DNA from: Rebecca billardiae RCC1528
Lineage: Eukaryota; Protista; Haptophyta
Direction: 5' to 3'
Length of the DNA: 64,000 bases
Assembly: GCA_965240325.2 (NCBI GenBank)
Contig: OZ251241.1
Span: forward strand, 434,001-498,000
Within the stretch, counting starts at the first letter, position 1; the number at the start of each line of letters is the position of its first letter. Shown here piece after piece: positions 1 through 64,000 of this stretch. Under the pieces are notes generated by a model. The model searched no databases. It saw only the letters and a list, made by a program, of their open reading frames with translations, and had not been told where the DNA came from. The position numbers and the translations under genes were made by a program.

Positions 1-3000
1 GCAGGCCCCGCGTATGTGTACGAGACGGACGTCTCGCCGCGGCTGCCCGACGACCCGCGCATCGTGATCGTCGGCGCGGGCCCCACCGGCCTGTGCGCCG
101 CGTACCGGCTCAAGGAGCTGGGGTACACCAACTGGCAGCTCATCGACAAGGGCAAGAGCGCGGGCGGCCTGGCCACGTCCATCACCGACCCGAAGGGCTT
201 CACGTGGGACATCGGCGTGCACGTGCTCTTCTCGCACTTCGCCTTCTTCGACGCGCTGCTCGACGAGCACCTCGAGCCGAAGCAGTGGCTGTACCACCAG
301 CGCTGGTCGCCCGCGTGGATGCGCAACCGGTGCGCGCGCCGCCGCGCGCCGCCGCGCGCGCCGCCGCCCGGCCGCGCGCCGCCGTCGGCGCCGCGGCGCG
401 CGCTGAGCGCGGTGGTGCCCCGCTGCCATCGGCGCGGCGCTGTGTGTGTGCGCGCGCGCGCGCGCGCGGCACCAGCTGGGTGGGCTACCCGATCCAGGCG
501 AACGTGTGGCGGCTGCCCGAGGAGGAGGTGGCGGAGATCCTCACTGACCTCTCGCAGCTCAAGCCCGACCCGACGGCACAGCCCCGCAACTTTCTTGAGT
601 GGTGCGGCGCGCGCGCTGCGAAGGAGCGTGCGGCGCACGCGCGCGCGCACACACGCGCGAGACGGTGACGCGCGCGCGCGTGCGCGCCCCCCTGCCCCGC
701 GCGCGGCTGCCAGGCTGCACAACGGCTTCGGCAAGGCGCTGACCAAGACGTTCATGGCGCCATACAACTTCAAGGTGTGGGCACACCCGCCCGAGCAGCT
801 CAACACGATCTGGGTGGGCGAGCGCGTCGCGACGATCAAGTTCCAGGACATTCTGAGCAACGTGATCGCGCGCAAGGTGCGCGGCGCGGCACGCCCGCGC
901 GCCGCGCCAACCGCCGCGCCCGCCCGCGCCCTGCTCACGAGCGCGCCGCGCGCGTGCGGCCGCGCCCCGCTCGCTGCTGCGCCCGTGCCTGCGCTGCGCC
1001 CTCGCTCCGTGCGCCGCAGGACGCGCCGGCGTGGGGCCCGAACGCGCAGTTCCGGTACCCGATGAACGGCACAGGCCACATCTGGGAGGCGGTCTTCAAG
1101 ACGCTGCCGTGGGAGAACATCCGGATGGGCGCCGAGATGTCGACGGTGCACGCGCCGCCCGCGGCCGAGGGCGTGGCGACGCCGCGCGCGGGCGAGAAGG
1201 GCGCGCGCCACATCAAGCTGGCCGACGGCTCGTCCATCGAGTTCGACGCGCTCGTGAGCACCGTGCCCGTCGACCGGCTGCTCAAGAGTGGATTCCCCGA
1301 CGACCCCGTCATGCCCAAGCTCGCCGAGGGCGACGACAAGTTCAAGCACCAGGTGAGGCCGCGCGCGCCCTGCCGGGGCCCGGCGCGCTGCGGGCGCCCA
1401 GCGCCGCATGTGTCGCGAGTGCCGCCTGCGCGGTCTCGCGCCTCGCGGCGTGCACGGCTGTGGGCGCGGCCACGCGCCGGGCGAGGCTCGGCTCGCGCCG
1501 CCGCGCGGCGCGCCCCGCGCTCACGCCCCCGGCCCGCGCCCGCCCGTGCGCCCCCTGTGCCGCGCAGACCGTCAACTTGGTGGGCGTGGGCATCGCCGGC
1601 CAGCCGCCCGCCAAGCTGAACGGCGTGCACTGGGTCTACTTCCCCGAGGAGGAGTTCCCCTTCTACCGCGTGACGGTGCTCTCCAACTTCTCACCGCTCG
1701 TCGTGCCCAAGCCGTTCGAGCAGTGGTCGCTGCTCGTCGAGGTCTCCGAGTCCAAGTGCGCGGCGGCTGCGCGCACGGCGCCGCGCGCCGCGCACGGCGC
1801 GCGAGGCCGCGCGCGCCACGCGGCGCGGTAGCGGTGCCGGCCTCACCCCGCGGCCGCCGCCGCCGCCCCGCGCCACCTCGACGGGCGCAGGTACCGCGAG
1901 GTGCCCAAGAGCGCGGCCGAGCTCGAGCAGAAGGTGGTCGACGGGCTGCGCCGCGCGACGATGCTGCCGGCTGACGCGCAGATTGACTCCGTCTGGTAAG
2001 GGCTGCACGCGGGCTGCACGCCTTGCGCGCGCACCGCGCACCGCACCGCACCGCGCACCGCACCGCCCGCTGGCCGCTCGGCGCCGCCCGGCGGCCCGCC
2101 CGCTCACGCCGGCGCCGCCCCCCCTGCGCGCCGCTCCCGCGCGCGCTCGCAGGTCGACGCGCCTCGAGTACGGCTACCCCGTGCCGTACGTCGAGCGCAA
2201 CATGCACATGCACATCGCGGACGAGGAGCTGCGCAGGCGCGGCATCTGGAGCCGCGGCCGGTTCGGCTCGTGGAAGTACGAGGTGCGAGGAGGGGCGCGC
2301 GAGCGCACGGCGGGCGAGCGCCGGCGTGCGCTGCGCGGCGAGCGCGCGGCGGCCGCGCGCCACCCTCAACCGCGCCCCCACCCGCGGCCCCGACCGCGGC
2401 CGGTGCGGCGCGTGCGACAGGTCGCGAACCAAGACCACTCGTGCATGCTGGGCGTGGACGCGATCGACGCGATCCTCTTCGGCGGCAACGACGAGGGCAT
2501 CGAGGCCACGTTCAACTCGCCCAGCAAGGTGAGCGGGCACGGTGCCCAGCGGGCGCGCGCGCGCGGGCGGGGGCGTGCGCGCGCGTGGGTGCGCCGTGCG
2601 CGCGGCGCCGCTCAGCCCGCGCCGCGCGCGCCGCCCCGTCCGCGCGCGCCCTCCCTCGCTCGCAGGTGAACAACAAGTACCGGCCGTACGACCGCGACGC
2701 GGACACAAACCCGGCGCAGCTGCTCGCCAAGGCGAAGCCGCACAAGGGCGGCGTGCCGCGGCGGCACACGCGCTTCGACAAGCCGCGCACGATGCTGACC
2801 CCGCTGCCGACGTGGGCGGCGGTCGCGTGGCACTGTCGCGAGGAGGACGGGCCGTGGTCGCAGGCGTTCAAGAACGCCGTGCCCGACTCGCGCTCGCCGC
2901 TCGGCCGCACCAAGTTCTTCATCTACTCCTACGAGCGGTGCGCGCGCGGCGCACGCGCGCACGCACGCATGCGGCGCGGCGCGGCAGCGCGAGCAAGCGC

Positions 3001-4146
3001 GAGCGGGCGCGCCGCCGCGCGCTCACGCGCCCCGCGGCGGCGGCGGCGGCGGCGGCGCGCGCGCGCCCGCCCGCGCTCGCAGCTGCGGGCTCGCCGACAC
3101 CAAGCGCCCGGCGAACGCGATGCTGCACGAGGGGCTGCACCACCTCGACCGCGTGCCGTACGCCACGCCGCCGACCAACGTATCTGCACTCGCGCACCAC
3201 GTGGCCACGCACTACGACACGCTGCCCGACCGGCTGCTGTTCGTGAGGTGCGCGCCGCGCGCCGCGCGCCGCGCCGCACGCGCCGCGCGCGCCGCCGACG
3301 CGGCCCCGCGCGCGCCGCGCGCCCCCCCCCCCCGCGCGCAGGCCCGGGCGGATGTCTGCGGACCGGCTGCCGCCGTCCGTGCGCGAGCCACTCGCCAACA
3401 TCGCCGGCCGGCCGCTGCTCGTCGTGCCGGCCGCGTCTCAGCGCGGCGAGAAGCTCGAGGCGGTGGACGGCGACCTGCCCGCGGCCCTCTGCCCCGTGTA
3501 CCGCGCGGTGCTCGGCGTGGCCGACTGCCCGAAGCGCGTCGCGCTCACGACGGGGTGGGCCGTGCTCGGCGCGAGCCGCGAGCGGCTGCGCGCGGTGCCC
3601 AAGGAGCGGTGGGAGGCGATCGTCAAGGTGCTCGCCGAGCTGGGCGCGCGCGGCGCCGCCTCGACGGACGGGCACGCCGCCGCGCTCGTCGAGAAGTTCG
3701 TGCTCGGGCTGTGGCCGCAGCTGCTGGGCGGGCGCGCGCAGCCCACGGCGGCCGAGCTGCTCGTGCCAGCCGAGGCGCCGGCGGGCGGCTCGCGCGGCGG
3801 CGCGGCGGCGCACGCGCCCGCGCACAAGCACGCGCTGCCGGCCGAGGCGCAGCCAAGGCCGCACCCTGCGCTGCAGCTCGAGCCGACCGCGCAGCCGGCG
3901 GCGGCGGCGGCAGCGCCCGAGCCCGCGGCGCAGCCCGCGGCGCAGCCGGCGGCGGCGGCGGCGCAAGCGCAGCCGGCGGCGGCGGCGGCGGCCCAGCCGG
4001 CCGCACAGCAGCAGCCGGCGGCGGCGGCGGCGGCGGCAGAGCGGCCCGCGGCGGAGCAGCCGGCAGCGCAGCCGGCGGCGGAGGCGGCGGATGCCGCCGG
4101 TGCCGTCACACAAGCGGACGCCGCCGCGGGCGGGACCTCGTCCTGA
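1..4146 (+). CDS. glf: UDP-galactopyranose mutase (eukaryotic type) with C-terminal DUF3431-like domain and Ala/Pro/Gln-rich tail; 5' end lies upstream of the window
   Basis: Exons ~5-329, 476-601, 714-876, 1020-1352, 1568-1755, 1891-1995, 2153-2282, 2421-2528, 2666-2937, 3083-3247, 3342-4146, all GT-AG and phase-consistent. Motifs: FAD-binding GAGPTG, GGLATS..GFTWDIGVHVLFSH, YNFKVWA, WVGERVA, WGPNAQFRYP, FYRVTVLSNFS, YGYPVP and [22 protein letters not shown], all typical of fungal/trypanosomatid UGM. Confidence 0.9.
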
Positions 4147-5453
4147 GCCGGCGCGAGCCGCGGGGACGTGCGACCTCTCGTGATCGGCGGCAGAGCGCGG
4201 AACCCTGCTCCTAGGCCGTGGCCGGGCGCGCCGTCAGTGCCGCGTCTGCGCACAGGCACCGACTCGGACTCACCGCGAAGTGCCGCCGACTGAGCCTGTC
4301 GGCTGTCTGCCAGTCAACCGGTCAGGCCGGCTCACGGCTGTGCCTGACGCCTGTCATTGGCCGCGGAGTCGCCACGCACTGTCACTGTAACTCCCGTGGC
4401 CGTGCGGCGGCCGCCGCCGGTCCGGTCACTACTGACTCCGAGTCCGCATCCGGGGCGGGCGCGGGCCGAACCGAGCTGCGCCATACGGTCGTATTATGAA
4501 GTGCCGAGCAGTCTTCAGAAACGGCCGATGGGCCCTGACTGGCACTCCTCCGAGTCGATCGTCCGCGCTCCGCCGGCCGGGGGGGGCGCCGCCGGGGAGT
4601 GTACGACTTATTTATCGTCGGGGCAGCGCGGCTCGGACCGACACTCTCGGACCGGGTGGCTCACCGTCCGCCGCCGATTCTCTCGGACTCACGGGGTGCG
4701 CGTGCGATGGCGGGCGCGGCGTGGTCGGACACGTGCGCGGAGAGGGGAACGCGGACTGTGTTTACACCCGCGGAGCCGCCGGCAAGTGCACCGGACAGCG
4801 AGCGGGTGCACTCGACCCGAAATGCCCGCTCTGCACCTGTCGCACACTCAAATGAGAAAATCGCACGCGCATCCGCGGCCTGCACGGGCGCCGCCATCGC
4901 CGTGCGCATTTCGCGCGCAGGTGTTGAGATCACATCGCACCCGCACTGTGTTTACACCCTCAGACTCAGAGGAGTGTGCGACCATGTAGCCGTGTCGCAC
5001 AATGCCGTGGCACGGCTCATGTCACTGAATGATGGCGGATCCCCCATACACCATTGCACCCTGAACTTTGGTGTTTTGCGGTGATCAAGGGATTCAAGGT
5101 CTGGATAATGAAGCGTTGCTGACTATATTAATCGTTGACGAACTGGGACGATCGCATGTTACTGCACTACTTTACGGGTAGTGCTGTCGATAAGGAATGC
5201 AATTAATGTAAGTATGATTGTTGTATTGAATCGTGAGAATATTGGGGAAATGTAACAGTAATGTAATGATGATGAGAAGATTTGTTGTCAGATGTATATC
5301 TCTGCGCCCATTTGAATATATCGTTATCCTTTCATTAACGATGCGGACTACCGGATGGGTGATAATTGTGTTTTTGACGTGGCCGCTCATAGGCGATGCG
5401 CAAACAATCCAAACATCAGTACGGTAATAGGCGCCACTGCTAACCACGCAGTC

Positions 5454-8400
5454 ATGACGAAATTCGCCTCCGTTGCAGCCCGAACCCCTGATCAAGAGCA
5501 TCGCGGGACTGCCTCACAGCCCGTGCATCTGCGCACGCCGCGTGGCAAGGCGACCTGCGGCACGATGCAGCGCGCACCGCACCCGAGCACCAACCTTGTG
5601 ATCGTCACGGATCCGGGGCCAGACCCAGATGACGTCAAAGGTGCAAGCGCTGGCCCCAACCACGCGCGCGCTTTCACGGCGCGCGTGTCACCCGCCACGT
5701 CCTCGTGGGCGCCTGCGCTGACGAGGTGTTGCGCGCCACCCCGTCACGCACCCGCGTCCCGCCTTGGCGCAGCTATCCTCGTCGCGGCAGCCCTCCACAG
5801 ACGCGACAAGCTCCAGCTGCGCGCCGTCATCGCCAATGGCGGCGGACAAGCTGAGCGGCGCGCGTGCCTCGCCCGCCTGCTGCTCGACCGGCTCGGTGCG
5901 ACCGACGTGCCCGTCGGCGTGGGCACGCCTGGGCGCGATTACGACGCGCAGCCGCACGAGTTCCGGCTGAGCGGCGTGGACGACGTCGACCGGGAGCGGC
6001 TGGAGGACGGCGCGGCGCTCTTTGAGCGCACGCTCCTCGAGATGCCCCCGGCGTCCGTCACGGTCGTGTGCATCAGCAGCCTGCGCGATTTCGCCGACCA
6101 GATCCGAGGCAACGCGGAGCTCGTGCTCAGCCGGGTGTGCGAGGTGGCGATTCAGGGCGGGCTTGAGCTGGACTCCGAGGGCAAGTGGGTGCCCGACACG
6201 TCGGTGAACAACGGTGCGTGCCTGCCGGACTCCGGCCCCGGCTCGCAGACTGCGCGCGCGTCGTCTCATGCGCGCTCACATGCCGCCCGACGCTGCGCGC
6301 CGCGCGCGCGCCGCGCAGGCTTTGACATGGAGGGCGCGGCCGAGGTGTACAGCTTCTGCCTGGCGCACGGCATGGCACTCTCCGTCGTGTCCCGCAACGC
6401 CGTGCCGCTCCTGCCCATGCAGGTGCGCACCGCGCTCGGCCGGCGCGCGCGCGCGCGCGCCCGGCACGCTCGCCCTGCTGCTGCGCAGCGTTGGGCGCTG
6501 CGCTGAGCTGACCAGCGCGCGCGCGCTCCCTCCACGCACCGCCACTCCCGCGCGCGTGGTGCGAGCACAGCTCGCGCGCAGCTTCGCGACGCGCACGTCC
6601 GACGAGGTGATGAGCTACCTGGCCGACGCGCAGTTCCTCGGCCTCGAGGGCCTCTGGCAGAAGCTGTGCGCGGGCAAGCTGCCCGCGCGCTGCTCCAAGC
6701 AGTGGTACTTTGAGACCTTCTGCGGTGTGGGCGACGACAGCGCGTACGAGGCGGGCGGGTACGAGCAGCTCGGTGGCGACGCCGACATCGTGAGCCACCT
6801 CGCGGGTTCCGTCAAGCCGTACGATGTGGTCGCGCTCATGACCGTGCTGCCGCAGACGCGCAACGACTTCCCACCCGCGCTGATCGTGCCGCAGGCCGCG
6901 CCGCCGCGGCCGCCCGAGGTGGCGAAAGCCAGCGCGACGAGCTCGCCGGCCATGTCGCTGCGCTCCGGTGGCTCGCCCGCGATGCTCCTCCGCTCCGGGG
7001 GGGGCTCGCCGCACACGGCCCCCCGCTCCGGCCCGAGTCCGTCCACCCGCCGCCGCGGGCGTGTCTCCTCGACCACGCCGGCGCCCTCTCAGCGGCTGTA
7101 CATCTGTCCCGAGCACTGCATCGACGTGTCACACGTGCTCCGGCTGCTGCGGGACACCTACCACGAGGTGGTGCTGCTCGCGCACGACGCGGCGACGGCG
7201 GGCGCGCCCGGGCCCGGTGGGCACCGTCCCACGCCGGACTCAACGGGTGCGTCCCCGCTGGGGGACCCGGAGCGAGGCGAGCGCGGCGCCGTCGCGGCCG
7301 AGGGTGGCCGAGGGCGGTCATCGTCCACCGTGCTGCAGCCTGCGGACGCGCTGCTTGCACTGCGTGCCGGTGTAGGGGCGCCGCCGCCCGTGGAGCGGCT
7401 GTCGTCCGGCGCGTCGCTCGAGGAGCACTCGCTCGAGCATCGCCCGCGGAAGAAGCGCCACCTGACTGCGCCCGGGCTCATTCGGCAGGCCACGGCCCCG
7501 GCCGCGCCGCACGCGGGCGCCGCGCCCGAGCCGCCGCCCGCGGCCCGCTCGCGCTCCGACGCGGCGCCACCAGACCATCCGATCGGCGAGGAGGAGGAGG
7601 AGGAAGAGGACTTCGTGCCGCCGCGGCGAGGTCGGCTCCACACGTGGGCCGGCCCCGCCGAACGGCTCACCGGCAGCCCGGCGTCGCGCATCACACGGGC
7701 TGCCGCGCTGGATGGTGGCGACGCGGCCGAGGCCGGCGGCGCTGCGCCGCTCGAACCAGGCAGCGCGCCGCAAGCGCTGCCGGCTGTGCGCTCCTCCGAA
7801 GGGATGCGCTCCTCGGCTGGGTCGCGCTCCTCCGGTGGCGCGGACGGCGTGAGCGAGCCGCGCGCATCAGGTGGCGCGCGCGAGCGCCTCGCGAGCGCTG
7901 TGCAGAGCCTCGGCACGCGCCACGTCACTCCACCCGCAGAGTCGGGCGCGGCTGGCGGCGCCCAGCCTGCGGACGGCGCGCTCGCGCTCGGCGCGCGCAC
8001 GCTCGAGCGGCAGGCGGAGCTGATCGGCCTGCTCGAAGGCGTGATCGCCGACGTGTCTCGCGCGCAGCGCCGGGTCTCGACCGCGCTCGCGCTGGCGGGC
8101 CTCGTGCTGCTCACCAGCACGTTTGGCATCTACGCCGGCCGCGGCCAGGGCCTGGGCGGGCCCTACACCACAGGCGTGCTCGTGCTGCAGCTGGACGCGC
8201 TGAGCGTGTGCTACTCGGCGGGCATCATGCTCGCGCTGCTGGGGCTGCAGCCGACGCGCAGCTTCGCGACGCCCACGCGCATCGCCGCGCTGCTGCTCTC
8301 CACGATCTACGCGCTCACCTGCGGCATCGCCTGCTCGCGCGTGCTCACCGCCGCCGCGTCGGACAACCCGCGCATCTCGGGCGCGGGCATCGGCGGCCCC

Positions 8401-9834
8401 GAGGTGGCGAACTTCTCGGCCGCGCGGTACGGCATCCGGTGGGAGGACCTGTGGGTGGCGGCGGTCTCGCTGCTGTGCCTGGCGTACGCGTCTCGCGCGC
8501 TGCTGCGGAGCGTGTGCGGCGCGCAGCGGCACGCGCGCGCGCTGCTGCGCGCTCTCGAGCTCGTGGTGGGCGTGAGCACGGCGACCGAGCTGCTGGGCGT
8601 GGCGGTGCGGCGCACGGTGCTCGGCTGGACGTACGCCCCCGCGCTGCCGCTGCTGATACTCGCGACCTGGACGCGCACGCTGGTCAAGGGCGCGATCGCG
8701 TACGTGCTGCTCCGGCCGAGCGCGCGCGCGCACGTGCGGCGGCAGGTGGCGCGCTGCCTCTATCCCGTGGCTGATCACGCCGACGGCCCCAAGGCGGTGT
8801 CGCCGCACACCACGGCGGCGCTCGCGCCCCTCGCCGGCTTTGGCACGCGCGGCAAGGCGAGCGTCTCGGCCGCGGCCGCCTCGACCTCGCCCGAGGCCAG
8901 CCAGCTCGAGCTCGCAGTCCGCTCGGCGTACGCCAGCTTCCGTGCGGTCGAGCTGAACAGCGCGCTCACCCTGGCGGCGGTGCGCGCGGCGTGGGAGCGC
9001 GAATCTCCGGGCGCGGCGGCCGACGGGGCGGGCAAGGGCCCGGCAGGCAGCTTCACGCGGCGGCGCAGCTGGCGCGTCACGCCGAGCAGCAGCGCGCGCG
9101 TCTCGCACGACCTGGAGGCGTCCGTCGACGCCGACACGCCGCCAACAGAGCCCACGTTTGCGACGCACGCGATCGTCGCCGTCGAGCCGGGCGCCGACAT
9201 GGTGGCCGTGGGCGGCGCAGCCGCGGCCGAGGGCTTTGGCGCGGATGTGTTTGTGGTGCACGCGCACGCCGACGACCCGGCGGCCAAGGCGGAGGCGCTC
9301 CGCGCGTGGGCCGCGCGCGAGCAGGTGGGCTCGTCGCCGCTGAGCGCGTGGATCGACTCGGTGTGCGTCGACACGGAGGCCGTGCCCGAGCCCGATCGGC
9401 TGATGCACGCGCTCGTCAGCATGCACCAGTGCCGCCGGCTGCTGCTGCTCACCGGGCCGGCGTTTGCCGACTCGCTGGCGTGCGCGACCGCCGTGCACTC
9501 GTGGAAGTGCCTGGGCCGCTCGCTCGAGGACGTCAGCGTGGCGCTCGTCGTCCCCGAGGGCAGCGGCGCGGGCGCGTCCGCCATCGAGCAGCAGATCATC
9601 GCCTCGTTCGACGCGTTCGCGGTCATGTACTGCGCGCTGCCCCGCTCTGAGGAGGACGCGGCGAGGCAAGTTCACGCCGTCGAGCTCGCGTCGCCCTCGG
9701 CGTATAACGAGGCGATGCGCGCTTGCGTGCCGCTCGTCTCGGCCGCGGTGGCAGCGGCGCAGGCCGAGCGGCGCGAGACGGGAGGCGCCACGACGATGAG
9801 CGGCGCAGCGCACCCTGGGCTCGCTGCCGAATGA
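5454..9834 (+). CDS. Inosine/uridine nucleoside hydrolase-like domain + low-complexity linker + ~6 TM helices + degenerate TIR-like domain
   Basis: Introns 5641-5772, 6214-6318, 6423-6570; start at ATG 5454 or 5565. NH-like motifs: VIVTDPGPDPDD, NGG, VPVGVG, ISSLRD, IQGG, NNGFD..AAEV, KPYDVVAL. Hydrophobic helices at ~8075-8715. C-terminal DVFVVHAHADD..K..AL..W..WIDSVC..CRRLLLLTGP. Confidence 0.75.
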
Positions 9835-10175
9835 CGCGGCGACGTATCGTACGACGAAAAATTGCTCCTCGTCCGGCGGTCCCGCTGCGGAAGTCATTCA
9901 ATCGGGGGTCGGAAGGGACTCTGCTGCATGGTCCGCTTCAAGGTTATTGACTTCGGCTCGGGGCCAAGACGTAACGGTCTGAAATAAACGGAGCTGGGGG
10001 GGGTGGACCGGAGCCGGAGCCTACTAAGTAGTACTAGTAGGCGCCCCGCGGCCCGCGAATCTGAATATGGCCGACGGGATCGTCACACGAGTCGAACGGC
10101 AGGCAATCGCGGGCAATAATAATACTACGTACGAATAGTCAGCAGCTTAGATGACGACGAGATCTCGTCGTCGAT

Positions 10176-10330
10176 CATCACACACACACATCACACACAC
10201 ACACAGCACACACACACACACACAGCACTACACACACACACACACACCGAGTGAACCGTGTCACACACACACACACACACATATATATAATATATATTAA
10301 ATTATATATATATACATATATATATATTCA
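10176..10330. repeat. Compound microsatellite, (CA)n followed by (TA)n
   Basis: Interrupted cacaca runs at ~10176-10281, then tatata runs to ~10328. Confidence 0.9.
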
Positions 10331-11739
10331 TCGTCACGCGGCTAGTCTCGGTTTCTTAGCGCGGTCTTAGCCGTTCGGTAGCCCGAGCGCCTACGGAGTC
10401 TCAGTGCCTTAGCTAGGTGGCGCACGGGGGGGGGGGGGGCATTAAGACTCCCCGCTGTGAGTCTTTAGGCCTGGCCGGCGTGAGGCCGACGAAAATTTTG
10501 GCCAGGGCCAATTTGGAGCAAATATATGATGGCATGACACTGATTGATGTTGCATGGATGCTGCGGTGCACTGGCGCCGAGGAGTCAGTCATCAGGAGAA
10601 GTCGGGACTTGGCCTGTCCTCGTAGTCAGGGCCGCGCGCCGCGTCCCACGGGCACTGCGCCTCGGCGGACCACTCGTCAGCCGCGACGACGTAGTCCCGG
10701 TTTCTTAGTGTGACTATGCGTATAGCGAACCAGCCAATCGCTAGTCTCAGTTTCTAGGCCAGATCCGCAGATAGCAAGCCCCAGTTTCTTCACGTGACAG
10801 CTCCTTATTGCCCGCGATTGCCTGTACCCGTGCCGTGGGCCGGATTCTGATGCGCTGACACTCACTGGATCTCTGTCTCTCCGAGTCTCTGACGAGGCTA
10901 GGTACTACCCGGTACCCCAGGGTACCCCGGTACCCGCTATAGTGCCATAGTCACATAGTCCGAATAGTGGCGCCCCTACTGTACCGCGCGCGGAGACCGA
11001 GTAGTCTGCCGCTGACTACGACGAAGAGCAGGCGATATCCGCTGATCAGACGACACCGGACCGTGTAGCCACCGATTCGCAGGATCCGATTCCGGAGTGC
11101 CAGCTGGTGAGGCCTCACGCCGCCAGCCTCTGAGCAGCCAGCCGCCGCGCCGTAGTCTGCGACCGCGGGCCGTCTACCGACCGGTCTCCGCGTACTCACT
11201 GCTGCCAGTCGGCTGTGACTACACCGTTTCCGCGCGGTCGTACTACTTGATGTAAGTTGTACACTCGACACAGCAATATCAATCATATTGATGTGTCGTG
11301 GCTTCGGCTGCCCTGTGGCGCCGTTGTTAGTTCTCCCGGGAATCCTGCCGCGCGGTCCGCGCCGGCGAAACGCGCACAACTCTGTCTGGGCCGAGGATGT
11401 CCTCGGTGGCCCATCCTGATGAGCATCCGCTGGATTCACCAGCTCACCTGGCGGCCATGCTCCGCGGACTGCGAGCGTGCCATTCGGCCCCCGAGCGACC
11501 GGGACGGGAATGGGATGTCCTCATGATAGTACGCACTTCCGCCGCCGTTTTGACATTGTTTGGCCGTTGCCCGTTGACGGTTGGCGCGCTTTGGGCTTTG
11601 GCTGCCGAAACGCGGGCCGGCCGCCGCGTGCGGAGTTTCCCGGACTGCCGCGCACGAGTGAGAGTGCCCACGGTTGTGAGCGCAGGGTGGCTGCAGTCCC
11701 TGCCGTTGAAGCGGGCGTCGCCGCAGCACGCGCGCCAAG

Positions 11740-12698
11740 ATGACGATGCAGCAGGCGGCACTCAACGATGCGATGCTCGGCGTGACGCAGGAGGCGGTCG
11801 TCCGGAATGTCGAACGAGACCTCGAGGCCGCCGCTGCGCAGGAGGCCGCGCGCCGCGCCGGCCTCGCGGGCGACGAGCAGCTCGAGCACACGGAGGAGGC
11901 GATCGCGGCAGCGAGCCTCGCCGAGCGCGGCGAGGACGGGGAATCGGAGGATGATGATTTTGACGACCCTGCACTCCGTGCCCTTGAACAACGTCGTCTC
12001 GCTCAACTGAAGGCTATGTACGCGCGAGCCGCCACAATGCGCGCGCGCGCGCCATCTCTCACGCACGCTGCGCATCCCGCGCACACGCCGCCCGCAGGAC
12101 GGCGAAGCGGATGGAGAATCAGGCGAAGGGCCACGGCGAGTACCGCGAGATTGTGGAGGACGAGTTCCTCAAGGAGTGCACCTCCTCTGTACGCGTCGTC
12201 GTCCACTTCTTCCACGGCGACTTCGAGCGGTGCAAGATCATGGACAAGCACTTGCGGGTGATCGCGCCCAAGCACGACAGCTGCAAGTTCGTCTCGATCA
12301 ACGCGGACAAGGCGCCCTTCTTCGTGACGAAGCTTGCGATCCGCACGCTGCCGACACTCCTCGTCTTCCACGACGGCGTGTGCAAGGACCGCGTCGTCGG
12401 CTTTGAGGAGCTTGGCGGTGCGCGCGCGGCGCGAGGCGTGAGGCGCTCTCCTTGCCTTTGCGCGCCCCTGCTGCTCACCTCTGCCTCCTGGCGCGCGCGC
12501 GTGCGCCCGGACGACGCAGGCGAGGACGACTTTCCGACGCGCACGCTGGAGGTGCGACTGCATACGGCAGGGGCCATCATGCTCGCGAACAAGAAGAAGA
12601 AGAAGGGCGGTGGCCGCGCGTTCGCGCACGCGGGCACATACTCGGACGAGGAGGACGAGAGCGAACGCTCGGACGACGACGACGACGAGGAGGATTGA
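11740..12698 (+). CDS. TXNDC9: Phosducin-like thioredoxin-domain protein (TXNDC9/PLP3 family)
   Basis: Exons 11740-12017, 12098-12417, 12520-12698. Sequence: LEQRRLAQLK..GHGEYREI..EFLKECTSS.RVVVHFFH.DFERCKIMDKHL..A.KH....F..INADKAPFFVTKL.I..LPTL..F.DG...DRVVGFEELGGEDDF.T..LE. Confidence 0.9.
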
Positions 12699-12726
12699 GT
12701 TGTGCCGCGTGAAACGGGCACGCGCT

Positions 12727-12814
12727 CTCACGGCGCGACGCGGCCGCTATGCGGCATCGCCAGCCGCCGCCTCACGGCGCGACGCGGCCGCTATACGGCA
12801 TCGCCAGCCGCCGC
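12727..12814. repeat. 44-bp tandem duplication just downstream of TXNDC9
   Basis: ctcacggcgcgacgcggccgctat(g/a)cggcatcgccagccgccgc at 12727 and 12771. Confidence 0.85.
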
Positions 12815-13186
12815 GCGATCGCACATGGCACTTGCGAGCTGTGGCTCTCAGTGTCCGTCAACCGGCTGCGCGCACTACTGGGCAGTGGCACAAGACTCGC
12901 GGCGCGATCCCGGCCCCGGGGCGGCCAGGCCTGGTGGCTGGTGGCGGTGCCTCAGCCACAGGTGAGACTCAGTACTCACGAGTGTGACAGTGCGCGCTGC
13001 GATGCAGACGCGAGTCTGTCGATCGAGTGAGTGCCACGCCAACGCCCGCGTCACTATCGGCCCGCGCCCGCGCCCGCGGGGCGCAGACGGTCCGCGCCAC
13101 CGTCTGCCGTCCGTGACGACTCACTCAACTCGGCCCGGCGGCGCGGGCGCAGGCGGGCGCCGCGGTGGTCGACACTCGGGTAGGTC

Positions 13187-13503
13187 CGACGACATATATA
13201 TCGTCATTCAGCCGCCATAACAAGTCGTCGCTGACGTCTGGTCTGAGCTGCGCTGCTCAGACTGAATCTCTCATAAGTGTGATTCCGGACAGCCCCGGCG
13301 GGCCTGCACAGCTCCGCCACTGCGGCGGGCACGGCGCGCGCGCACGACCGCGCGACGGCGCGCGGACGAGTCGGTTTTGAGTGCTTCCGACGGCTGGGCT
13401 AGGCTCTGGCGGCGGACATATTATTTGTGAGTGACTCCGCAAGCGCCACGCACTTCAGACACCTACATCGGGCATGTAGTTGTCGAACTGATCATGCACA
13501 TAT
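13187..13503. repeat. Diverged interspersed repeat, copy A (interrupted by the copia insertion; continues at ~21284-21335)
   Basis: Colinear with 23926-24230: gccgccataacaagtcg..ggcgcgcgcgcacgaccgcg..gagtcggttttg.gtgcttc.gacggctgggct..gacatat..tcagacaccta..tagttgtcgaa. After the TSD it continues with aaatca..ggctgctgtca. Confidence 0.75.
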
Positions 13504-14059
13504 TGATTGGCGCTTCGCGCGTGTCGTGCGGTCCTTACTGTGTTTCGTGGGGCGAAGGGGCGTCCCCCTTGCTGGCGGTGGTTTCAGGTTGGCTGATGTT
13601 TCAGTCTGGTGAAAGCTGATGGAAGTGGCATCGAAGATTTTGGAATCTTCGTGTGCCTGCTTCCCTCGGTCGGAATGCTCTCGGAATTCCGTTGATTTCC
13701 TTCGGGTCATTGCACGAAAGCTTCCTGTGATGATCGGGACGTCTCCTCGAAATGAAAAGAAAGTTCTGATGACTGCATGGTAGTCTCTGGTCCAGTTCAG
13801 GGTACCTTCCCAAGTGGTGAAGAATCCCTGGACCCTTGGATGTGTAGTCCGAAGACCTCATGTGTGTGCCGATACTCCTTATCCTTGGAGTAGTAAATTG
13901 CATGAACAATGGCTGCTGTTGGCCTTGCTCTTGAATGGTGAAACCGATTGAATTGCATGATGAAAGTCTACTGTAGCTTGGCGGCTGAAATTGCTCAGCG
14001 CCTTGGAATTAAAGTCTCGAGCTGGGGAATGGCGCCGATGGCTGCCTTGGACTTTGACA
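13504..14059 (-). repeat. 3' LTR of the copia element
   Basis: Identical to 20723-21278 except one spotted mismatch (A13813 vs G21032). Confidence 0.95.
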
Positions 14060-14070
14060 CGCCCCCTCAA
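14060..14070 (-). other. Polypurine tract (minus strand ttgagggggcg) abutting the 3' LTR
   Basis: Plus strand cgccccctcaa immediately inside the LTR; it overlaps the pol stop codon. Confidence 0.7.
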
Positions 14071-17000
14071 TTCGAAACTGGTGTAACCATGATGTCTCGA
14101 AATTTGCTGAACTTGTCCTTGGGTAGCGCCTTGGTCAGACAATCGGCGATGTTTTCCGATGTGTGCACCTTGGTGATGTTGACTGCACCGAGGTCGACAC
14201 AATCTCGAATAAAATGGTGTCGTACGTCGATGTGCTTGGTGCGCTTATGATGAATGCTGTTCTTTGAGAGATCAATCGCCCCCTTGTTGTCCTCGTGGAT
14301 CACAATGGGAGTCTTTGGAATGTTGAGGATATCGCTGATGACGTCGCGTAGGTAAACTGCCTCTTTGGCCCCTTCCGCGAGTGCGACATATTCGGCCTCA
14401 CATGATGAGAGGGTTGTGATTGACTGCTTGAAGGTGCGCCACGATACTGGGCCGCCAGCATGGAAGTAGATATAGCTTCCGGTCGAGCGGCGATCTTTTG
14501 TATCGTTGGCCCAGTCCGAGTCCACAAACATCTCCGTCCGTGGCTGAGTAGTAGCCGTTGATGTGAAAGTGATGCCGGAATTCTTTGTCCCGGCCAAGTA
14601 CCTGAGCACTCGCTTGGCACCTTTAAGGTCGTTCGAGCTTGGGCTTGCCATGTGCCTTGCCAACATATTGACTGCATAGCTGATGTCGGGTCGGCAGGTG
14701 TTCATGATGAATAGTAGCGCTCCGACAATTGCTCGGTAGGTCTTTGATTCCTCCGGCGAGCACGATGATGAATCGTCTGTCTCGACTGCTGTCGGATGCT
14801 CTGTTGCCGATCTGCACGGGTTGTCGACGGGCGTAATGTCGCTCATGTCGTGCTTCTTGAGGAGATCGGTGATGTACTGTGACATGGAGATAGTCGTCGA
14901 CTTGGGCCCCTGGGCGATACTCATGCCTAGGAAAGTCGTTGCTGGTCCCAGATCCCGGAGGGTGAATTCTTTTCGAATTTCTCCGATAATCGAGCTGGGT
15001 CTTGCGCTGTCGGGGGAGCTGCTCAGAATAAGCAGGTCGTCCACGTACACTGCGATGACGTCGATGATGTCTCCTGAGGTGCGGACGAAGATGCACTCCG
15101 ACTGTGTGAGTTTCTTGAATCCTTTCTCTCGCAGTTTCTGGCTGAGGCGGATGTGCCATCGTCTGCCGCTCTGCTTAAATCCTGGAAGGGCCATATCCCA
15201 GTCAGCCGCGACCACGTGTCCCTCGGGTGGCTTGAGGGCACACGGGTACAGCGGGGGTAGCGTAGTGTAGATCTTCAGGCCGTCCTCCAATGGGGCTTGG
15301 AGGTACGCCGTACTCACGTCTGCGGAGTGGATGATCCAAGGTCTTTCTGGTGTTCGTAGCTCCGTCGTCAGTGCCAATAGGAGGCGTACGTTCTCGTACC
15401 GGATAGTAGGCGAGAACACCTCGTCGTAATTGACTCCTTGAATCTGGCGGAAGCCTTGACCAACCAATCTTGCCTTGTACCGTTCGATGGTACCATCTGG
15501 ATTGGCTTTGACCTTGAAGACCAGCTTCGATGGGATAATTGCTTTCCCTTTGGGAACAACGACGGGAGTGAATGTGCCCAGTCTGTCGTGGGCCTCGTAT
15601 TCTTCCATGATAGCCCTTGTCCAATCGGATGCTTGCTTGCTCTCCATCGCTTCCTTGAACGATGTAGGTACCGGGATATCTGATGCGAGCTGCGCGAGCT
15701 GCGCGCGCGCGCGCGCGCGCCGCGTCGGCGGGAAGTATGACTTGCCAGTCATGTTGCGAGTCCGCTGTGGGCGGCGATCGGCGGAGGGAGGAGGCTGCTT
15801 TGGCTGCGGTGGCGTATTGCTCTGCGATGGTCCGCCTCCAGCTCCGGGGCCGTCTCCATCACCGTCGTCGCCGTTGCCATCATCTCCCTTCTCGTCGTCG
15901 TCGGGTTTGTCCCTGTCGTCCTCGTCGTCATCGTCGTCTGATTTCTCGTCCGGCGATGGTGGATCGTCTCCTCCGCGCTCGGAGCCGCTGTCGGCGTCGC
16001 TGCTGCTGCTGGCAAACTCTTCGTCGCCCTCCTCGTTGGTGTTGCTGTCACGGGTCTTACCAGCATCTGCACCTTGAGGAGGTCGCCGAGCGCTCCACGC
16101 CAGCAGGGGGTCCCGAATTTCGCGGATCTCCTTGAAATGCGTAGAGATTCGATCCAAAATGACTTGCTCGTTGAACTTGACGTGCCGAGTGATGACGATT
16201 TTCCCGTCGTCGGCACTCAAAACGATGTATCCGTGCGATCGCTTGATGGTGCCTCGCTCGAAGATACCGTCAAATCCGTATCCCAGTAAGATGCCCTCCC
16301 GCGCGCGCGGGAGTAGCTTGTTCTGCTTGTTGATCGACTGTACGAGGTAGATGCAGGGCGAGCCCCAGACTCTCAGCTTTTGCAGGAAGGGCCCGGGCGA
16401 GGTGCCAAACATCAACTCGTGCGGTGAAACCAGCTTGCCATCGCTGGTAGGATGCTTGCTCATCAGGTTGCGTTGCGCGGCAGCGCACTTGGCTGCCCAA
16501 TACCACCATTTGTGGTGTACGCCTGAGAGGTACAGCATTGTCCTGGCGTCATTCATGATGACTCCCAGGCCACGTTCGGCGACGCCGTTCAGCTGCTGCG
16601 TGTGGGGGGGCGACATGTAGTTGCATAGCATGTCGTACCTGCGAAGGACTCGGTTCCAATTCTTTGAATGTAACTCTCGGCCTCCGTCGAGGTGAATGGT
16701 GCATCCGGCGATGCCCTTGTTCTGCATGGTGGCGGATAGAGAGTTGGCTCCCATCTCGCTGGCCATGAGGTCGAGCTTCTCCGGCGCTTCAGCCTTGTTT
16801 TGCATGTCGTAGAAGCGCATGTATCCGGAAAAATCATCGATGAATAGAGTTCCCCACCTTGGAGTCTTTGCGGGCAGCCCGTTGATGGGCCCGATGACAT
16901 CGTTGTGGAGCATCTCGAGCGGTCGAGTTGTTCTCTCACGTGTGCCCGGGAACGGCTTGGCCTTGAACTTGGCAACGTCGGAGGGCTGGTACGTGCAGGG

Positions 17001-20000
17001 CGATGCCTCCGACATCTTGTCGTTCGCGCGGTAGGTTGCGCGTACACGCTTGATATCGGCATATCCTAGTCTGGATTGCCAGAGCGTGATCTTCCGCCCG
17101 TTCTTGATCGGGTCGACGTCTGGTGGCACGTCGTCCGCGGTGGCCGGCATGGCTGTCTCGGCCTTGGGTACGACTGCCTTGAATCCGACGGTGTTGTCGG
17201 GGCGCAAATGAACCCTCTTGGGGCCGATGCGGATGTATGGTCGTTCGTCGAACACCACAGCCATTCCGACCGCGGCGAACGCGTTGACTGAAAAAAGAGT
17301 AGTATCGAGATCTTCGACTCCGACGACGTTTTCCAGGCACACCGGCACGGTTGTGTCTGAGTCGGCGTCAAGTAAGTATACGTACATGTCGCCTGCCTTG
17401 GATGCGTGTAGCTCAATGTCGCGCTTGGCGACCTTGACAGACATGCTGATCGGGTGAGCATTGTGTAGCAGGCCGAGGTTGATATCGACAAATGATTGGG
17501 ACGCGCCCGAGTCCAGATACGCGTATTGCGTCGGCTCGAGATCTGCGTCATCGGGTTCCGGGTCGATGTCCTCGTCTTGCACCATCTGGGCCCGCGGCCT
17601 CCCCGCCCGCTTTTGGGGCGGAGGTACTTTGATGAACTTGCCGTCGCGCCCGCCGGGCTTGGCGGGCGGCCTGAAGTTGCCCTGCCTTGGTGCGCCGGGC
17701 GGCCTGGGTGGCCGCAAGTCTGGATGTAGCTTCCAGCACCGCTCTGCGGTGTGATTGCGCAGCCCGCAGTGCGAGCACGTGACGGCTGGTTGTCGGCGGT
17801 CCGCCTCCTCAGTATTGAGAGCGTGCGCGGGACCGCCCCGCTTGGGGTCACGTTGCGTTGCCTGTCGTCCCTTGGGCGACTGAGTCCAACGCCTGTATGC
17901 GTCCTCGATCTGGGCGGTGAGCTGTTCGGTCTGCGCCACGCATTGCTGGGGCGACATTGAACCGTAAATAGAGATGACGGTCGAGTATACCTCTGGGTGC
18001 TCGTGCATCCCGTTGTACAACTTGAAAACGAGGAGTGTGGCGTCGTCTAGCTCTCGATAGCGTGATGCGCGTACCATCTCCACCGTTTGCTTGATCATCT
18101 CGGGGCCGCTCACCGGGGTCGGTCGGTCCGGGTAGAGCTTCTTGAACTCAGCTCGGAGCTCCGACATGGTCGATACGTTCAGCTCGTGCTCGAAGATTTC
18201 GAGCAGAGTATGTAAATTCAGGAAATTCTCATTCGGGTTCACGATGTGCCGTTTCGACTCGAGGTACGAAAAGAGACTCGGCAGCATCATGTCCTTGATA
18301 CGCTTGAAAAGTACTTCCACCGATCGCTCGTAGACGATCGTCATCTGCATGATGGTGGTGTCAGCATCCATGTTTGCGAATGCGGTTGCGTACGGTTCCC
18401 GAATAGCATTTTCGGCTGTCCACACGGCGGCCTCGGCCAACGCGTATCCGGAGAGCCTGGCCTCGACGAGGGTGACCATGGACGACGTAGTGTCGGTCGC
18501 TCTTCCCTTGAAGGAAGCCTTGACCTCGGTGACTGCGTCCTTGATCGCTCCGTGGATAGCCATTTTCGATTTGATTGTGAAGAAATTCAGCTTGTAGCTT
18601 CCGACGCCGGGCTGGCTTGTCTGCACAGCCATCATTGCATGTGCGTCGGGCAAGTAGGTGATGCAAGCTTCGCCTCCATTTCTGCGCGTTCGTGGTGACG
18701 CGTCGAGCGAGCTTGTCTCAATGTGGTCCTCTGCTGTGGCATAGCTGCCCATGTCCGACGATGTAGAAGACTCGTCCCCATCGCTGCTCTGCTGTGCGCT
18801 GTTGTCGTCACCAGTCGTGGCAGGTGGGTAGGTTGTGACACCACCAGGTGGGCCGTCGTCAGCCGGCGAGTGTCCCTCGCTCGCTTCAGAAGTCAGCCCA
18901 TAGAACTCTTTGTGCAGGAAGCATGCGACACCTGGCTGTAGGAGTGCGTCATTACAATGGAACATGAGATCGAACTTGCTTTGGTGAAGCTCGTCCCTCT
19001 CCCGCACATAGTCTCCAACTGTGTAGTTGTGACCTTGCCGCTCTGCGGCTGCTGCGATGAAGCCTCCCGAGTAGATAGTGCATCGTTTGGATGGCCGCCA
19101 AGGGCAAATATCATCGAGGCTGGCGCCTGCGTCGTTCACGACGCTCAGGCTGCGGCGATCAGCCGCTGCGACGGGTCCGTCCTGCCGGTGGAAGTGAATG
19201 CCATCATCATCGATGTCAATCCCGTCGTTCATCGCTGCAAACTGGATAATCTGCTCACATTCGAGCTGATGCTGAACTTGGATGGCGTCTGCGCATCGGT
19301 AGCTGCAGACTCTGCCCATCCCACAGATGATGCATTCGAGGGTGCAATGCATCGATGTGCACGACTGATTGTCGCATGGCTGGCGCGACTTCGGATCATC
19401 GTCGTCAATCTCACTCCACTGGCTGCAGTAGATGCCGTTGCCCATGTTCTTGCGCGCCGGGATCTCCGGGATGATGCAATCGAAGGTCTCGCCTACACCA
19501 TACCAACTGCTGACAGCCAGGAGGGGGTAAGTGCACAGGTATGAGGACATGCGATGCTTGTCGCGCGCAGCGTGTTCCCATGCTGCCTTGTTGCAGCACA
19601 AGATGGATTGGGGCCGGTCAGTCGGGTCGCTGCACATACCTCCAATGGTGAAGATGTCGTCTCCGATGTCCATCGGATCCTGGTAGACGAGTCCGTTGAT
19701 GTCGATGGCCGCATCCTTGAGCACGCTGAGGACATCATTGAGGCTCAACGCGTCCGGCGGCGGGGTCGAGCCGCGCGCGAGGTCGTCAAGCTGCGGCGCG
19801 AACTCCTCGAACGGCTCCGACCGCTCTTCGCCAGGGATCTGGCCCGGGTCGAAGGGGTAGTGGCTGTGCGGCTCCTTGAAGTCGGTCACGACGCTGATGG
19901 TCGGGAGGTCGCCCGCCATCGCGCCCGCCTCCGGCGCTGCGACGCTGCTGCCTCCATGCTGGTCGTGTCCAGTCGCAGTCGGCGACGCCGAGTCCGGGGA

Positions 20001-20723
20001 TTCCGTCTGTGTCGTAGCGTCGCGATGCAGCGACTGCGACGACGGCGAGTCGTCCTTCTGCGAGGACGGGGGCACTCGCCATTGCTCAGGGAGCACGACG
20101 GGCTGCTTGTAGTCCCAGCCCAGCGTGCCGGAGGGCCGCGGGCCGTTTGGGTACTTGTCGTGCGCCGACGATCGCTCCTGCGCGCTGGGGATCGTCATGG
20201 GTTCAGTTGCGCGCGCGCCGGTGCGCGGCGCGGCGCGCTCGGCCTCGCTGTCATGCGAGGGATGGTATCGGTGGCCCCGCGAATGGGGCGGGTGCCAGTG
20301 CGCATGCGCGGAGTTGGATGGCCTTGTGCTCTCCGCGAACCGCGTCCCGTCGTAGGGTACGAGGTTGTCGTCGCTCCGCCGGTGGTGCTTGTACTCGGTC
20401 GGTGCGTGATGCCGGCCGCCGCCGTTGCCTTGGCGACTGGGGCCTTGCTCGCCACGCGGGTAGTGTCCGTCGTGGCGGTCGCGCTTCTCGATGGAGCTGC
20501 GACGGTCCTCGTAGAAGGTACGCGGGCTCCCGCCCTGGTCGTACCATCGCGAGGATGGGAACTCGATGTCTTCCTTGCGGCCGGTGTCGTTCCGTGCCGA
20601 TCCGGCGTTGTCGCCGAAGTCGATGTCGAGGAGCATGGGGCTCCCGTGGTGGCGGAGCCGATCGATGCGGGTCCGCTTGCGCTGATCGTAGGATCGGACG
20701 ACGTTGTGCACCCGTGAGCTCAT
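14067..20723 (-). CDS. Copia gag-pol polyprotein, 2218 aa, with ~700-aa N-terminal extension
   Basis: Zn knuckle CSHCGLRNHTAERC; protease YLDSGAS; integrase HNDVIGP/LDGGRE/NGVAER; RT YKARLV.QGF.Q..GVNY, DVSTAYLQ, GFKQSGR.W, VYVDD; RNase H FVDSDWA, EAEY, EDN, KHIDVRHHF, ADCLTK. IN precedes RT, as in copia. Confidence 0.97.
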   Translation of the reverse strand: MSSRVHNVVRSYDQRKRTRIDRLRHHGSPMLLDIDFGDNAGSARNDTGRKEDIEFPSSRWYDQGGSPRTFYEDRRSSIEKRDRHDGHYPRGEQGPSRQGNGGGRHHAPTEYKHHRRSDDNLVPYDGTRFAESTRPSNSAHAHWHPPHSRGHRYHPSHDSEAERAAPRTGARATEPMTIPSAQERSSAHDKYPNGPRPSGTLGWDYKQPVVLPEQWRVPPSSQKDDSPSSQSLHRDATTQTESPDSASPTATGHDQHGGSSVAAPEAGAMAGDLPTISVVTDFKEPHSHYPFDPGQIPGEERSEPFEEFAPQLDDLARGSTPPPDALSLNDVLSVLKDAAIDINGLVYQDPMDIGDDIFTIGGMCSDPTDRPQSILCCNKAAWEHAARDKHRMSSYLCTYPLLAVSSWYGVGETFDCIIPEIPARKNMGNGIYCSQWSEIDDDDPKSRQPCDNQSCTSMHCTLECIICGMGRVCSYRCADAIQVQHQLECEQIIQFAAMNDGIDIDDDGIHFHRQDGPVAAADRRSLSVVNDAGASLDDICPWRPSKRCTIYSGGFIAAAAERQGHNYTVGDYVRERDELHQSKFDLMFHCNDALLQPGVACFLHKEFYGLTSEASEGHSPADDGPPGGVTTYPPATTGDDNSAQQSSDGDESSTSSDMGSYATAEDHIETSSLDASPRTRRNGGEACITYLPDAHAMMAVQTSQPGVGSYKLNFFTIKSKMAIHGAIKDAVTEVKASFKGRATDTTSSMVTLVEARLSGYALAEAAVWTAENAIREPYATAFANMDADTTIMQMTIVYERSVEVLFKRIKDMMLPSLFSYLESKRHIVNPNENFLNLHTLLEIFEHELNVSTMSELRAEFKKLYPDRPTPVSGPEMIKQTVEMVRASRYRELDDATLLVFKLYNGMHEHPEVYSTVISIYGSMSPQQCVAQTEQLTAQIEDAYRRWTQSPKGRQATQRDPKRGGPAHALNTEEADRRQPAVTCSHCGLRNHTAERCWKLHPDLRPPRPPGAPRQGNFRPPAKPGGRDGKFIKVPPPQKRAGRPRAQMVQDEDIDPEPDDADLEPTQYAYLDSGASQSFVDINLGLLHNAHPISMSVKVAKRDIELHASKAGDMYVYLLDADSDTTVPVCLENVVGVEDLDTTLFSVNAFAAVGMAVVFDERPYIRIGPKRVHLRPDNTVGFKAVVPKAETAMPATADDVPPDVDPIKNGRKITLWQSRLGYADIKRVRATYRANDKMSEASPCTYQPSDVAKFKAKPFPGTRERTTRPLEMLHNDVIGPINGLPAKTPRWGTLFIDDFSGYMRFYDMQNKAEAPEKLDLMASEMGANSLSATMQNKGIAGCTIHLDGGRELHSKNWNRVLRRYDMLCNYMSPPHTQQLNGVAERGLGVIMNDARTMLYLSGVHHKWWYWAAKCAAAQRNLMSKHPTSDGKLVSPHELMFGTSPGPFLQKLRVWGSPCIYLVQSINKQNKLLPRAREGILLGYGFDGIFERGTIKRSHGYIVLSADDGKIVITRHVKFNEQVILDRISTHFKEIREIRDPLLAWSARRPPQGADAGKTRDSNTNEEGDEEFASSSSDADSGSERGGDDPPSPDEKSDDDDDEDDRDKPDDDEKGDDGNGDDGDGDGPGAGGGPSQSNTPPQPKQPPPSADRRPQRTRNMTGKSYFPPTRRARARAQLAQLASDIPVPTSFKEAMESKQASDWTRAIMEEYEAHDRLGTFTPVVVPKGKAIIPSKLVFKVKANPDGTIERYKARLVGQGFRQIQGVNYDEVFSPTIRYENVRLLLALTTELRTPERPWIIHSADVSTAYLQAPLEDGLKIYTTLPPLYPCALKPPEGHVVAADWDMALPGFKQSGRRWHIRLSQKLREKGFKKLTQSECIFVRTSGDIIDVIAVYVDDLLILSSSPDSARPSSIIGEIRKEFTLRDLGPATTFLGMSIAQGPKSTTISMSQYITDLLKKHDMSDITPVDNPCRSATEHPTAVETDDSSSCSPEESKTYRAIVGALLFIMNTCRPDISYAVNMLARHMASPSSNDLKGAKRVLRYLAGTKNSGITFTSTATTQPRTEMFVDSDWANDTKDRRSTGSYIYFHAGGPVSWRTFKQSITTLSSCEAEYVALAEGAKEAVYLRDVISDILNIPKTPIVIHEDNKGAIDLSKNSIHHKRTKHIDVRHHFIRDCVDLGAVNITKVHTSENIADCLTKALPKDKFSKFRDIMVTPVSN

Positions 20724-21278
20724 GATTGGCGCTTCGCGCGTGTCGTGCGGTCCTTACTGTGTTTCGTGGGGCGAAGGGGCGTCCCCCTTGCTGGCGGTGG
20801 TTTCAGGTTGGCTGATGTTTCAGTCTGGTGAAAGCTGATGGAAGTGGCATCGAAGATTTTGGAATCTTCGTGTGCCTGCTTCCCTCGGTCGGAATGCTCT
20901 CGGAATTCCGTTGATTTCCTTCGGGTCATTGCACGAAAGCTTCCTGTGATGATCGGGACGTCTCCTCGAAATGAAAAGAAAGTTCTGATGACTGCATGGT
21001 AGTCTCTGGTCCAGTTCAGGGTACCTTCCCAGGTGGTGAAGAATCCCTGGACCCTTGGATGTGTAGTCCGAAGACCTCATGTGTGTGCCGATACTCCTTA
21101 TCCTTGGAGTAGTAAATTGCATGAACAATGGCTGCTGTTGGCCTTGCTCTTGAATGGTGAAACCGATTGAATTGCATGATGAAAGTCTACTGTAGCTTGG
21201 CGGCTGAAATTGCTCAGCGCCTTGGAATTAAAGTCTCGAGCTGGGGAATGGCGCCGATGGCTGCCTTGGACTTTGACA
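20723..21278 (-). repeat. 5' LTR of the copia element
   Basis: TG...CA ends; direct repeat of 13504-14059. Confidence 0.95.
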
Positions 21279-22035
21279 CATATATAAATCAACTTCGGCT
21301 GCTGTCAGTGGATCGCCCCTCGGTCAGCAGTATCCGGACAGTGGCAGAGTCGTTCACCGGAGTAGAGTCTGGCTTCATATATATATATATATAGTCGTTC
21401 ATAACGGCGGCGGTGAGACTGCTGCTAGCCATAATCACTGATAACGTCCGCGCTGAGTAGCTAGACGAAGTAGCTAGATCGGTACTGCTATACTAAGATG
21501 ATTCATGAGTCACGGTATACGCTCGACAGTTACAGTCGACTACTCAGTAGACCGGTACTACGCGAAGAAGGCCGTCAGTCCGACTGCACTGCGGCGGCGG
21601 CCGAGTTCACGGAATGCCTGCATTTGCCAGCAGCACTATGACTTATTGACTAGCTGTTCGCCAATATAAAATGCGCAGTGCCGACGCGATGTACGTCGTA
21701 GCCGCCACGGCGCCACTCATCACTGCTGCTTGCAAGCGCTGAGTGACCGGGAAGTGTCAGCCCGCGGCCTACCCGATCCCGTAGGGGGTCCATCTGATTA
21801 AATCGAGTTTTGATTTCTTTTCTTTTCCTTTTCAGAACTTGTTCGGCGTGTTTTCGCGATCGGCAGATTCCAAATCCGCGCTCGGCTCGGCCCGGCGCGG
21901 GAGCGGAGGCTCTGAACGGGGTCGGCAAGGCTGATGGCCCTCGTCGACGGCCGTCCGCTCGCCATTGGGCGCGCCCACATCGGCGCAGGCGCCTCGCCGA
22001 GCGACTCGGTGGACACGGACACGTAGCCACGGTTC

Positions 22036-23363
22036 GTGTGGACCGGGCTCTCGCTGGGAGTCGCTGGCCAAACGACGCTCGTGCTTCATCATTTGAATCT
22101 GCGTGCTCGACGTGTGCTGCTCGCGACCAAGGAGCGCGTCCTGGGAGCACGTGCAGGAGAGCAATACGGAGACGAACATGCGCAATATGGTGGGATGGGC
22201 ATCGACAACGACTGGACACTGTCTCCTTCCCCACCCGTCGCTGCCATCTCGCCCTCGGACGTGCCCGCGACGCCTCTGCCGCAAGGGCCAGCTGCCGCCG
22301 ACCAACTTGCGGACCGCTGTGCCGGGCATGACGAGGTCCAGGGCGCGGCAGATGATGATGCACGCGTGCCCATGGGTGTGTGCGACCCGACCGAGGTCCC
22401 TGCCGGCACCGCCGAGGGGCTCGCCTCCTCCGCGGACGGCCTCGACTGTGAGCAACCGTGCAGGCCCGAGCTACGGCCTGACGTCAACGTCAGCGCGCAG
22501 CAGCTCGAGGAGACGGCGGTGGCGGCGCGCGCCATCCACGTGCTACAGCCTTCGACCAGCTGGCGCGTGGCCGGCACTCGCCCGCGGTACGCATCGGTGC
22601 TCGACTTCATGCTCCTCGACCTCCTCCGCACGCTCGTGGTCTCGTGGAGCTCATGCTTGAGAACTTGAAGAAGCACAAGCCGTTGGTCAGAGTGTTCACC
22701 CCTGCGTGCGCCCAGACCGCGCGCGACGGTCGGACGAAGAAGCCCAAGGCGCTCACGCTCGTCTGCGTGGATGCGCTCGGCATCTCGTTGCGCCACGACT
22801 CGCCGCGGCTCGAGGTGATCGGCATCTGGCTGATGACCGTGCACAGGTGGTGGAAGGGCAAGCACGAGGACATGGAGCGCATCCTGAGCCGGAAGCAGGG
22901 CGCGTCGGCGGCGGAGAGGAAGGCGGAGCTGGATGTCGACGACACGTCGCTGGGCGCCGGCGACGACAGCTGCCCCTTCCGCGACCTCTACTCGCCCCCC
23001 GACGCCAGCGCGCCGCGCGCGTCCGCAGCAGGCCGCGTGCAGGTGCAGCTGCACGAGCAGCGCGTGACTCCTGCTGAGCACGCGATCATCTTGGAGCAGC
23101 AGGTGCGCCTGACGGAGCAGCAGGTGGAGCTGAACTCGTCGCGCAAGGCGATCGCGCGCGCCGTCGCCGACGCTGCGCGCGCCAGCTTGCGCGCCAACGC
23201 AACCGAGCGCAGCGCGCGCGGGGGCACAGATCGAGCTGCGGCCGAGCGGGCTGCCATGGCTGCCGACTGCGCCGAGTTCGAGCGCGAGAGGAGAGCGCCG
23301 GAGCTCGAGGGCGAGCGCGCGGCGAAGCGCGCGCAGTCCGCCGCAGTACTGGTGGACCGGTGA
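22036..23363 (+). pseudogene. Frameshifted hypothetical ORF (possibly TE-associated), coiled-coil C-terminus
   Basis: Two coding-like ORFs (22036-22668 and 22644-23363) overlap at acgctcgtggtctcgtggagctcatg. A 1-nt shift would join YASVLDFMLLDLLRTLV to VELMLENLKKHKP. No recognisable family. Confidence 0.4.
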
Positions 23364-23925
23364 CGCCCTCGCGTGGGCTAGGGTACGACGAACGGCGACG
23401 ACGCCGGTGACACAGAGCACGGGCACGGAAGTCGCCGAACGGACCGCGGCAAGCTCGGCGGCGGCGACTGCTAGTCTGCGCACGCAAGCCTCGATGGCGG
23501 AGGACTCTCTCACGACTATGGGGATGGTGGCATGCTCAGAGGTGGGCTTGGTAGTGTGCTTCGGCACGCAGCCCGCCGCCCGCATCAGGTCCGTCCGGGC
23601 CTGCTGCGGCACGGTTCGAGTGGCATGAGCCCGCGGTCTCCGCGCGGCGGCGCGGCCTATTCGGATGACCCGGCACGAATAGTGAACAAGGTACCCCCAT
23701 ATTGACAGCACCCTGAATATATATTTAAAACGCACCCGCGTTATATAATAAACGGGTAGGCATGCGCATATATACGGGTACGTGTCTCTAATTAAATGGG
23801 TAACATGCTCGATCTTGGAGTAGTTTTTCCTCGCCCTCTACGCGCACTCATCGTGCCTTCTAAAAATCAGCAATTCCACCGTAATTTTATTTGGGCGGGT
23901 TGCAACGGTTATGAATAAGTATGTT

Positions 23926-24230
23926 CGACGATATACCGTCATTTAGCCGCCATAACAAGTCGTTGACGTTTGGCTGAATCTGTATGTGACACAGTGGCGC
24001 AGCTGGCGCGCGCGCACGACCGCGTGACGGCACGCGGAGTCGGTTTTGCGTGCTTCTGACGGCTGGGCTGGGTTCCGGGACATATTTGTGGGTGCCTTCG
24101 CAAGCGCCTCGCTCGTCAGACACCTAAATCGCATAGTTGTCGAAAATCACAAATCAGTGGGCTGCTGTCACATGGACCCCCTAGATCCCGCCCCATCGGA
24201 TCCGACGGCGAGGTTAGATCAGCAGACATC
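23926..24230. repeat. Diverged interspersed repeat, copy B (uninterrupted homologue of 13187-13503 + 21284-21335)
   Basis: Same orientation and colinear blocks of identity with copy A. Confidence 0.75.
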
Positions 24231-24768
24231 AGTCAGCTGCTGGCGCAGCAGCGGCATGATGTCACAATATATATATTATTGTCACATGGCCGCATTATGA
24301 TTTATTATGACTAATGCTACTCTACTGCTACTAGTAGTAGTACGTAGTATCATCATAGTACGTACCGCTACTCTACCTGAGTACCATGCTGGCCGGACCG
24401 TCACCGCGCATCATCCGCGGCCGATCCGATAATGATGACCGATGACAGCGCATATATGTATATATGATGACGACGTATTGATGATGTCGATGACGCCTTA
24501 GTAGTTGTAGGACCGTACACTCTGACTCGGTACAGTCTACAGACGAAGTTCTCGGACCATCCGGGCCGGGCCGGACTGTGTGCCTGTCAGCTGGAGTCAC
24601 GGCACGCGTCGTCTTGGGCGCATGCGCCGATGTGATGCTTTACCCAGCAGCCGGCGGGCGGGATCGCGCGGACGCCTGCACATTCGCCGCAGACCCCTGT
24701 GTCGGCCGTGCGCCGGTGGGGCCGGCGGCCAGCCTTCACGCTGCAGTCTCAGCGCATGATGCCTTTCG

Positions 24769-25524
24769 TCATGCCGGCACCTCGACACGCAGCCACACCT
24801 CGTTGTCGCGCTTCCACGGGAGTGAGAAGAGCTCGTTGTACTGCGCGAGCACCAGTGTCTCGTCCACGTCCGGCGCGACCGCCACGCCGTCCGCCGCGAG
24901 CGCCTCCTTGGTCTCGTCGCGCAGGCCGAAGACAATGTCAGGTGTGGCGTACCCGCTGAAGCGCACGACAGCCACGGCAAACTCGGGCAGCGCGCGCGTG
25001 CGCACGAGGCCGCACGTCGGTGCGGGCGGCGGCACGGCGTCGGCGCCGTCGTCTTTGGGCGTATGCGGCGAGGGCAGCATGTACCGCATCAGCTTGGGCG
25101 AGCTGCACGGCAGCATCAGGCAGGGCGCCGTGCGCGGCATCGGCAGCCCAGCTCCGTTCTCGCCGCCCTGTGTGTACCCGTCGAGGAGCGTGTAGCCCTC
25201 GGGCCGCTTTTCGTACTCGCACTCAGCAACGTACATCGCCCGGTACCGCCGGAGCTGGTACTGCGCGCCCTCCCGCGCCGGCAGCACGTCGTAGCGCGGC
25301 ATCTGCACGCCGTACTTCTCCGTAATCTGCTCGTCTGTCAGATCCGCGTCGGCGTTCTTGCCGAAGCCGAAGAGCATGTACGGCGCGGCGCGCGCGGGGC
25401 GGGAGCGCACGCGGGCCAGCGCTGACGCCGGCCCGCGCGCGGCGCCTGCGCCGACGAGGAGCCATGGCGCGAGCAGCAGCGCCGTCCCGGCAGCGCGCGC
25501 CCGTGCGGATCTCGCCATCGGCAT
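24769..25524 (-). CDS. SOUL heme-binding protein, probably plastid-targeted
   Basis: Motifs MPRYDVL, YQLRRY, GYTLL.GY..G.N, MPRTAP, M.Y.LP, AVVRFSG.A, AQYN..F.LPW.R.NEVW. N-terminal signal peptide plus Arg/Ala-rich transit-like segment. ATG at 25524 or 25518. Confidence 0.88.
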   Translation of the reverse strand: MPMARSARARAAGTALLLAPWLLVGAGAARGPASALARVRSRPARAAPYMLFGFGKNADADLTDEQITEKYGVQMPRYDVLPAREGAQYQLRRYRAMYVAECEYEKRPEGYTLLDGYTQGGENGAGLPMPRTAPCLMLPCSSPKLMRYMLPSPHTPKDDGADAVPPPAPTCGLVRTRALPEFAVAVVRFSGYATPDIVFGLRDETKEALAADGVAVAPDVDETLVLAQYNELFSLPWKRDNEVWLRVEVPA

Positions 25525-25808
25525 TGTCACAAGAAACTTCGCGCCAAGCCGACAGTGGGGGGCGCGAGTCCGGATCACCGGGTCGGCGGTCGCAGGTCGT
25601 GGGTCCGGGACTCCCATTGCTTAGCACGTGGTCGCCGCGGGTGCGTGAGCACTTGGTGAGCAGCGCTGACGCGTGCCAGGCGTCGAGCCGGTGGCGTGTG
25701 GCTGGCTCGAGCGCAGCGGTGTCGCACTCGACGGCCCACGACGGCGCAGCATCGCCTGACGCCCCTTGCGCGGCCCTCGTCCGCCCGCGTCTTGCCCCGC
25801 AGGCAGCC

Positions 25809-26272
25809 ATGGTGAAGACGACAAAGGCGAAGAAGGGCTCGGTGGAGAACATCAACGCCAAGCTGGCTCTTGTGATCAAGAGCGGCAAGGTGACGATGGG
25901 GTACAAGTCGGTGCTCAAGACGTTGCGACAGGGCCGATGTACGCCCCGCCGCGCCCCCCCGCGCACGGCGGCCGCCCTCCGGAGCAGCGTGCGCGCGGCG
26001 TGGTGTGGAGCGAAGCGGCGCGGCGCTGACGCTGCGGTGCGCCTCCGCCCCGCCGCCACCCGCGCGCAGCCAAGCTCGTGATGATCTCGAGCAACTGCCC
26101 GGCGATCCGGAAGTCGGAGATCGAGTACTACGCGATGCTCGCCAAGTGCATCGTGCACCACTACTCGGGCACAAACGTTGCGCTCGGCACGGCGTGCGGC
26201 AAGATGTTCCGCTGCTCGGCACTCTCGGTCACTGACCAGGGCGACTCCGACATCGTCGCGGCGGTGGAATAA
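25809..26272 (+). CDS. RPL30: 60S ribosomal protein L30 (eL30)
   Basis: Exons 25809-25938, 26070-26272: [69 protein letters not shown]...[19 protein letters not shown]. Probable 5'-UTR intron ending at cccgcag 25802. Confidence 0.97.
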
Positions 26273-27959
26273 GCGGGCAGCGCATGCGCGGACGGGGCGC
26301 GGCGCGTGGTGACGAGGCGAGACTTGCGGTGCGGCGCGCCGTGTGGCCAGCCGGTGTGACCACGGGAGGCGGTGGCGGCGGCGGGCCTGGGCAGCGCGCG
26401 AGGGCCTGCGCCGCGGCCGCAGTGCGCGGCCGCAGGCAGACGCCTGGTGCGCGCGGCGCGCTCGCGCAGTCGGGCGCCCGCGCTCACGCAGCTAGCGACG
26501 GTCGCTGGAGGCTGCGTGTGAGCGGGCGAGTGACGAGGAGCGCGTGTCGAGATGGCACGCAGTGCTGCGTGCGCAGCGCGGCCACCTGCATGACCGCGAC
26601 TCCCGAATCACACGGGCACGGCATCGACGGCCGAGCATCGTCATTCGGGCTTGTCAAAGTCGGGCCGACGCACTGAGGCGCGCTGAATCCTGGCATGGCC
26701 TGCCGAGTCTGACTGAACGTCACGAGTGCAGCGAGTCGCGTCATAAGCTGGACCGCATACGTGGGTGGCTCGGCTACCACTCGTTCAGTCTATTCATAAT
26801 AGGAACCTAGTGCTTATCTCCTAAACCCCTGGACGGGTAAAAACGGGTCCCCCCCCCCCCCCTGTGTATTCCGGGAGGCCGCGACCACTGTCGACGCTGA
26901 GTCCGGGCGGCATCGCCAAGCGGCGGCTGGAGGAGCGACGGGCGCGTGAGCGTGGCGGCTCGCGGCTATCACCGGCCTTGTGGCACGTAGTCGCGCGTGT
27001 GCGCGCCGTCACATTGCGTGTACAACACCAGACGCTGACTCCCATGGCATTGCCACGCCCTGAAGACTGCCTCGGCACCTTGTGTCTGCGTTTAAATGCT
27101 CACGAAGCTGGCTCGCGGCGCTTGTGGCAGTGCCTAGCGTGCAAGAAGCTGCTACAAGTGGTGCCATAGCACTCAAGACCCGGCCGTCACGCATGGGGCT
27201 AGTCGGGTAGGCTAATCTGTGCTATGGGCGACCAGAAAAGCAGCTCGATCAGTGATCCATGACTCTGGAAATGTCGTGCGGCACACGCCGTTTGAAACGC
27301 GAGAGCGCGGCGCGTGCCTAACGTGACCTCTTTCAGGCGGCGTGCGGGGTCGGAAGTCCAGCGCGCGTGTACGTATGCATTGTGCATACATACCCCCACC
27401 TCCCCTAGCCATCTCATCGCGCCCAGGCTCCCCACATGTCGAGTCGGCTGGCAGGACGTGACCGCTCGGCACAAGCTCAAGCCCGCAAGTGGTTGCGCGC
27501 GCCAACCGCAAGGGCGACGAGCGAGGAGAGACATCAGCGAGCTGCTTTGTCGACGTTCCCCTACGTCTTGGGACCCGCCCCGCCCAGCGTGCCGCCACGG
27601 AACGCCCCGCAATCGACCGCTAGGACGCTCGGCGAGCACGCACCCACCGCCGCCACGGCAGCCGTCCCCCGAGCCAGGGGTGTAGGGGACAAGCCTAGTG
27701 TCAAGGATGGGCGGATGGGCGCCTGACTGCCTTGCGGCGAGAGTCACACGCACGCCATCTCACGTGACGACAGCAGAATGATCTGACAGAAGATGCCACT
27801 ACGGCCCGCCAGTGCCCGGACCACCTGGACCGGACGACCCGCTGCGTGGCGTGCAACCGCGAAAGCCTTGGCGCTGCAGGTGCAACGCGCTCCGGCAAGC
27901 TGAAAGTGTTGCAGAAGGGCTGGCGGCGAAAGAGAAGGAGAAGGGCCGCCGCCGGCCGA

Positions 27960-29690
27960 ATGCCGTCTACGCGCCGGGCGCGCGCGTCCGCCGCGCCAGC
28001 GGCGGCGGCGGAGCGCGAGGAGCCGAGCGGCAAGTCGCCCGCGCGCAAACCGCCCGGGGCGCGCGTGCGCTCGCCCGCCCAGACCGCCGCCGCGACCCGG
28101 CGCAAGCTCAAGGCGCAGGCGGGCGCGCCCGCCGTCACGATCGACTTGATCTCGCCCTCGCACGGCGCGGCCGAGGGCGCGCCGGCGGGCGCGGGCGCGG
28201 AGGATGAGGCGGAGGGCGGGGGCAGCGGGCCGCCCGCAGGCCGCCGCTCCGGCCGCCTCGCGCGCCAGGCGCGCGCCGACCCGCACGAGGTGCTGCTTGT
28301 CTACCCGGCGGTGGGCGCGCGCGGCGCGATCACGCTCACGCGCGACGACTTCGAGCGGATCCGGCCGGCGGCGACGGCTCGCGCGGTGGACACGGAGCGG
28401 CTGCGCTTCAACGACACGATCGTCGACCTGTGGCTCAAGTACGTCGAGGCCGAGACCCGCCGCACCAGCCCCGCGCACGGCGCGCGCTGCAAGTTTGTCA
28501 ACTGCTTCTTCTACAAGCGGCTGCGCGCCGAGCACGGCCGCGCGCTCGAGGGCGCCAAGGGTCGGGGCGCGGAGGCGCGCGCGCCGCCGGCGGGGCAGCT
28601 CGCGGCGACGCTCGGCTCGAAGAGCACGCTGGCCGAGTGCGCCGCCCTCTTCGAGAAGGACTTTGTCTTTGTGCCCGTGCACGAGCCGCACCGCCTGGGC
28701 GGCCACTGGACGATTGCCGTGATCTGCCATCCGGCTATGGCCGTCGAGCACGCGGTGGCGGCGGGCGCGCTGCCCGGGCCGCTGCTGCCGCACGTGCGCG
28801 CGCAGGCGGCGCGGCAGGCCTCGCAGCACGCCCACGTGCGCGACGCGCGCCCCGCGCCGTGCATCCTCTACCTCGACTCCGCCGTCGAGAACCGCTCCAA
28901 GGCGCTCTTCAGCGTGCTGCGCGCCTTTCTCGGGGACGCGTACGGCGCGCTCTGCGCCGCGGCGGAGGTGGGCGGCGGCGAGGGGGGCGGGGCGAAGGAG
29001 GAGGCGAAGGAGGAGGAGATGCCGCCGGCGCAGGACGACGAGGACGACGCGCAGGCGGAACGCGCGGCGCGCGCCGACGACGCGCCCGCGCACGCCGGCG
29101 CCGCGGAGCCGGATGGCTCAGGCGCCAACGCGGACGGCGGCAGCGGTGGCGCCGACGCCGCCGCCGACGACGACGCCGACGACGACGACGCCGACGCGCC
29201 CGCCGAGGCGGGCGCGGCGAACGGCGGCGCGGCCGGCAAGCGCGCGCTGCCGGGCGCGCAGCCACTCGCTCGCACGCTCACCGCGGCGAGCGTCGCGCCC
29301 GACGGGGCTGACGCCAACGCCGAGCCTGGCGGCGGCGGCGGCAGCGGCAGCGGCGGGCTCGGCGGCGGCGAGCGGCGCGGGAGCGGCGGCAGCGCGGCGC
29401 CCAACCCTCCGGCCGCGCCCGCTGGGCCGTCGCACCACGCGCCGCCGCCGCCGCCGCCGCTGCCGCCGCCGCCGCCGCCCGTGCACCCGTGGGCCGCCAA
29501 CGCCGCCGCGCTCCCCGCCGACGCGGGCTCGATGAGCGTCCCCGGCGACCCGGGCGGCGGGCACGGCGGCGGCGCCGCCGCCGTAGGCTCCGGCCTCGGC
29601 CTCGGCGGCGGCGGCGCGGGCGGGATGGGGAGCGGCACGGGCGGGCGCGGCACGCCGGTGCCGGGCCAGCTGCCGCTGCCGCCGCCGATG

Positions 29691-29730
<40 letters not shown>

Positions 29731-30357
29731 TCAGCGGCGGCGGCGGCGAGGGCCTCAGTCCGGGCGCGCAGCCGCCCGCGCCGCCCGCGCAGCCCGCGCC
29801 GCCGTCGATGGCTCTCGCCTCGGCGCCGCTGCCGCCCGCGCGCATGGGCCCGCCGCCGTCCGTGCGCGCGGCGCGCGCGGCGGCGCGCGACGGCTGGCCC
29901 CCGCCGCCCGCGTGCGCGCGGCTCGACTCTTTCGCCTCCGCGCCGCCGCCGCCGCCGCCCGCCGACTCTGTCTCCACACTCGGGCTCGGCCGCTCGGGCG
30001 CGCCGCACGGCCACGCGCAGCCGCCGCCCGCGACCAAGTCGACGCTGCGCTCGGGCGAGGCGGTGTCGGCGGTGGGCGCGCCGGGCGTGGAGGGCCCGAT
30101 GCGCTGGCTCCCGCCGGCGAACACGGTGGGCTCGAGCGACGGCGCCGAGCTCGCCGCGATGGGCGAGGACGGCGGCATCCACTTGCACGACGCGACCGCA
30201 GACTGGCCGCCCGCGACCGCGGATACTGACGACGCCGGCGGCGCAGCCGACGGCGACGGTGCCGCCGCCGAGCCCGTGCACGCGGCGGAGGCGGACGCGC
30301 CGGGGCTGCACGCGCGCGGTGGCGCGGAGGGCTCGGGGCTGGCGAACGGCGGCGGGC

Positions 30358-30406
<49 letters not shown>

Positions 30407-30570
30407 GCGGCGCACGGCTGGGAGCGCTCCCTCCGAGCCACGCGCGCTCATGCCCGCGCCGCCCGCGCTGCCGCTGCCGGCCGGCGGGCGGGCGCCCGCG
30501 CCGCCGCGCGTCACGCCGCCGCTGCTCACCGCGCGCGGCGCGGGCGGCGGCTCGGCGTACGGCGGCGCGT

Positions 30571-30603
<33 letters not shown>

Positions 30604-32074
30604 ACCGCGGCACAGTCTCGGTCGCCACGCCGATGATCGCCCTCGGCGCGCGCGCGGGCCTGGCGCGTGCGCGCGAGGATGAGGAGACGCACTCGGAGGC
30701 GGACGCGCGCGCGCCGACGGGCGGCGCGCCGGGCGGCGCGTGCGGCACCGCGGCGCACTCGCGCGCAGAGGGGACGACGACGGACGCGGAGGACTCGGCG
30801 CGCGCGCACGGCGGAGACGACGAAGACGACGGTGCGCGCGCGCACCGCGCGCACCGCGCTGCCTCCGCCGCGGACGCGGGCTCGGGCGGCGCGCGCGGTG
30901 AGGAGGATGCGACCAATCACGACACGGCCGACGACGACGGCGCCGCCGCCGCCGACGAGCTCGCGGGCGCGGGCGCGTTCGGCGCGCGCAGCGACTACGC
31001 CGGCCGCGCGCGCGCGCCGTCCGTGGTCGCGCGCGCCGCGGGCAGCGACGACGACGACGCGCTCACCACGGGCGGCCGCGCCGACGACGGCGCGCCCGAC
31101 TGGGAGCAGCGCGGCAGCGGCGGCGACGACGACGGCGGCGGCGCGGCGCGGCGCGACGCTCCGCCGTCGGACGCTGAGGACATGCGTGGAGAAGCCGAGC
31201 GGCGTGGCGCCGAGCGCGCGGCGCGGCGCGCGCGCGCGCCGAGCGACGGTGCCGCCGCGGCCGAGCCGGGCGGCGCGGACGCGGACGCCGACGCTGAGAC
31301 GCAGGACGGCGCTGCGGCCTGTGACACGGAGGAAGGCGGCGGCGGCGCGGCCGAGCGGGCGGAGGCGGAGGCGGAGGCGGCGGCGCAGCCGGGCGCAAAG
31401 CGAGGCGCCGCGCGCTCGCGCAAGGCGGCCGCGCGCGCGCCGAAGAGGCGGCGCGGCTCGGCGGACGGCTCGGCAGCCGCGGGCGCCGCGTGCGCGCTGC
31501 CCGCGCCCTCGTCCGCGCACTGCCCGGGCTACGTGCTCCGCCATGTGCCGCAGCAGACAAACAGCTACGACTGCGGTGCGCGCGCGCGCCGGGCCGGCCT
31601 GCCGGCCGAGCCGCGCGCGACCTCGCGCCGCCGCGCCCACTCGCGCCCGGCGCGCCCGGCGCTGATCCGTGCCGGCACCGCCGCGCGTGCGCGCGCAGGC
31701 TGCTACGCGGTGCACTTCATCGAGCTCCTCGCCGCAGGCCCTCCCAAGGATCTGACCTCGCAGGTGCGCGCGCAGGCGCCGCGCCGTGCCGTGCGCGCGC
31801 CCGCGCGCGCTGGCGCCGCGCCAGCCGGAGCGGCCGCGCCCGCGCCGGCCCGCTCAGCCGCCCTCGCCCGCGCGCGCGCGCCTGGGGCGCACAGGCCGCG
31901 CTCGACCGCGCGCTCGACCGCACGTGGTTCAAGGCGGCCGACATCGACCGCAAGCGTGACACGATGGCGGACAAGATCCTCAAGCTTATCGACAAGGCAC
32001 ACGCCGCGAGCGCAGACGCCAAGATGGTCGCGGCGACCGGCGGCCGCGCCAAGCGCGCGCGCGCGCTGCTCTGA
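27960..32074 (+). CDS. SUMO protease (peptidase C48, Ulp2/SENP6-7 type) with very large low-complexity insertion
   Basis: Motifs LLVYP..GAITLTRDD, FNDTIVDLWLKY, NCFFYKRL, LFEKDFVFVPVH, HWTIAVICHP, CILYLDS, then VPQQTNSYDCG|CYAVHFIE. Introns 31576-31698, 31764-31894. WF...DI..KR C-terminus. Confidence 0.85.
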
Positions 32075-32339
32075 GTCCGAGCCCTGGCTGAGTGAGTGAG
32101 TGGCGCGTGCGCGCGTAGTCAGCAGAGGGCGCTGCTGCGCCAGGATGATGCGCTGCATCGCCGTGGATCCGATCCGCCGCGTCTGCGCCACGGCGCCCAC
32201 GCTGCCTGACGCTGCGCGCCGTCGGCGTCCGACTACAGTCAGTGGCGCTCTGCTCAGATTCTTACGACGCGCTCTATGACGCGGTGACACTGGCTGATAT
32301 TGGCGCGCTATAATTGCTATAAAAATTCCGCGCACCATA

Positions 32340-32470
32340 GGTAATAATCTAATGCTGGTAATTAATTATTATAATATATATATATTATATAAGTAGTATA
32401 TATAAGTATATTAGTATATATATACTAATTATATATAATATTATAATATTATATATAATTATAATATAAG
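32340..32470. repeat. AT-rich degenerate (TA)n low-complexity tract
   Basis: Nearly pure A/T run between two convergent genes. Confidence 0.85.
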
Positions 32471-32598
32471 CGCATCATGCAGAAGCTAGCCGCCGATGAT
32501 AGCGCTGCTACACGACTATAGCTAGTCGCGCGATCGTAGTCGGTCATATCGATAGATCGTCGACGATCAGAGTTCAGACAGATAGCAGCGGCGGTTCA

Positions 32599-35500
32599 TC
32601 ACACGCGCAGGTCTTTGTCGGAGCGCCCCCCGGGCGAGGCGGCGGCGCTGCTAGCAGCGGGGTCGTCGTCGACGGCATCCCCGGTGTCGCCCCGGTCGGT
32701 CGAGCCGCGCCGGCGGGCGGGCGGGTCCGGCGGCGGCAGCGTCAGGCTGCCATGCCGATCTCGCTCGAGGCCGATGCCGCTGCCGCCCGCGCGCACGTTG
32801 GCGGCCGTGTTGGCGGCCGTTGCGTCGCTGGCCGAGGCCGGGCGGTCACACGCGCTCACACCTCCGGCGGCGGTGTGAGAGGACACGCGCGCGCTTGACG
32901 CGCTGCCGCCATCGGCCCCGCCGTTCGATGCCGCCACGCGCATCGCCTCGGCGGTCGAGCCGCCGAGTGCGCTCAGGTTGAGCGCGCTACCGGCGGCCGA
33001 GTGCGCGGCCTCCGAGGCGGAGGCGGACGAGTCCTTCCACTCGCCCTCCTGCGCCTCGTTGGCGTTGGGGAACAGCGGCGTGTACTGGAAGACGCCCGAG
33101 TTCTTGCGAGACTGCGGCTTCGAGCTCGGGCGCTGCGGCATTCCCAGCGGCCCGATGGGCGCGTCGTGCGCCTTGCTGCTCTCGTAGGCATTGTGGAAGA
33201 TGTTGCGCAGCCGCTGCTGCTGCTGCTGCCGCTCAAAGCGCCGCTGCACGACCTCGAGCTCCGTCAGGCCCGCCGACCCGAGCCGCACGCGCGCGATGCC
33301 GGAGTCGGGCGCCGAGCTGTGCACCGAGCCGCGGCGCGAGCCCGGGCGGGAGGGCTCGGTGCTCTCGCTGTCGAGCTCAGGAGGCAGCCGCGTGTCGGGC
33401 GCTATCGACACGCGCTTACCCGTGCTGGCCGGCGACGCGTGCGACTGGGTCGGCGAGCCGAGCGCAGCAGAGCCGCGGCGCGACGTTGCCTGGCCGCTCC
33501 CGTTGCCCGAGGGCGGCATCGACGCGAGCGCAGAGCCGCGGCGCGGCGCGGCCTGGCCGCTCGCGTTGCCCGAGGGCGGCATCGACGCGCTGCACGACGG
33601 CGGCGGCGTCAGGCTGGCCGAGGCCGAGGGCGAGCGCATCGGCAGCAGCTCGACCTCCCCTCCGAGCTCCGAGGTGAGCAGGAACCGAGGCGCAAGCCGC
33701 TGCTCCCCAAACGCGGGCGTCGAGGGCATCGAGATGTCCACGTCGTCGAGCCCGGCGGCGGCGAAGCGCTCCCGGGCCGTGGGCGACGGCCCGCCGTCCT
33801 CGGCGGGCCGCAGCCCCGCGGGCGATGCGCCGGGCGAGTTGCTCACCGACCGCCGGCCGAGCAGCAGGAAGGCCGGTGACTCGCTCGGACGGCCAGAGTT
33901 GGCGGTCGACGTGTGTCCTGGGCCCGCACCAGAGAAGCGCCCGCGCAGCGTGGACGAGCCGGGGGCCGCGAAGAAGCCGCCCGGGCGCGAGGTGCGACCC
34001 GTCGGCGTGTTCGCGGCCGAGAGCCGCTCCGACGCGCGCGAGTTGCGCGAGGTGCGCGGCCGGCTCGCCGGCGTGCCGGCCGAGGCGAACCGGTCGGCGA
34101 GCGAGCCCGAGCCCGGCTCAAAGGAGACGCCCATGCCGGACCTGCGCGCGCCGCGCGCAAACGACGTGCGGGTGGACGGGCGTGCCGAGCCGGGCGGCGG
34201 CGAGGGCTCGGCGGTGTCGCCCGCGGCGGAGCGCGACGAGACTCGGCGCCGCCCGATCGACTGGCGAATCGACTGGCGCAGTGACTGGCCAGCCGACTGG
34301 CGCGTCGACTGGCGCTGCGAGCGGCGCGGCGAGCCCGTGGGCGAGCCCTCCGGCGACGGGTTGAGGCTGGAGCGCTCTGAGCCCGCCTCGTCCGTCGCGG
34401 CGACCGAGTCCGAGCGGCCGCGCTGCACCACCTTCTCCGCGCGGCGCAAGAAGTCGATCCTCGGCCGCACGTGGAAGAGCAGGTACATGTGCACCGTGTC
34501 TATCAGCGGCACGCACGCAAACAGCAGGCACGGGATCAGGATGAGCAGCCCGATCGCGCCGTCGACCATCAGCCAGTACGAGAGCAGCACGTCGCGCCCC
34601 GCCTCGCGCGTGATGCGCCACGCCCTGTGCGACCTCGCCTCCGCCGCCCTCGCCTCCGCGTCCGCGGGCGCCGCCGCCTTGGGCCCTGAGACGAACCACG
34701 CGAGCGCGGAGCACGCCGAGTGCAGCGCAAAGTACTTGGCGACAAACGACGTGAAGATGGCCTTCTCCACGACGGCGGAGCGGCGGCCGATCATCGCGGA
34801 CCAGAGGCCGTCGTACGTGCCGAGGAGCGCGAGCTGGGCCGCGTGGCAGGCGATGATCACCGGCGCGACCATCAGCGGCACCTGCCCCGCGGCGACGCGC
34901 TCGGGCTTGGCGCGGCCGCACGCCGAGCGCAGCAGCACCGCGGCCAGCGCGCCGACCGCGAGCGGCAGCACCGGCAGGAAGTTGCTGATCAGGTCGAGCA
35001 GCTCGAGGGGCCCGCGCGGCAGGCGGTGGTAGATGCCGAGGACAGCGATCGCCGCGAGCAGCCGCCGCCCCGGCGTGATGAACACGGCGTACGGCCGCCC
35101 CGCCATCGAGGCGAGCGTGCCCTCGTGCCACGCGCGCCAGCCGTCCGCCTTGGCGTCAAAGAGCCACCGCCACCAGCCCACCACGTCCTGCCGCAGGATG
35201 TCGAGCGGGCGGAACATGCGCGCGTTGAAGAGGGAGGGCGAGAGCACCCACGCCGCCACGATCAGGAAGAGCGCGCCCCAGAACGGCCAGCCCGGCCACT
35301 TGGGCGGGCGGGTGTACACGAAGAGCGCGGCCATGAAGATGAGGTCGGCGCCCGGCTGCAGGTTGGAGTGCGCGTACCCCTTGTACAGCGCGTGGTAGTG
35401 CTGCCGCGTGGTGGCGATGCCGCGGCCGGTGGCGATGTACTGCGCGCCGCCCTGCGAGATCTCCGAGCGGTAGTTGTACCCGATCAGCTGCGCCTGGAAC

Positions 35501-38500
35501 GCGAAGAACATCCACGAGAAGGAGCACAGCTGGCGCACGAGCGCGAGCACGCCGAGGAGCGGGTTCTGCGTGTTGATGGTGATCTCAAACAGCAGCGGCA
35601 GCGCCTGCCCGATGATGAAGAGCGCGGTGATCGGGCCGAACTGGCCGTCGATCAGCTCGGCGGAGATCGACGAGTACGTGAGGAGCGGGTCGGTCCCCTC
35701 CGGCGTGAACGCCATGTCCACCAGCGAGAAGTAGAGCAGGATGAAGATCAGCGTCCAGATCGTGATCTCCATGAGCGCGGGCGTGCCGTAGAAGCCGACG
35801 TGTCCGTAGAAGAAGCCGAGCATGCGCGCGAACGGGAGGCGCGAGCCGAGGCGGTACGACTGGCGCGTGAGGCACATCTCGGCGGTGCCGCGGCTCAGCT
35901 TCGAGATGAACTTGAGCTGCCCGCCGAACGACATCTCGCGCCCCTTGCCCACCTGGAAGTACTCGCGGTGGATCACGTTGTTGCCGCGCAGGCACAGATC
36001 CATCCCCGCAAAGATATCCTCGGACAGGTTGAGCGCCTTGGTCGCCTTGGAGACGCCGCCCTGCGCCATCATCGTCAGCTTCTCCATGATGTCGGGGTGG
36101 CCGTAGTACATGCGCGACAGCAGCGGCCGGTCGCTCGTGCGCTGGATCATCGAGCCGAACACGTACTCGGACGTGGCGGAGAAGTTGCCGATCGTGCCGA
36201 GCGACGAGTACACGTGCTCGCGCCAGCCGACGATCGAGACGCGCGCGCGCGAGTTGGTCGGGTCGTCGCCGAACTCGGCGAGGCCGTTGACGATCTTGAG
36301 CATCTCCTCGAGGTAGCCGTCCTGGTTCGCGTCGATGGTCTGCAGCAGCCGGCCGCGCACGTAGATGATCGCGTGGTTCTGGTTGTCGCCCTTGCCGTCG
36401 CCGAGGATCGGGTGGCCGGGCAGCCGCACGCGGTAGCGCGGCAGCCGCTTGTTGCCCGGCAGCTTCTCGCAGTGGCCGTCGATGAGGCACGAGTAGAAGA
36501 CCTTGCCCTGCGGCACGCTCGTGTCGACCTCCTCCTCGATGTACGCGACGTTCAGCCGCGGGAACTCCTGGAACATCACCTCCGTCGCCTCGAGGAACTC
36601 GGCGTCGAAGTGGAAGTAGCGCTGCATCGAGACGACGCACTGGAACTTGGTCGCGATGATGTCCTCGCGCTCGGCCGCGCCGAGGTCGGGGCGCTGGACG
36701 GAGAGCAGCAGGTCGAGCGCGCGCTCGTACAGCATCATGCCGCGCACGGTGCGGTACAGCGACTGCGTGCGCATGCTCGACCACTTGCGCAGCTCGAGCA
36801 TCGCCGCGCGCCGCTCCTCCTCGTCCGCGCCGTCGTCGTCGATCTCGGGCGGCGGCGCGTCCGCCGCCGCCTTGGCGTCCGCCTCCGAGTTGCCCGCGGC
36901 GGACGCGGCGACCTGCCGCCACAGCACGCTCCACGTGCGCTCGCCGACGCGCTCGCGGAAGCAGCGCAGCTCGTCCGGGTAGTACTCGAGCAGCAGCCCG
37001 AGCAGCGGCTGCTGCTGGCCCGCCGCGCGCGACGCGTCGTCGATTGTGAGCAGCTCGGCGACCGAGTTGATGATGGTCTCCCCGTAGTGCGGGATCAGAA
37101 CGGAGAAGGAGGGCATGGTCTCGACGGTGGCCGCGGCGGGCATGCGCATCTTGAGCGAGGCGCGCAGGAAGCCGAAGCGGCGCACCGCCTCCGGCGCGCG
37201 CGGCATCCTCGCGCGGCCGCGCCGCTCGAAGATGGGCGGGCGGTGCAGCGGCTGCGCGGCCGAGTGCACGTTCTCGTACGACAGCTCGCGCGCCTCCTCG
37301 ACCGTCAGGATGTCCGTCTCGAACATGGAGGCGATCACGGCGTTCCAGAGCAGCGCCCACTTGCGCTCGATGATCGGGTGCATCGTCGGGTACAGCAGCG
37401 CGCGCATTGGCTGCGGCCGCGCCTTGCCGTCCGTCGGGAACACCTGCGCGACGAACGCGGCCGGCAGGTCAGCCATCCGGCGCAGCGGCACCTGCGACGC
37501 CGACTTGCGCGGCCCCTGGAAGTACAGGATGCTCAGCCCGCGGAGCGTGCCGAAGATGACGCAGCCGACGATGTACCAGTGGTACGTGGACGAGAGGTAG
37601 ACGAGCATGCCCGAGATCCACACGACCAGCTGCTGCATCGAGCGCGTGAGCAGCTCGGGCGCGGCGGCGAGCTGCGGCGGCAGCGACGGGTCGGCGATGA
37701 TCCGCCCGATCGGCCGATACAGGTCGAGGCGCAGCGTGGCGATCGCCACGCCGCGGATCACGACGACGAGCTCGATCATGCCCTTCAGCCCGAAGACGAC
37801 GAGCCAGAAGAGGACGACCGCGGCCCCCGCGTACTGCGGCATGTACACGTTGTTGTCGAACTCCCTCGCCCTGCGCATGAAGGTGCCCGGGTTGAAGGTG
37901 GTGCGCAGCACGACCGCGGCCGAGTGCACGACAAACAGCGTGCGCACCGTCTCGTTCTTCGGGTACGCGAGGAAGACGGCGAAGAGGCCGAGCTGCAGCA
38001 GGTACGGCAGCGCCTTGTCCGGCTGCAGCAGCGTCTGCCAGATCGTCGCGCCCGGCTTGAGCCGCATCTTCGCGCCGTCCGCGACGATCTGCACGAGGCC
38101 GGGCGCGAGCAGGCCCGCAAAGATGGGCGCGCTGTCGGTCGGCTTCATCCACTCGCCGTCCGGCACGTACAGCTGGAGCGCGACGAGCAGCAGCATGTAG
38201 AACGAGGCGACGTGGTACGTGATGATGCGCGCGAAGCCGCCGAGCAGGTTCCACCACGCGTGGATCTCGTTGTGCCGCTTGCACCCGGCGAGCGAGGCCT
38301 TCCAGTCGACGTGGCGCAGCGCCTCCCACCGCTCCTCCTTGGGCAGCTGGATGATGGCGCGTCCGTCGTGCGTCACGATCTTGTTGATGCGCTCGTGCGT
38401 CCAGAACTGCTCGTTCCAGTCGTCGTAGTTGACGCGCGTCTCGGCGTCCTCGAGCGGCCGCTCGATCGGCGCGCCCCTCGCAGAGAGCCCCTTGAAGTTG

Positions 38501-39815
38501 TATGAGAAGAAGTACTCGTACAGCGGGCGGATGTACTCACGCAAGTAGCGAGACTCGGGCCGCGGCCCCTCGTCCTCCCTCGCCGGCCTCGTCGACTTGC
38601 GCTTCGCCTTGGGCGTCGGGATGGGCGTCGGCGCGAGCGGGTCCTTCGTCTTGTGCTCCCAGTCGTCGTCGAACGGCTCCGACTGCTCCTCGTCCTCCTC
38701 CTCCTCGTCCTCCGACTCGAGGATGGACTCGCCGCCCCACGACGGCCGCGCCGAGCGCTCGCCGCCCATCGAGGGCCGCGCAAAGCGGTACGCGTTGGTG
38801 TGCGCGCGCAGCGTGGCGAGCGACTGCGCCTCGAGCGAAGTCGCCGCGACCGAGCGGCGCGCCGAGGCCAGCCCCGAGTGACGCGCCGACCGGCGGCCCG
38901 CGTGCGGCGTCTGCGCGAGGGAGGAGCGGCCGCTGCTGTTGGCCAGCATGCTGCTGCTCGGCGGCATCGACGGCACGCCCGCTCCGGGGAGCGGTATCGC
39001 GTACATGCCGCCGGCGTTGGCGCCGCTGCGTGTCCACAGCGGGCCGCCGGGCGAGAGGGCGGGCTGGTTCGGCGCGGGCTGGCTCAGCCGAGCGTGCTGC
39101 CCGCGCGCCGACCACCTCTGCTGCGGCTCGGCCTCCATCACGCGCCACTCGTTGGGTGTGGGCGGCGCGATGACCGGCGGCGGCCGGGAGCCGACAGACG
39201 CCCGCCCGCTCGTGCCCGCCTCGGCGACGGCCAGCAGCGGCCCGCTCGGCGACGGGGAGGCGGTGGCCGCGGCGTCCTCGGCCGCCCTCGCCTGCGCGGC
39301 CGCATACGCCGCCTCCTCCGCCTTCACCGCCAGCTCCTCCGCGCTCGGCGGCGGCGGCACGTACTGGCGCGCGCACTCGAAGAAGAAGCAGAGAATCTCG
39401 GGGCAGAAGCGCACGTTACCCGCCTCGCCCCACATGCAGAGGAAGAGCGCGAGCTCGCGCAGCCGCTGCGCGTGGTTGGGCACGCGGTACTTGATGAACA
39501 CGATGTGCCGCCGCCGCTCGAACGAGTGCAGCCCCGAGCTCACGTCCAGCCAGCGCTCGAACGACTCGAAGGTGAGGTCGTGCAGCTTCTTCGCGCCGAT
39601 CAGCTCGTCCTGGTACGCCGCCGTGGTCGCCGCCCACATCTGCGTGAGGTGCACGTGCTGGTTGGCCACCGAGTCCGGGTCGAAGCCGTACATGTTCTCC
39701 AGCTCGATGAAGATCTTCGCGAGGTCGTCGATCGCCTCGCCGGAGAGGTTGGTCGCGGGCGTGTTGCCCGAGATGAGCGCCGACTCGGGCGCGCGCCGCG
39801 GCGCTTGAGCCTGCG

Positions 39816-39846
<31 letters not shown>

Positions 39847-42587
39847 GACCGGGTCGTCGTCGTGCGGCGCGTCCGCCGCGGGCGCGCCCGCCGCGACCGC
39901 CCCGGCGGGCTCCAAGCCCTCCTTCGAGGACGAGGCGAACCCCCTGCGCAGGCCATTCCCGTGCGGGTCGTCAGCGCCCGCGCGCGTGGGCACGAGTCGG
40001 TCCAGCCCGGCCTTGTCGCGCGGGCGGAGAGAGTAGCCGCGGGTCAGGCGCGCACGCGTGCGGAGCTTCGCCCTCGAGCTCACGCGCCGCGCCCTCGCCG
40101 CCGCGGCCGCGCCCAGCGCGCTCGCCCGCTTGCGCATCAGCGGGTGCGCGAGCGGGACGAGCACGCACGCCCAGCAGCACGCGACCACAGCCATCACCCA
40201 GAGCCACCACGGCTCGGGCGGGCGCTGCCAGCAGTAGCCCATCTTGCCGAGCAGCGCGCAGCACTCCGCGCCGCCGTGCACCTCCTCCGCCCACACGCGC
40301 AGCACGTGGTTCGCGCGCTGCCGAATCGAGCAGCCGCGGTACTTGCCGCCGGGCATCACGTTGAGGCACGCCTCGATGCCGGCGCTCGCGTTCACGCGCG
40401 TGTGCGTCTCGTTCATCGCGCGGTCGCACTGCAGCGCGATGATCTCCTCGAGGTCCTCGTACTTGTCGAAGGGGAGCGCCGTGCAGATCGGCTCCGCGCG
40501 CGGGACCGCCGCGAAGTCGTGGTCCGACAGGTTGCGGCACGTCCTCCCCCAGCCCACGCTGCGCGCGCGGCAGAGCGGCCCGCACCAGTCCTGCTCGCAG
40601 ATGCAGATGTGCGAGTCTGTCTCCGTGCAGTTGGCGTCCCACGAGGCGCACTGCACCTTGGTGCACGTGCCGTGCGGCCCGCAGTAGGCGGGGTCGGTCG
40701 GGTCGCACTCCTGCCCGCCGTACACGATCTCCTTGTAGTACTCCTCCTCGAGGTACGGCGTGTAGAAGACGCGGTGCTCGTGGATGAACTCGTGCGTCGG
40801 CAGGTGCGGCGGGTCGCACGTGAGCTGCTCCTTGCCCTCCTCCTGGTAGAGGCGGATGTGCTCGATCTCGTACCGCGCGGGCAGCTCGGCGCACATCTCG
40901 GCGAGCCACTCCCGGTTGTTCAGGTACTCGCCCGTCTGGTCGTCGTAGATGATGCACGTCGTGCACACGGAGCGCTTGCAGTCGACGCAGCAGTCGCACG
41001 CGTACTCGGGGCACCAGCGCCAGCCCCAGCGCGGCGCCATGTCGATGTTGAGGATGAAGTACATGGCCTCGCGCGGCATCTCGCGCGCGAGCATGGTGCC
41101 CGACATGTCGTTCGTGTACGGGTTCCCGGCCTTGTTCTTGAACGTCATCGGCCGCTCCTTCGCAATCGACCACGCCGGCACGTGGAACTGCTTGTTGTCG
41201 TCGAGCGTGAAGAAGGTGAAGCCGTCAGGGCCCGTCTTCCACTGCGCCTGCCACGTGTGCTGCTTGGAGAAGTGGGTCTCGCTGAGCATCGTGCACGCGG
41301 AGAAGGCGTCGGTGTGCATCAGGTTGCCGTGCGGGTAGTACTCGTCGCCCTGCGCGCACGCGCAGCACGGCGGGAGCAGGCGACGCGGATCGCGTGAGCG
41401 CGCGTGCGCGGACACGTGCGAGGTGAGGCGCGTACGCGCGCGCTCGCTCGCGACACGCACCCAAAACTCGTAGTTGATCGCGACGTCGTAGTACGTGCCG
41501 TACGGCTGGTACGGTCCGTCGGGGGTGGTCGTGTTCACGTCGTCCAGCCCGTACCTGTCCGCCCACGGGTACAGCTCCTCGTAGTACTGCAGCTTGACGG
41601 TGCCGTCCACGTCCGTGTAATTCTCGGGCACGCAGCCGAGCACCGGCCGCTCGAGCGCGTACTTGTGCTGCCCCGGCCCGGCCTGCACGGAGGTGCACAC
41701 GAAGGGCTGCTTCGTGCGGATGCGGCGGAGCAAGTCCGCCGGCTGCGGCCCGCAGATCCCGCGGTCGATCTTGCTCTGGTAGTCGTACAGGTAGTTTCCA
41801 GGCATCGTCTCGATGATGTCAATCTCGGGCGCGCCTCGGCCCACGCCGTAGTCGCACTTGTGCAGCTTCTGCGAGCCGAACTGGTTGGCCTCGTAATCCT
41901 TCTCCTCAGGGCACTGGTCAAAGTTGAACGGCCAGACATTGTCCGTGCTGTCCTTGAACGTCGCGCGCCCCAGGTTGCCCATCAGCCAGAAGGCGGGCCA
42001 CAGCCCGCCGACGTCGTGCCGCGCGGGCATCTGCGCCTTCAACTCCATGAAGCCCTCGGTGAAGCAGAACTTGTTCCTGCGAAGAGGCGGGGCGGGGCGG
42101 GGCGGCGGGTTGGCGGGTCGGCGGCGAGCGTGCGACGCGCGTGCACGCGCACGCTCGCGCGCGGTCCGCACCATGTCTGCATCATGGGCGTCTGATAGTA
42201 GCGCATCAGGTCCGGGTCGTACGGAGAGTACCAGTTCTCGTTGTTTGCGATGAGGACGAGCTTGCCGCCTTCGGTCCACGCGAGCGACGAGTTGTAGTAG
42301 TTGTACTGGTAGTTACTGTAGACCGGCGCGTTGAGCCCGGTCCACAGCGGGTCGTCGCCGTCGTTGAACGTGCGGTTGTCCATCTCGAACTCGTCCGAGT
42401 ACACGAGCTTGTACCGGATGCCGCGCCTGGTGATCCAGCGGGCTTCCATCGGCGTGTCCGGGTCGACGTACTCGGTCCACTCCACGGCATCCTCTGCGGC
42501 CACCCCAGGCGCCGCGCCAGGCAGCAGGAACGCGAGCAACGCCACCGCGAGGCGGCGCGGAACCCAAGCCGAGCCAGCTGCCGACAT
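32599..42587 (-). CDS. Fused KRE6/SKN1-type GH16 transglycosylase + EGF-like + FKS/callose-type 1,3-beta-glucan synthase (GT48)
   Basis: Signal peptide after ATG 42587; introns 42077-42171 and 41350-41460. SKN1-like motifs LVYSDEF..RTF.DGDDP.WT, MMQTWNKFCFTEG, GLWPAFWLMGNLGRA, GRGAPEIDIIE. FKS motifs WGEAGNVRFCPE, NYDDWNEQFW, SVLIPHYGE, LYRTVRGMM, GDGKGDNQNHA, TIDANQD.YLEE, YGHPD, LSEDIFAG, QVGKGR, plus a multi-TM region. Confidence 0.92.
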
Positions 42588-44242
42588 CGTGCCGGGCGAG
42601 GGGCGTGAGCCGGCTAAACGCGTGCCTCCTGGGCGTTGCCGCGCGAGATCTGCTGCGAAGATCGTATCAGCCAACTGACGGCAGATTGGACCGTCGTCAA
42701 CGTTTATTCTACTGTGAACCGCCCAAGGCTTGACTGTTCATCAAGATGACAATGGCCCGCCCACACATCAATCAGTACCAGGTACATAGATTTGAACCGG
42801 CACCTCCGCGGCACCGCCCGGGACCGCACCGGCTGACGTGGGCATGGTGAGCACAAATGGCGCGCGCTTCGCTTCGCACCCGGAGGTGCTTGCACTGCTG
42901 CCGCCAGGCAATGCGATGGGCCATATCACTGGCCAGATTCGTGTGGTTCGCCACTGATGCCATGACAAAGTTGAAAGTAGTGCCATCACGGCTTCAGTAG
43001 CTAACTGCAGCGACCACGGGCCGGGGCCCACGCTGTCCGGCACGCACTTCCGGCCTCGGTCCGTGGCCGGGGGCATTGCCATTAACTCTATATATATCAG
43101 CTCAGTTGACCGCCACTAACTAAGTGGCTAATACCAGCACTATTGAGTTAGCAGCACGCCACTGTCGGACTGACTTGACTGCGGGCCGCATCAGGCAGAC
43201 GGGCTCGTCCGGTCATCATCAGTAGCAGTAGTAGACACTGACAGCCGCGCTGCCGATATTATATATATATATATATTAATTGAGAAATTCATACTGGCTC
43301 GTCACTGAGTGCCGCGACACTGATATGATGTGAATAAAATAATGTCTAGCCGTCCTCCTGAACGCCGACGCCAACTGCTGGCCGAAGGTGGGCACGCCGC
43401 CTGGCATGTCGATGCCGAGGCGGCTGCGTGTGTTCCTACTCAGTGGGATTTACGTGTCCTCATGCCTTGGCGAGCGGCAGCAGATGCGGTGGGCATGCCG
43501 CTCGCCGTCGACGAGACGCGGTGCGTGAGTGATCCCGCGCGGACGTCCGCTGACGGAAGGCTGAGCGCCTGCGGACTCGTCGACTGAACCTCCACCTGAC
43601 CGCCCGGGAGCAGCACTGCTGGGGACCTAACCTGAAAAACCCAATCGTGTTGGGAGGCAGGGGGTCACATGAGCCCTAAGTGCAGCGCCGCAGGACCGGG
43701 CGGTCGGACGGCGGGTGTTGTGGTCCCGCCGCCCGAGCACCAGACCAACGGGCCCTGGGTGGGCGGGTTGCCGAAAGATGTTGGTCGGTGCACGCGACGC
43801 GCCACCCGCGTGCGAGCCGCCGCCGCCGGCGACGCAGGGCCACGAGCCCGGCTGCAGCCATCTCGCGCGCCCGCGCCTGGCGAAGCAGCCAGGGGGCGCC
43901 GGAAACAGCAGATCTCCGCGGCGACAAACCCGGACAGACTGTTTGTCCGGGAGCTGTGGCTGATGAGCGGCGCTGGCGCCCGGCGTTCTTGTCGTCCTCT
44001 TAGACAATCAGTTATTGTACCAATAACCCCACATATATACGCGGCATATACGCTGCGGCATGCGGCGCATGCGCGACGACAGGCCGCCGGATTCCGGATC
44101 ACGACACTTCACTTATCATCAGCGGCGCGTCTGCCTCGGACACCATCAATTTATACTGCCGCGCAGCGGAGGCAGCGCCAGCGGACAGCGCGCAACAGTC
44201 CGCGCAGTGCTCGTCCGTGCTGCCCAACACTCCGCTTACGGC

Positions 44243-47200
44243 TTAGTCTTCGCGCTGCCCGCGACGCCGGACGCGCGGTGCCAGCAGAAGCTGGCGCCTG
44301 CGAGCACCGGGGCACGCCAAGTGGCACTCGTAGCTCCAGTCAGTGCTGGGGTCGTCGTCGAAGTCCCCGAGGCACTGCGTCAGCCCCTCGCAGCACTCGA
44401 TCTTGGGCCAGCTGTACTTCCACGGGTTGCCGCCCTCTTCCGTGCACGACGGCGGCGATGGCGGTGACGGCGGCGGCGACGGCGGCGAAGACGGCGCGGG
44501 GGGTGCGGACGGGAAGGGCGGCGGCGGCGAGGCGGCCGGGCACGCGTGGTGGCACTCGTAGCTGAACGGCGTGCTGTCGTCGCGGTCAAAGTCGTACAGG
44601 CACTCGACCAGCCCCTCGCAGCACTCGAGCTTGGGCCAGCCGTCCGCCCACGGGTCGCCGCCCGAGCGCGTGCAGCCCGGTGGCGACGGCGGTGCCGGCG
44701 GCGGGGACGGCGGCGCGGAGGGCGCAGGCGGCGCGTGCGGCGGCGGCGAGGCGTGCGGGCACGCCCAGAGGCACTCGAAGCTCAGCGGCGTGCTGTCGTC
44801 GCGGTCAAAGTCGTACAGGCACTCGGTGAGCCCTGCGCAGCACTCGATCTTGGGCCACTCCGCCTCCCACGGGTCGCCGCCCTCGTGCGTGCAGCGCGGC
44901 GGCGGCGAGGGCGGGCTGGAGGGCGGCGGCGGCGGGCACGGCGCGGGATCGGGGTACGCGGCGCGGCAGCCGTCCACGCCGGCCGCGCAGCAGTCGTACA
45001 TGCAGCGGCCGTGCGCGACCGCGTCGCACACGAGGTGCGCGCACAGCTCCTCCGCGCGCGCCGACTCCATCAGGCAGCACTCGGCCGGGTTGGCGCACGG
45101 CAGCGCCGGCCCGTCGCCCTCGCCGCAGCTCTCGCGCATCGCGACGAAGTGCGGGGAGGCGGCCGAGAAGAGCAGCTGCTCGTCGGCGAGCTTGGCGAGC
45201 GCCGTCGCCGTCTCGTTGCTCACGCACAGCCCCGCCGCGCCCGCCTCCGCCGTGGCGGCCTGGTGGGGCACGTACGCGTACGCATCGAACCAGTGGCCGA
45301 GCGCAGCGACTGAGCCGTCGCGCCGCGTGATGCGCAGCTGGACGCCGCCGCGCGTGATGACGACGAAGCCGAAGCCCTCGCTCGCGCCCACGTGCGTGCC
45401 GTCGTCCGTCGAGAACTCATGCGCGCCCGCGCCGAGCGGCACCCCGTCGACGAGCATCGCGCCGCCATACAGCTCAAACGTGTGCGCGCCGAGCGACCAC
45501 GCGAGCGCGCCGTTCGAGCCGGCCGCGACGCCCCAGCGGCAGTGGTACGACTGCATGCGCAGGCCGACGGCGGGCACGGTGGCGAGCTCGTACCCGCCGA
45601 AGCCCATGAAGTCGAACCGCTCCTCGCCGAACGTGGTGAAGTGCGGGTCGCCGATCGACTCGCACATCGCCGAGTTGGCGAGCGAGACGGGCGGCGCGGA
45701 CGGCGCGGGCGGCGCGGACGGCGCGGGCGGCGCCGCAGGCGCCGACGGCGGCGCCGGGCAGGTGGGCAGGCACTTGAAGGTCCACGGCGTGGTCGGGTCG
45801 GCGTCAAAGTTGCCGAGGCACTCGCGCAGCGGCGAGCAGCACGGGATCTTCGGCCAGCCCGACGCCCACGGGTTGCCGTCCGCGCCTGTGCACGTCGGCC
45901 GCTCGGGCTCTGCGTAGCAGTTGGCCGTCTCCGGGTACGCCTTCTTGCACTCGTCGACGCCCGAGGCGCAGCAGTCGTACAGGCAGCGCTCGTGCGCGAC
46001 CGGGTCGCACTCGACGTGCGCGCAGAGCTCGGCGGCGTGCGCCGTCTCCATCACGCAGCACTCCGCGCCCGGATTCGCGCACGGCGGCTCGGGCGCGTCC
46101 GCGTCCGCCTGCTCGCACGCCTGCGCCATCGCCACGAACGGCGCCGAGTCGACGTGGAAGAGCGACTCGGCCTGCGCGAGCGCGTGCCGCTCGGGCGAGA
46201 GCGGGTCGGCGCAGAGGCCGGTCGTGCCCGACTCGTCCGTCACCACCTCATCGCGCGTGCGGATGTACACGTCGTACCAGTGCGACGAGGCGAAGTCGCC
46301 CGTGCGCCGGTACAGCCGCACGCTCGTCAGCCCGCGCCGGAACTTGACTGTGTTCAGCAGCTCGCCGTCGCCGCCCAGCTCGAGCACGGCGCCGTCGTTG
46401 AGCTTGTGCTCGCACGACGAGCGGAGGACGGCGTGCGGCCCAGCCTTGCGCGCGGCGGCCTCCTGCAGGAAGAACTCGGGCGGCTCGCCGTCGATCAGCA
46501 GCTGCTCGCCGTACAGCTCGTACGTGTGCTTGCCGAGCGTGAACGCGACCGCCGTGTTGGACGAGGCGGCGAGGCCCCAGCGGCACTGGTACGCGTGCAC
46601 GCGCAGGCCGACCTCCGGGACGTGCGCGAGCTCGTACGTGCCGACGCCCTGAAAGTCGTACCGCGCGCCGTCGAACGTCTGGATGTGCGGGTCGCCCACC
46701 GACTCGCACACCGAGATGCCCGCCGGGATGGCGGGCGGCGACGAGGGCGCGGGCGGCGCGGACGGCGCGGGCGGAGCGGACGGCGCGGGCGGCGCGGACG
46801 GCGCCCAGAGCGCGGCGCAGTCGGCGTGGCAGCGGTAGACGGGCACGGTGCCCGGCCCGTCGAAGAAGTAGAGGCACTCGTCCGTCCCCGCGCAGCACGG
46901 CCGCAGCGCGCCCGTCGCGTACGGGTCCTCGCCCTCCAGCGTGCACAGCGCCGACTCCGGCCGGATGGCATTGCACGACTCAAGGCAGAGGAAGCCGGCG
47001 ACGCCGTCGCCGTCGAAGTCGCCGAGGCACATCTCGAGGTCGGCACAGCAGAGCCGCTGCGCGCCCGACGCCCACGGATCGCCGCCTTGGCCCGTGCACA
47101 TGTCCGAGTGCGGCGGGCGCGCGCAGTCCTCGAGGCAGAGGAAGCTCGAGACGCCGTCCGAGTCCCAGTCCGACTTGCACTCGGTGAGGCCCTCGCAGCA

Positions 47201-47323
47201 CTTGGCGTGGGTCTCGCTGAACCATGGGTTCTGGCCGGACGGCGTGCACGCCGCCGCAGCGGCGCCACCCGCGCTCGATGCGCAGAGCACGAGTGCGAGG
47301 TGGATGGAGGACGCGCGCGCCAT
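44243..47323 (-). CDS. Secreted protein with two VWD (GDPH) domains, seven six-cysteine repeats and Pro-rich linkers
   Basis: Signal peptide MARASSIHLALVLCASSAGG; CESVGDPHIQTFDG..YDFQG.G.Y and CESIGDPHFTTFGE..FDFMG.G.Y, each followed by a Cys-rich C8-like region (C.YDCCA); (PPAPSA)n linkers. Single exon. Confidence 0.88.
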   Translation of the reverse strand: MARASSIHLALVLCASSAGGAAAAACTPSGQNPWFSETHAKCCEGLTECKSDWDSDGVSSFLCLEDCARPPHSDMCTGQGGDPWASGAQRLCCADLEMCLGDFDGDGVAGFLCLESCNAIRPESALCTLEGEDPYATGALRPCCAGTDECLYFFDGPGTVPVYRCHADCAALWAPSAPPAPSAPPAPSAPPAPSSPPAIPAGISVCESVGDPHIQTFDGARYDFQGVGTYELAHVPEVGLRVHAYQCRWGLAASSNTAVAFTLGKHTYELYGEQLLIDGEPPEFFLQEAAARKAGPHAVLRSSCEHKLNDGAVLELGGDGELLNTVKFRRGLTSVRLYRRTGDFASSHWYDVYIRTRDEVVTDESGTTGLCADPLSPERHALAQAESLFHVDSAPFVAMAQACEQADADAPEPPCANPGAECCVMETAHAAELCAHVECDPVAHERCLYDCCASGVDECKKAYPETANCYAEPERPTCTGADGNPWASGWPKIPCCSPLRECLGNFDADPTTPWTFKCLPTCPAPPSAPAAPPAPSAPPAPSAPPVSLANSAMCESIGDPHFTTFGEERFDFMGFGGYELATVPAVGLRMQSYHCRWGVAAGSNGALAWSLGAHTFELYGGAMLVDGVPLGAGAHEFSTDDGTHVGASEGFGFVVITRGGVQLRITRRDGSVAALGHWFDAYAYVPHQAATAEAGAAGLCVSNETATALAKLADEQLLFSAASPHFVAMRESCGEGDGPALPCANPAECCLMESARAEELCAHLVCDAVAHGRCMYDCCAAGVDGCRAAYPDPAPCPPPPPSSPPSPPPRCTHEGGDPWEAEWPKIECCAGLTECLYDFDRDDSTPLSFECLWACPHASPPPHAPPAPSAPPSPPPAPPSPPGCTRSGGDPWADGWPKLECCEGLVECLYDFDRDDSTPFSYECHHACPAASPPPPFPSAPPAPSSPPSPPPSPPSPPSCTEEGGNPWKYSWPKIECCEGLTQCLGDFDDDPSTDWSYECHLACPGARRRQLLLAPRVRRRGQRED

Positions 47324-47626
47324 CCTCACGAGCCTTGAGCTTGCTTCACGTCGTCAACCCGCGGCCGCGCCAACTCGGACCGTCGTCAGTACCAAGGGCG
47401 GTTCAGTACCTATGTGCAGTTTGTATTCGTGACGTTACCACCTCTTTACCCCCCCCCCATTATTCGATCGGCGAACCGTTGGGCTCCGGGTAGGTTTATG
47501 AAGGCGCCAAGATTGCGATCTCAGCTAAAAAAGGTCGGTCGATCTCCCTCGATCTTTCTGATAAGCGGGCGCGTTCTCGGCGGCGCCAGTGACCGTAAAC
47601 GCTCTCCCCCCTCGCCGACGTGCGAG

Positions 47627-49819
47627 ATGCGCGAGCTCGCTGCGCTCGTCCTCGCGGCGCTCGCTGCCGCGCCCACCCACGCGCTCTGGGCGCTCGACAC
47701 GGACTCGTCCCGCCAGTCCGCCGTGCGCACCGCGCTCGGCAAGTCGGCGGTGCGGCTGACGAGTGAGGCGTGCGGCGCGCGCGCCTCGCGGCTGGCATCC
47801 TCCGACGCGCTCGCCTTTTTCGAGGCGAGCGCGCCGCTTTTCTTTAGCGACATCGCGGCGCAGAACGTGATCGGCTCGAGCTCCTTCTCCTCCGCGTCCA
47901 CGTGGATCGCCGGCAACCTGCACCCGCGCTCGATCCGCGCGCTGCCCGGCGCGGGCGCGGACGAGGTCGTGCTCGACGTCGCGGACATGGACGACGCGTG
48001 GCCGTCGTCGTACCTGATCGACGTGTACCACTTCGCCGTCGGGCTCGAGCTGCTCGCGCGGCACAACCGCCGCGCGCTGTACGTCGCCGAGCTCACCGAG
48101 GAGCGCGCGTGGGCGAGCGTCTTCGCCTTTGTCTCCTCGTACGCGCACGCGATGGAGCGGCACGCGACGTCGGCGCCGCCCGCGAGCGACTACGCGGTGA
48201 GCGCGGCGACGGCGCGCGATGGCGCGCTGCCCACGCTGCTCGACTCCGTCTCGCGCGAGCCGCTACCCACCGCGCGCGCCGCGCTGCTCTCGCAGCTCGC
48301 GTGCTCGTGGAGCGGCGGCCGCGGGTTGCGCACGCCGAGCGCGAGCGCCTTGCACGCGGTCGAGTGCGGCCCGGCAAACCACGCGCTGGGCGACGTGGAC
48401 GCGGCGACGGCGGCGCAGGTCTCCGCCGCCGTCGCGCACTACGCCGAGCACGCCTGCCCGGACTGCGCCACCGCGCCCGACTTCCCATCCGCGTTCACCG
48501 TGCTGGACGTCGCCGAGTGGCGCGAGGACGCGGACGGCAGCGAGGGCGCGCTTGCGTTCGCGCTGCTGCTCCGGGGCGCGCCGGCGGCCGGGAACGTGCT
48601 GCTCGAGGCGCGGCTGCAGGGCACGCCCGCCCCCGCGCCGAGCGCGCCGGGGTACGTCGCCGACGCCGTGCGCGCCGGGCTCCCCTCCAACGCCGAGCGC
48701 GTCGCGCTCGCGCGCCGCGCAGCCCTCATCCACCCGGACGTGTACACGGGCTGGCTGTCTCTGCCTGACAGCGCGTGCGCCGCGCGGCTGCCGCGCTGGG
48801 CGGCGGAGGGCGGGTGCAGCTTCAGCGTCAAGGAGATCACGCCGCGCGAGCGCGCCTTCGACATCGAGATGATCGACTCGGCCGCCAAGCTCGCCCACGC
48901 CGCGCAGCAGTGGGGCATGGTCGTCGCGGCCGCGCACGCGCGCGCGGACAACGAGGCGGCTGCGCCGATCGGCACGCTGGTCGGCGCCTCTCTCGAGGAG
49001 CGCGTGCGCACGCTCGTGCCGTCGCACCGGCGCACCAGCTTCTCCACCGAGGTGGCCTCGTTCGCCGCGGCGTACGCGGACCAGGTCGAGCGCGACTTCG
49101 CGCAGTGGAAGGAGCGCGGCGGCGCGGCGGCGCTCTGCGGCGCGGGCAGCGGCGGCGACGGCGGCGGCACGAGCAGCAGCGGCGGCAGCGACTCGAGCGG
49201 CGGGCAGGACTCTGGCCGGGGCTCGGATGAGGAGGGCGACGACGACGACAACGACTCCCCGGAGATCGGTGCGAACGCGACGCATCTCGAGGCGCTGGAG
49301 TCTGAGCTGGAATGGCAGCGCAGCCTGCTCGTCGGGCTGGGCGTGGGGCTCACCCTTGCGCTGTGCGTGCTGTGTCTTGTCGGCCTGGTGCTGTGCGCCC
49401 CGCGTCGCGCCAAGAAGCTCGGCCTGCCCAGCCCGAGGAGCGGGCTGGGGCGGTTGCGCAAGCAGTCGCAGCAGCTGCCCACCCTCGAGGGGCAGCCGCC
49501 CGCAGGCGGCGTGCTGCCCTTGCGCTCTGGCGGCCGCGAAGTCGAGATGGCGGAGCAGGCGGGCGGCGGCAGCGGCGACGAGCTCGGGCAGGCCGAGGAG
49601 GCGAAGACGCCGCTGGCGCGCTCCATGCACTCGCGCCGGAGCGAGGCGGCCCCGTACGAGGAGATGACCGCGGCCGAGCGCGCGGTGGCGGCTGCCGCGG
49701 ACAACGCGTCGGCCGAAGCTGCCGCCTTGCAGGCGGCTGCGGCGGCGTCGGCATCCAACGCCGCCCTATACAGCAACAAGGGGAGACTCACCACTCTTGA
49801 GCCGCCCTTGCGCGTGTGA
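47627..49819 (+). CDS. DUF2252-like (kinase/APH-fold) type I membrane protein
   Basis: Signal peptide MRELAALVLAALAAAPTHA. Motifs ALAFFEASAPLF, WIAGNLHP, VVLDVADMDDA...YLID..FAVGL, NAERV, GMVVAAAHARAD, FAAAYADQVERDF. One TM at ~49325-49395. Confidence 0.72.
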   Translation: MRELAALVLAALAAAPTHALWALDTDSSRQSAVRTALGKSAVRLTSEACGARASRLASSDALAFFEASAPLFFSDIAAQNVIGSSSFSSASTWIAGNLHPRSIRALPGAGADEVVLDVADMDDAWPSSYLIDVYHFAVGLELLARHNRRALYVAELTEERAWASVFAFVSSYAHAMERHATSAPPASDYAVSAATARDGALPTLLDSVSREPLPTARAALLSQLACSWSGGRGLRTPSASALHAVECGPANHALGDVDAATAAQVSAAVAHYAEHACPDCATAPDFPSAFTVLDVAEWREDADGSEGALAFALLLRGAPAAGNVLLEARLQGTPAPAPSAPGYVADAVRAGLPSNAERVALARRAALIHPDVYTGWLSLPDSACAARLPRWAAEGGCSFSVKEITPRERAFDIEMIDSAAKLAHAAQQWGMVVAAAHARADNEAAAPIGTLVGASLEERVRTLVPSHRRTSFSTEVASFAAAYADQVERDFAQWKERGGAAALCGAGSGGDGGGTSSSGGSDSSGGQDSGRGSDEEGDDDDNDSPEIGANATHLEALESELEWQRSLLVGLGVGLTLALCVLCLVGLVLCAPRRAKKLGLPSPRSGLGRLRKQSQQLPTLEGQPPAGGVLPLRSGGREVEMAEQAGGGSGDELGQAEEAKTPLARSMHSRRSEAAPYEEMTAAERAVAAAADNASAEAAALQAAAAASASNAALYSNKGRLTTLEPPLRV

Positions 49820-50100
49820 GCAACTTTAAGACGTGTGCGCGCTGGCTCCGTGACTCGGGAGGCCAGCGAGCAGCGAGGCGCGCGTCACCGAGCCGCGTAC
49901 GGCGGATACCGTCCGACGATTTAGTTCGGAGTCCGAAGGCCGTCGTCAGCACTCAGCAGTCGGACGAGCGCGGAGCGGTAGTGGCGCGAGATTCTTCTGA
50001 AACCTGGGATTATTCATCCGAAATTTCGGACCCAGGAGCCCGTCCGCCCCCGGGTTTCGTGTCATCAATTGTTTGCGGCGAGCACGTCGCTGACACCATG

Positions 50101-50760
50101 TCACCTGCGTCTGACGGAGCTACTACAGGGCTCGCGCGCATGCCGCCGAGTGCACGTTTGGGGCAGTTCGGTCGTGGTGCTCGTGGCAGCACGCGCGCGC
50201 GCGTAGGCGCCCAACACGGTCTGAGAGTGCGCCGAGCGCATCCGATCAGTACACCGCATACTCCTGGGTCTTGTCGGCCTGCCCCGACGGGCGGTTGGCG
50301 GTGTTGAGCCCGCCCGTGTCGATGTCGTGCCCTCCGTCCTGGGACGAGCAAGCGAGGGCAGCCCCTCGGGAGCCTCAGCCATGCGGCTGCACTTGGCACA
50401 GCGCGCGATGAGTGCGGCGGCGCCTTCGAGACATGCCGTACGGAGCTTGCCGACATCCCGAATGACCTCTCGCTCGTGCTTGATGGTGGTGTTCGCCTGC
50501 TTGATCCACGTGTCGTTGTCGTCGACGGCGCGCCGGCACTTCTCGGCCTCAGCCATCAACTCAGATGCCTTGCGCAGGTCGTTGTCCACGTCGCGCGCGT
50601 CTGTGAGGTCTCCTCCGGTGCGCATGCTCCTCACGCGCACCGCCTCGCGCGCGAGATCGCGGCATATCACGCCCAGGTCCTCCTGCGGCGTGTCCTTGCG
50701 CGTGCGCCGGGCGGCGGCGCCATGCTGTTCGAACGGTTCCGCGGGCGGCGTCCGGATTCC
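50101..50760 (-). other. Possible small coiled-coil ORF or gene fragment
   Basis: Coding-like stretch (DLRKASELMAEAEKCRRAVDDNDTWIKQAN...) with no clear in-frame upstream ATG and no known motif. Confidence 0.25.
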
Positions 50761-50818
50761 CAGACAACCTTAAGAGAGACGCGGTCGTTTCGTATTGTCC
50801 GACGACTGGAGCGCCATC

Positions 50819-53144
50819 ATGGTGACCATCGCCACCGCCTCGACGGCGGACAAGGTCAAGTCGGCGAAGGAGAAGGACCGGGCGCAGAAGATGCGCGAGG
50901 TGCTGAAGACGTACGAGCCCGAAGAGCTCGCCGAGGACCAGGTGGAGGACGCCCTCGCGGCGCACCTGGACCGCTGGCGCGGCGAGGCGTACGAGAGGCG
51001 CAAGGTGGACCCGAAGACGGTGCCGCACGACGACCTGGGCACGCCGATCGCGCGCGCCGGCGGCGTGCTCCGCTCATTGGACGGCGTGAAGCCGGCTGAT
51101 GCGACCGGCCGGCTCGACCTCTCGGCGCGCCAGCTGCAGGCCGTCCCCTCGCGGCTGCAGCGCTTCACGCGGCTGCGCGAGCTCAGCCTCGTGGGCAACG
51201 GTCTCTCGTACGTGCCGCACTGGCTGGGCGAGGCGATGACGGAGCTGACGGTGCTCAACCTGGGGGACAACGCGCTCAGCGCGCTCCCCGACCTCACCCG
51301 CCTGCCGCTCATCCACCTCGGCCTCTCGTACAACCGCTTCTCCTCGACGGCGCGGCTGGTCGGCTCGCTGCCCGCGCCTTCGCTCCGAAGCCTCGAGCTC
51401 GGGTACAACCAGCTGGTGTCGCTCAAGGCGGCGCTGCGCCCGTTCGCGGAGGCGGCGGACGAGGCCGGCGCGCCGCGCTTCGCCGCGCTCCTCACGCTCT
51501 CCCTCGCGGGCAACATGTGCTGCGCGCAGCCCGACTACCGCGCGCGAGCGCTCGCCGCGCTCGGCGGCGCGCTGCCGCGGCTTCGCGTCCTTGATGGCAC
51601 CGATCTCTCGGCGGCGGCGGGGGCGGCGGCGGGCGGCGGCGGGGCGAGGCGAGCGGAGGGCGCGAGCGCCGCTGCCGCCGCCGCCGCCGCGCCCGCGCCC
51701 GACGCGGACGCCGACGCGCCCGCGCCCGAGCCCGAGTCGCCGCGGCCGCCGCCCGCGCACAGCTACGACTCCGAGTCCGACCTGAGCGCGGGCGAGGTGC
51801 CAGGCTCGCGGCTGCAGCTCGAGCTGCTCAGCGTCGAGGGGTTCCCACGCCGGCTGGCGGAGATCACGCCGAGGCTGGCAGGCGGCGCGCCCGAGGGCGG
51901 CGCGGACGCGGACGCCGGCGGCGCAAAGCCCGAGACGGGCAGCCCCGCCCCCGCCGAGGGCGAGTGGAGGCGCTCGGTGCAGCTCGAGGCCGCAGCCTTT
52001 GACACGCCCGCGCAGACGGTGCGTGCGTGCGCCGCCACGCGCCGCCGCGCGCGCGCAGGGCGGCCCGGGGCGCGCGGCGCGCAGGAAGCGGGTGCGCGCG
52101 CGGGGCTGCGGCGCGGCCGCCGACGCGCTCCGCCCCGTCGCCGCCCCACCGCGCGTGCGCGCAGATGTGCGTGCTGCCGTGGGTGGGCGCTGAGCCGTCA
52201 TCAGCGCAGGCGGAGGGAGGGCAGCAGCCGGCCGCGGAGGCGGAAGGCGGCGCGGGCGGCGGCAGCTTCAGCTCGGGCACGCCGGGCTCGGTGGACGGCG
52301 GCGCGCTCAACGACCCGCAGCGCGGCGCGGTGCTCACCGCGCTGCAGGCGCCGATGCCGCGCACCGACGCCTCGCGCACCGCGCTGCTTCTCCCGCTGCG
52401 CGCGCAGACGGATGGCGTGCGCGTGATCGTCTCTCTGCGCGAGCAGTGGACGCCCGCGGCGCCCAGCGCGGCGGAGGCGGCCGCCAAGCCGGCTGAGAAG
52501 CCGTCCAAAGGTGCGGCGTGCCGCGCCAGGTGCTGGGGCGCGGCGCGCGCAGCCGGCGCCGCGACGCGTGCGCCGCCTCACGCGCGCTGCCGCCCCCGCG
52601 TGCACGCGCGCGCCGCGGCGGAGCAGCCGGCGGCAAGCAGGACGCAAAGGCGGCGGCGGCGGCCAAGGAGAAGGCGGAGGCGGCGGCCGCGGCCGCCGAG
52701 GCCGCGAGCCAGCCCGCGCAGCCGCCTGTACTCACGGAGCTCGCTGCGATCGGCATCCCGTGCGCGCAGCTGATCGACGCAACCGCCGCCAGCAGCGCCG
52801 CGCTCGCCGAAGCCGCGGCGCGCGCGCGCGGCGCCGGCGCGCCGGGCGCGGACGAGCCTGAGCTGGGCAGCGTGATCGCGCGCGTGCGGCACCGCGTGTA
52901 CCCGCCGCGCCGCATTCGGTCCGACGGCTCGCTCGGCAGCCAGCGGCCGCCGTACACGCTCAGCCTCGCCGTGCGCCTCTCGCTCGTCGAGCCGCCGCCC
53001 AGGCCGCCGCGCGCCGCCGCGTACGCCCCGTCGGCCGACGGCGAGGGCTCCCTGCAGGGCGAGGACAGCACGCTCTCCCTCGACGAGCAGATGCTCGGCA
53101 TCCACCGCCCGCCCGCGGTGCGCACTACACCGCCGCCGCGCTGA
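50819..53144 (+). CDS. Leucine-rich repeat protein (SDS22-like LRRs with LRRcap)
   Basis: LxxLxLxxNxL repeats (LRELSLVGNGL, LTVLNLGDNAL, LIHLGLSYNRF, LRSLELGYNQL) and cap LSLAGN.CC...DYR...LPRLRVLDG. Introns 52019-52164 and 52511-52626. Confidence 0.82.
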
Positions 53145-53692
53145 GTGCACGCTGCTGTTTAGTGTTTGATTATTATATAGGTGATTACTACTCGGCGATG
53201 TGGCTGCATCCGGGGCGCCACTCTGTCATCTCTGTACGTCTGAGACAGACGGTGGCACTAGTGTCAGTGTGACAGTAGCTGCTAGTCGTATGTGTAGTCG
53301 GCCCGGCCGCGCGCGGTCGCATGGTCATCATGCCTCGTCCGCCGATGGATGATGAATATTAGATCATGATGCGCCTGCTGCCAGCAGCATAATAATAAGC
53401 GCGGCGGCGGAGTGGTGGCGTCATCATTAAGACTGTAATGCGCTGCTATATAGTATATATATATTATTACTACGACGCGGTTCGTCATTCGCCACTTACA
53501 ATGACAGTCAACGATTGTTGCCGGGCCATGGCGGCCGGCCTACACACACAGTAGCTTAGTCAGTACACGGTGTTACATCACAAGCTAGTAGCTAACACTC
53601 AGTTACTAACAGTGTGAGTGTAGCTACAGACTGGACGTTGCGGGTCGAAAAAAATGTAACGGATCGGGACGATCTTGGTGCGCGCTCGCAGC

Positions 53693-54568
53693 ATGGCGCG
53701 ATACGCCGCCCGCATCGTCGCGCCATCAAACGCGAGCGAGCCGCTGAATCGGCTGCTGCTGCGCGCGGCATCGGTCGGGGACGTGCGCGAGGCTGCGTCG
53801 CTGATCCAATCTCCGGGCATCGACGTCGACGCCACCGACGTGAACGGCTACACGCCGCTGCACCATGCGGCGCGACGCGGCGACGAGGCGATGGTGCGCG
53901 TGCTGCTGGCTGCCGGCGCGCAGCCGCAGCTGCTGTCGAGGATCGACCCGTCGACGCCTCTGCATCTCGTCTGTCGCATCGCCAATCCGTCAGATGACGC
54001 CGTTGCCGCCATCGTCGCGCTGCTCATCCACCACGGCGCGGACCCGTGCGCACGCGACAGGCGAGAGCGTACGCCGTTGCACATCGCCGCCATGCACGGG
54101 GCAACAGACGCCGCGGCTGCGCTGCTCGCGGACGAGCGGACGGATCCGTCGCTTGTCGACGAGTCGGGCAAGATGCCCCATCGATGGGCCATGCAGTTTG
54201 GCCACACCGCCGTCGTCGAGCTGCTGCCGGCAGAGGGCCCAAAGAAGAAGGACAAGGTGACGACCGTGCGGCTGCTGCGCCGCGCGATGCTTGCCGAGCG
54301 CAAGGATGCGGCGGCAAAGGCGGCGGAAGAGGCACTGCGCGCAAAGAACGCACCCAGGGGCCGTGCACCCCCGCGCGCAGGCGCGGCCAAGCCGCCAACA
54401 GCTGCCGCCGGCAGTGGCGGGGCCAGCAGCCGTACGACCAGCTTCAAGAAGCAGCCGCCTAACGCGCCGCCCGGCGCCGCCAGCCTCAGCAATACCGGCG
54501 GTGGCATGGGGCCGGCAGATCGTCGGCGTGCGCAGCAAGTTGTTCATCAAATCAAGCCGTCTGATTAA
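53693..54568 (+). CDS. Ankyrin-repeat protein
   Basis: DVNGYTPLHHAARRG, STPLHLVC, ERTPLHIAAMHG, GKMPHRWAMQFGH. Confidence 0.9.
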   Translation: MARYAARIVAPSNASEPLNRLLLRAASVGDVREAASLIQSPGIDVDATDVNGYTPLHHAARRGDEAMVRVLLAAGAQPQLLSRIDPSTPLHLVCRIANPSDDAVAAIVALLIHHGADPCARDRRERTPLHIAAMHGATDAAAALLADERTDPSLVDESGKMPHRWAMQFGHTAVVELLPAEGPKKKDKVTTVRLLRRAMLAERKDAAAKAAEEALRAKNAPRGRAPPRAGAAKPPTAAAGSGGASSRTTSFKKQPPNAPPGAASLSNTGGGMGPADRRRAQQVVHQIKPSD

Positions 54569-55820
54569 TCATATGGCTCCGGCTCCGGTCCCCCCCCCCG
54601 CTCCGTTACGTCTTTATGCGCTGGCAGACTGACGTGAGCCGTTGCGGCGGCAGCGTCAGTCGACGGTCGGCGGGGGGCCCCCGGAGCGGCCCGAGCCAAA
54701 GCCCAAAGGCAAAGTCCGCGACGATGACAACTGCGCTGCATGAAGCGGACCGCACTGACTGATGTAGTGCGCCGATGTCTGACGATGAGTGATGTCGATC
54801 TGCTGATTCGTAACCGTCAGCACCGTTCTGTCCGTTGATGCCGCCGGCCGAGTTACTAGTTAGCCGGCCGATCCGGAGTACTGTCACAGAGTCCGCGCCG
54901 CCGGCCCGTTGACCGTTCATCTAAGACGAGTAGATATTAATATATATATATATATGTATATCTTCTGCTGCTATAATATTGGATGAGTGATGTCGGACGA
55001 TGATGGCGCTGCGCTGCTATTATTGCTGCCCTCGGCAGAGCTCGTCCCGGCCACCGCCCCTCGGCCTCCGCCGTCTTGCCGTTGCGGGTCGAGGCGTGAT
55101 GCCTCGTGCGGAGGCTGCCTCTGGATCTTACTGACCGCGCAGCGCGATGTCGGCCGGGCTATCTCGCGCTCCGCCTGCAAGCTTCCGGTCGCTGCCCGCT
55201 GTCTGTGCCCCACGGCAGCCTGCTGTGAGCTGCGATACTCGACGACGAAAAATCCCAAGGAGCAATTAATATATAATAGTGCGTAGTTATTACGAGTACG
55301 CGCCTACCGCATCGACAGACAGTGGGTCTTCGTACTGCAAGGTCAAGGACACATACATAGAATGCGTCCGCGGGCTTCCGACCAGGTCAGGCAGTGCGCC
55401 ACCTGACCCGCAGCCGCCTGCCCCCCTGAGGGAGCGGGGCCGGGAACCGGTGCGGAGCACCGCCTCGGCCTGAGGGGCACGCGGCGGCGACGGCACGGAT
55501 GCCGCCGCGGCCGAGCGCCTTCCGGGGCACTTGGATGAGGGTGAGGTCGTAGTCGATGTCGCCGCCCGCCGACCTAGCGGCGAGTAGCTGCGGCAGGCAG
55601 CAGCCGTGGCTGTCGCCCCCGTGCGCCCGCTATTTAATACTGAGTATTACTAATAGTAATACACGGCAGCTGCTACTTCACATCAGCTTAGCAGACTTGA
55701 TCAGTAGTCGTCGTCAGCAGCATTGATCGCGTGAGTCATCGTCAAAATTATTCGTCGTCAGACGCGAATTTACTGGTGATGCCCCGGCGCCTAGCTCGGC
55801 TTCAGTAGTCGGCTGCTAGC

Positions 55821-58800
55821 CTATTCGACCGCCTTGCCTGGTAGAGGCGCCAGCGCCGACGCCGCCGGGCGCGGCGGGCGAAGCATGGGCCGCGAGCGCG
55901 CTCGACTCGCTGAGCCCAGCTGCGCCACGACGGTCGGGCTAGCGGCGCTCGTCAGCAGGTTGGTGGCAGAGTTGGAGCGGATGGCACGGGGAGGGCTCGG
56001 GCCCGCGCTTTCCCGCCGCTCGCGTGCGCCGCGCGCACCAGAGCCGACGCTGGCGTCGACACCGGCCGCCACACCGGTGGAGAAGGAGCGCTGCAGCAGG
56101 ACAGGCTTTGGTAATGGTACCGCCCGCAAGCGCGCACGTGGGGGCTCGGGTGCGGAGACCGGCTGCGTCGGCTGCGTCGGCGCCGGCAGAAGCGCGTTGG
56201 CCTTCGCCGCCGGCGCGGGCGCCGCCGGCTCCGCCACCGAAGCCCCTCCAAACACGGCGACCATCTCCGAGCCCTGCTCATCGCGCACTGCGTGCCAGGT
56301 TGGGCGCGGACGCACGGCGGGTACGCCCTTCGCCGGGCCCTCCACTCGCCGCTCTCCCCGCGGGGAGCTCGGCCGGGAGGCGTTGCGGCTCCCCGGCTTG
56401 CTGCTGCCTCGGCTGCCGGGGAGGCTACTGTTCCTGCTCGAGCCGAGCGAGCGCTGCTCGGGCGTGAGCGCAGGCGAGGTCCCAGTCGAGCCGCCCGGCG
56501 GCAGCAGGAGGCCAGACCCGTGGCGCAGCGCGGGGAGCGAGCGTGAGCGGAGCGCGCTGAGCGAGGGTGCGGGCGGGGGCGGCTGCTCGCCGCCGGCCGC
56601 GCCCATCGTCCACATCGACACGACCACGGGCGGGCCCGTGGGTGCGATGGCGGATCCACGCCTCGGCTGCGACGCACCGGCCGACGCTTCAGGCGGCGCG
56701 CCGGTGTTCTCCGAGCTGCGGCGCAGTTGGCCGCGCGCAATGGGGCCCGGCCGGGCGGCAGCCGTGGTGCCCGCCTGGCCGGTCACGGGCTCGGAGCCAC
56801 GGCGCCGGCGCACCGAGTCGTCGCCGCCGCCGCCCGCCTCGGCCGCGTCCTCGCGCACCGCGCCGCCCCCAGCCCCACGCCCGCTCGCCGCGGCACGGCC
56901 CCTCGTGCCGAAGATCTTCTTCTCCCAATCCTCGTGGATGCCGGAGAGCTGCTTGAGCGCTTGCTCGGCGGGCACGCGGCTGGTGGCGGTGGGCGCGCCC
57001 GGCGGCAGCGGCAGCACGCCCGGCGGCAGCAGCCGCGTGGCAGCCGGCTTGGGCGGCGCCGCGGGCGGCGAGGGGCCGAGCGGCGGCGAGGGCGCCGGCG
57101 GTGGCGGGTGCGGCGGTAGCACACGCAGGGCTGGGCTGCTGAAGCTGCGCTTGGGCAACGAAGGCATGGATGGGAGCGCTGGCGCGCCATCGCCACCCGC
57201 GCCGCCCAACGGCTGCGCGCCGAGCACGGCCGCGCCGCCGTCGGTGCTGACGCCGTTCAGCGCCGCCGCCGCGTCGAAGAGGGTTGGCGCCGCCGCGGCC
57301 GTCGACTGCAAGCCCTGCGTTGCCACGCGCTCGCGCGCGCCTTCGGAGAAGTCACCGCGGAGACGCGCCGCTGCGGCGGCCGCCTGGCCCACTGGCCTGA
57401 GGCGCGAGCGCAGGGTGCGGCCGCGCGCAGCCTGCGCCCCGGAGGGACGTGCGCCCGAGAGCGCGGCGGCGGCCATCGCGCCGTCGAGTGCGGCCCTCAG
57501 CTCGTCAGCGCCGGCTCGATCCGCGTCGGCACCGCCCGCCCGCTCCGCGCCCAACGCGCCCTCTGCTGACGCCGCGCCCGATGCGCCCGCCGACACGTCG
57601 GAGCGCGCGGCGCCGCGTCCGAGCGCGCCGCCAGCTGGGCGGCAGAGCGGCGCGCCCGCCCCCTCGTCCAGCTGCAGCGCGCCCTCGATCAGCTCGAAGC
57701 CGAGGCACTCGAGCAGCACCTCCAGCGCCTCGCCCACGTGCGCGCTCCCGAGCGCCTCGCACACGTGCGCGCTCCCGCCGGCCAAGCCGTCGCCGCCGTC
57801 GTCGCCCTCGAGCAGCGCGCCGAGGGAGTGGCCGAGCCGGCAGCGCAGCCGGCGCGCGGCCTCGAGGGAGCCGTGGCCGGCGGCGCCGGCGCGCATCAGC
57901 GCCGCCAGCGCGCGCGTGTCCCGCCGCACGGCATCCTCGCCCGACCGCGCGTCGGCGTCCGCGTCCGCGTGCACGTCCGCGCCCGCACCGGCCCGCCGCG
58001 CCGCTGCGTCTGCGCCATCGCTCACGCCGCCCGTCGCGCCGTCAGCGGGCTTGAGAGGGCGCACGCTCTCCAGGGGGATCAGCTCGCGCGGGGCGCCTGC
58101 AAGCGCGCGCACGCTGTCGACGAGCTCCTGCAGCTGCGCCGCCGTGAGCGTGCCATGCGCGCCGGCGGCGCCCGCACCCGCTGGCACTCGGCGTGCGCCG
58201 CTCGACGCGCGCCCGCCCCAGATCTCGGGGTCCACGCCGCCCTCGCCCTCGTCCTCGCTGCATCTGCGCCCGCCCCAGATCTCGGGGTCCACGCCGCCCT
58301 CGCCCTCGTCCTCGCTGCGGCTGCCCGAGCCAGCCGCACGCTCGGCGTCGTCGGGCGCGCGCCCACCGTGCCACCCGCCTTCGCTCCACTTGATGCCGCG
58401 CGCGCCGCCTCGCGCCCGGCCGCCGTGCCCGCCGGCCACAAACTCCGTGCCGGCGTTGGAGAGGCGGGCGAGCCCTTCGCGCACGGCGTCGAGCCCCGCA
58501 GCGACAACGCGCGTGATGCGGTAGAAGAGCGTCGAGAGGAACGCCACGTAGTCCGCCTCCTCCGCCGTCTCGACCCACACGTCCGCCAGCTCGAACAGCG
58601 ACGCGCAGAAGACGCGCAGCGGCATGCGCGCGCTGCCGTCGGTCGGCAGCTTGGCCGCGCGCATGTCGCTGTCCCAGTCGTCGAGCGCTAGGGCCCGGGC
58701 GGTGTCCAGATCGTCCGACTCCGCGACGACCCCCAGCGCGCGCGCCACGCGCATCATCACGGCGAGGTACTGCTCGCGCGACATCTCGTCATGCTCGCCG

Positions 58801-59132
58801 AGCGCGCACACGTCCCAGAAGCGCAGAGTGGCGGCGACGACGCCGGGGGACTCGAGCAGCGCGAGGCGGGCGGGCACGTCGCGTGCCATCTCCTCCGCCG
58901 TGCCCAGCGCGTGGTACTTCTCGCCCAGCTGCGAGCCGTCCTTCTCAAAGTGGAATTGGCCGGCCGCACTCGCGCTGCCGGACCGAAACGTCTCGCGCGC
59001 CCTGTCGGCGTTGCCCGCCTTGCGGCCCAGGGCGTGGGGCTCGAGGCGCGCGGCGGTGCTGTGAATCTGGTCCGTCACGGCCTTGGCAAGGCTCGAAAAG
59101 ACGCGCGCGTCGCGCACATCATCGACGAGCAT
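55821..59132 (-). CDS. Hypothetical protein with N-terminal EF-hand-like helical domain and long low-complexity C-terminus
   Basis: FWD...MSREQY...RVARAL...DDWDSD...F..SLFELADVW...Y..FL..LF..I; open frame to TAG at 55821; ATG at 59132. Confidence 0.65.
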   Translation of the reverse strand: MLVDDVRDARVFSSLAKAVTDQIHSTAARLEPHALGRKAGNADRARETFRSGSASAAGQFHFEKDGSQLGEKYHALGTAEEMARDVPARLALLESPGVVAATLRFWDVCALGEHDEMSREQYLAVMMRVARALGVVAESDDLDTARALALDDWDSDMRAAKLPTDGSARMPLRVFCASLFELADVWVETAEEADYVAFLSTLFYRITRVVAAGLDAVREGLARLSNAGTEFVAGGHGGRARGGARGIKWSEGGWHGGRAPDDAERAAGSGSRSEDEGEGGVDPEIWGGRRCSEDEGEGGVDPEIWGGRASSGARRVPAGAGAAGAHGTLTAAQLQELVDSVRALAGAPRELIPLESVRPLKPADGATGGVSDGADAAARRAGAGADVHADADADARSGEDAVRRDTRALAALMRAGAAGHGSLEAARRLRCRLGHSLGALLEGDDGGDGLAGGSAHVCEALGSAHVGEALEVLLECLGFELIEGALQLDEGAGAPLCRPAGGALGRGAARSDVSAGASGAASAEGALGAERAGGADADRAGADELRAALDGAMAAAALSGARPSGAQAARGRTLRSRLRPVGQAAAAAARLRGDFSEGARERVATQGLQSTAAAAPTLFDAAAALNGVSTDGGAAVLGAQPLGGAGGDGAPALPSMPSLPKRSFSSPALRVLPPHPPPPAPSPPLGPSPPAAPPKPAATRLLPPGVLPLPPGAPTATSRVPAEQALKQLSGIHEDWEKKIFGTRGRAAASGRGAGGGAVREDAAEAGGGGDDSVRRRRGSEPVTGQAGTTAAARPGPIARGQLRRSSENTGAPPEASAGASQPRRGSAIAPTGPPVVVSMWTMGAAGGEQPPPPAPSLSALRSRSLPALRHGSGLLLPPGGSTGTSPALTPEQRSLGSSRNSSLPGSRGSSKPGSRNASRPSSPRGERRVEGPAKGVPAVRPRPTWHAVRDEQGSEMVAVFGGASVAEPAAPAPAAKANALLPAPTQPTQPVSAPEPPRARLRAVPLPKPVLLQRSFSTGVAAGVDASVGSGARGARERRESAGPSPPRAIRSNSATNLLTSAASPTVVAQLGSASRARSRPMLRPPRPAASALAPLPGKAVE
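58209..58318. repeat. 57-bp in-frame tandem duplication (SEDEGEGGVDPEIWGGR x2)
   Basis: gcgcccgccccagatctcggggtccacgccgccctcgccctcgtcctcgctgc at 58209 and 58266. Confidence 0.9.
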
Positions 59133-59313
59133 CGCGGCCGGCAGGGGCGCCCGCGATCGTGAGGCTGACGCCAGGCGGCCTCTGGCGGTGTTCGGCCGGG
59201 TGGCGTGAGTAGCGGCAGCGCAGCGCTCTCGTGAGTAAACACAGCTCAGCGTTGAATGTGATCGAGGAGATCTCGATCTCCACCGGCTTAAGGTGGCACG
59301 GCAGGAAACCGCC

Positions 59314-60786
59314 GGACTGCGACGTAACAGCCATGGCTGCCGCGTGCGCACGCCGATTGGGGGCTCGTGCGCGCCGAGCGCGTACAGCACGGTCCGGAGC
59401 GCATGCCGGGTGGTCAAAGCACGTGCGCCGGCCTCCTGGCCCGCCCCCTGATGAGCTCGTCGCGTCTCTCCTCACGCTCCAGCCGTGGACCAGCGTGCAC
59501 ACGTGCGGGTCGGCTGGCGAGCTGCAGACGCGGTGGATGCGCTGCATGGTTTGTGCGCCACTGGCCGCCCAGATGGTCAGAGCGTACGGGGGTGGGCGTG
59601 CACACGTGCGTCCAGTCGTTTGAACCGCGCGCCGAGGCTGTTTTGGAGGTGTGCACCTACTCGCGGATGTCGGCGGCACTCCGTGGGCAGCCCGTGGGGC
59701 CACAGAAGCCACGGCGGGCAGCATTCGGGCGAGATGTACACGGCCCCATGGCGGCAGGGAGCGCTCTGTGCGTACGCTACGGGTCCCGCCGAGGTCAGTG
59801 ATACGGGCTTCGCCTGTGTCCGTGGCTAGAACAGGCTGCTCGGGGGCCCACGGATCACCGCCCATGGTGCTGGTGGCCCCGGCGCCCCAGAGTAGGCTAT
59901 ACGCGGCATGCCAAAACTAGAAATCTGACATAGAACTTCAACCGGGACCCTAGCTACTCTCGAGCCCTTCCCATAAGCTGTGTTCAGCCAGCTCGGCATG
60001 CGAATCGTATTGCACGTTTTGAAATTAACACGAAAATGGTCCAAAATCGGCGATTTTGGACCATTTTCGTGTTAATTTCAAAACGTGCAATACGATTCGC
60101 ATGCCGAGCTGGCTGAACACAGCTTATGGGAAGGGCTCGAGAGTAGCTAGGGTCCCGGTTGAAGTTCTATGTCAGATTTCTAGTTTTGGCATGCCGCGTA
60201 TAGCCTACTCTGGGGCGCTGGGGCCACCAGCACCATGCACGGTGATCCGCGGACCCCCGAGCAGGGTGATCAGGCCACATACCCAGGCGAAGCCCGTATC
60301 AATGACCTCGGCGGGACCCGTAGCGTACGCACAGAGCGCTCCCTGCCGTCATGGGGCCATGTACATCTCGCCCGAATGCTGCCCGCCGTGGCTTCTGTGG
60401 CCCCACGGGCTGCCCACGGAGTGCCGCCGACATCCGCGAGTAGGTGCTCACCTCCAAATCAGCCTCGGCGCGCGGTTCAAACGACTGGACGCACGTGTGC
60501 ACGCCCACCCCCGTACGCTCTGACCATCTGGGCGGCCAGTGGCGCACATACCATGCAGCGCATCCACCGCGTCTGCAGCTCGCCAGCCGACCGGCACGTG
60601 TGCACGCTGGTCCACGGCTGGAGCGTGAGGAGAGACGCGACGAGCTCATCAGGGGGCGAGCCAGGAGGCCGAAGCCTGTGCTTCGACCACCCGGCATGCG
60701 CTCCGGACCGTGCCGTACGCGGTCGGCGCGCACGAGCCTCGAATCGGCGCGCGCAAGCGGCACCCATGGCTGTTACGTCGCAGTCC
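59314..60786. repeat. 1473-bp palindrome (736-bp arms, 1-nt spacer at 60050); probable foldback/non-autonomous DNA transposon
   Basis: Centre ccaaaatcg-g-cgattttgg. Arm positions pair with sum 120100 from centre to ends (ggactgcgacgtaacagccatgg ... ccatggctgttacgtcgcagtcc). Confidence 0.95.
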
Positions 60787-60864
60787 ATTTAACCAAAATC
60801 GGTTCATCGTCATCGGTCAGGTTCCTGATCATGATCATGAGTGCCTTCGCAAGAAGTTGCACTG

Positions 60865-61890
60865 ATGCGGTATCACAGCGACGACGATGCTCTCGGAAAT
60901 GCGTCATCGAATCATCCCGCCGCCAGCAACGACCCCATGTCCGTGACTTGTCCACCCAGCCGCCGCCGCGCCTCGCACGAGTTCACACCGCGGGCCAAGG
61001 CCTGGTTCGTGCTCATCGTCGCAGCCGCCGCATCAGCGTGGGGCATCCGAATGCCGCGGCTGGCGTTTGCAACCGCTGCCGTGATCGCCATCTTCGCTTG
61101 TTTCTGGCGGCGTGCCCAGAGGCCGCGATCGCACGTTCAGGCGCAACCAGAGCGCGACTCGCCACTCGCGTCCCTCCTGGCATCATCGCCTTCAGGTGAA
61201 ACGCAACATACTCCACCGTCTGCGCAAGCGCTTGCTATTGGCTCGCATCGCACGTGCTTCGTCGCAGAGGACGTCCTCACGGCCAAGGAGTGCGATGAGA
61301 TCATCCGTGCATGCGAGGCGTACGGCTGGTACTCACTGGGGCCGGGCTTCGCCCGGGACTACCGCGAGTACAAGCGCATCATGTTCCTCGACGAGCTCGC
61401 CGCTGAGGCACTCTTCGAACGACTGCGCAGCTGCCTCCCGTCCACGTACACCGACGGTAGTGGCGAGGAATGGCGGCTGGTTGGGCTGAACGAGCTCTTC
61501 CGACTCAGCAAGTACGAGCAAGGCGGCCTCTTCGGGCCACACCGTGACGCGTGCTTACGGCGCAGCGATTCGGAGCGATCGTTTCTCACAGTGATTGTTT
61601 ACCTCAATAGCGTGCCCTCAGCGCATGGCGGCGCCACCGGGATCCTGCGCGCGGCATCATCTGCAAGCAAGGATGCCACGTTAGCGTCGTCGAGCCTCTC
61701 TGCCTCTGCTGAGGCTGACCAGCACGAGTCGGACGATGATGCAGATGCGGCGACAGTGCAGCCCGCGGCCGGCAGAGCACTTGTCTTTGATCACTCTCTT
61801 CTGCATCACGGACACGCCGTGACGCAGGATGGCCAGCACAAGTTTCTGCTGCGCACTGACGTATGCTACCGGCGCCATCAGTTCGGGTAG
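60865..61890 (+). CDS. 2OG-Fe(II) oxygenase (prolyl 4-hydroxylase alpha-like) with N-terminal hydrophobic segments
   Basis: DVLTAKECDEII, GLNELFRLSKY..G..FGPHRD, SFLTVIVYLN....GGAT, P.AGRALVFDH.LLHHG..V....KFLLRTDV.Y (HxD...H triad). Start at 60865 or 60937. Confidence 0.88.
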   Translation: MRYHSDDDALGNASSNHPAASNDPMSVTCPPSRRRASHEFTPRAKAWFVLIVAAAASAWGIRMPRLAFATAAVIAIFACFWRRAQRPRSHVQAQPERDSPLASLLASSPSGETQHTPPSAQALAIGSHRTCFVAEDVLTAKECDEIIRACEAYGWYSLGPGFARDYREYKRIMFLDELAAEALFERLRSCLPSTYTDGSGEEWRLVGLNELFRLSKYEQGGLFGPHRDACLRRSDSERSFLTVIVYLNSVPSAHGGATGILRAASSASKDATLASSSLSASAEADQHESDDDADAATVQPAAGRALVFDHSLLHHGHAVTQDGQHKFLLRTDVCYRRHQFG

Positions 61891-62569
61891 CGTGCCAGCT
61901 GCCTGCCCGCGCACGCGCCGGCTGCGGGCTGTACCCGCTTCGCCTCACTAAACACTCATCGTCATCAGCAGGCAATCACGGTAAAGTGACGATAATGACC
62001 ACTACACGGCAATGATGAGAATCAGTACAACATGCATCTGAGACATATCGGGTCATGTGCGTGTGTCTGTCCGCCGTGATGCTGTGACGATATGATGCAG
62101 ATATCGTCGCGATATACAGTAGATGTCGCGCGTACTGCATATAGCGCAGCAGTCGTATAAGTATCTCATCAGTAATATATAAGCGCTATGCTGACTCGCG
62201 GGAGTGGCGGCGCCGCGGTCATGCATCGACGATGCGACATGCAGACTACCGGACGGAGTCTGAGACTGTCAGGGGCCGGTCGTTGGGCGATACCATTCGT
62301 CCTCGAGCTGCTGCTTATATATATATATATTTAAGTTATGACCGCGTTCCGCGGTCCTTTTCCGTAGAACCAACGCAGTTGGGGGCCCGCGGCGCAGTGG
62401 TTGAGAATGAGACCGTGACGTCGTCAATCCGCACGGTCTGGCGTCTGCCTGGCAGTCAGACAGGCAGCCGCACCGTCTCGGAGAGTGAGTGAGAGTCAGA
62501 CCCGTCCGTCGGACTCGCGGCGCGTGAATGGGCGCGCCGACGGCCAAGGGTGGCCGGCACGGGACACCA

Positions 62570-63300
62570 GCGGACGGGCCGCGCGGGGAAGCGGGGCGGC
62601 GCGCGCGCAGGGCGAGAGGCGCGGACGGGCCGCGCGGGGAAGCGGGGCGGCGCGCGTGCAGGGCGAGAGGCGCCGCGCGGCGCGGGCCGGCGCGTGCGCG
62701 CGCGCGCGCGCACCTGCTTGAGGTGCTCGCGCTGCGCCATGCGCTCGACGAAGGGCCGCTGGTCGCTCAGCCGGCGCGCCTCGGGCCGGCATAGCGAGAG
62801 CGCGCGCCACTGCTGCCCGCCCACGCTGCGCAGCCACGCGCAGACCGAGCGGAGCTCGGGGTGGGACGAAGCGAGTGGCGTGTCGCGCCCGCCGCCAGGC
62901 GCACGCGTGCCCTGCTCCGCACCGCGCCGCCGTGCTCGCCCGCCGCCTGCTCCGCCGCGTCGGCCTCGAGGATGGCGGCGGCCAGCGGCAGGCTGAGTGG
63001 CGCGCGCTCGCCCACCGTAGCTTCGAGGGCCGTCCACACCTGCTCGAGCTGCTGCAGGGCGTGGACAAGGGCAGCGCGCGCGCCCAGCGCATCCGTGCCG
63101 CGTGACGCAGCGCGTCGAGCTCGGCGTCTCGCTTCGCCAGCTCGGCGCCCAGCGCCTCTGCGCGCACGCGTCGAGCTCGGCGTCGCGCTTTGCCAGCTCG
63201 GCGCCCAGCGCCTTCACGCGCACGTGCTCGTGTATCTGCGCGCGCACGGCCTGCGCGCCGCCGCCCATCTGCGCGCGCAGACTCGGACTCGTCGCGGCTG
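62570..63300 (-). pseudogene. Frameshifted coiled-coil gene fragment with internal tandem duplications
   Basis: ALGAELAKRDAELDA is duplicated with a 56-bp period (63111/63167), which shifts the frame. Further shifts follow. It ends at an intron-like donor (aagcag|gtgcgc, ~62713) and a duplicated segment at ~62570-62670 with no following exon. Confidence 0.45.
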
Positions 63301-63803
63301 GCTGCTAGGGAGTGCTAGGGTGCGCGCCGCGTAGTCGATGGCCAAGGCCTGCAGCCAGCGCGCCTGCACCGAGAAAAGAAGGCGCGGCACGCGCGCTATA
63401 ACCCAGTCCACGCAGACACGCGAGCGCGTGCTCGAGCGGCGCGCCGGGGGCAACCGTCCACGTCGGCCGCGCGGGAGCCGCAGGTACTCTCGCGTGCCTG
63501 CGCGACGCAGCGCGCACGCACAGCGAAACGGGCGCGGGGTAGAATTCAGGAGAGCGCCGCCGCCCGCGCACCACCCCACCGAGAGTGCGCACATGCGCAC
63601 GCCACGACATGGCACGACATGGCGCACGATTGACGCAACGCCCGACAGACAGAAGCCTTCATCGACAATCCGCGCGCGCCCGCAAACGCGGCCGCGCGCG
63701 CGGGCGGGCGCGCGGGCGTGCGTGCGCCACCCGCGCGGGAGGCGCCCGCGGCCGCGCGGGCGGCGCGCGCGCGGCGCGCGCTCCGCGCGGTCGTCCACAC
63801 CGA

Positions 63804-63950
63804 TGGCGGTCGATCGAGGGCTCGCCCCGTTTGGCGGTCGATTTTGATCGAGGGCTCGCCCCGTTTTTGGAGCGAGCGCGTGCCGCGCGCCCCCTGGCTC
63901 CCAACTGGGTATGATAATACCCACAATTACCCAAAATGACCTTATGCCCC
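63804..63950. repeat. Subterminal-like tandem repeats and small hairpin, possible DNA transposon end
   Basis: gatcgagggctcgccccgttt at 63812 and 63846; gggtatgataataccc hairpin at ~63907-63922. Confidence 0.4.
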
Positions 63951-64000
63951 CAACACCGTTATCATAGCGAGCCAATGTACTGATATGATAGACTGAACGA

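Follow-up and report, generated by a model that had tools for sequence, protein, structure and literature searches.

A predicted pavlovophyte membrane protein that joins a XopQ/HopQ1-type hydrolase domain to a TIR-fold domain without the catalytic glutamate

Positions 5565..9834 (+) of the window (the whole 64-kb stretch of Rebecca billardiae DNA that was analysed) are predicted to be a single spliced gene, whose product is a membrane protein of ~1,240-1,294 aa and a member of a pavlovophyte (haptophyte) family. The protein would consist of an N-terminal hydrolase domain of the XopQ/HopQ1 type, a block of transmembrane (TM) helices, and a C-terminal TIR-fold domain in which the catalytic glutamate is replaced by alanine. 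The likeliest reading, to which we give about an even chance, is that the protein sits in a membrane and breaks TIR signals, docked or regulated by its pseudo-TIR. A sequence-only reading of this DNA had proposed a nucleotide-signalling or immune role, and given a single protein with a nucleoside hydrolase (NH) fold, about six TM helices, and a Glu-less TIR, such a role is plausible.

The gene model has at least four exons with GT..AG junctions and a product of about 1,294 aa (Table 1). Its start codon is the ATG at 5565, which corrects the start at 5454 given in the sequence-only reading. Exon 1 gave a gap-free alignment with relatives P0008, P0004, and P0036. Removal of intron 1 gives DDVK/A/ILVAAAL, which is colinear with the relatives, the intron 3 junction (LLPMQ/LARSFA) matches them exactly, and the exon translations join gap-free against the relatives at the splice junctions. 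Exon 4 contains, in order, the C-terminal half of the hydrolase, a linker, the TM block, and the TIR-like domain. When relatives were used in tblastn, matches were found over 6520-7257 and 8041-9828, and GC3 in the exon 4 frame is 0.9-1.0 except in the linker. The segment 6919-7092 is missing from every relative in the hydrolase alignment A2, and the tblastn matches restart exactly at 7093, after this possible fourth intron. The gene forms one GC-rich block in a GC-rich algal genome, with AT-rich spacers at 5100-5400 and 10050-10350. Sequence searches and folds were run on single exons, while the joined protein was used for numbering and hydropathy.

Table 1. Predicted exons, introns, and domains of the gene, in window coordinates
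Feature	Position	Strand	Remarks
Exon 1	5565..5640	+	ATG 5565, hydrolase start; GT donor at 5641
Intron 1	5641..5772	+	132 nt, GT..AG
Exon 2	5773..6213	+	hydrolase core, IANGG and DTSVNN
Intron 2	6214..6318	+	105 nt, GT..AG
Exon 3	6319..6422	+	further hydrolase part
Intron 3	6423..6570	+	148 nt, GT..AG, frame-shifting
Exon 4	6571..9834	+	one ORF, stop 9832-9834
XopQ-specific C-terminal hydrolase half	6571..7190	+	KPYD and closing block LYICPEHCIDVSHVLRLLRDTYHEVVLLAH
Possible intron 4, in frame, or copy-specific 58-aa insertion	6919..7092	+	174 nt, GT..AG
Linker, low-complexity, probably disordered	7200..8050	+	Ala/Gly/Pro/Arg/Ser-rich, acidic run
Six transmembrane helices	8074..8700	+	hydropathy, AF2 model
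Juxtamembrane motif LAPLAGFG	8821..8844	+	consensus LAPLLGFG in alignment A3
TIR-fold domain	9244..9804	+	betaA DVFVVH ... alphaE; AF2, Foldseek, VIA
Degenerate catalytic motif	9478..9492	+	family LWCxxE reads LACATA; from alignment columns

Two other readings of the region were rejected: a 676-aa ORF at 7867-9897 (-), which is a by-product of the GC3-rich coding sequence, and a division of 5565-9834 into two genes. No second paralogue of the family was found in the 64-kb window by tblastn, the other matches being low-complexity noise. The neighbouring ORFs at 1572-4989 and 12003-12731 had no match in Pfam. The predicted protein itself is absent from the protein collections, where the best match covered 10% of the query at 70% identity.

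The fusion is not restricted to this copy. The representative library contained 296 relatives at E≤1e-3, far more than chance would give. The hydrolase, TM, and TIR architecture was present in 41 of the 159 relatives retrieved, including proteins from Diacronema lutheri and Pavlovales sp. CCMP2436. P0004 is an MMETSP transcript ORF marked complete that carries all three parts. The fused ORFs P0008, P0017, P0036, and P0059 fill contigs of 3.0-4.0 kb and are therefore intron-free. Since relatives with this architecture include transcript ORFs, the predicted fusion is considered real. The family members are listed in databases as hypothetical proteins, and we found no paper that describes a hydrolase-TM-TIR fusion. 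The earlier statement that no protein of this architecture was known agrees with this as far as papers go, but hypothetical entries exist and algal HopQ1-like proteins (HLPs) are known (PMC6019455). The algal HLP clade, haptophytes included, was described in 2018 with no mention of the fusion (PMC6019455), and fusion to TM helices and a TIR is likewise unmentioned in the June 2026 preprint on XopQ (10.64898/2026.06.15.732069).

The metal-binding motif TDPGPDPDD, which the sequence-only reading had placed in an N-terminal NH-like domain, is present at nt 5607-5633 in exon 1, and the NH-fold domain runs on through exons 2-4. Exon 2 alone scored 20.7 bits against Pfam IU_nuc_hydro (PF01156; gathering cut-off 34.2), a low score because introns split the domain; relatives P0008 (42.5) and P0004 (38.9) are above the cut-off and P0001 (30.7) is below it. 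The closest relationship is to XopQ. The top PDB sequence matches of exon 2 were the XopQ chains 4kl0, 4p5f, and 7jlu_B, and phmmer with 6571-6918 matched XopQ structures only (E 4e-4). The family profile A2 matched the same three XopQ structures with 141 bits (E 5e-40) over positions 6-308, whereas canonical NHs reached at most 41.6 bits and only in the N-terminal half. The resemblance to XopQ/HopQ1 and the HLPs is therefore one of NH fold and full-length similarity, and the hydrolase domain is predicted to belong to the XopQ/HopQ1-like (HLP) clade of PF01156 and not to the generic IU-NHs.

TDPGPDPDD and KPYD align to TDPNKDPDD and LYD of XopQ. In the profile-XopQ alignment the first motif supplies the counterparts of XopQ D116 and D120, and D292 in KPYD (nt 6823-6825) is the counterpart of D399; XopQ residue numbers were mapped through chains 4kl0 and 7jlu_B, so this numbering is inferred. 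In XopQ these residues bind Ca2+ and position the substrate. The metal-binding and catalytic aspartates are thus intact. The histidine of the canonical His-Asp pair is a tyrosine in the algal family, as in XopQ. Unlike XopQ, the algal family has Val in place of Tyr279, a proposed substrate contact (DTSVNN), suggesting that the substrate may differ, and it retains the Asn of ANGG (canonical Asn39), which XopQ has lost. Moreover, XopQ and HopQ1 are type III effectors of bacterial plant pathogens, while the algal protein is encoded by a spliced gene of the eukaryotic host; its domain starts at about residue 10 without the secretion signal or 14-3-3 site region, and it differs from both effectors and HLPs in carrying six TM helices and a TIR-fold domain on the same chain.

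Between the hydrolase and the membrane block lies a linker of roughly 300 aa with weak codon periodicity, which may contain more in-frame introns. Linkers of 190-335 aa are also present in transcript-derived relatives. The membrane block, reported earlier as about six hydrophobic helices, was recovered by hydropathy (nt 8074-8700), and the AF2 model (m44400c67eeb4) shows six long helices at residues 2-34, 41-65, 70-104, 131-157, 162-191, and 200-221. The predicted topology is N-in/C-in by the positive-inside rule. As the number of helices is even and a signal peptide is lacking, the hydrolase and TIR domains are both expected on the cytosolic side. The block had no significant match among PDB structures, and its likenesses to BAR domains, coiled coils, designed bundles, and ORAI (Z 7-9) were rejected as the background of helical models. 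In the ESM Atlas, it matches clusters of haptophyte TM+TIR proteins (TM 0.56/0.71), and this module also occurs in haptophytes with other sensor-like N-terminal domains (HNOB, C-type lectin). The juxtamembrane motif that follows was also seen in P0001, P0004, P0008, and P0052.

Over nt ~9244-9804, the C-terminal domain has the sequence DVFVVHAHADD...WIDSVCVD...RRLLLLTGPAFADSLACATAV. When this region was modelled, a TIR fold was found by AF2, Foldseek, and VIA. The AF2 model had a pLDDT of 91.1 and a pTM of 0.86. Nearly all of the top 50 Foldseek matches were TIRs, with plant TIRs at prob ~1.0, E 1e-3, and TM 0.40-0.47. By VIA, TIR matches had Z 8-10.7 and rmsd 3.0-4.2 A, led by AbTir (10.7), RPP1 (10.4), and MyD88 (10.1), and in an independent wide structure search residues 395-577 again matched TIRs. 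The domain is thus predicted to have the flavodoxin-like alpha/beta fold of TIRs, in which the strands betaA-betaE are parallel and the helices are alphaA-alphaE. At the sequence level, Pfam found no match for the TIR-like domain of this copy (TIR, TIR_2, HET) and nothing on the raw ORFs for the TM block or the C-terminus. Among 88 relatives, TIR_2 was matched by 20 (best 1.7e-6), HET by eight, and TIR by three; where checked, the TIR_2 matches were below the gathering score (e.g. 25.3 vs 28 bits). The family profile also matched the TIR chains of TLR15 and SIGIRR (E 1e-3 to 1e-2). The consensus of the 88 relatives, DxxVVHS..DD..K..VWLD..C.D..LL.L.GP.....LWCxxEL, recovers the TIR-like pattern that the sequence-only reading had given.

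Enzymatic TIRs (plant TNL/TIR-only proteins such as RPP1, RUN1, and RPS4; SARM1; bacterial AbTir and Thoeris ThsB) share the five-stranded flavodoxin-like fold with the algal domain (VIA Z 9-10.7, with 113-146 residues aligned at 8-14% identity), and their alphaC WCxxEL with the catalytic Glu is matched by the LWCxxEL of the algal family. In contrast to these enzymes, this copy has Ala for both the Glu and the Trp and no Pfam match, and the algal TIR is C-terminal to a six-pass block and is not joined to NB-ARC/LRR, ARM/SAM, or a single-pass receptor. The WxD..C.DQ and RxWxxQE of fungal HET (PF06985) resemble the algal consensus, and HET is also the automatic name of the nearest ESM Atlas cluster. 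TIR is favoured over HET: TIR_2 matches are more common and stronger (the best HET match was 0.0054), and all strong structural matches are TIRs, HET having been compared by profile and motif only.

The alignment of the 88 relatives places Ala in the Glu column, in agreement with what had been read from the sequence; the changes are W to A at aa 1177 and Glu to Ala at aa 1181 (nt 9490-9492). The profile aligns the degenerate motif to SCWCQYEL of the TLR15 TIR, and WCxxEL is a known motif on TIR alphaC. Since phmmer with the TIR region of a Glu-bearing dinoflagellate relative had no match among PDB sequences, the equivalence of the Glu residues rests on these two points. Other pocket-lining positions are also changed in this copy (HSW of betaA to HAH, as well as the Trp of LWC). 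The copy sits in a clade of eight Glu-less members (SH-aLRT 99), in which the domain is otherwise conserved (LGRS, FDAFAVMY, YNExVR) and a His two positions past the lost Glu (A[LV][LI]H) is kept in seven. Relatives with the same architecture and an intact Glu do occur: the residue is kept in 21 of 40 hydrolase-linked relatives and in 85 of 105 others. Thus, the predicted dead TIR marks one subclade, and roughly one in two of the hydrolase-linked relatives still has the Glu. In relatives P0001, P0153, and P0023 both domains are degenerate, and parts of the family may therefore decay or act non-enzymatically.

Bacterial XopQ is reported to convert 2'cADPR to ADPR, cutting the ribose-ribose O-glycosidic bond and not an N-ribosidic one, and its D120N/D399N mutants are inactive (10.64898/2026.06.15.732069). 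The reaction is reported for six XopQ homologues, all bacterial, and is known from this one 2026 preprint (10.64898/2026.06.15.732069). The sequence-only reading had expected the NH domain to supply an N-glycosidase output. The NH-fold domain is indeed there, but as it is of the XopQ type, its likely output is the destruction or processing of TIR signals. In the breaker reading that we prefer, the substrate of the hydrolase domain would be a TIR product derived from ADP-ribose, either 2'cADPR, as reported for bacterial XopQ, or an algal analogue of it. In most family members, a Glu-bearing TIR on the same chain would make the signal, so that one protein would hold both maker and breaker. In the Glu-less clade, including this copy, the TIR would make no signal. 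It would serve in TIR-TIR docking or in regulation and so recruit the hydrolase, anchored in the membrane, to TIR assemblies that are active, where it would act as a signal terminator or damper. The docking role is purely what we infer. The six-helix block might be an anchor, a sensor, or a pore.

A self-contained receptor, close to the idea of the sequence-only reading, is a less probable alternative to a partner of paralogues, though one we take seriously. Here the pseudo-TIR would bind NAD+ or a cADPR isomer without turnover and allosterically switch the hydrolase and/or a six-helix pore. The Glu-less clade is old with an otherwise conserved domain, LAPLxGFG is conserved between the TM block and the TIR, and TM+TIR recurs in haptophytes behind HNOB and C-type lectin domains, all of which would suit a sensor. 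However, the altered pocket-lining positions and a TM bundle with no channel-like match above background speak against ligand sensing.

We consider it improbable that the protein is a membrane-tethered purine/pyrimidine nucleosidase for housekeeping salvage, with the TIR-like domain as an oligomerisation module only, unconnected with TIR signalling. The PF01156 fold and metal-binding motif and the retained Asn of ANGG would agree with salvage, but the similarity to XopQ is ~100 bits above that to any canonical NH and spans the XopQ-specific half, the Tyr of KPYD replaces the canonical His, and XopQ and HopQ1 had earlier been reported inactive in vitro (stated in 10.64898/2026.06.15.732069). 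Moreover, the fusion to TIR persists in at least 40 proteins, which argues for a functional link.

The TIR might still be an enzyme that uses another residue, such as the clade-conserved His, with a different chemistry or substrate. This is more doubtful still: the domain remains under constraint, but in this copy the Trp and the Ser of the family motifs are missing too, and to our knowledge all characterised TIR NADases (SARM1, plant, and bacterial) require the alphaC Glu. Least probable of all is an artefact (two adjacent genes with a stop-free GC-rich spacer between them) or a decaying pseudogene copy: codon periodicity is weak over 7200-7950, and at 76% GC ~260 codons would stay open by chance in ~3-4% of cases (an estimate from base composition), but the flanking domains share one stop-free frame, no AT-rich spacer like those at both gene ends separates them, transcript-derived relatives show the same order with equally long linkers, and no domain contains a frameshift or stop.

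Two described systems come near to the algal family. In Gephyrocapsa huxleyi, proteins that have membrane helices at the N-terminus and, after them, a cytosolic TIR with the conserved Glu respond to virus infection and have been proposed as antiviral receptors (PMC12489294). That study, compared by description, reports no further domains in them and contains no occurrence of nucleoside hydrolase (PMC12489294). Type VI Thoeris consists of a TIR protein and the membrane protein ThsG and signals by 2'cADPR; XopQ turns this system off (10.64898/2026.06.15.732069). Compared again by description, it resembles the algal protein in combining a TIR with a component that spans the membrane and a signal of the 2'cADPR type; unlike the algal fusion, it is a bacterial two-gene system without a hydrolase of its own.

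The role of XopQ/HopQ1 in destroying the plant TIR signal 2'cADPR was first given in the June 2026 preprint, in which eukaryotic homologues are not discussed (10.64898/2026.06.15.732069). A host-encoded family of predicted hydrolase-TIR fusions would be independent genomic evidence that both activities share one pathway, and it would place small-molecule signalling by TIRs in the haptophytes, algae whose antiviral immunity is poorly understood. This large pavlovophyte family, unstudied until now, offers natural combinations (active/active, active hydrolase with dead TIR, and dead/dead) that may help to dissect the making and the termination of TIR signals, and the present locus is, as predicted from sequence, a clean example of the second class. 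Tentatively, and with the odds against it, the family might be an endogenous eukaryotic maker-plus-breaker module for TIR-derived ADP-ribose signals, with the Glu-less clade of this locus as dedicated negative regulators whose pseudo-TIRs dock a signal-destroying enzyme to active TIR assemblies at a membrane. If this is true, enzymes of the XopQ type would have an ancient, native function in switching off or processing TIR signals, and plant pathogens would have deployed them as effectors only later.

The gene at 5565-9834 (+) lies in one block of 70-80% GC (5500-9900). In the AT-rich spacers on both flanks (5100-5400 and 10050-10350) GC falls sharply to about 40%; they look like intergenic or promoter/terminator sequence, and such spacers are handy gene-boundary markers in the Rebecca billardiae genome. 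Exon translations aligned without gaps to relatives at every junction (DDVK-A-ILVAAAL, DTSVNN-G-FDMEG, LLPMQ-LARSFA), and therefore the splice model has homology support. Exons were joined for numbering and hydropathy, while every database search and fold was done with single exons. The predicted protein has about 1,294 aa; removal of 6919-7092 would shorten it to about 1,236 aa. The residues encoded by this stretch are missing in all relatives in the alignment, and tblastn matches restart precisely at 7093; a fourth intron, in frame, is one candidate explanation, and an insertion peculiar to this copy, within a hydrolase-domain loop, is the other. GC3 was 0.9-1.0 across the folded domains and weaker over 7200-7950, and because codon periodicity is weak there, further in-frame introns are possible in the linker. 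A GAG-rich run at 7586-7612 encodes EEEEEEED within this disordered linker. Antisense ORFs overlie the gene (7867-9897 (-), 6127-7116, 7158-8129, and 8775-9626; the longest is 676 aa). Since the codon bias is near 100% GC3, long antisense ORFs are expected; these ones are not backed by homology and do not merit annotation as genes.

Features of the hydrolase-TIR gene (window nt)
Feature	Position	Strand	Basis
Start codon ATG	5565	+	DNA reading
Intron 1, GT..AG	5641-5772	+	DNA reading
Intron 2, GT..AG	6214-6318	+	DNA reading
Intron 3, GT..AG	6423-6570	+	DNA reading
Last exon, open up to stop 9832-9834	from 6571	+	ORF reading
In-frame GT..AG stretch, 174 nt, 58 Ser/Pro/Gly/Arg-rich residues	6919-7092	+	Sequence, alignment, tblastn
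LAPLAGFG, a juxtamembrane motif (LAPLLGFG in the family consensus) that lies between last TM helix and TIR domain	8821-8844	+	Alignment

Exon 2 matched Pfam IU_nuc_hydro weakly (20.7 bits, cut-off 34.2), and relatives such as P0008 and P0004 exceed the cut-off. A profile of the family's hydrolase domain matched three structures of XopQ, a bacterial type III effector, over the full length (141 bits, E 5e-40), while the top canonical nucleoside hydrolase scored 41.6 bits, confined to the N-terminal half. XopQ was also the first match for exon 2 of the locus and the sole match for the hydrolase half in exon 4 (E 4e-4). These matches place the N-terminal domain specifically in the XopQ/HopQ1 type. 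In the profile-XopQ alignments, the equivalents of D116 and D120 sit in TDPGPDPDD and that of D399 in KPYD; mutating D120 or D399 abolishes XopQ activity (preprint 10.64898/2026.06.15.732069). At the position of XopQ Tyr279 the locus has Val (DTSVNN), and it retains the ANGG Asn that XopQ has lost. Algal HopQ1-like proteins (HLPs), including haptophyte ones, have been known since 2018, and that paper mentions neither TIR nor membrane segments (PMC6019455).

For the C-terminal domain, 296 relatives were found among 1.84 billion representatives. Their consensus (DxxVVHS..DD..K..VWLD..C.D..LL.L.GP.....LWCxxEL) is the same as the TIR-like pattern that the sequence-only reading had given, and thus the pattern is real. 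Among 88 aligned members, Pfam matched TIR_2 in 20, HET in eight, and TIR in three. The family profile also reached the TIR chains of TLR15 and SIGIRR, with LWCvvEL aligned to SCWCQYEL. The AF2 model of the domain is a beta-alpha fold (pLDDT 91.1, pTM 0.86), and TIR domains make up nearly all of the best 50 Foldseek matches in the PDB. VIA gave Z values of 10.7 for AbTir, 10.4 for RPP1, 10.1 for MyD88, and about 9 for SARM1 and RUN1. The earlier reading had staked its TIR assignment on this fold, and the assignment survived AF2, Foldseek, and VIA. In the locus, the motif reads LACATAV, with both the Trp and the catalytic Glu replaced by Ala, and the betaA HSW of the family is HAH.

Between these domains, hydropathy and an AF2 model of the residues encoded by 8050-9831 (pLDDT 79) concur on six long helices at 8074-8700. 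After these come, in order, short juxtamembrane helices that carry LAPLxGFG, a disordered stretch, and the C-terminal domain; LAPLAGFG ranks among the best-conserved stretches outside both enzyme folds. Arg/Lys-rich stretches lie ahead of TM1, between TM2 and TM3, between TM4 and TM5, and behind TM6, and the locus protein has no signal peptide. This arrangement fits a putative N-in/C-in topology with both soluble domains cytosolic. A PDB search with the TM bundle gave nothing above helical background, and haptophyte TM+TIR clusters in the ESM Atlas matched it (TM 0.56/0.71). Haptophyte clusters there also pair the TM+TIR-like module with HNOB (heme NO-binding) or C-type lectin domains. These pairings suggest that the receptors form a modular family whose N-terminal domains can be exchanged. 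TM+TIR relatives are also present in the dinoflagellates Zooxanthella nutricula and Kryptoperidinium foliaceum.

The hydrolase, TM cluster, and TIR-like domain occur in this order in 41 of the 159 retrieved proteins. These include P0004, an MMETSP transcript whose ORF is marked complete, and P0008, P0017, P0036, and P0059, which cannot contain introns because their ORFs fill contigs of 3.0-4.0 kb. Annotated hypothetical proteins from Diacronema lutheri (at least six genes) and Pavlovales sp. CCMP2436 also belong here, and database entries for family members are hypothetical proteins only. Our literature search returned no paper on a hydrolase-TIR fusion, and a study of Gephyrocapsa TIR genes reported TM+TIR proteins with no hydrolase (PMC12489294). 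The locus joins two protein types that are each already known, the HLP hydrolases and the membrane proteins with a TIR domain.

The Glu is retained in 21 of 40 hydrolase-linked relatives, compared with 85 of 105 other TM+TIR relatives; P0004 and P0156 are examples of Glu-bearing proteins. In the tree of TIR-like domains, the locus belongs to an eight-member clade (SH-aLRT 99) that includes D. lutheri KFE25_002818 and lacks the Glu throughout. Most full-length members, the locus included, keep the hydrolase signature. In the relatives P0001, P0153, and P0023, neither the hydrolase Asp cluster nor the TIR Glu survives, although the architecture is complete; such proteins may act as scaffolds without enzyme activity, or the copies may be decaying.

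XopQ is reported to hydrolyse 2'cADPR, a TIR product, yielding ADPR at an efficiency close to the diffusion limit, and to block both TIR immunity in plants and a Thoeris system based on 2'cADPR (preprint 10.64898/2026.06.15.732069, June 2026). From this activity, we infer that the algal hydrolase domain may break or process a TIR-made ADP-ribose signal. On this view, family members whose TIR keeps the Glu would both make and break the signal. In the Glu-less locus, on the preferred reading, a non-catalytic TIR would dock or regulate an active hydrolase anchored at the membrane.

Other explanations were weighed. The Glu-less clade is otherwise strongly conserved (LGRS, FDAFAVMY, YNExVR), and a pseudo-TIR that senses a ligand, close to what was first proposed, is the best-placed alternative, though an unlikely one. 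Plain nucleoside salvage is improbable. The clade also has a conserved His two positions past the lost Glu, and catalysis by the TIR domain through another residue is more doubtful still. An artefact or pseudogene is the least credible explanation. The very recent XopQ result makes the locus of clear interest.

Follow-up and report, generated by a model that had tools for sequence, protein, structure and literature searches.

Results

Structure of the fused gene

The window analyzed here, a 64,000-nucleotide stretch of contig OZ251241.1 of the haptophyte Rebecca billardiae RCC1528, carries on its minus strand a gene for a protein that joins a Kre6/Skn1-type GH16 domain to an Fks1-type GT48 glucan synthase (Table 1). 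The gene is built around an uninterrupted open reading frame of 3,226 aa (32599..42279), and an ATG at 42587 opens an upstream exon that is spliced onto this frame across intron 1. The spliced product has 3,260 aa, in agreement with an earlier note that had read one spliced frame of about this size from the DNA letters. Residues conserved in the orthologue P0001 are restored at both splice junctions: that of intron 1 rebuilds the motif QTWNKFCFTEG, common to both proteins, and P0001 lacks intron 2 at the conserved NY(E/W)F-GD junction. The transition from GH16 to GT48 lies inside exon 3 and is free of stops, as the same note had claimed, and the three Pfam families that it had proposed to look for all matched the reading frame above their cut-offs (SKN1_KRE6_Sbg1, E-value 9e-36; FKS1_dom1, 4e-18; Glucan_synthase, 4e-163).

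GC-rich DNA, such as that of this genome, has few stop codons, and a long frame could arise by reading through two adjacent genes or else from an assembly chimera. Long spurious frames do abound in this genome, for example one of 1,261 aa on the opposite strand. We consider such an artefact highly improbable here, however. GC3 is 0.89-1.00 along the whole of exon 3, and the codon-position bias is steady across the junction, with GC3 values of 0.96-0.99 on either side as well as in the linker, compared to GC2 values of 0.4-0.65. Moreover, the transmembrane helix that the topology requires sits exactly between both enzymes, and stalk, helix and linker occupy corresponding positions in orthologues of transcriptome and of independent metagenome origin. 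This collinear architecture recurs in P0001, whose ORF is complete on an MMETSP transcript, in the transcript-like contigs of P0002 and P0004, in P0003, encoded by a single ORF of a 19-kb contig from a metagenome, and in the Tara contigs L004-L007, which argues that the fusion is not an artefact. Judged by its sequence, the locus is thus very likely a genuine fused gene with both catalytic centres intact.

Table 1. Features of the fused gene (positions in the window).
Feature	Position	Strand	Description
Whole gene, ATG to stop	32599..42587	-	3 exons, two short GT-AG introns, 3,260 aa
Exon 1	42172..42587	-	Signal-peptide-like N-terminus and first part of GH16
Signal-peptide-like N-terminus	about 42495-42587 (aa 1-31)	-	Hydrophobic core aa 13-31
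Intron 1	42077..42171	-	95 nt, GT..AG, phase 2
Exon 2	41461..42076	-	GH16 core with catalytic strand
GH16 catalytic motif ExDxxE	41809..41826 (aa 223-228)	-	EIDIIE, intact
Intron 2	41350..41460	-	111 nt, GT..AG, in frame, stop-free
Exon 3	32599..41349	-	8.75 kb: GH16 end, stalk, TM, linker, whole GT48 synthase, tail, stop
Cys-rich extracytosolic stalk (predicted)	40213..40761	-	17 Cys in aa 541-725
EGF-like Cys cluster in stalk	40570-40707	-	Cys pattern
Single TM helix	40138..40212 (aa 724-748)	-	N-out/C-in by positive-inside rule
Ala/Arg-rich linker, predicted cytosolic	39577..40137	-	No Pfam family
FKS1_dom1, Fks1-type N-terminal cytosolic domain	38182..39465	-	Pfam, 66 bits, split by insert
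Low-complexity insert in FKS1_dom1	38545-39357	-	About 270 aa
GT48 Glucan_synthase catalytic domain	35146..37203	-	Pfam PF02364, 545 bits, ORF aa 1693-2378
Donor-site motifs	36319..36408	-	ILGDGKGDNQNH and TIDANQD; Fks1 D1080, K1082, D1102, N1104
Acceptor-site motifs	35932..36027	-	LSEDIFAGM (SED motif, 36001-36027) and QVGKGREM (QVGKGR motif, 35932-35955); Fks1 E1221, D1222, K1246, R1248
C-terminal hydrophobic bundle	34501..35775	-	Putative glucan channel and C-terminal TMs; Kyte-Doolittle scan only
Disordered tail	32602..34401	-	600 aa, Ser/Ala/Gly/Arg/Pro-rich, no Pfam family

The GH16 ectodomain

Proteins of the Kre6/Skn1 type are classified as GH16_2 in CAZy (PMC7965971). Each of the three exons matches Pfam SKN1 above the curated cut-off of 30 bits and the matches are collinear in the profile (exon 1, profile 95-173, 3e-16, 59 bits; exon 2, profile 191-294, 5e-24, 85 bits; exon 3, profile 436-478, 53 bits). 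Both the SKN1-like domain with its intact EIDIIE motif and the signal peptide of the earlier note are recovered, the latter as a signal-peptide-like hydrophobic core. The ExDxxE motif is conserved in all fusions of the window's type (termed A-type below) and in most oomycete fusions. For the fold, the orthologue P0001, which is 54-60% identical to the window's protein, stood in for it: the AF2 model of its ectodomain (P0001:18-670; pLDDT 76, pTM 0.80) supports a GH16 beta-jelly-roll, has the motif on a beta-strand (model residues 189-196), and gave GH16 laminarinases as top matches in Foldseek (E 1e-15, TM 0.73-0.78).

Instead of a 1,6-branching transglycosylase, the GH16 could be a hydrolase by which the nascent chain is trimmed or released, for chain-length control or primer release. 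The closest solved folds to the P0001 model are all endo-beta-1,3-glucanases, ExDxxE is common to hydrolases and transglycosylases of the GH16 family, and the transglycosylase activity of Kre6-type proteins has been called suspected rather than demonstrated (PMC7965971; PMC13612389). Nevertheless, a trimming hydrolase seems unlikely to us, since Pfam assigns the domain to SKN1/KRE6 and the laminarinase model PF00722 found no match in the window's protein, and since loss of Kre6, Ghs2 or PhTGS lowers branched or 1,6-glucan while the chains are not lengthened (PMC13612389; PMC10543733).

Stalk and membrane topology

Between GH16 and FKS1_dom1 there are 16-23 cysteines in the window's protein, P0001, P0002 and P0003, each of which has a stalk and one transmembrane helix; P0004 has its single helix at the same position. 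The earlier note had described the stalk as EGF-like and Cys-rich. The cysteine cluster is there, but the EGF label rests on the cysteine pattern, because no Pfam EGF model matched the window's protein at E<=0.1. Eight N-glycosylation sequons lie in the stalk. The one helix that had been placed at about 40140-40210 is found almost exactly there. The 30 residues that follow it contain nine K/R and no D/E, compared to two K/R and four D/E before it. A signal peptide and a single helix with positive charges behind it place the GH16 on the non-cytosolic side, so that the lumenal position proposed earlier is also what we predict. The order of signal peptide, GH16 and helix is that of a type I protein, as in the diatom TGS and PhTGS. 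The fungal Kre6 topology (type II, with cytosolic N-tail, transmembrane helix and C-terminal GH16) does not fit the window's protein.

The GT48 synthase

The GT48 module agrees with the claim of a complete FKS1-type synthase with intact SED and QVGKGR motifs. Both Pfam domains score well above their curated cut-offs (27 bits for FKS1_dom1, 37.2 bits for Glucan_synthase), and the catalytic domain matches the yeast FKS1 structure 7xe4 with an E-value of 6.5e-136. Fifteen residues have been listed for the Fks1 active site (E851, D1080, K1082, D1102, N1104, E1155, K1172, E1173, H1195, N1220, E1221, D1222, K1246, R1248 and K1261; PMC10499315), and in the HMMER alignment 13 of them are identical in the window. 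The two that differ are N1220, where a serine gives the SED motif, and K1172, likewise replaced by serine, a change also found in P0001 and P0003. A crude hydropathy scan, run in place of a TM predictor, has peaks at aa 1384-1621 and 2203-2627, flanking the cytosolic GT domain.

FKS1_dom1 is matched in two stretches because of the low-complexity insert, which P0001, P0002 and yeast Fks1 do not have. With a GC3 of 0.96 compared to a GC2 of 0.65 the insert looks coding. The tail contains five RRxS motifs. Both low-complexity stretches are unique to the window's protein and could include unrecognised in-frame introns.

Relation to the oomycete fusions

By sequence, the gene belongs to a fusion family of haptophyte-like marine protists, which we call A-type. 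The background given in the earlier note, that GH16 and GT48 are separate proteins in fungi and diatoms, was incomplete. A single GH16-GT48 polypeptide is already on record for oomycetes (PMC13612389, citing Judelson 2017 and Morris 2009), and such fusions, with the same domain order, are common in oomycete protein sets and filed in databases under '1,3-beta-glucan synthase'. Examples are the Phytophthora sojae 'putative glycosyl transferase family 48 protein' (P0051), Aphanomyces invadans H310_02652 (P0046) and Plasmopara halstedii P0052. Novelty therefore does not extend to the domain pair and lies in the connector and the synthase lineage; the window's version of the fusion seems undescribed. 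[quoted passage not shown]

Like the window's protein, the oomycete fusions have a signal-like N-terminus, an N-terminal SKN1 domain with intact ExDxxE, then FKS1_dom1 and Glucan_synthase, and they are of similar size (2,400-2,640 aa). However, identity to the window's protein is only 24-27% for the GH16 and about 35% for the GT48, and the connector is different: in oomycetes the GH16 is directly followed by a block of five to seven hydrophobic segments, which weakly match TM7S3/TM198, whereas the window's protein has the Cys-rich stalk and one helix. The window's GT48 core groups with dinoflagellate, Allomyces and other fusion enzymes, while the oomycete core falls into another major clade, beside the Ectocarpus GT48 (99 SH-aLRT). 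The different clade of the core together with the different connector indicates an independent fusion, and the A-type probably has an origin of its own, apart from that of the oomycete fusion.

Alternatively, both could go back to one ancient fusion, after which the two domains separated again in several lineages and the connector was replaced. The identical domain order would suit such a history. In the GH16 tree, which is unrooted and without fungal outgroups, window and oomycete fusions form separate supported clades, but neither falls into the large clade formed by the stand-alone ochrophyte TGS, so that rooting the tree on the branch of that clade would bring them together. A single origin nevertheless appears improbable to us, given that each of the two major GT48 clades also holds stand-alone enzymes (99 SH-aLRT), that the connectors differ, and that uniting all fusions in a single clade of the GT48 tree costs 382 lnL units and is rejected (AU p 4e-6, for a group named post hoc).

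Discussion

Proposed mechanism

We consider it likely that the fused gene encodes a single-chain bifunctional membrane enzyme. Through its signal peptide, the N-terminus would enter the secretory pathway. The GH16 of Kre6/Skn1 type and its disulfide-rich stalk would come to lie on the lumenal or extracellular side, and a single helix would span the membrane. The GT48 of Fks/callose-synthase type would follow, its N-terminal domain and its catalytic domain both being cytosolic. If it works like Fks1, this module would polymerise UDP-glucose into beta-1,3-glucan and extrude it via its own transmembrane channel to the side of the tethered GH16, which from the architecture may then act in cis on the emerging chain. 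The likeliest action would be transglycosylation, that is branching or cross-linking, as proposed for Kre6, Ghs2 and TGS, with trimming as another possibility. Again on architectural grounds, we lean slightly towards the GH16 branching or remodeling the glucan in cis as it is synthesised. From this arrangement we infer the two activities, the linkage that is formed, the product and the membrane concerned (plasma membrane or vacuole).

Which glucan is made

Pleurochrysis needs a stand-alone Kre6 homologue for its storage glucan (PMC10543733). A stand-alone haptophyte GT48, Calcidiscus P0065, falls in our tree into the clade of the Ectocarpus GT48, and a clade relationship ties enzymes of this type to storage glucan (PMC7965971). 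With stand-alone partners for storage glucan at hand, the fused family may serve another glucan. It is conceivable, if somewhat less probable than the contrary, that the product of the fused enzyme is a cell-surface or scale-associated glucan, formed at the plasma membrane, and that stand-alone GT48 and TGS make the storage glucan. The grouping of the window's GT48 core away from the Ectocarpus clade would agree with this, and the Cys-rich stalk with its sequons resembles the ectodomain of a cell-surface protein. On the other hand, a beta-glucan wall has not been described for haptophytes (PMC10543733), and the vacuolar lumen is topologically equivalent to the outside, so that the architecture cannot separate a plasma-membrane from a vacuolar site.

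A wider proposal, which we regard as rather doubtful, is that marine haptophyte-like protists independently invented the A-type single-chain Kre6-Fks enzyme and that this enzyme, rather than a stand-alone GT48, builds the unusual 1,6-rich beta-glucan of haptophytes. If true, the two convergent natural fusions would serve as Rosetta-stone proof that, across eukaryotes, glucan synthases work as one physical unit with remodelers of the Kre6 type.

Comparison with known systems

The pairing of a Kre6-type GH16 with a GT48 synthase is shared with fungi, where it gives branched or 1,6-containing glucan. In S. pombe the separate GH16 protein Ghs2 and the synthase Bgs3 are obligate partners making branched glucan, and in S. 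cerevisiae Kre6/Skn1 pair with Fks1 (PMC13612389). Fungi, however, use two polypeptides, with Kre6 as a type II protein, while the window's gene combines both in one polypeptide with a type I ectodomain. The TGS1/2 proteins of Phaeodactylum and PhTGS of Pleurochrysis consist of signal peptide, SKN1 domain, one helix and a cytosolic C-terminal part (PMC10543733; PMC2173943). The N-terminal 750 residues of the window's protein have exactly this layout, but where the stand-alone TGS has a short cytosolic tail the window has a whole glucan synthase. In addition, the window's GH16 forms a clade distinct from the stand-alone algal TGS (99 SH-aLRT), and every member of it that could be checked is linked to a GT48. 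Oomycetes and hyphochytrids also encode fusions of GT48 with an MFS transporter (P0055, P0125; PMC5795050). There, too, a synthase is joined to a partner for its substrate or product, but this partner is a transporter, and in the window it is a glycoside hydrolase.

A GH16-GT48 fusion gene with two introns

We confirm here that the window carries a GH16-GT48 fusion gene. The ORF listing of the window contains one uninterrupted frame of 3,226 aa, in which Pfam matches SKN1_KRE6_Sbg1, FKS1_dom1 and Glucan_synthase, so that the N-terminal part is indeed of SKN1 type, as the earlier note had proposed. Translation of the other frames revealed an upstream exon that contributes a signal-peptide-like start and the first GH16 strands. 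Removal of both introns yields a product of 3,260 aa, in agreement with the spliced length claimed before, and the positions claimed for the motifs, the Cys cluster and the transmembrane (TM) segment are exact (see the table below). Both splice junctions restore residues that are contiguous in P0001, a long fusion relative, namely the QxWNKFCFTEG motif and an aromatic-GD junction, and each of the three exons separately exceeds the SKN1 cut-off, collinear in the profile.

Features of the fusion gene and its surroundings (window coordinates)
Feature	Position	Strand	Description
Ulp1 (Peptidase_C48) ORF	27846-32099	+	1,417 aa, just downstream of the fusion gene
GC-rich stretch	30000-32000		GC 0.81-0.83, with the Ulp1 ORF
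Long ORF	32599-42279	-	3,226 aa, uninterrupted
C-terminal tail	32602-34401	-	600 aa, rich in Ser/Ala/Gly/Arg/Pro
QVGKGR	35932-35955	-	GT48 motif
SED	36001-36027	-	GT48 motif
FKS1_dom1 insert	38545-39357	-	~270 aa, low complexity, rich in Ala/Pro/Ser/Glu
TM segment	40138-40212	-
Cys cluster	40570-40707	-	stalk
EIDIIE	41809-41826	-	GH16 ExDxxE motif
Intron 2	41350-41460	-	111 nt, GT..AG, in frame, stop-free
Intron 1	42077-42171	-	95 nt, GT..AG, joins upstream exon to long ORF
Start ATG	42587	-	upstream exon
VWD (von Willebrand factor type D) gene	44246-47353	-	~1,036 aa, upstream neighbour, same strand as the fusion gene
DUF2252 ORF	47339-49816	+	DUF2252 1.5e-35, strongly GC3-biased

The genome is very GC-rich and spurious ORFs are common in such DNA, for example the 1,261-aa ORF on the opposite strand of the gene; hence, we measured GC by codon position. 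GC3 is 0.89-1.00 in all 100-codon windows of the gene model, including the stalk, and 0.96 in the TM segment and linker, while GC2 varies from 0.36 to 0.80. Overall GC is 0.77-0.83 in the two introns and 0.52-0.57 in the gene flanks. The steady GC3 places the junction between the two enzymes within a single coding exon, as had been claimed. A query for sequencing runs listed none with RNA for this genome. Two regions deserve separate consideration. FKS1_dom1 is split by an insert that is missing from P0001, from its relative P0002 and from yeast Fks1, and the protein ends in a long cytosolic tail (GC3 0.89-0.95). Unrecognised in-frame introns hidden in both regions were considered as an explanation, but the codon-position GC argues, short of proof, that insert and tail are coding, and for the insert a GC3 of 0.96 suggests that it is translated. 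The tail contains an internally duplicated stretch of ~21 aa and five RRxS motifs (four RRGS and one RRVS), and one may speculate that it is a phospho-regulatory region.

The neighbouring genes, encoding a VWD-domain protein, a DUF2252 protein and a Ulp1-type peptidase, are unrelated to the fusion gene. The Ulp1 ORF may be part of a mobile element. The DUF2252 family is described as conserved in bacteria and is found here in an algal nuclear setting; the ORF may be an old horizontal transfer.

Catalytic sites, fold and topology

The GT48 part aligns with residues 299-1510 of yeast Fks1 (7xe4 and others; E 6.5e-136). Fifteen Fks1 residues form the active site or are required for function (PMC10499315), and 13 of these are identical in the window protein. 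The two exceptions are both serines: N1220 is replaced, yielding the SED motif, and so is K1172, where P0001 and P0003 (another long relative) also have Ser. The ExDxxE motif of the GH16 domain is intact. For the fold, the P0001 ectodomain (54-60% identical) was modelled in place of that of the window protein, using an alignment of 17 family members (pLDDT 75.7, pTM 0.80). A Foldseek search of the PDB with this model returned the GH16 laminarinases 4dfs, 3azx and 2vy0 on top (E ~1e-15, target TM 0.73-0.78), and the catalytic motif sits on a beta-strand. The Pfam profile search found no EGF match to the stalk.

An Arg-containing start is followed by a hydrophobic core (aa 13-31), and the sole other hydrophobic segment ahead of the synthase spans aa 727-745. 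The 30 residues before this TM segment contain two K/R and four D/E, the 30 after it nine K/R and no D/E, an asymmetry that indicates an N-out, C-in orientation. Within the ectodomain we count 33 Cys and eight N-glycosylation sequons. In Fks1 the N-terminal and GT domains are cytosolic (PMC10499315), and with a single TM segment between the enzymes the topology is consistent, with the GH16 domain predicted on the product-export side of the synthase. The placement proposed in the earlier note, at the side where the glucan exits, thus fits the signal-peptide-like start, the single TM segment and the charge asymmetry.

Relatives and origin of the fusion

A search with the GH16 part, with candidates restricted to the full protein's length, recovered four long proteins (P0001-P0004) with all three Pfam families and 32-48% identity. 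P0001 comes from MMETSP, as a transcript with a complete ORF. Two JGI contigs, of 7.5 and 8.0 kb, are taken up by P0002 and P0004 apart from short untranslated ends, and P0003 is a single ORF on a 19-kb metagenome contig. Collinear GH16-stalk-GT48 matches were found with tblastn in seven nucleotide contigs (L001-L007), of which L003 has a short run of A at its end. Some members of this GH16 clade are short and look stand-alone (P0136, P0137), but on their contigs, from Tara and other ENA data, ORFs with FKS1_dom1 and Glucan_synthase follow immediately downstream in the same orientation. P0150, a fragment named Prymnesium polylepis, falls in the window's GH16 group with 59-67% identity to P0134 and P0136, and thus one named haptophyte is among the relatives. 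The GT48 part as query of a protein-cluster atlas returned generic glucan-synthase clusters only.

Further proteins differ in domain content. P0016 (EukProt, SAG31_NODE_79), a fusion in the window's GT48 clade, also has a cNMP-binding domain (PF00027); SAG31 we take to be a Picozoa single-cell genome. The relative P0019 carries PDZ domains; a SKN1 domain is not recorded for it. Such domains might, speculatively, likewise point to regulation. In P0017 (ENA, 4,493 aa) GT48-core matches extend across residues 1704-4479, and the ORF may comprise two synthase modules. In the oomycete proteins P0055 and P0125, GT48 is joined to MFS/sugar-transporter domains, a combination discussed for Pseudofungi (PMC5795050).

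A search with the GT48 region showed that many oomycete proteins (Phytophthora, Plasmopara, Aphanomyces) combine PF03935, PF14288 and PF02364 in a domain order identical to that of the window protein, annotated merely as 1,3-beta-glucan synthase or GT48 protein. Their connector is different: right after GH16 come five to seven hydrophobic segments, which match TM7S3/TM198 weakly, while the window protein and P0001-P0003 share a Cys-rich stalk, with 16-23 Cys between GH16 and FKS1_dom1, and one TM segment, which P0004 has at the same position. A quick-search tree with 49 rows, built on the GT48 catalytic core, resolves two clades (99 SH-aLRT). The first contains the window protein, P0001-P0004, P0016, dinoflagellate stand-alone enzymes and Allomyces; the second holds plants, oomycete stand-alone enzymes, a haptophyte stand-alone GT48 (Calcidiscus) and an Ectocarpus GT48 adjoining the oomycete fusions. 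In the unrooted GH16 tree (120 rows) the window protein lies in a 99-supported clade of fusion-linked sequences only, and the GH16 domains of the oomycete fusions group apart, in a clade of their own; without a root, this tree is compatible with one fusion as well as with two. One ancient fusion followed by fissions would accommodate the shared domain order, but a tree constrained to a single clade of all fusions is worse by 382 log-likelihood units (AU p 4e-6, for a group defined post hoc and quick-search trees), and we consider it the less likely history. The GT48 tree and the connectors together make two independent fusions the probable one.

Discussion

The GH16-GT48 single polypeptide of oomycetes has been cited as a lineage-restricted parallel to the yeast pairing (PMC13612389), a restriction that the MMETSP, Tara and window sequences contradict. 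The main text of Morris 2009 (PMC2705460), a reference given for the oomycete fusion, does not contain the word "glucan"; for oomycetes the record thus depends on PMC13612389 and the database proteins. Our literature search found no description of the fusion in haptophytes; the Pleurochrysis study concerns a stand-alone 64-kDa Kre6 homologue (PMC10543733). Thus, the architecture as such is not new, but its occurrence in haptophytes is not described in the literature found. Likewise, the earlier interpretation is supported for the single gene, the intact catalytic motifs and the topology, but its premise that the two enzymes are known as separate proteins is incomplete, since oomycete fusions exist.

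Architecture, motifs and conservation are established by these data. We infer that beta-1,3-glucan would be made by the GT48 part and remodelled in cis by the GH16 domain tethered to it. The product may be a glucan other than the storage glucan, because a stand-alone GT48 of a clade linked to chrysolaminarin synthesis (PMC7965971) is also present in haptophytes, as is a stand-alone Kre6 homologue, TGS, needed for storage glucan (PMC10543733). For algal carbon storage, surveys that split GT48 and GH16 would count a fused synthase twice or miss it.

For fungi and algae it has long been asked how beta-glucans acquire their beta-1,6 linkages and branches. A single polypeptide fixes stoichiometry and topology, and is suited to expression, structural work and linkage analysis. 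In S. pombe the separate proteins Ghs2 (GH16) and Bgs3 (GT48) are an obligate module making branched glucan, and fission yeast couples a Kre6-type GH16 to one specific Fks synthase (PMC13612389, Nat Commun 2026). Abundant marine algae now add a second fusion that is structurally distinct and probably independent, and with it this coupling looks like a general principle.
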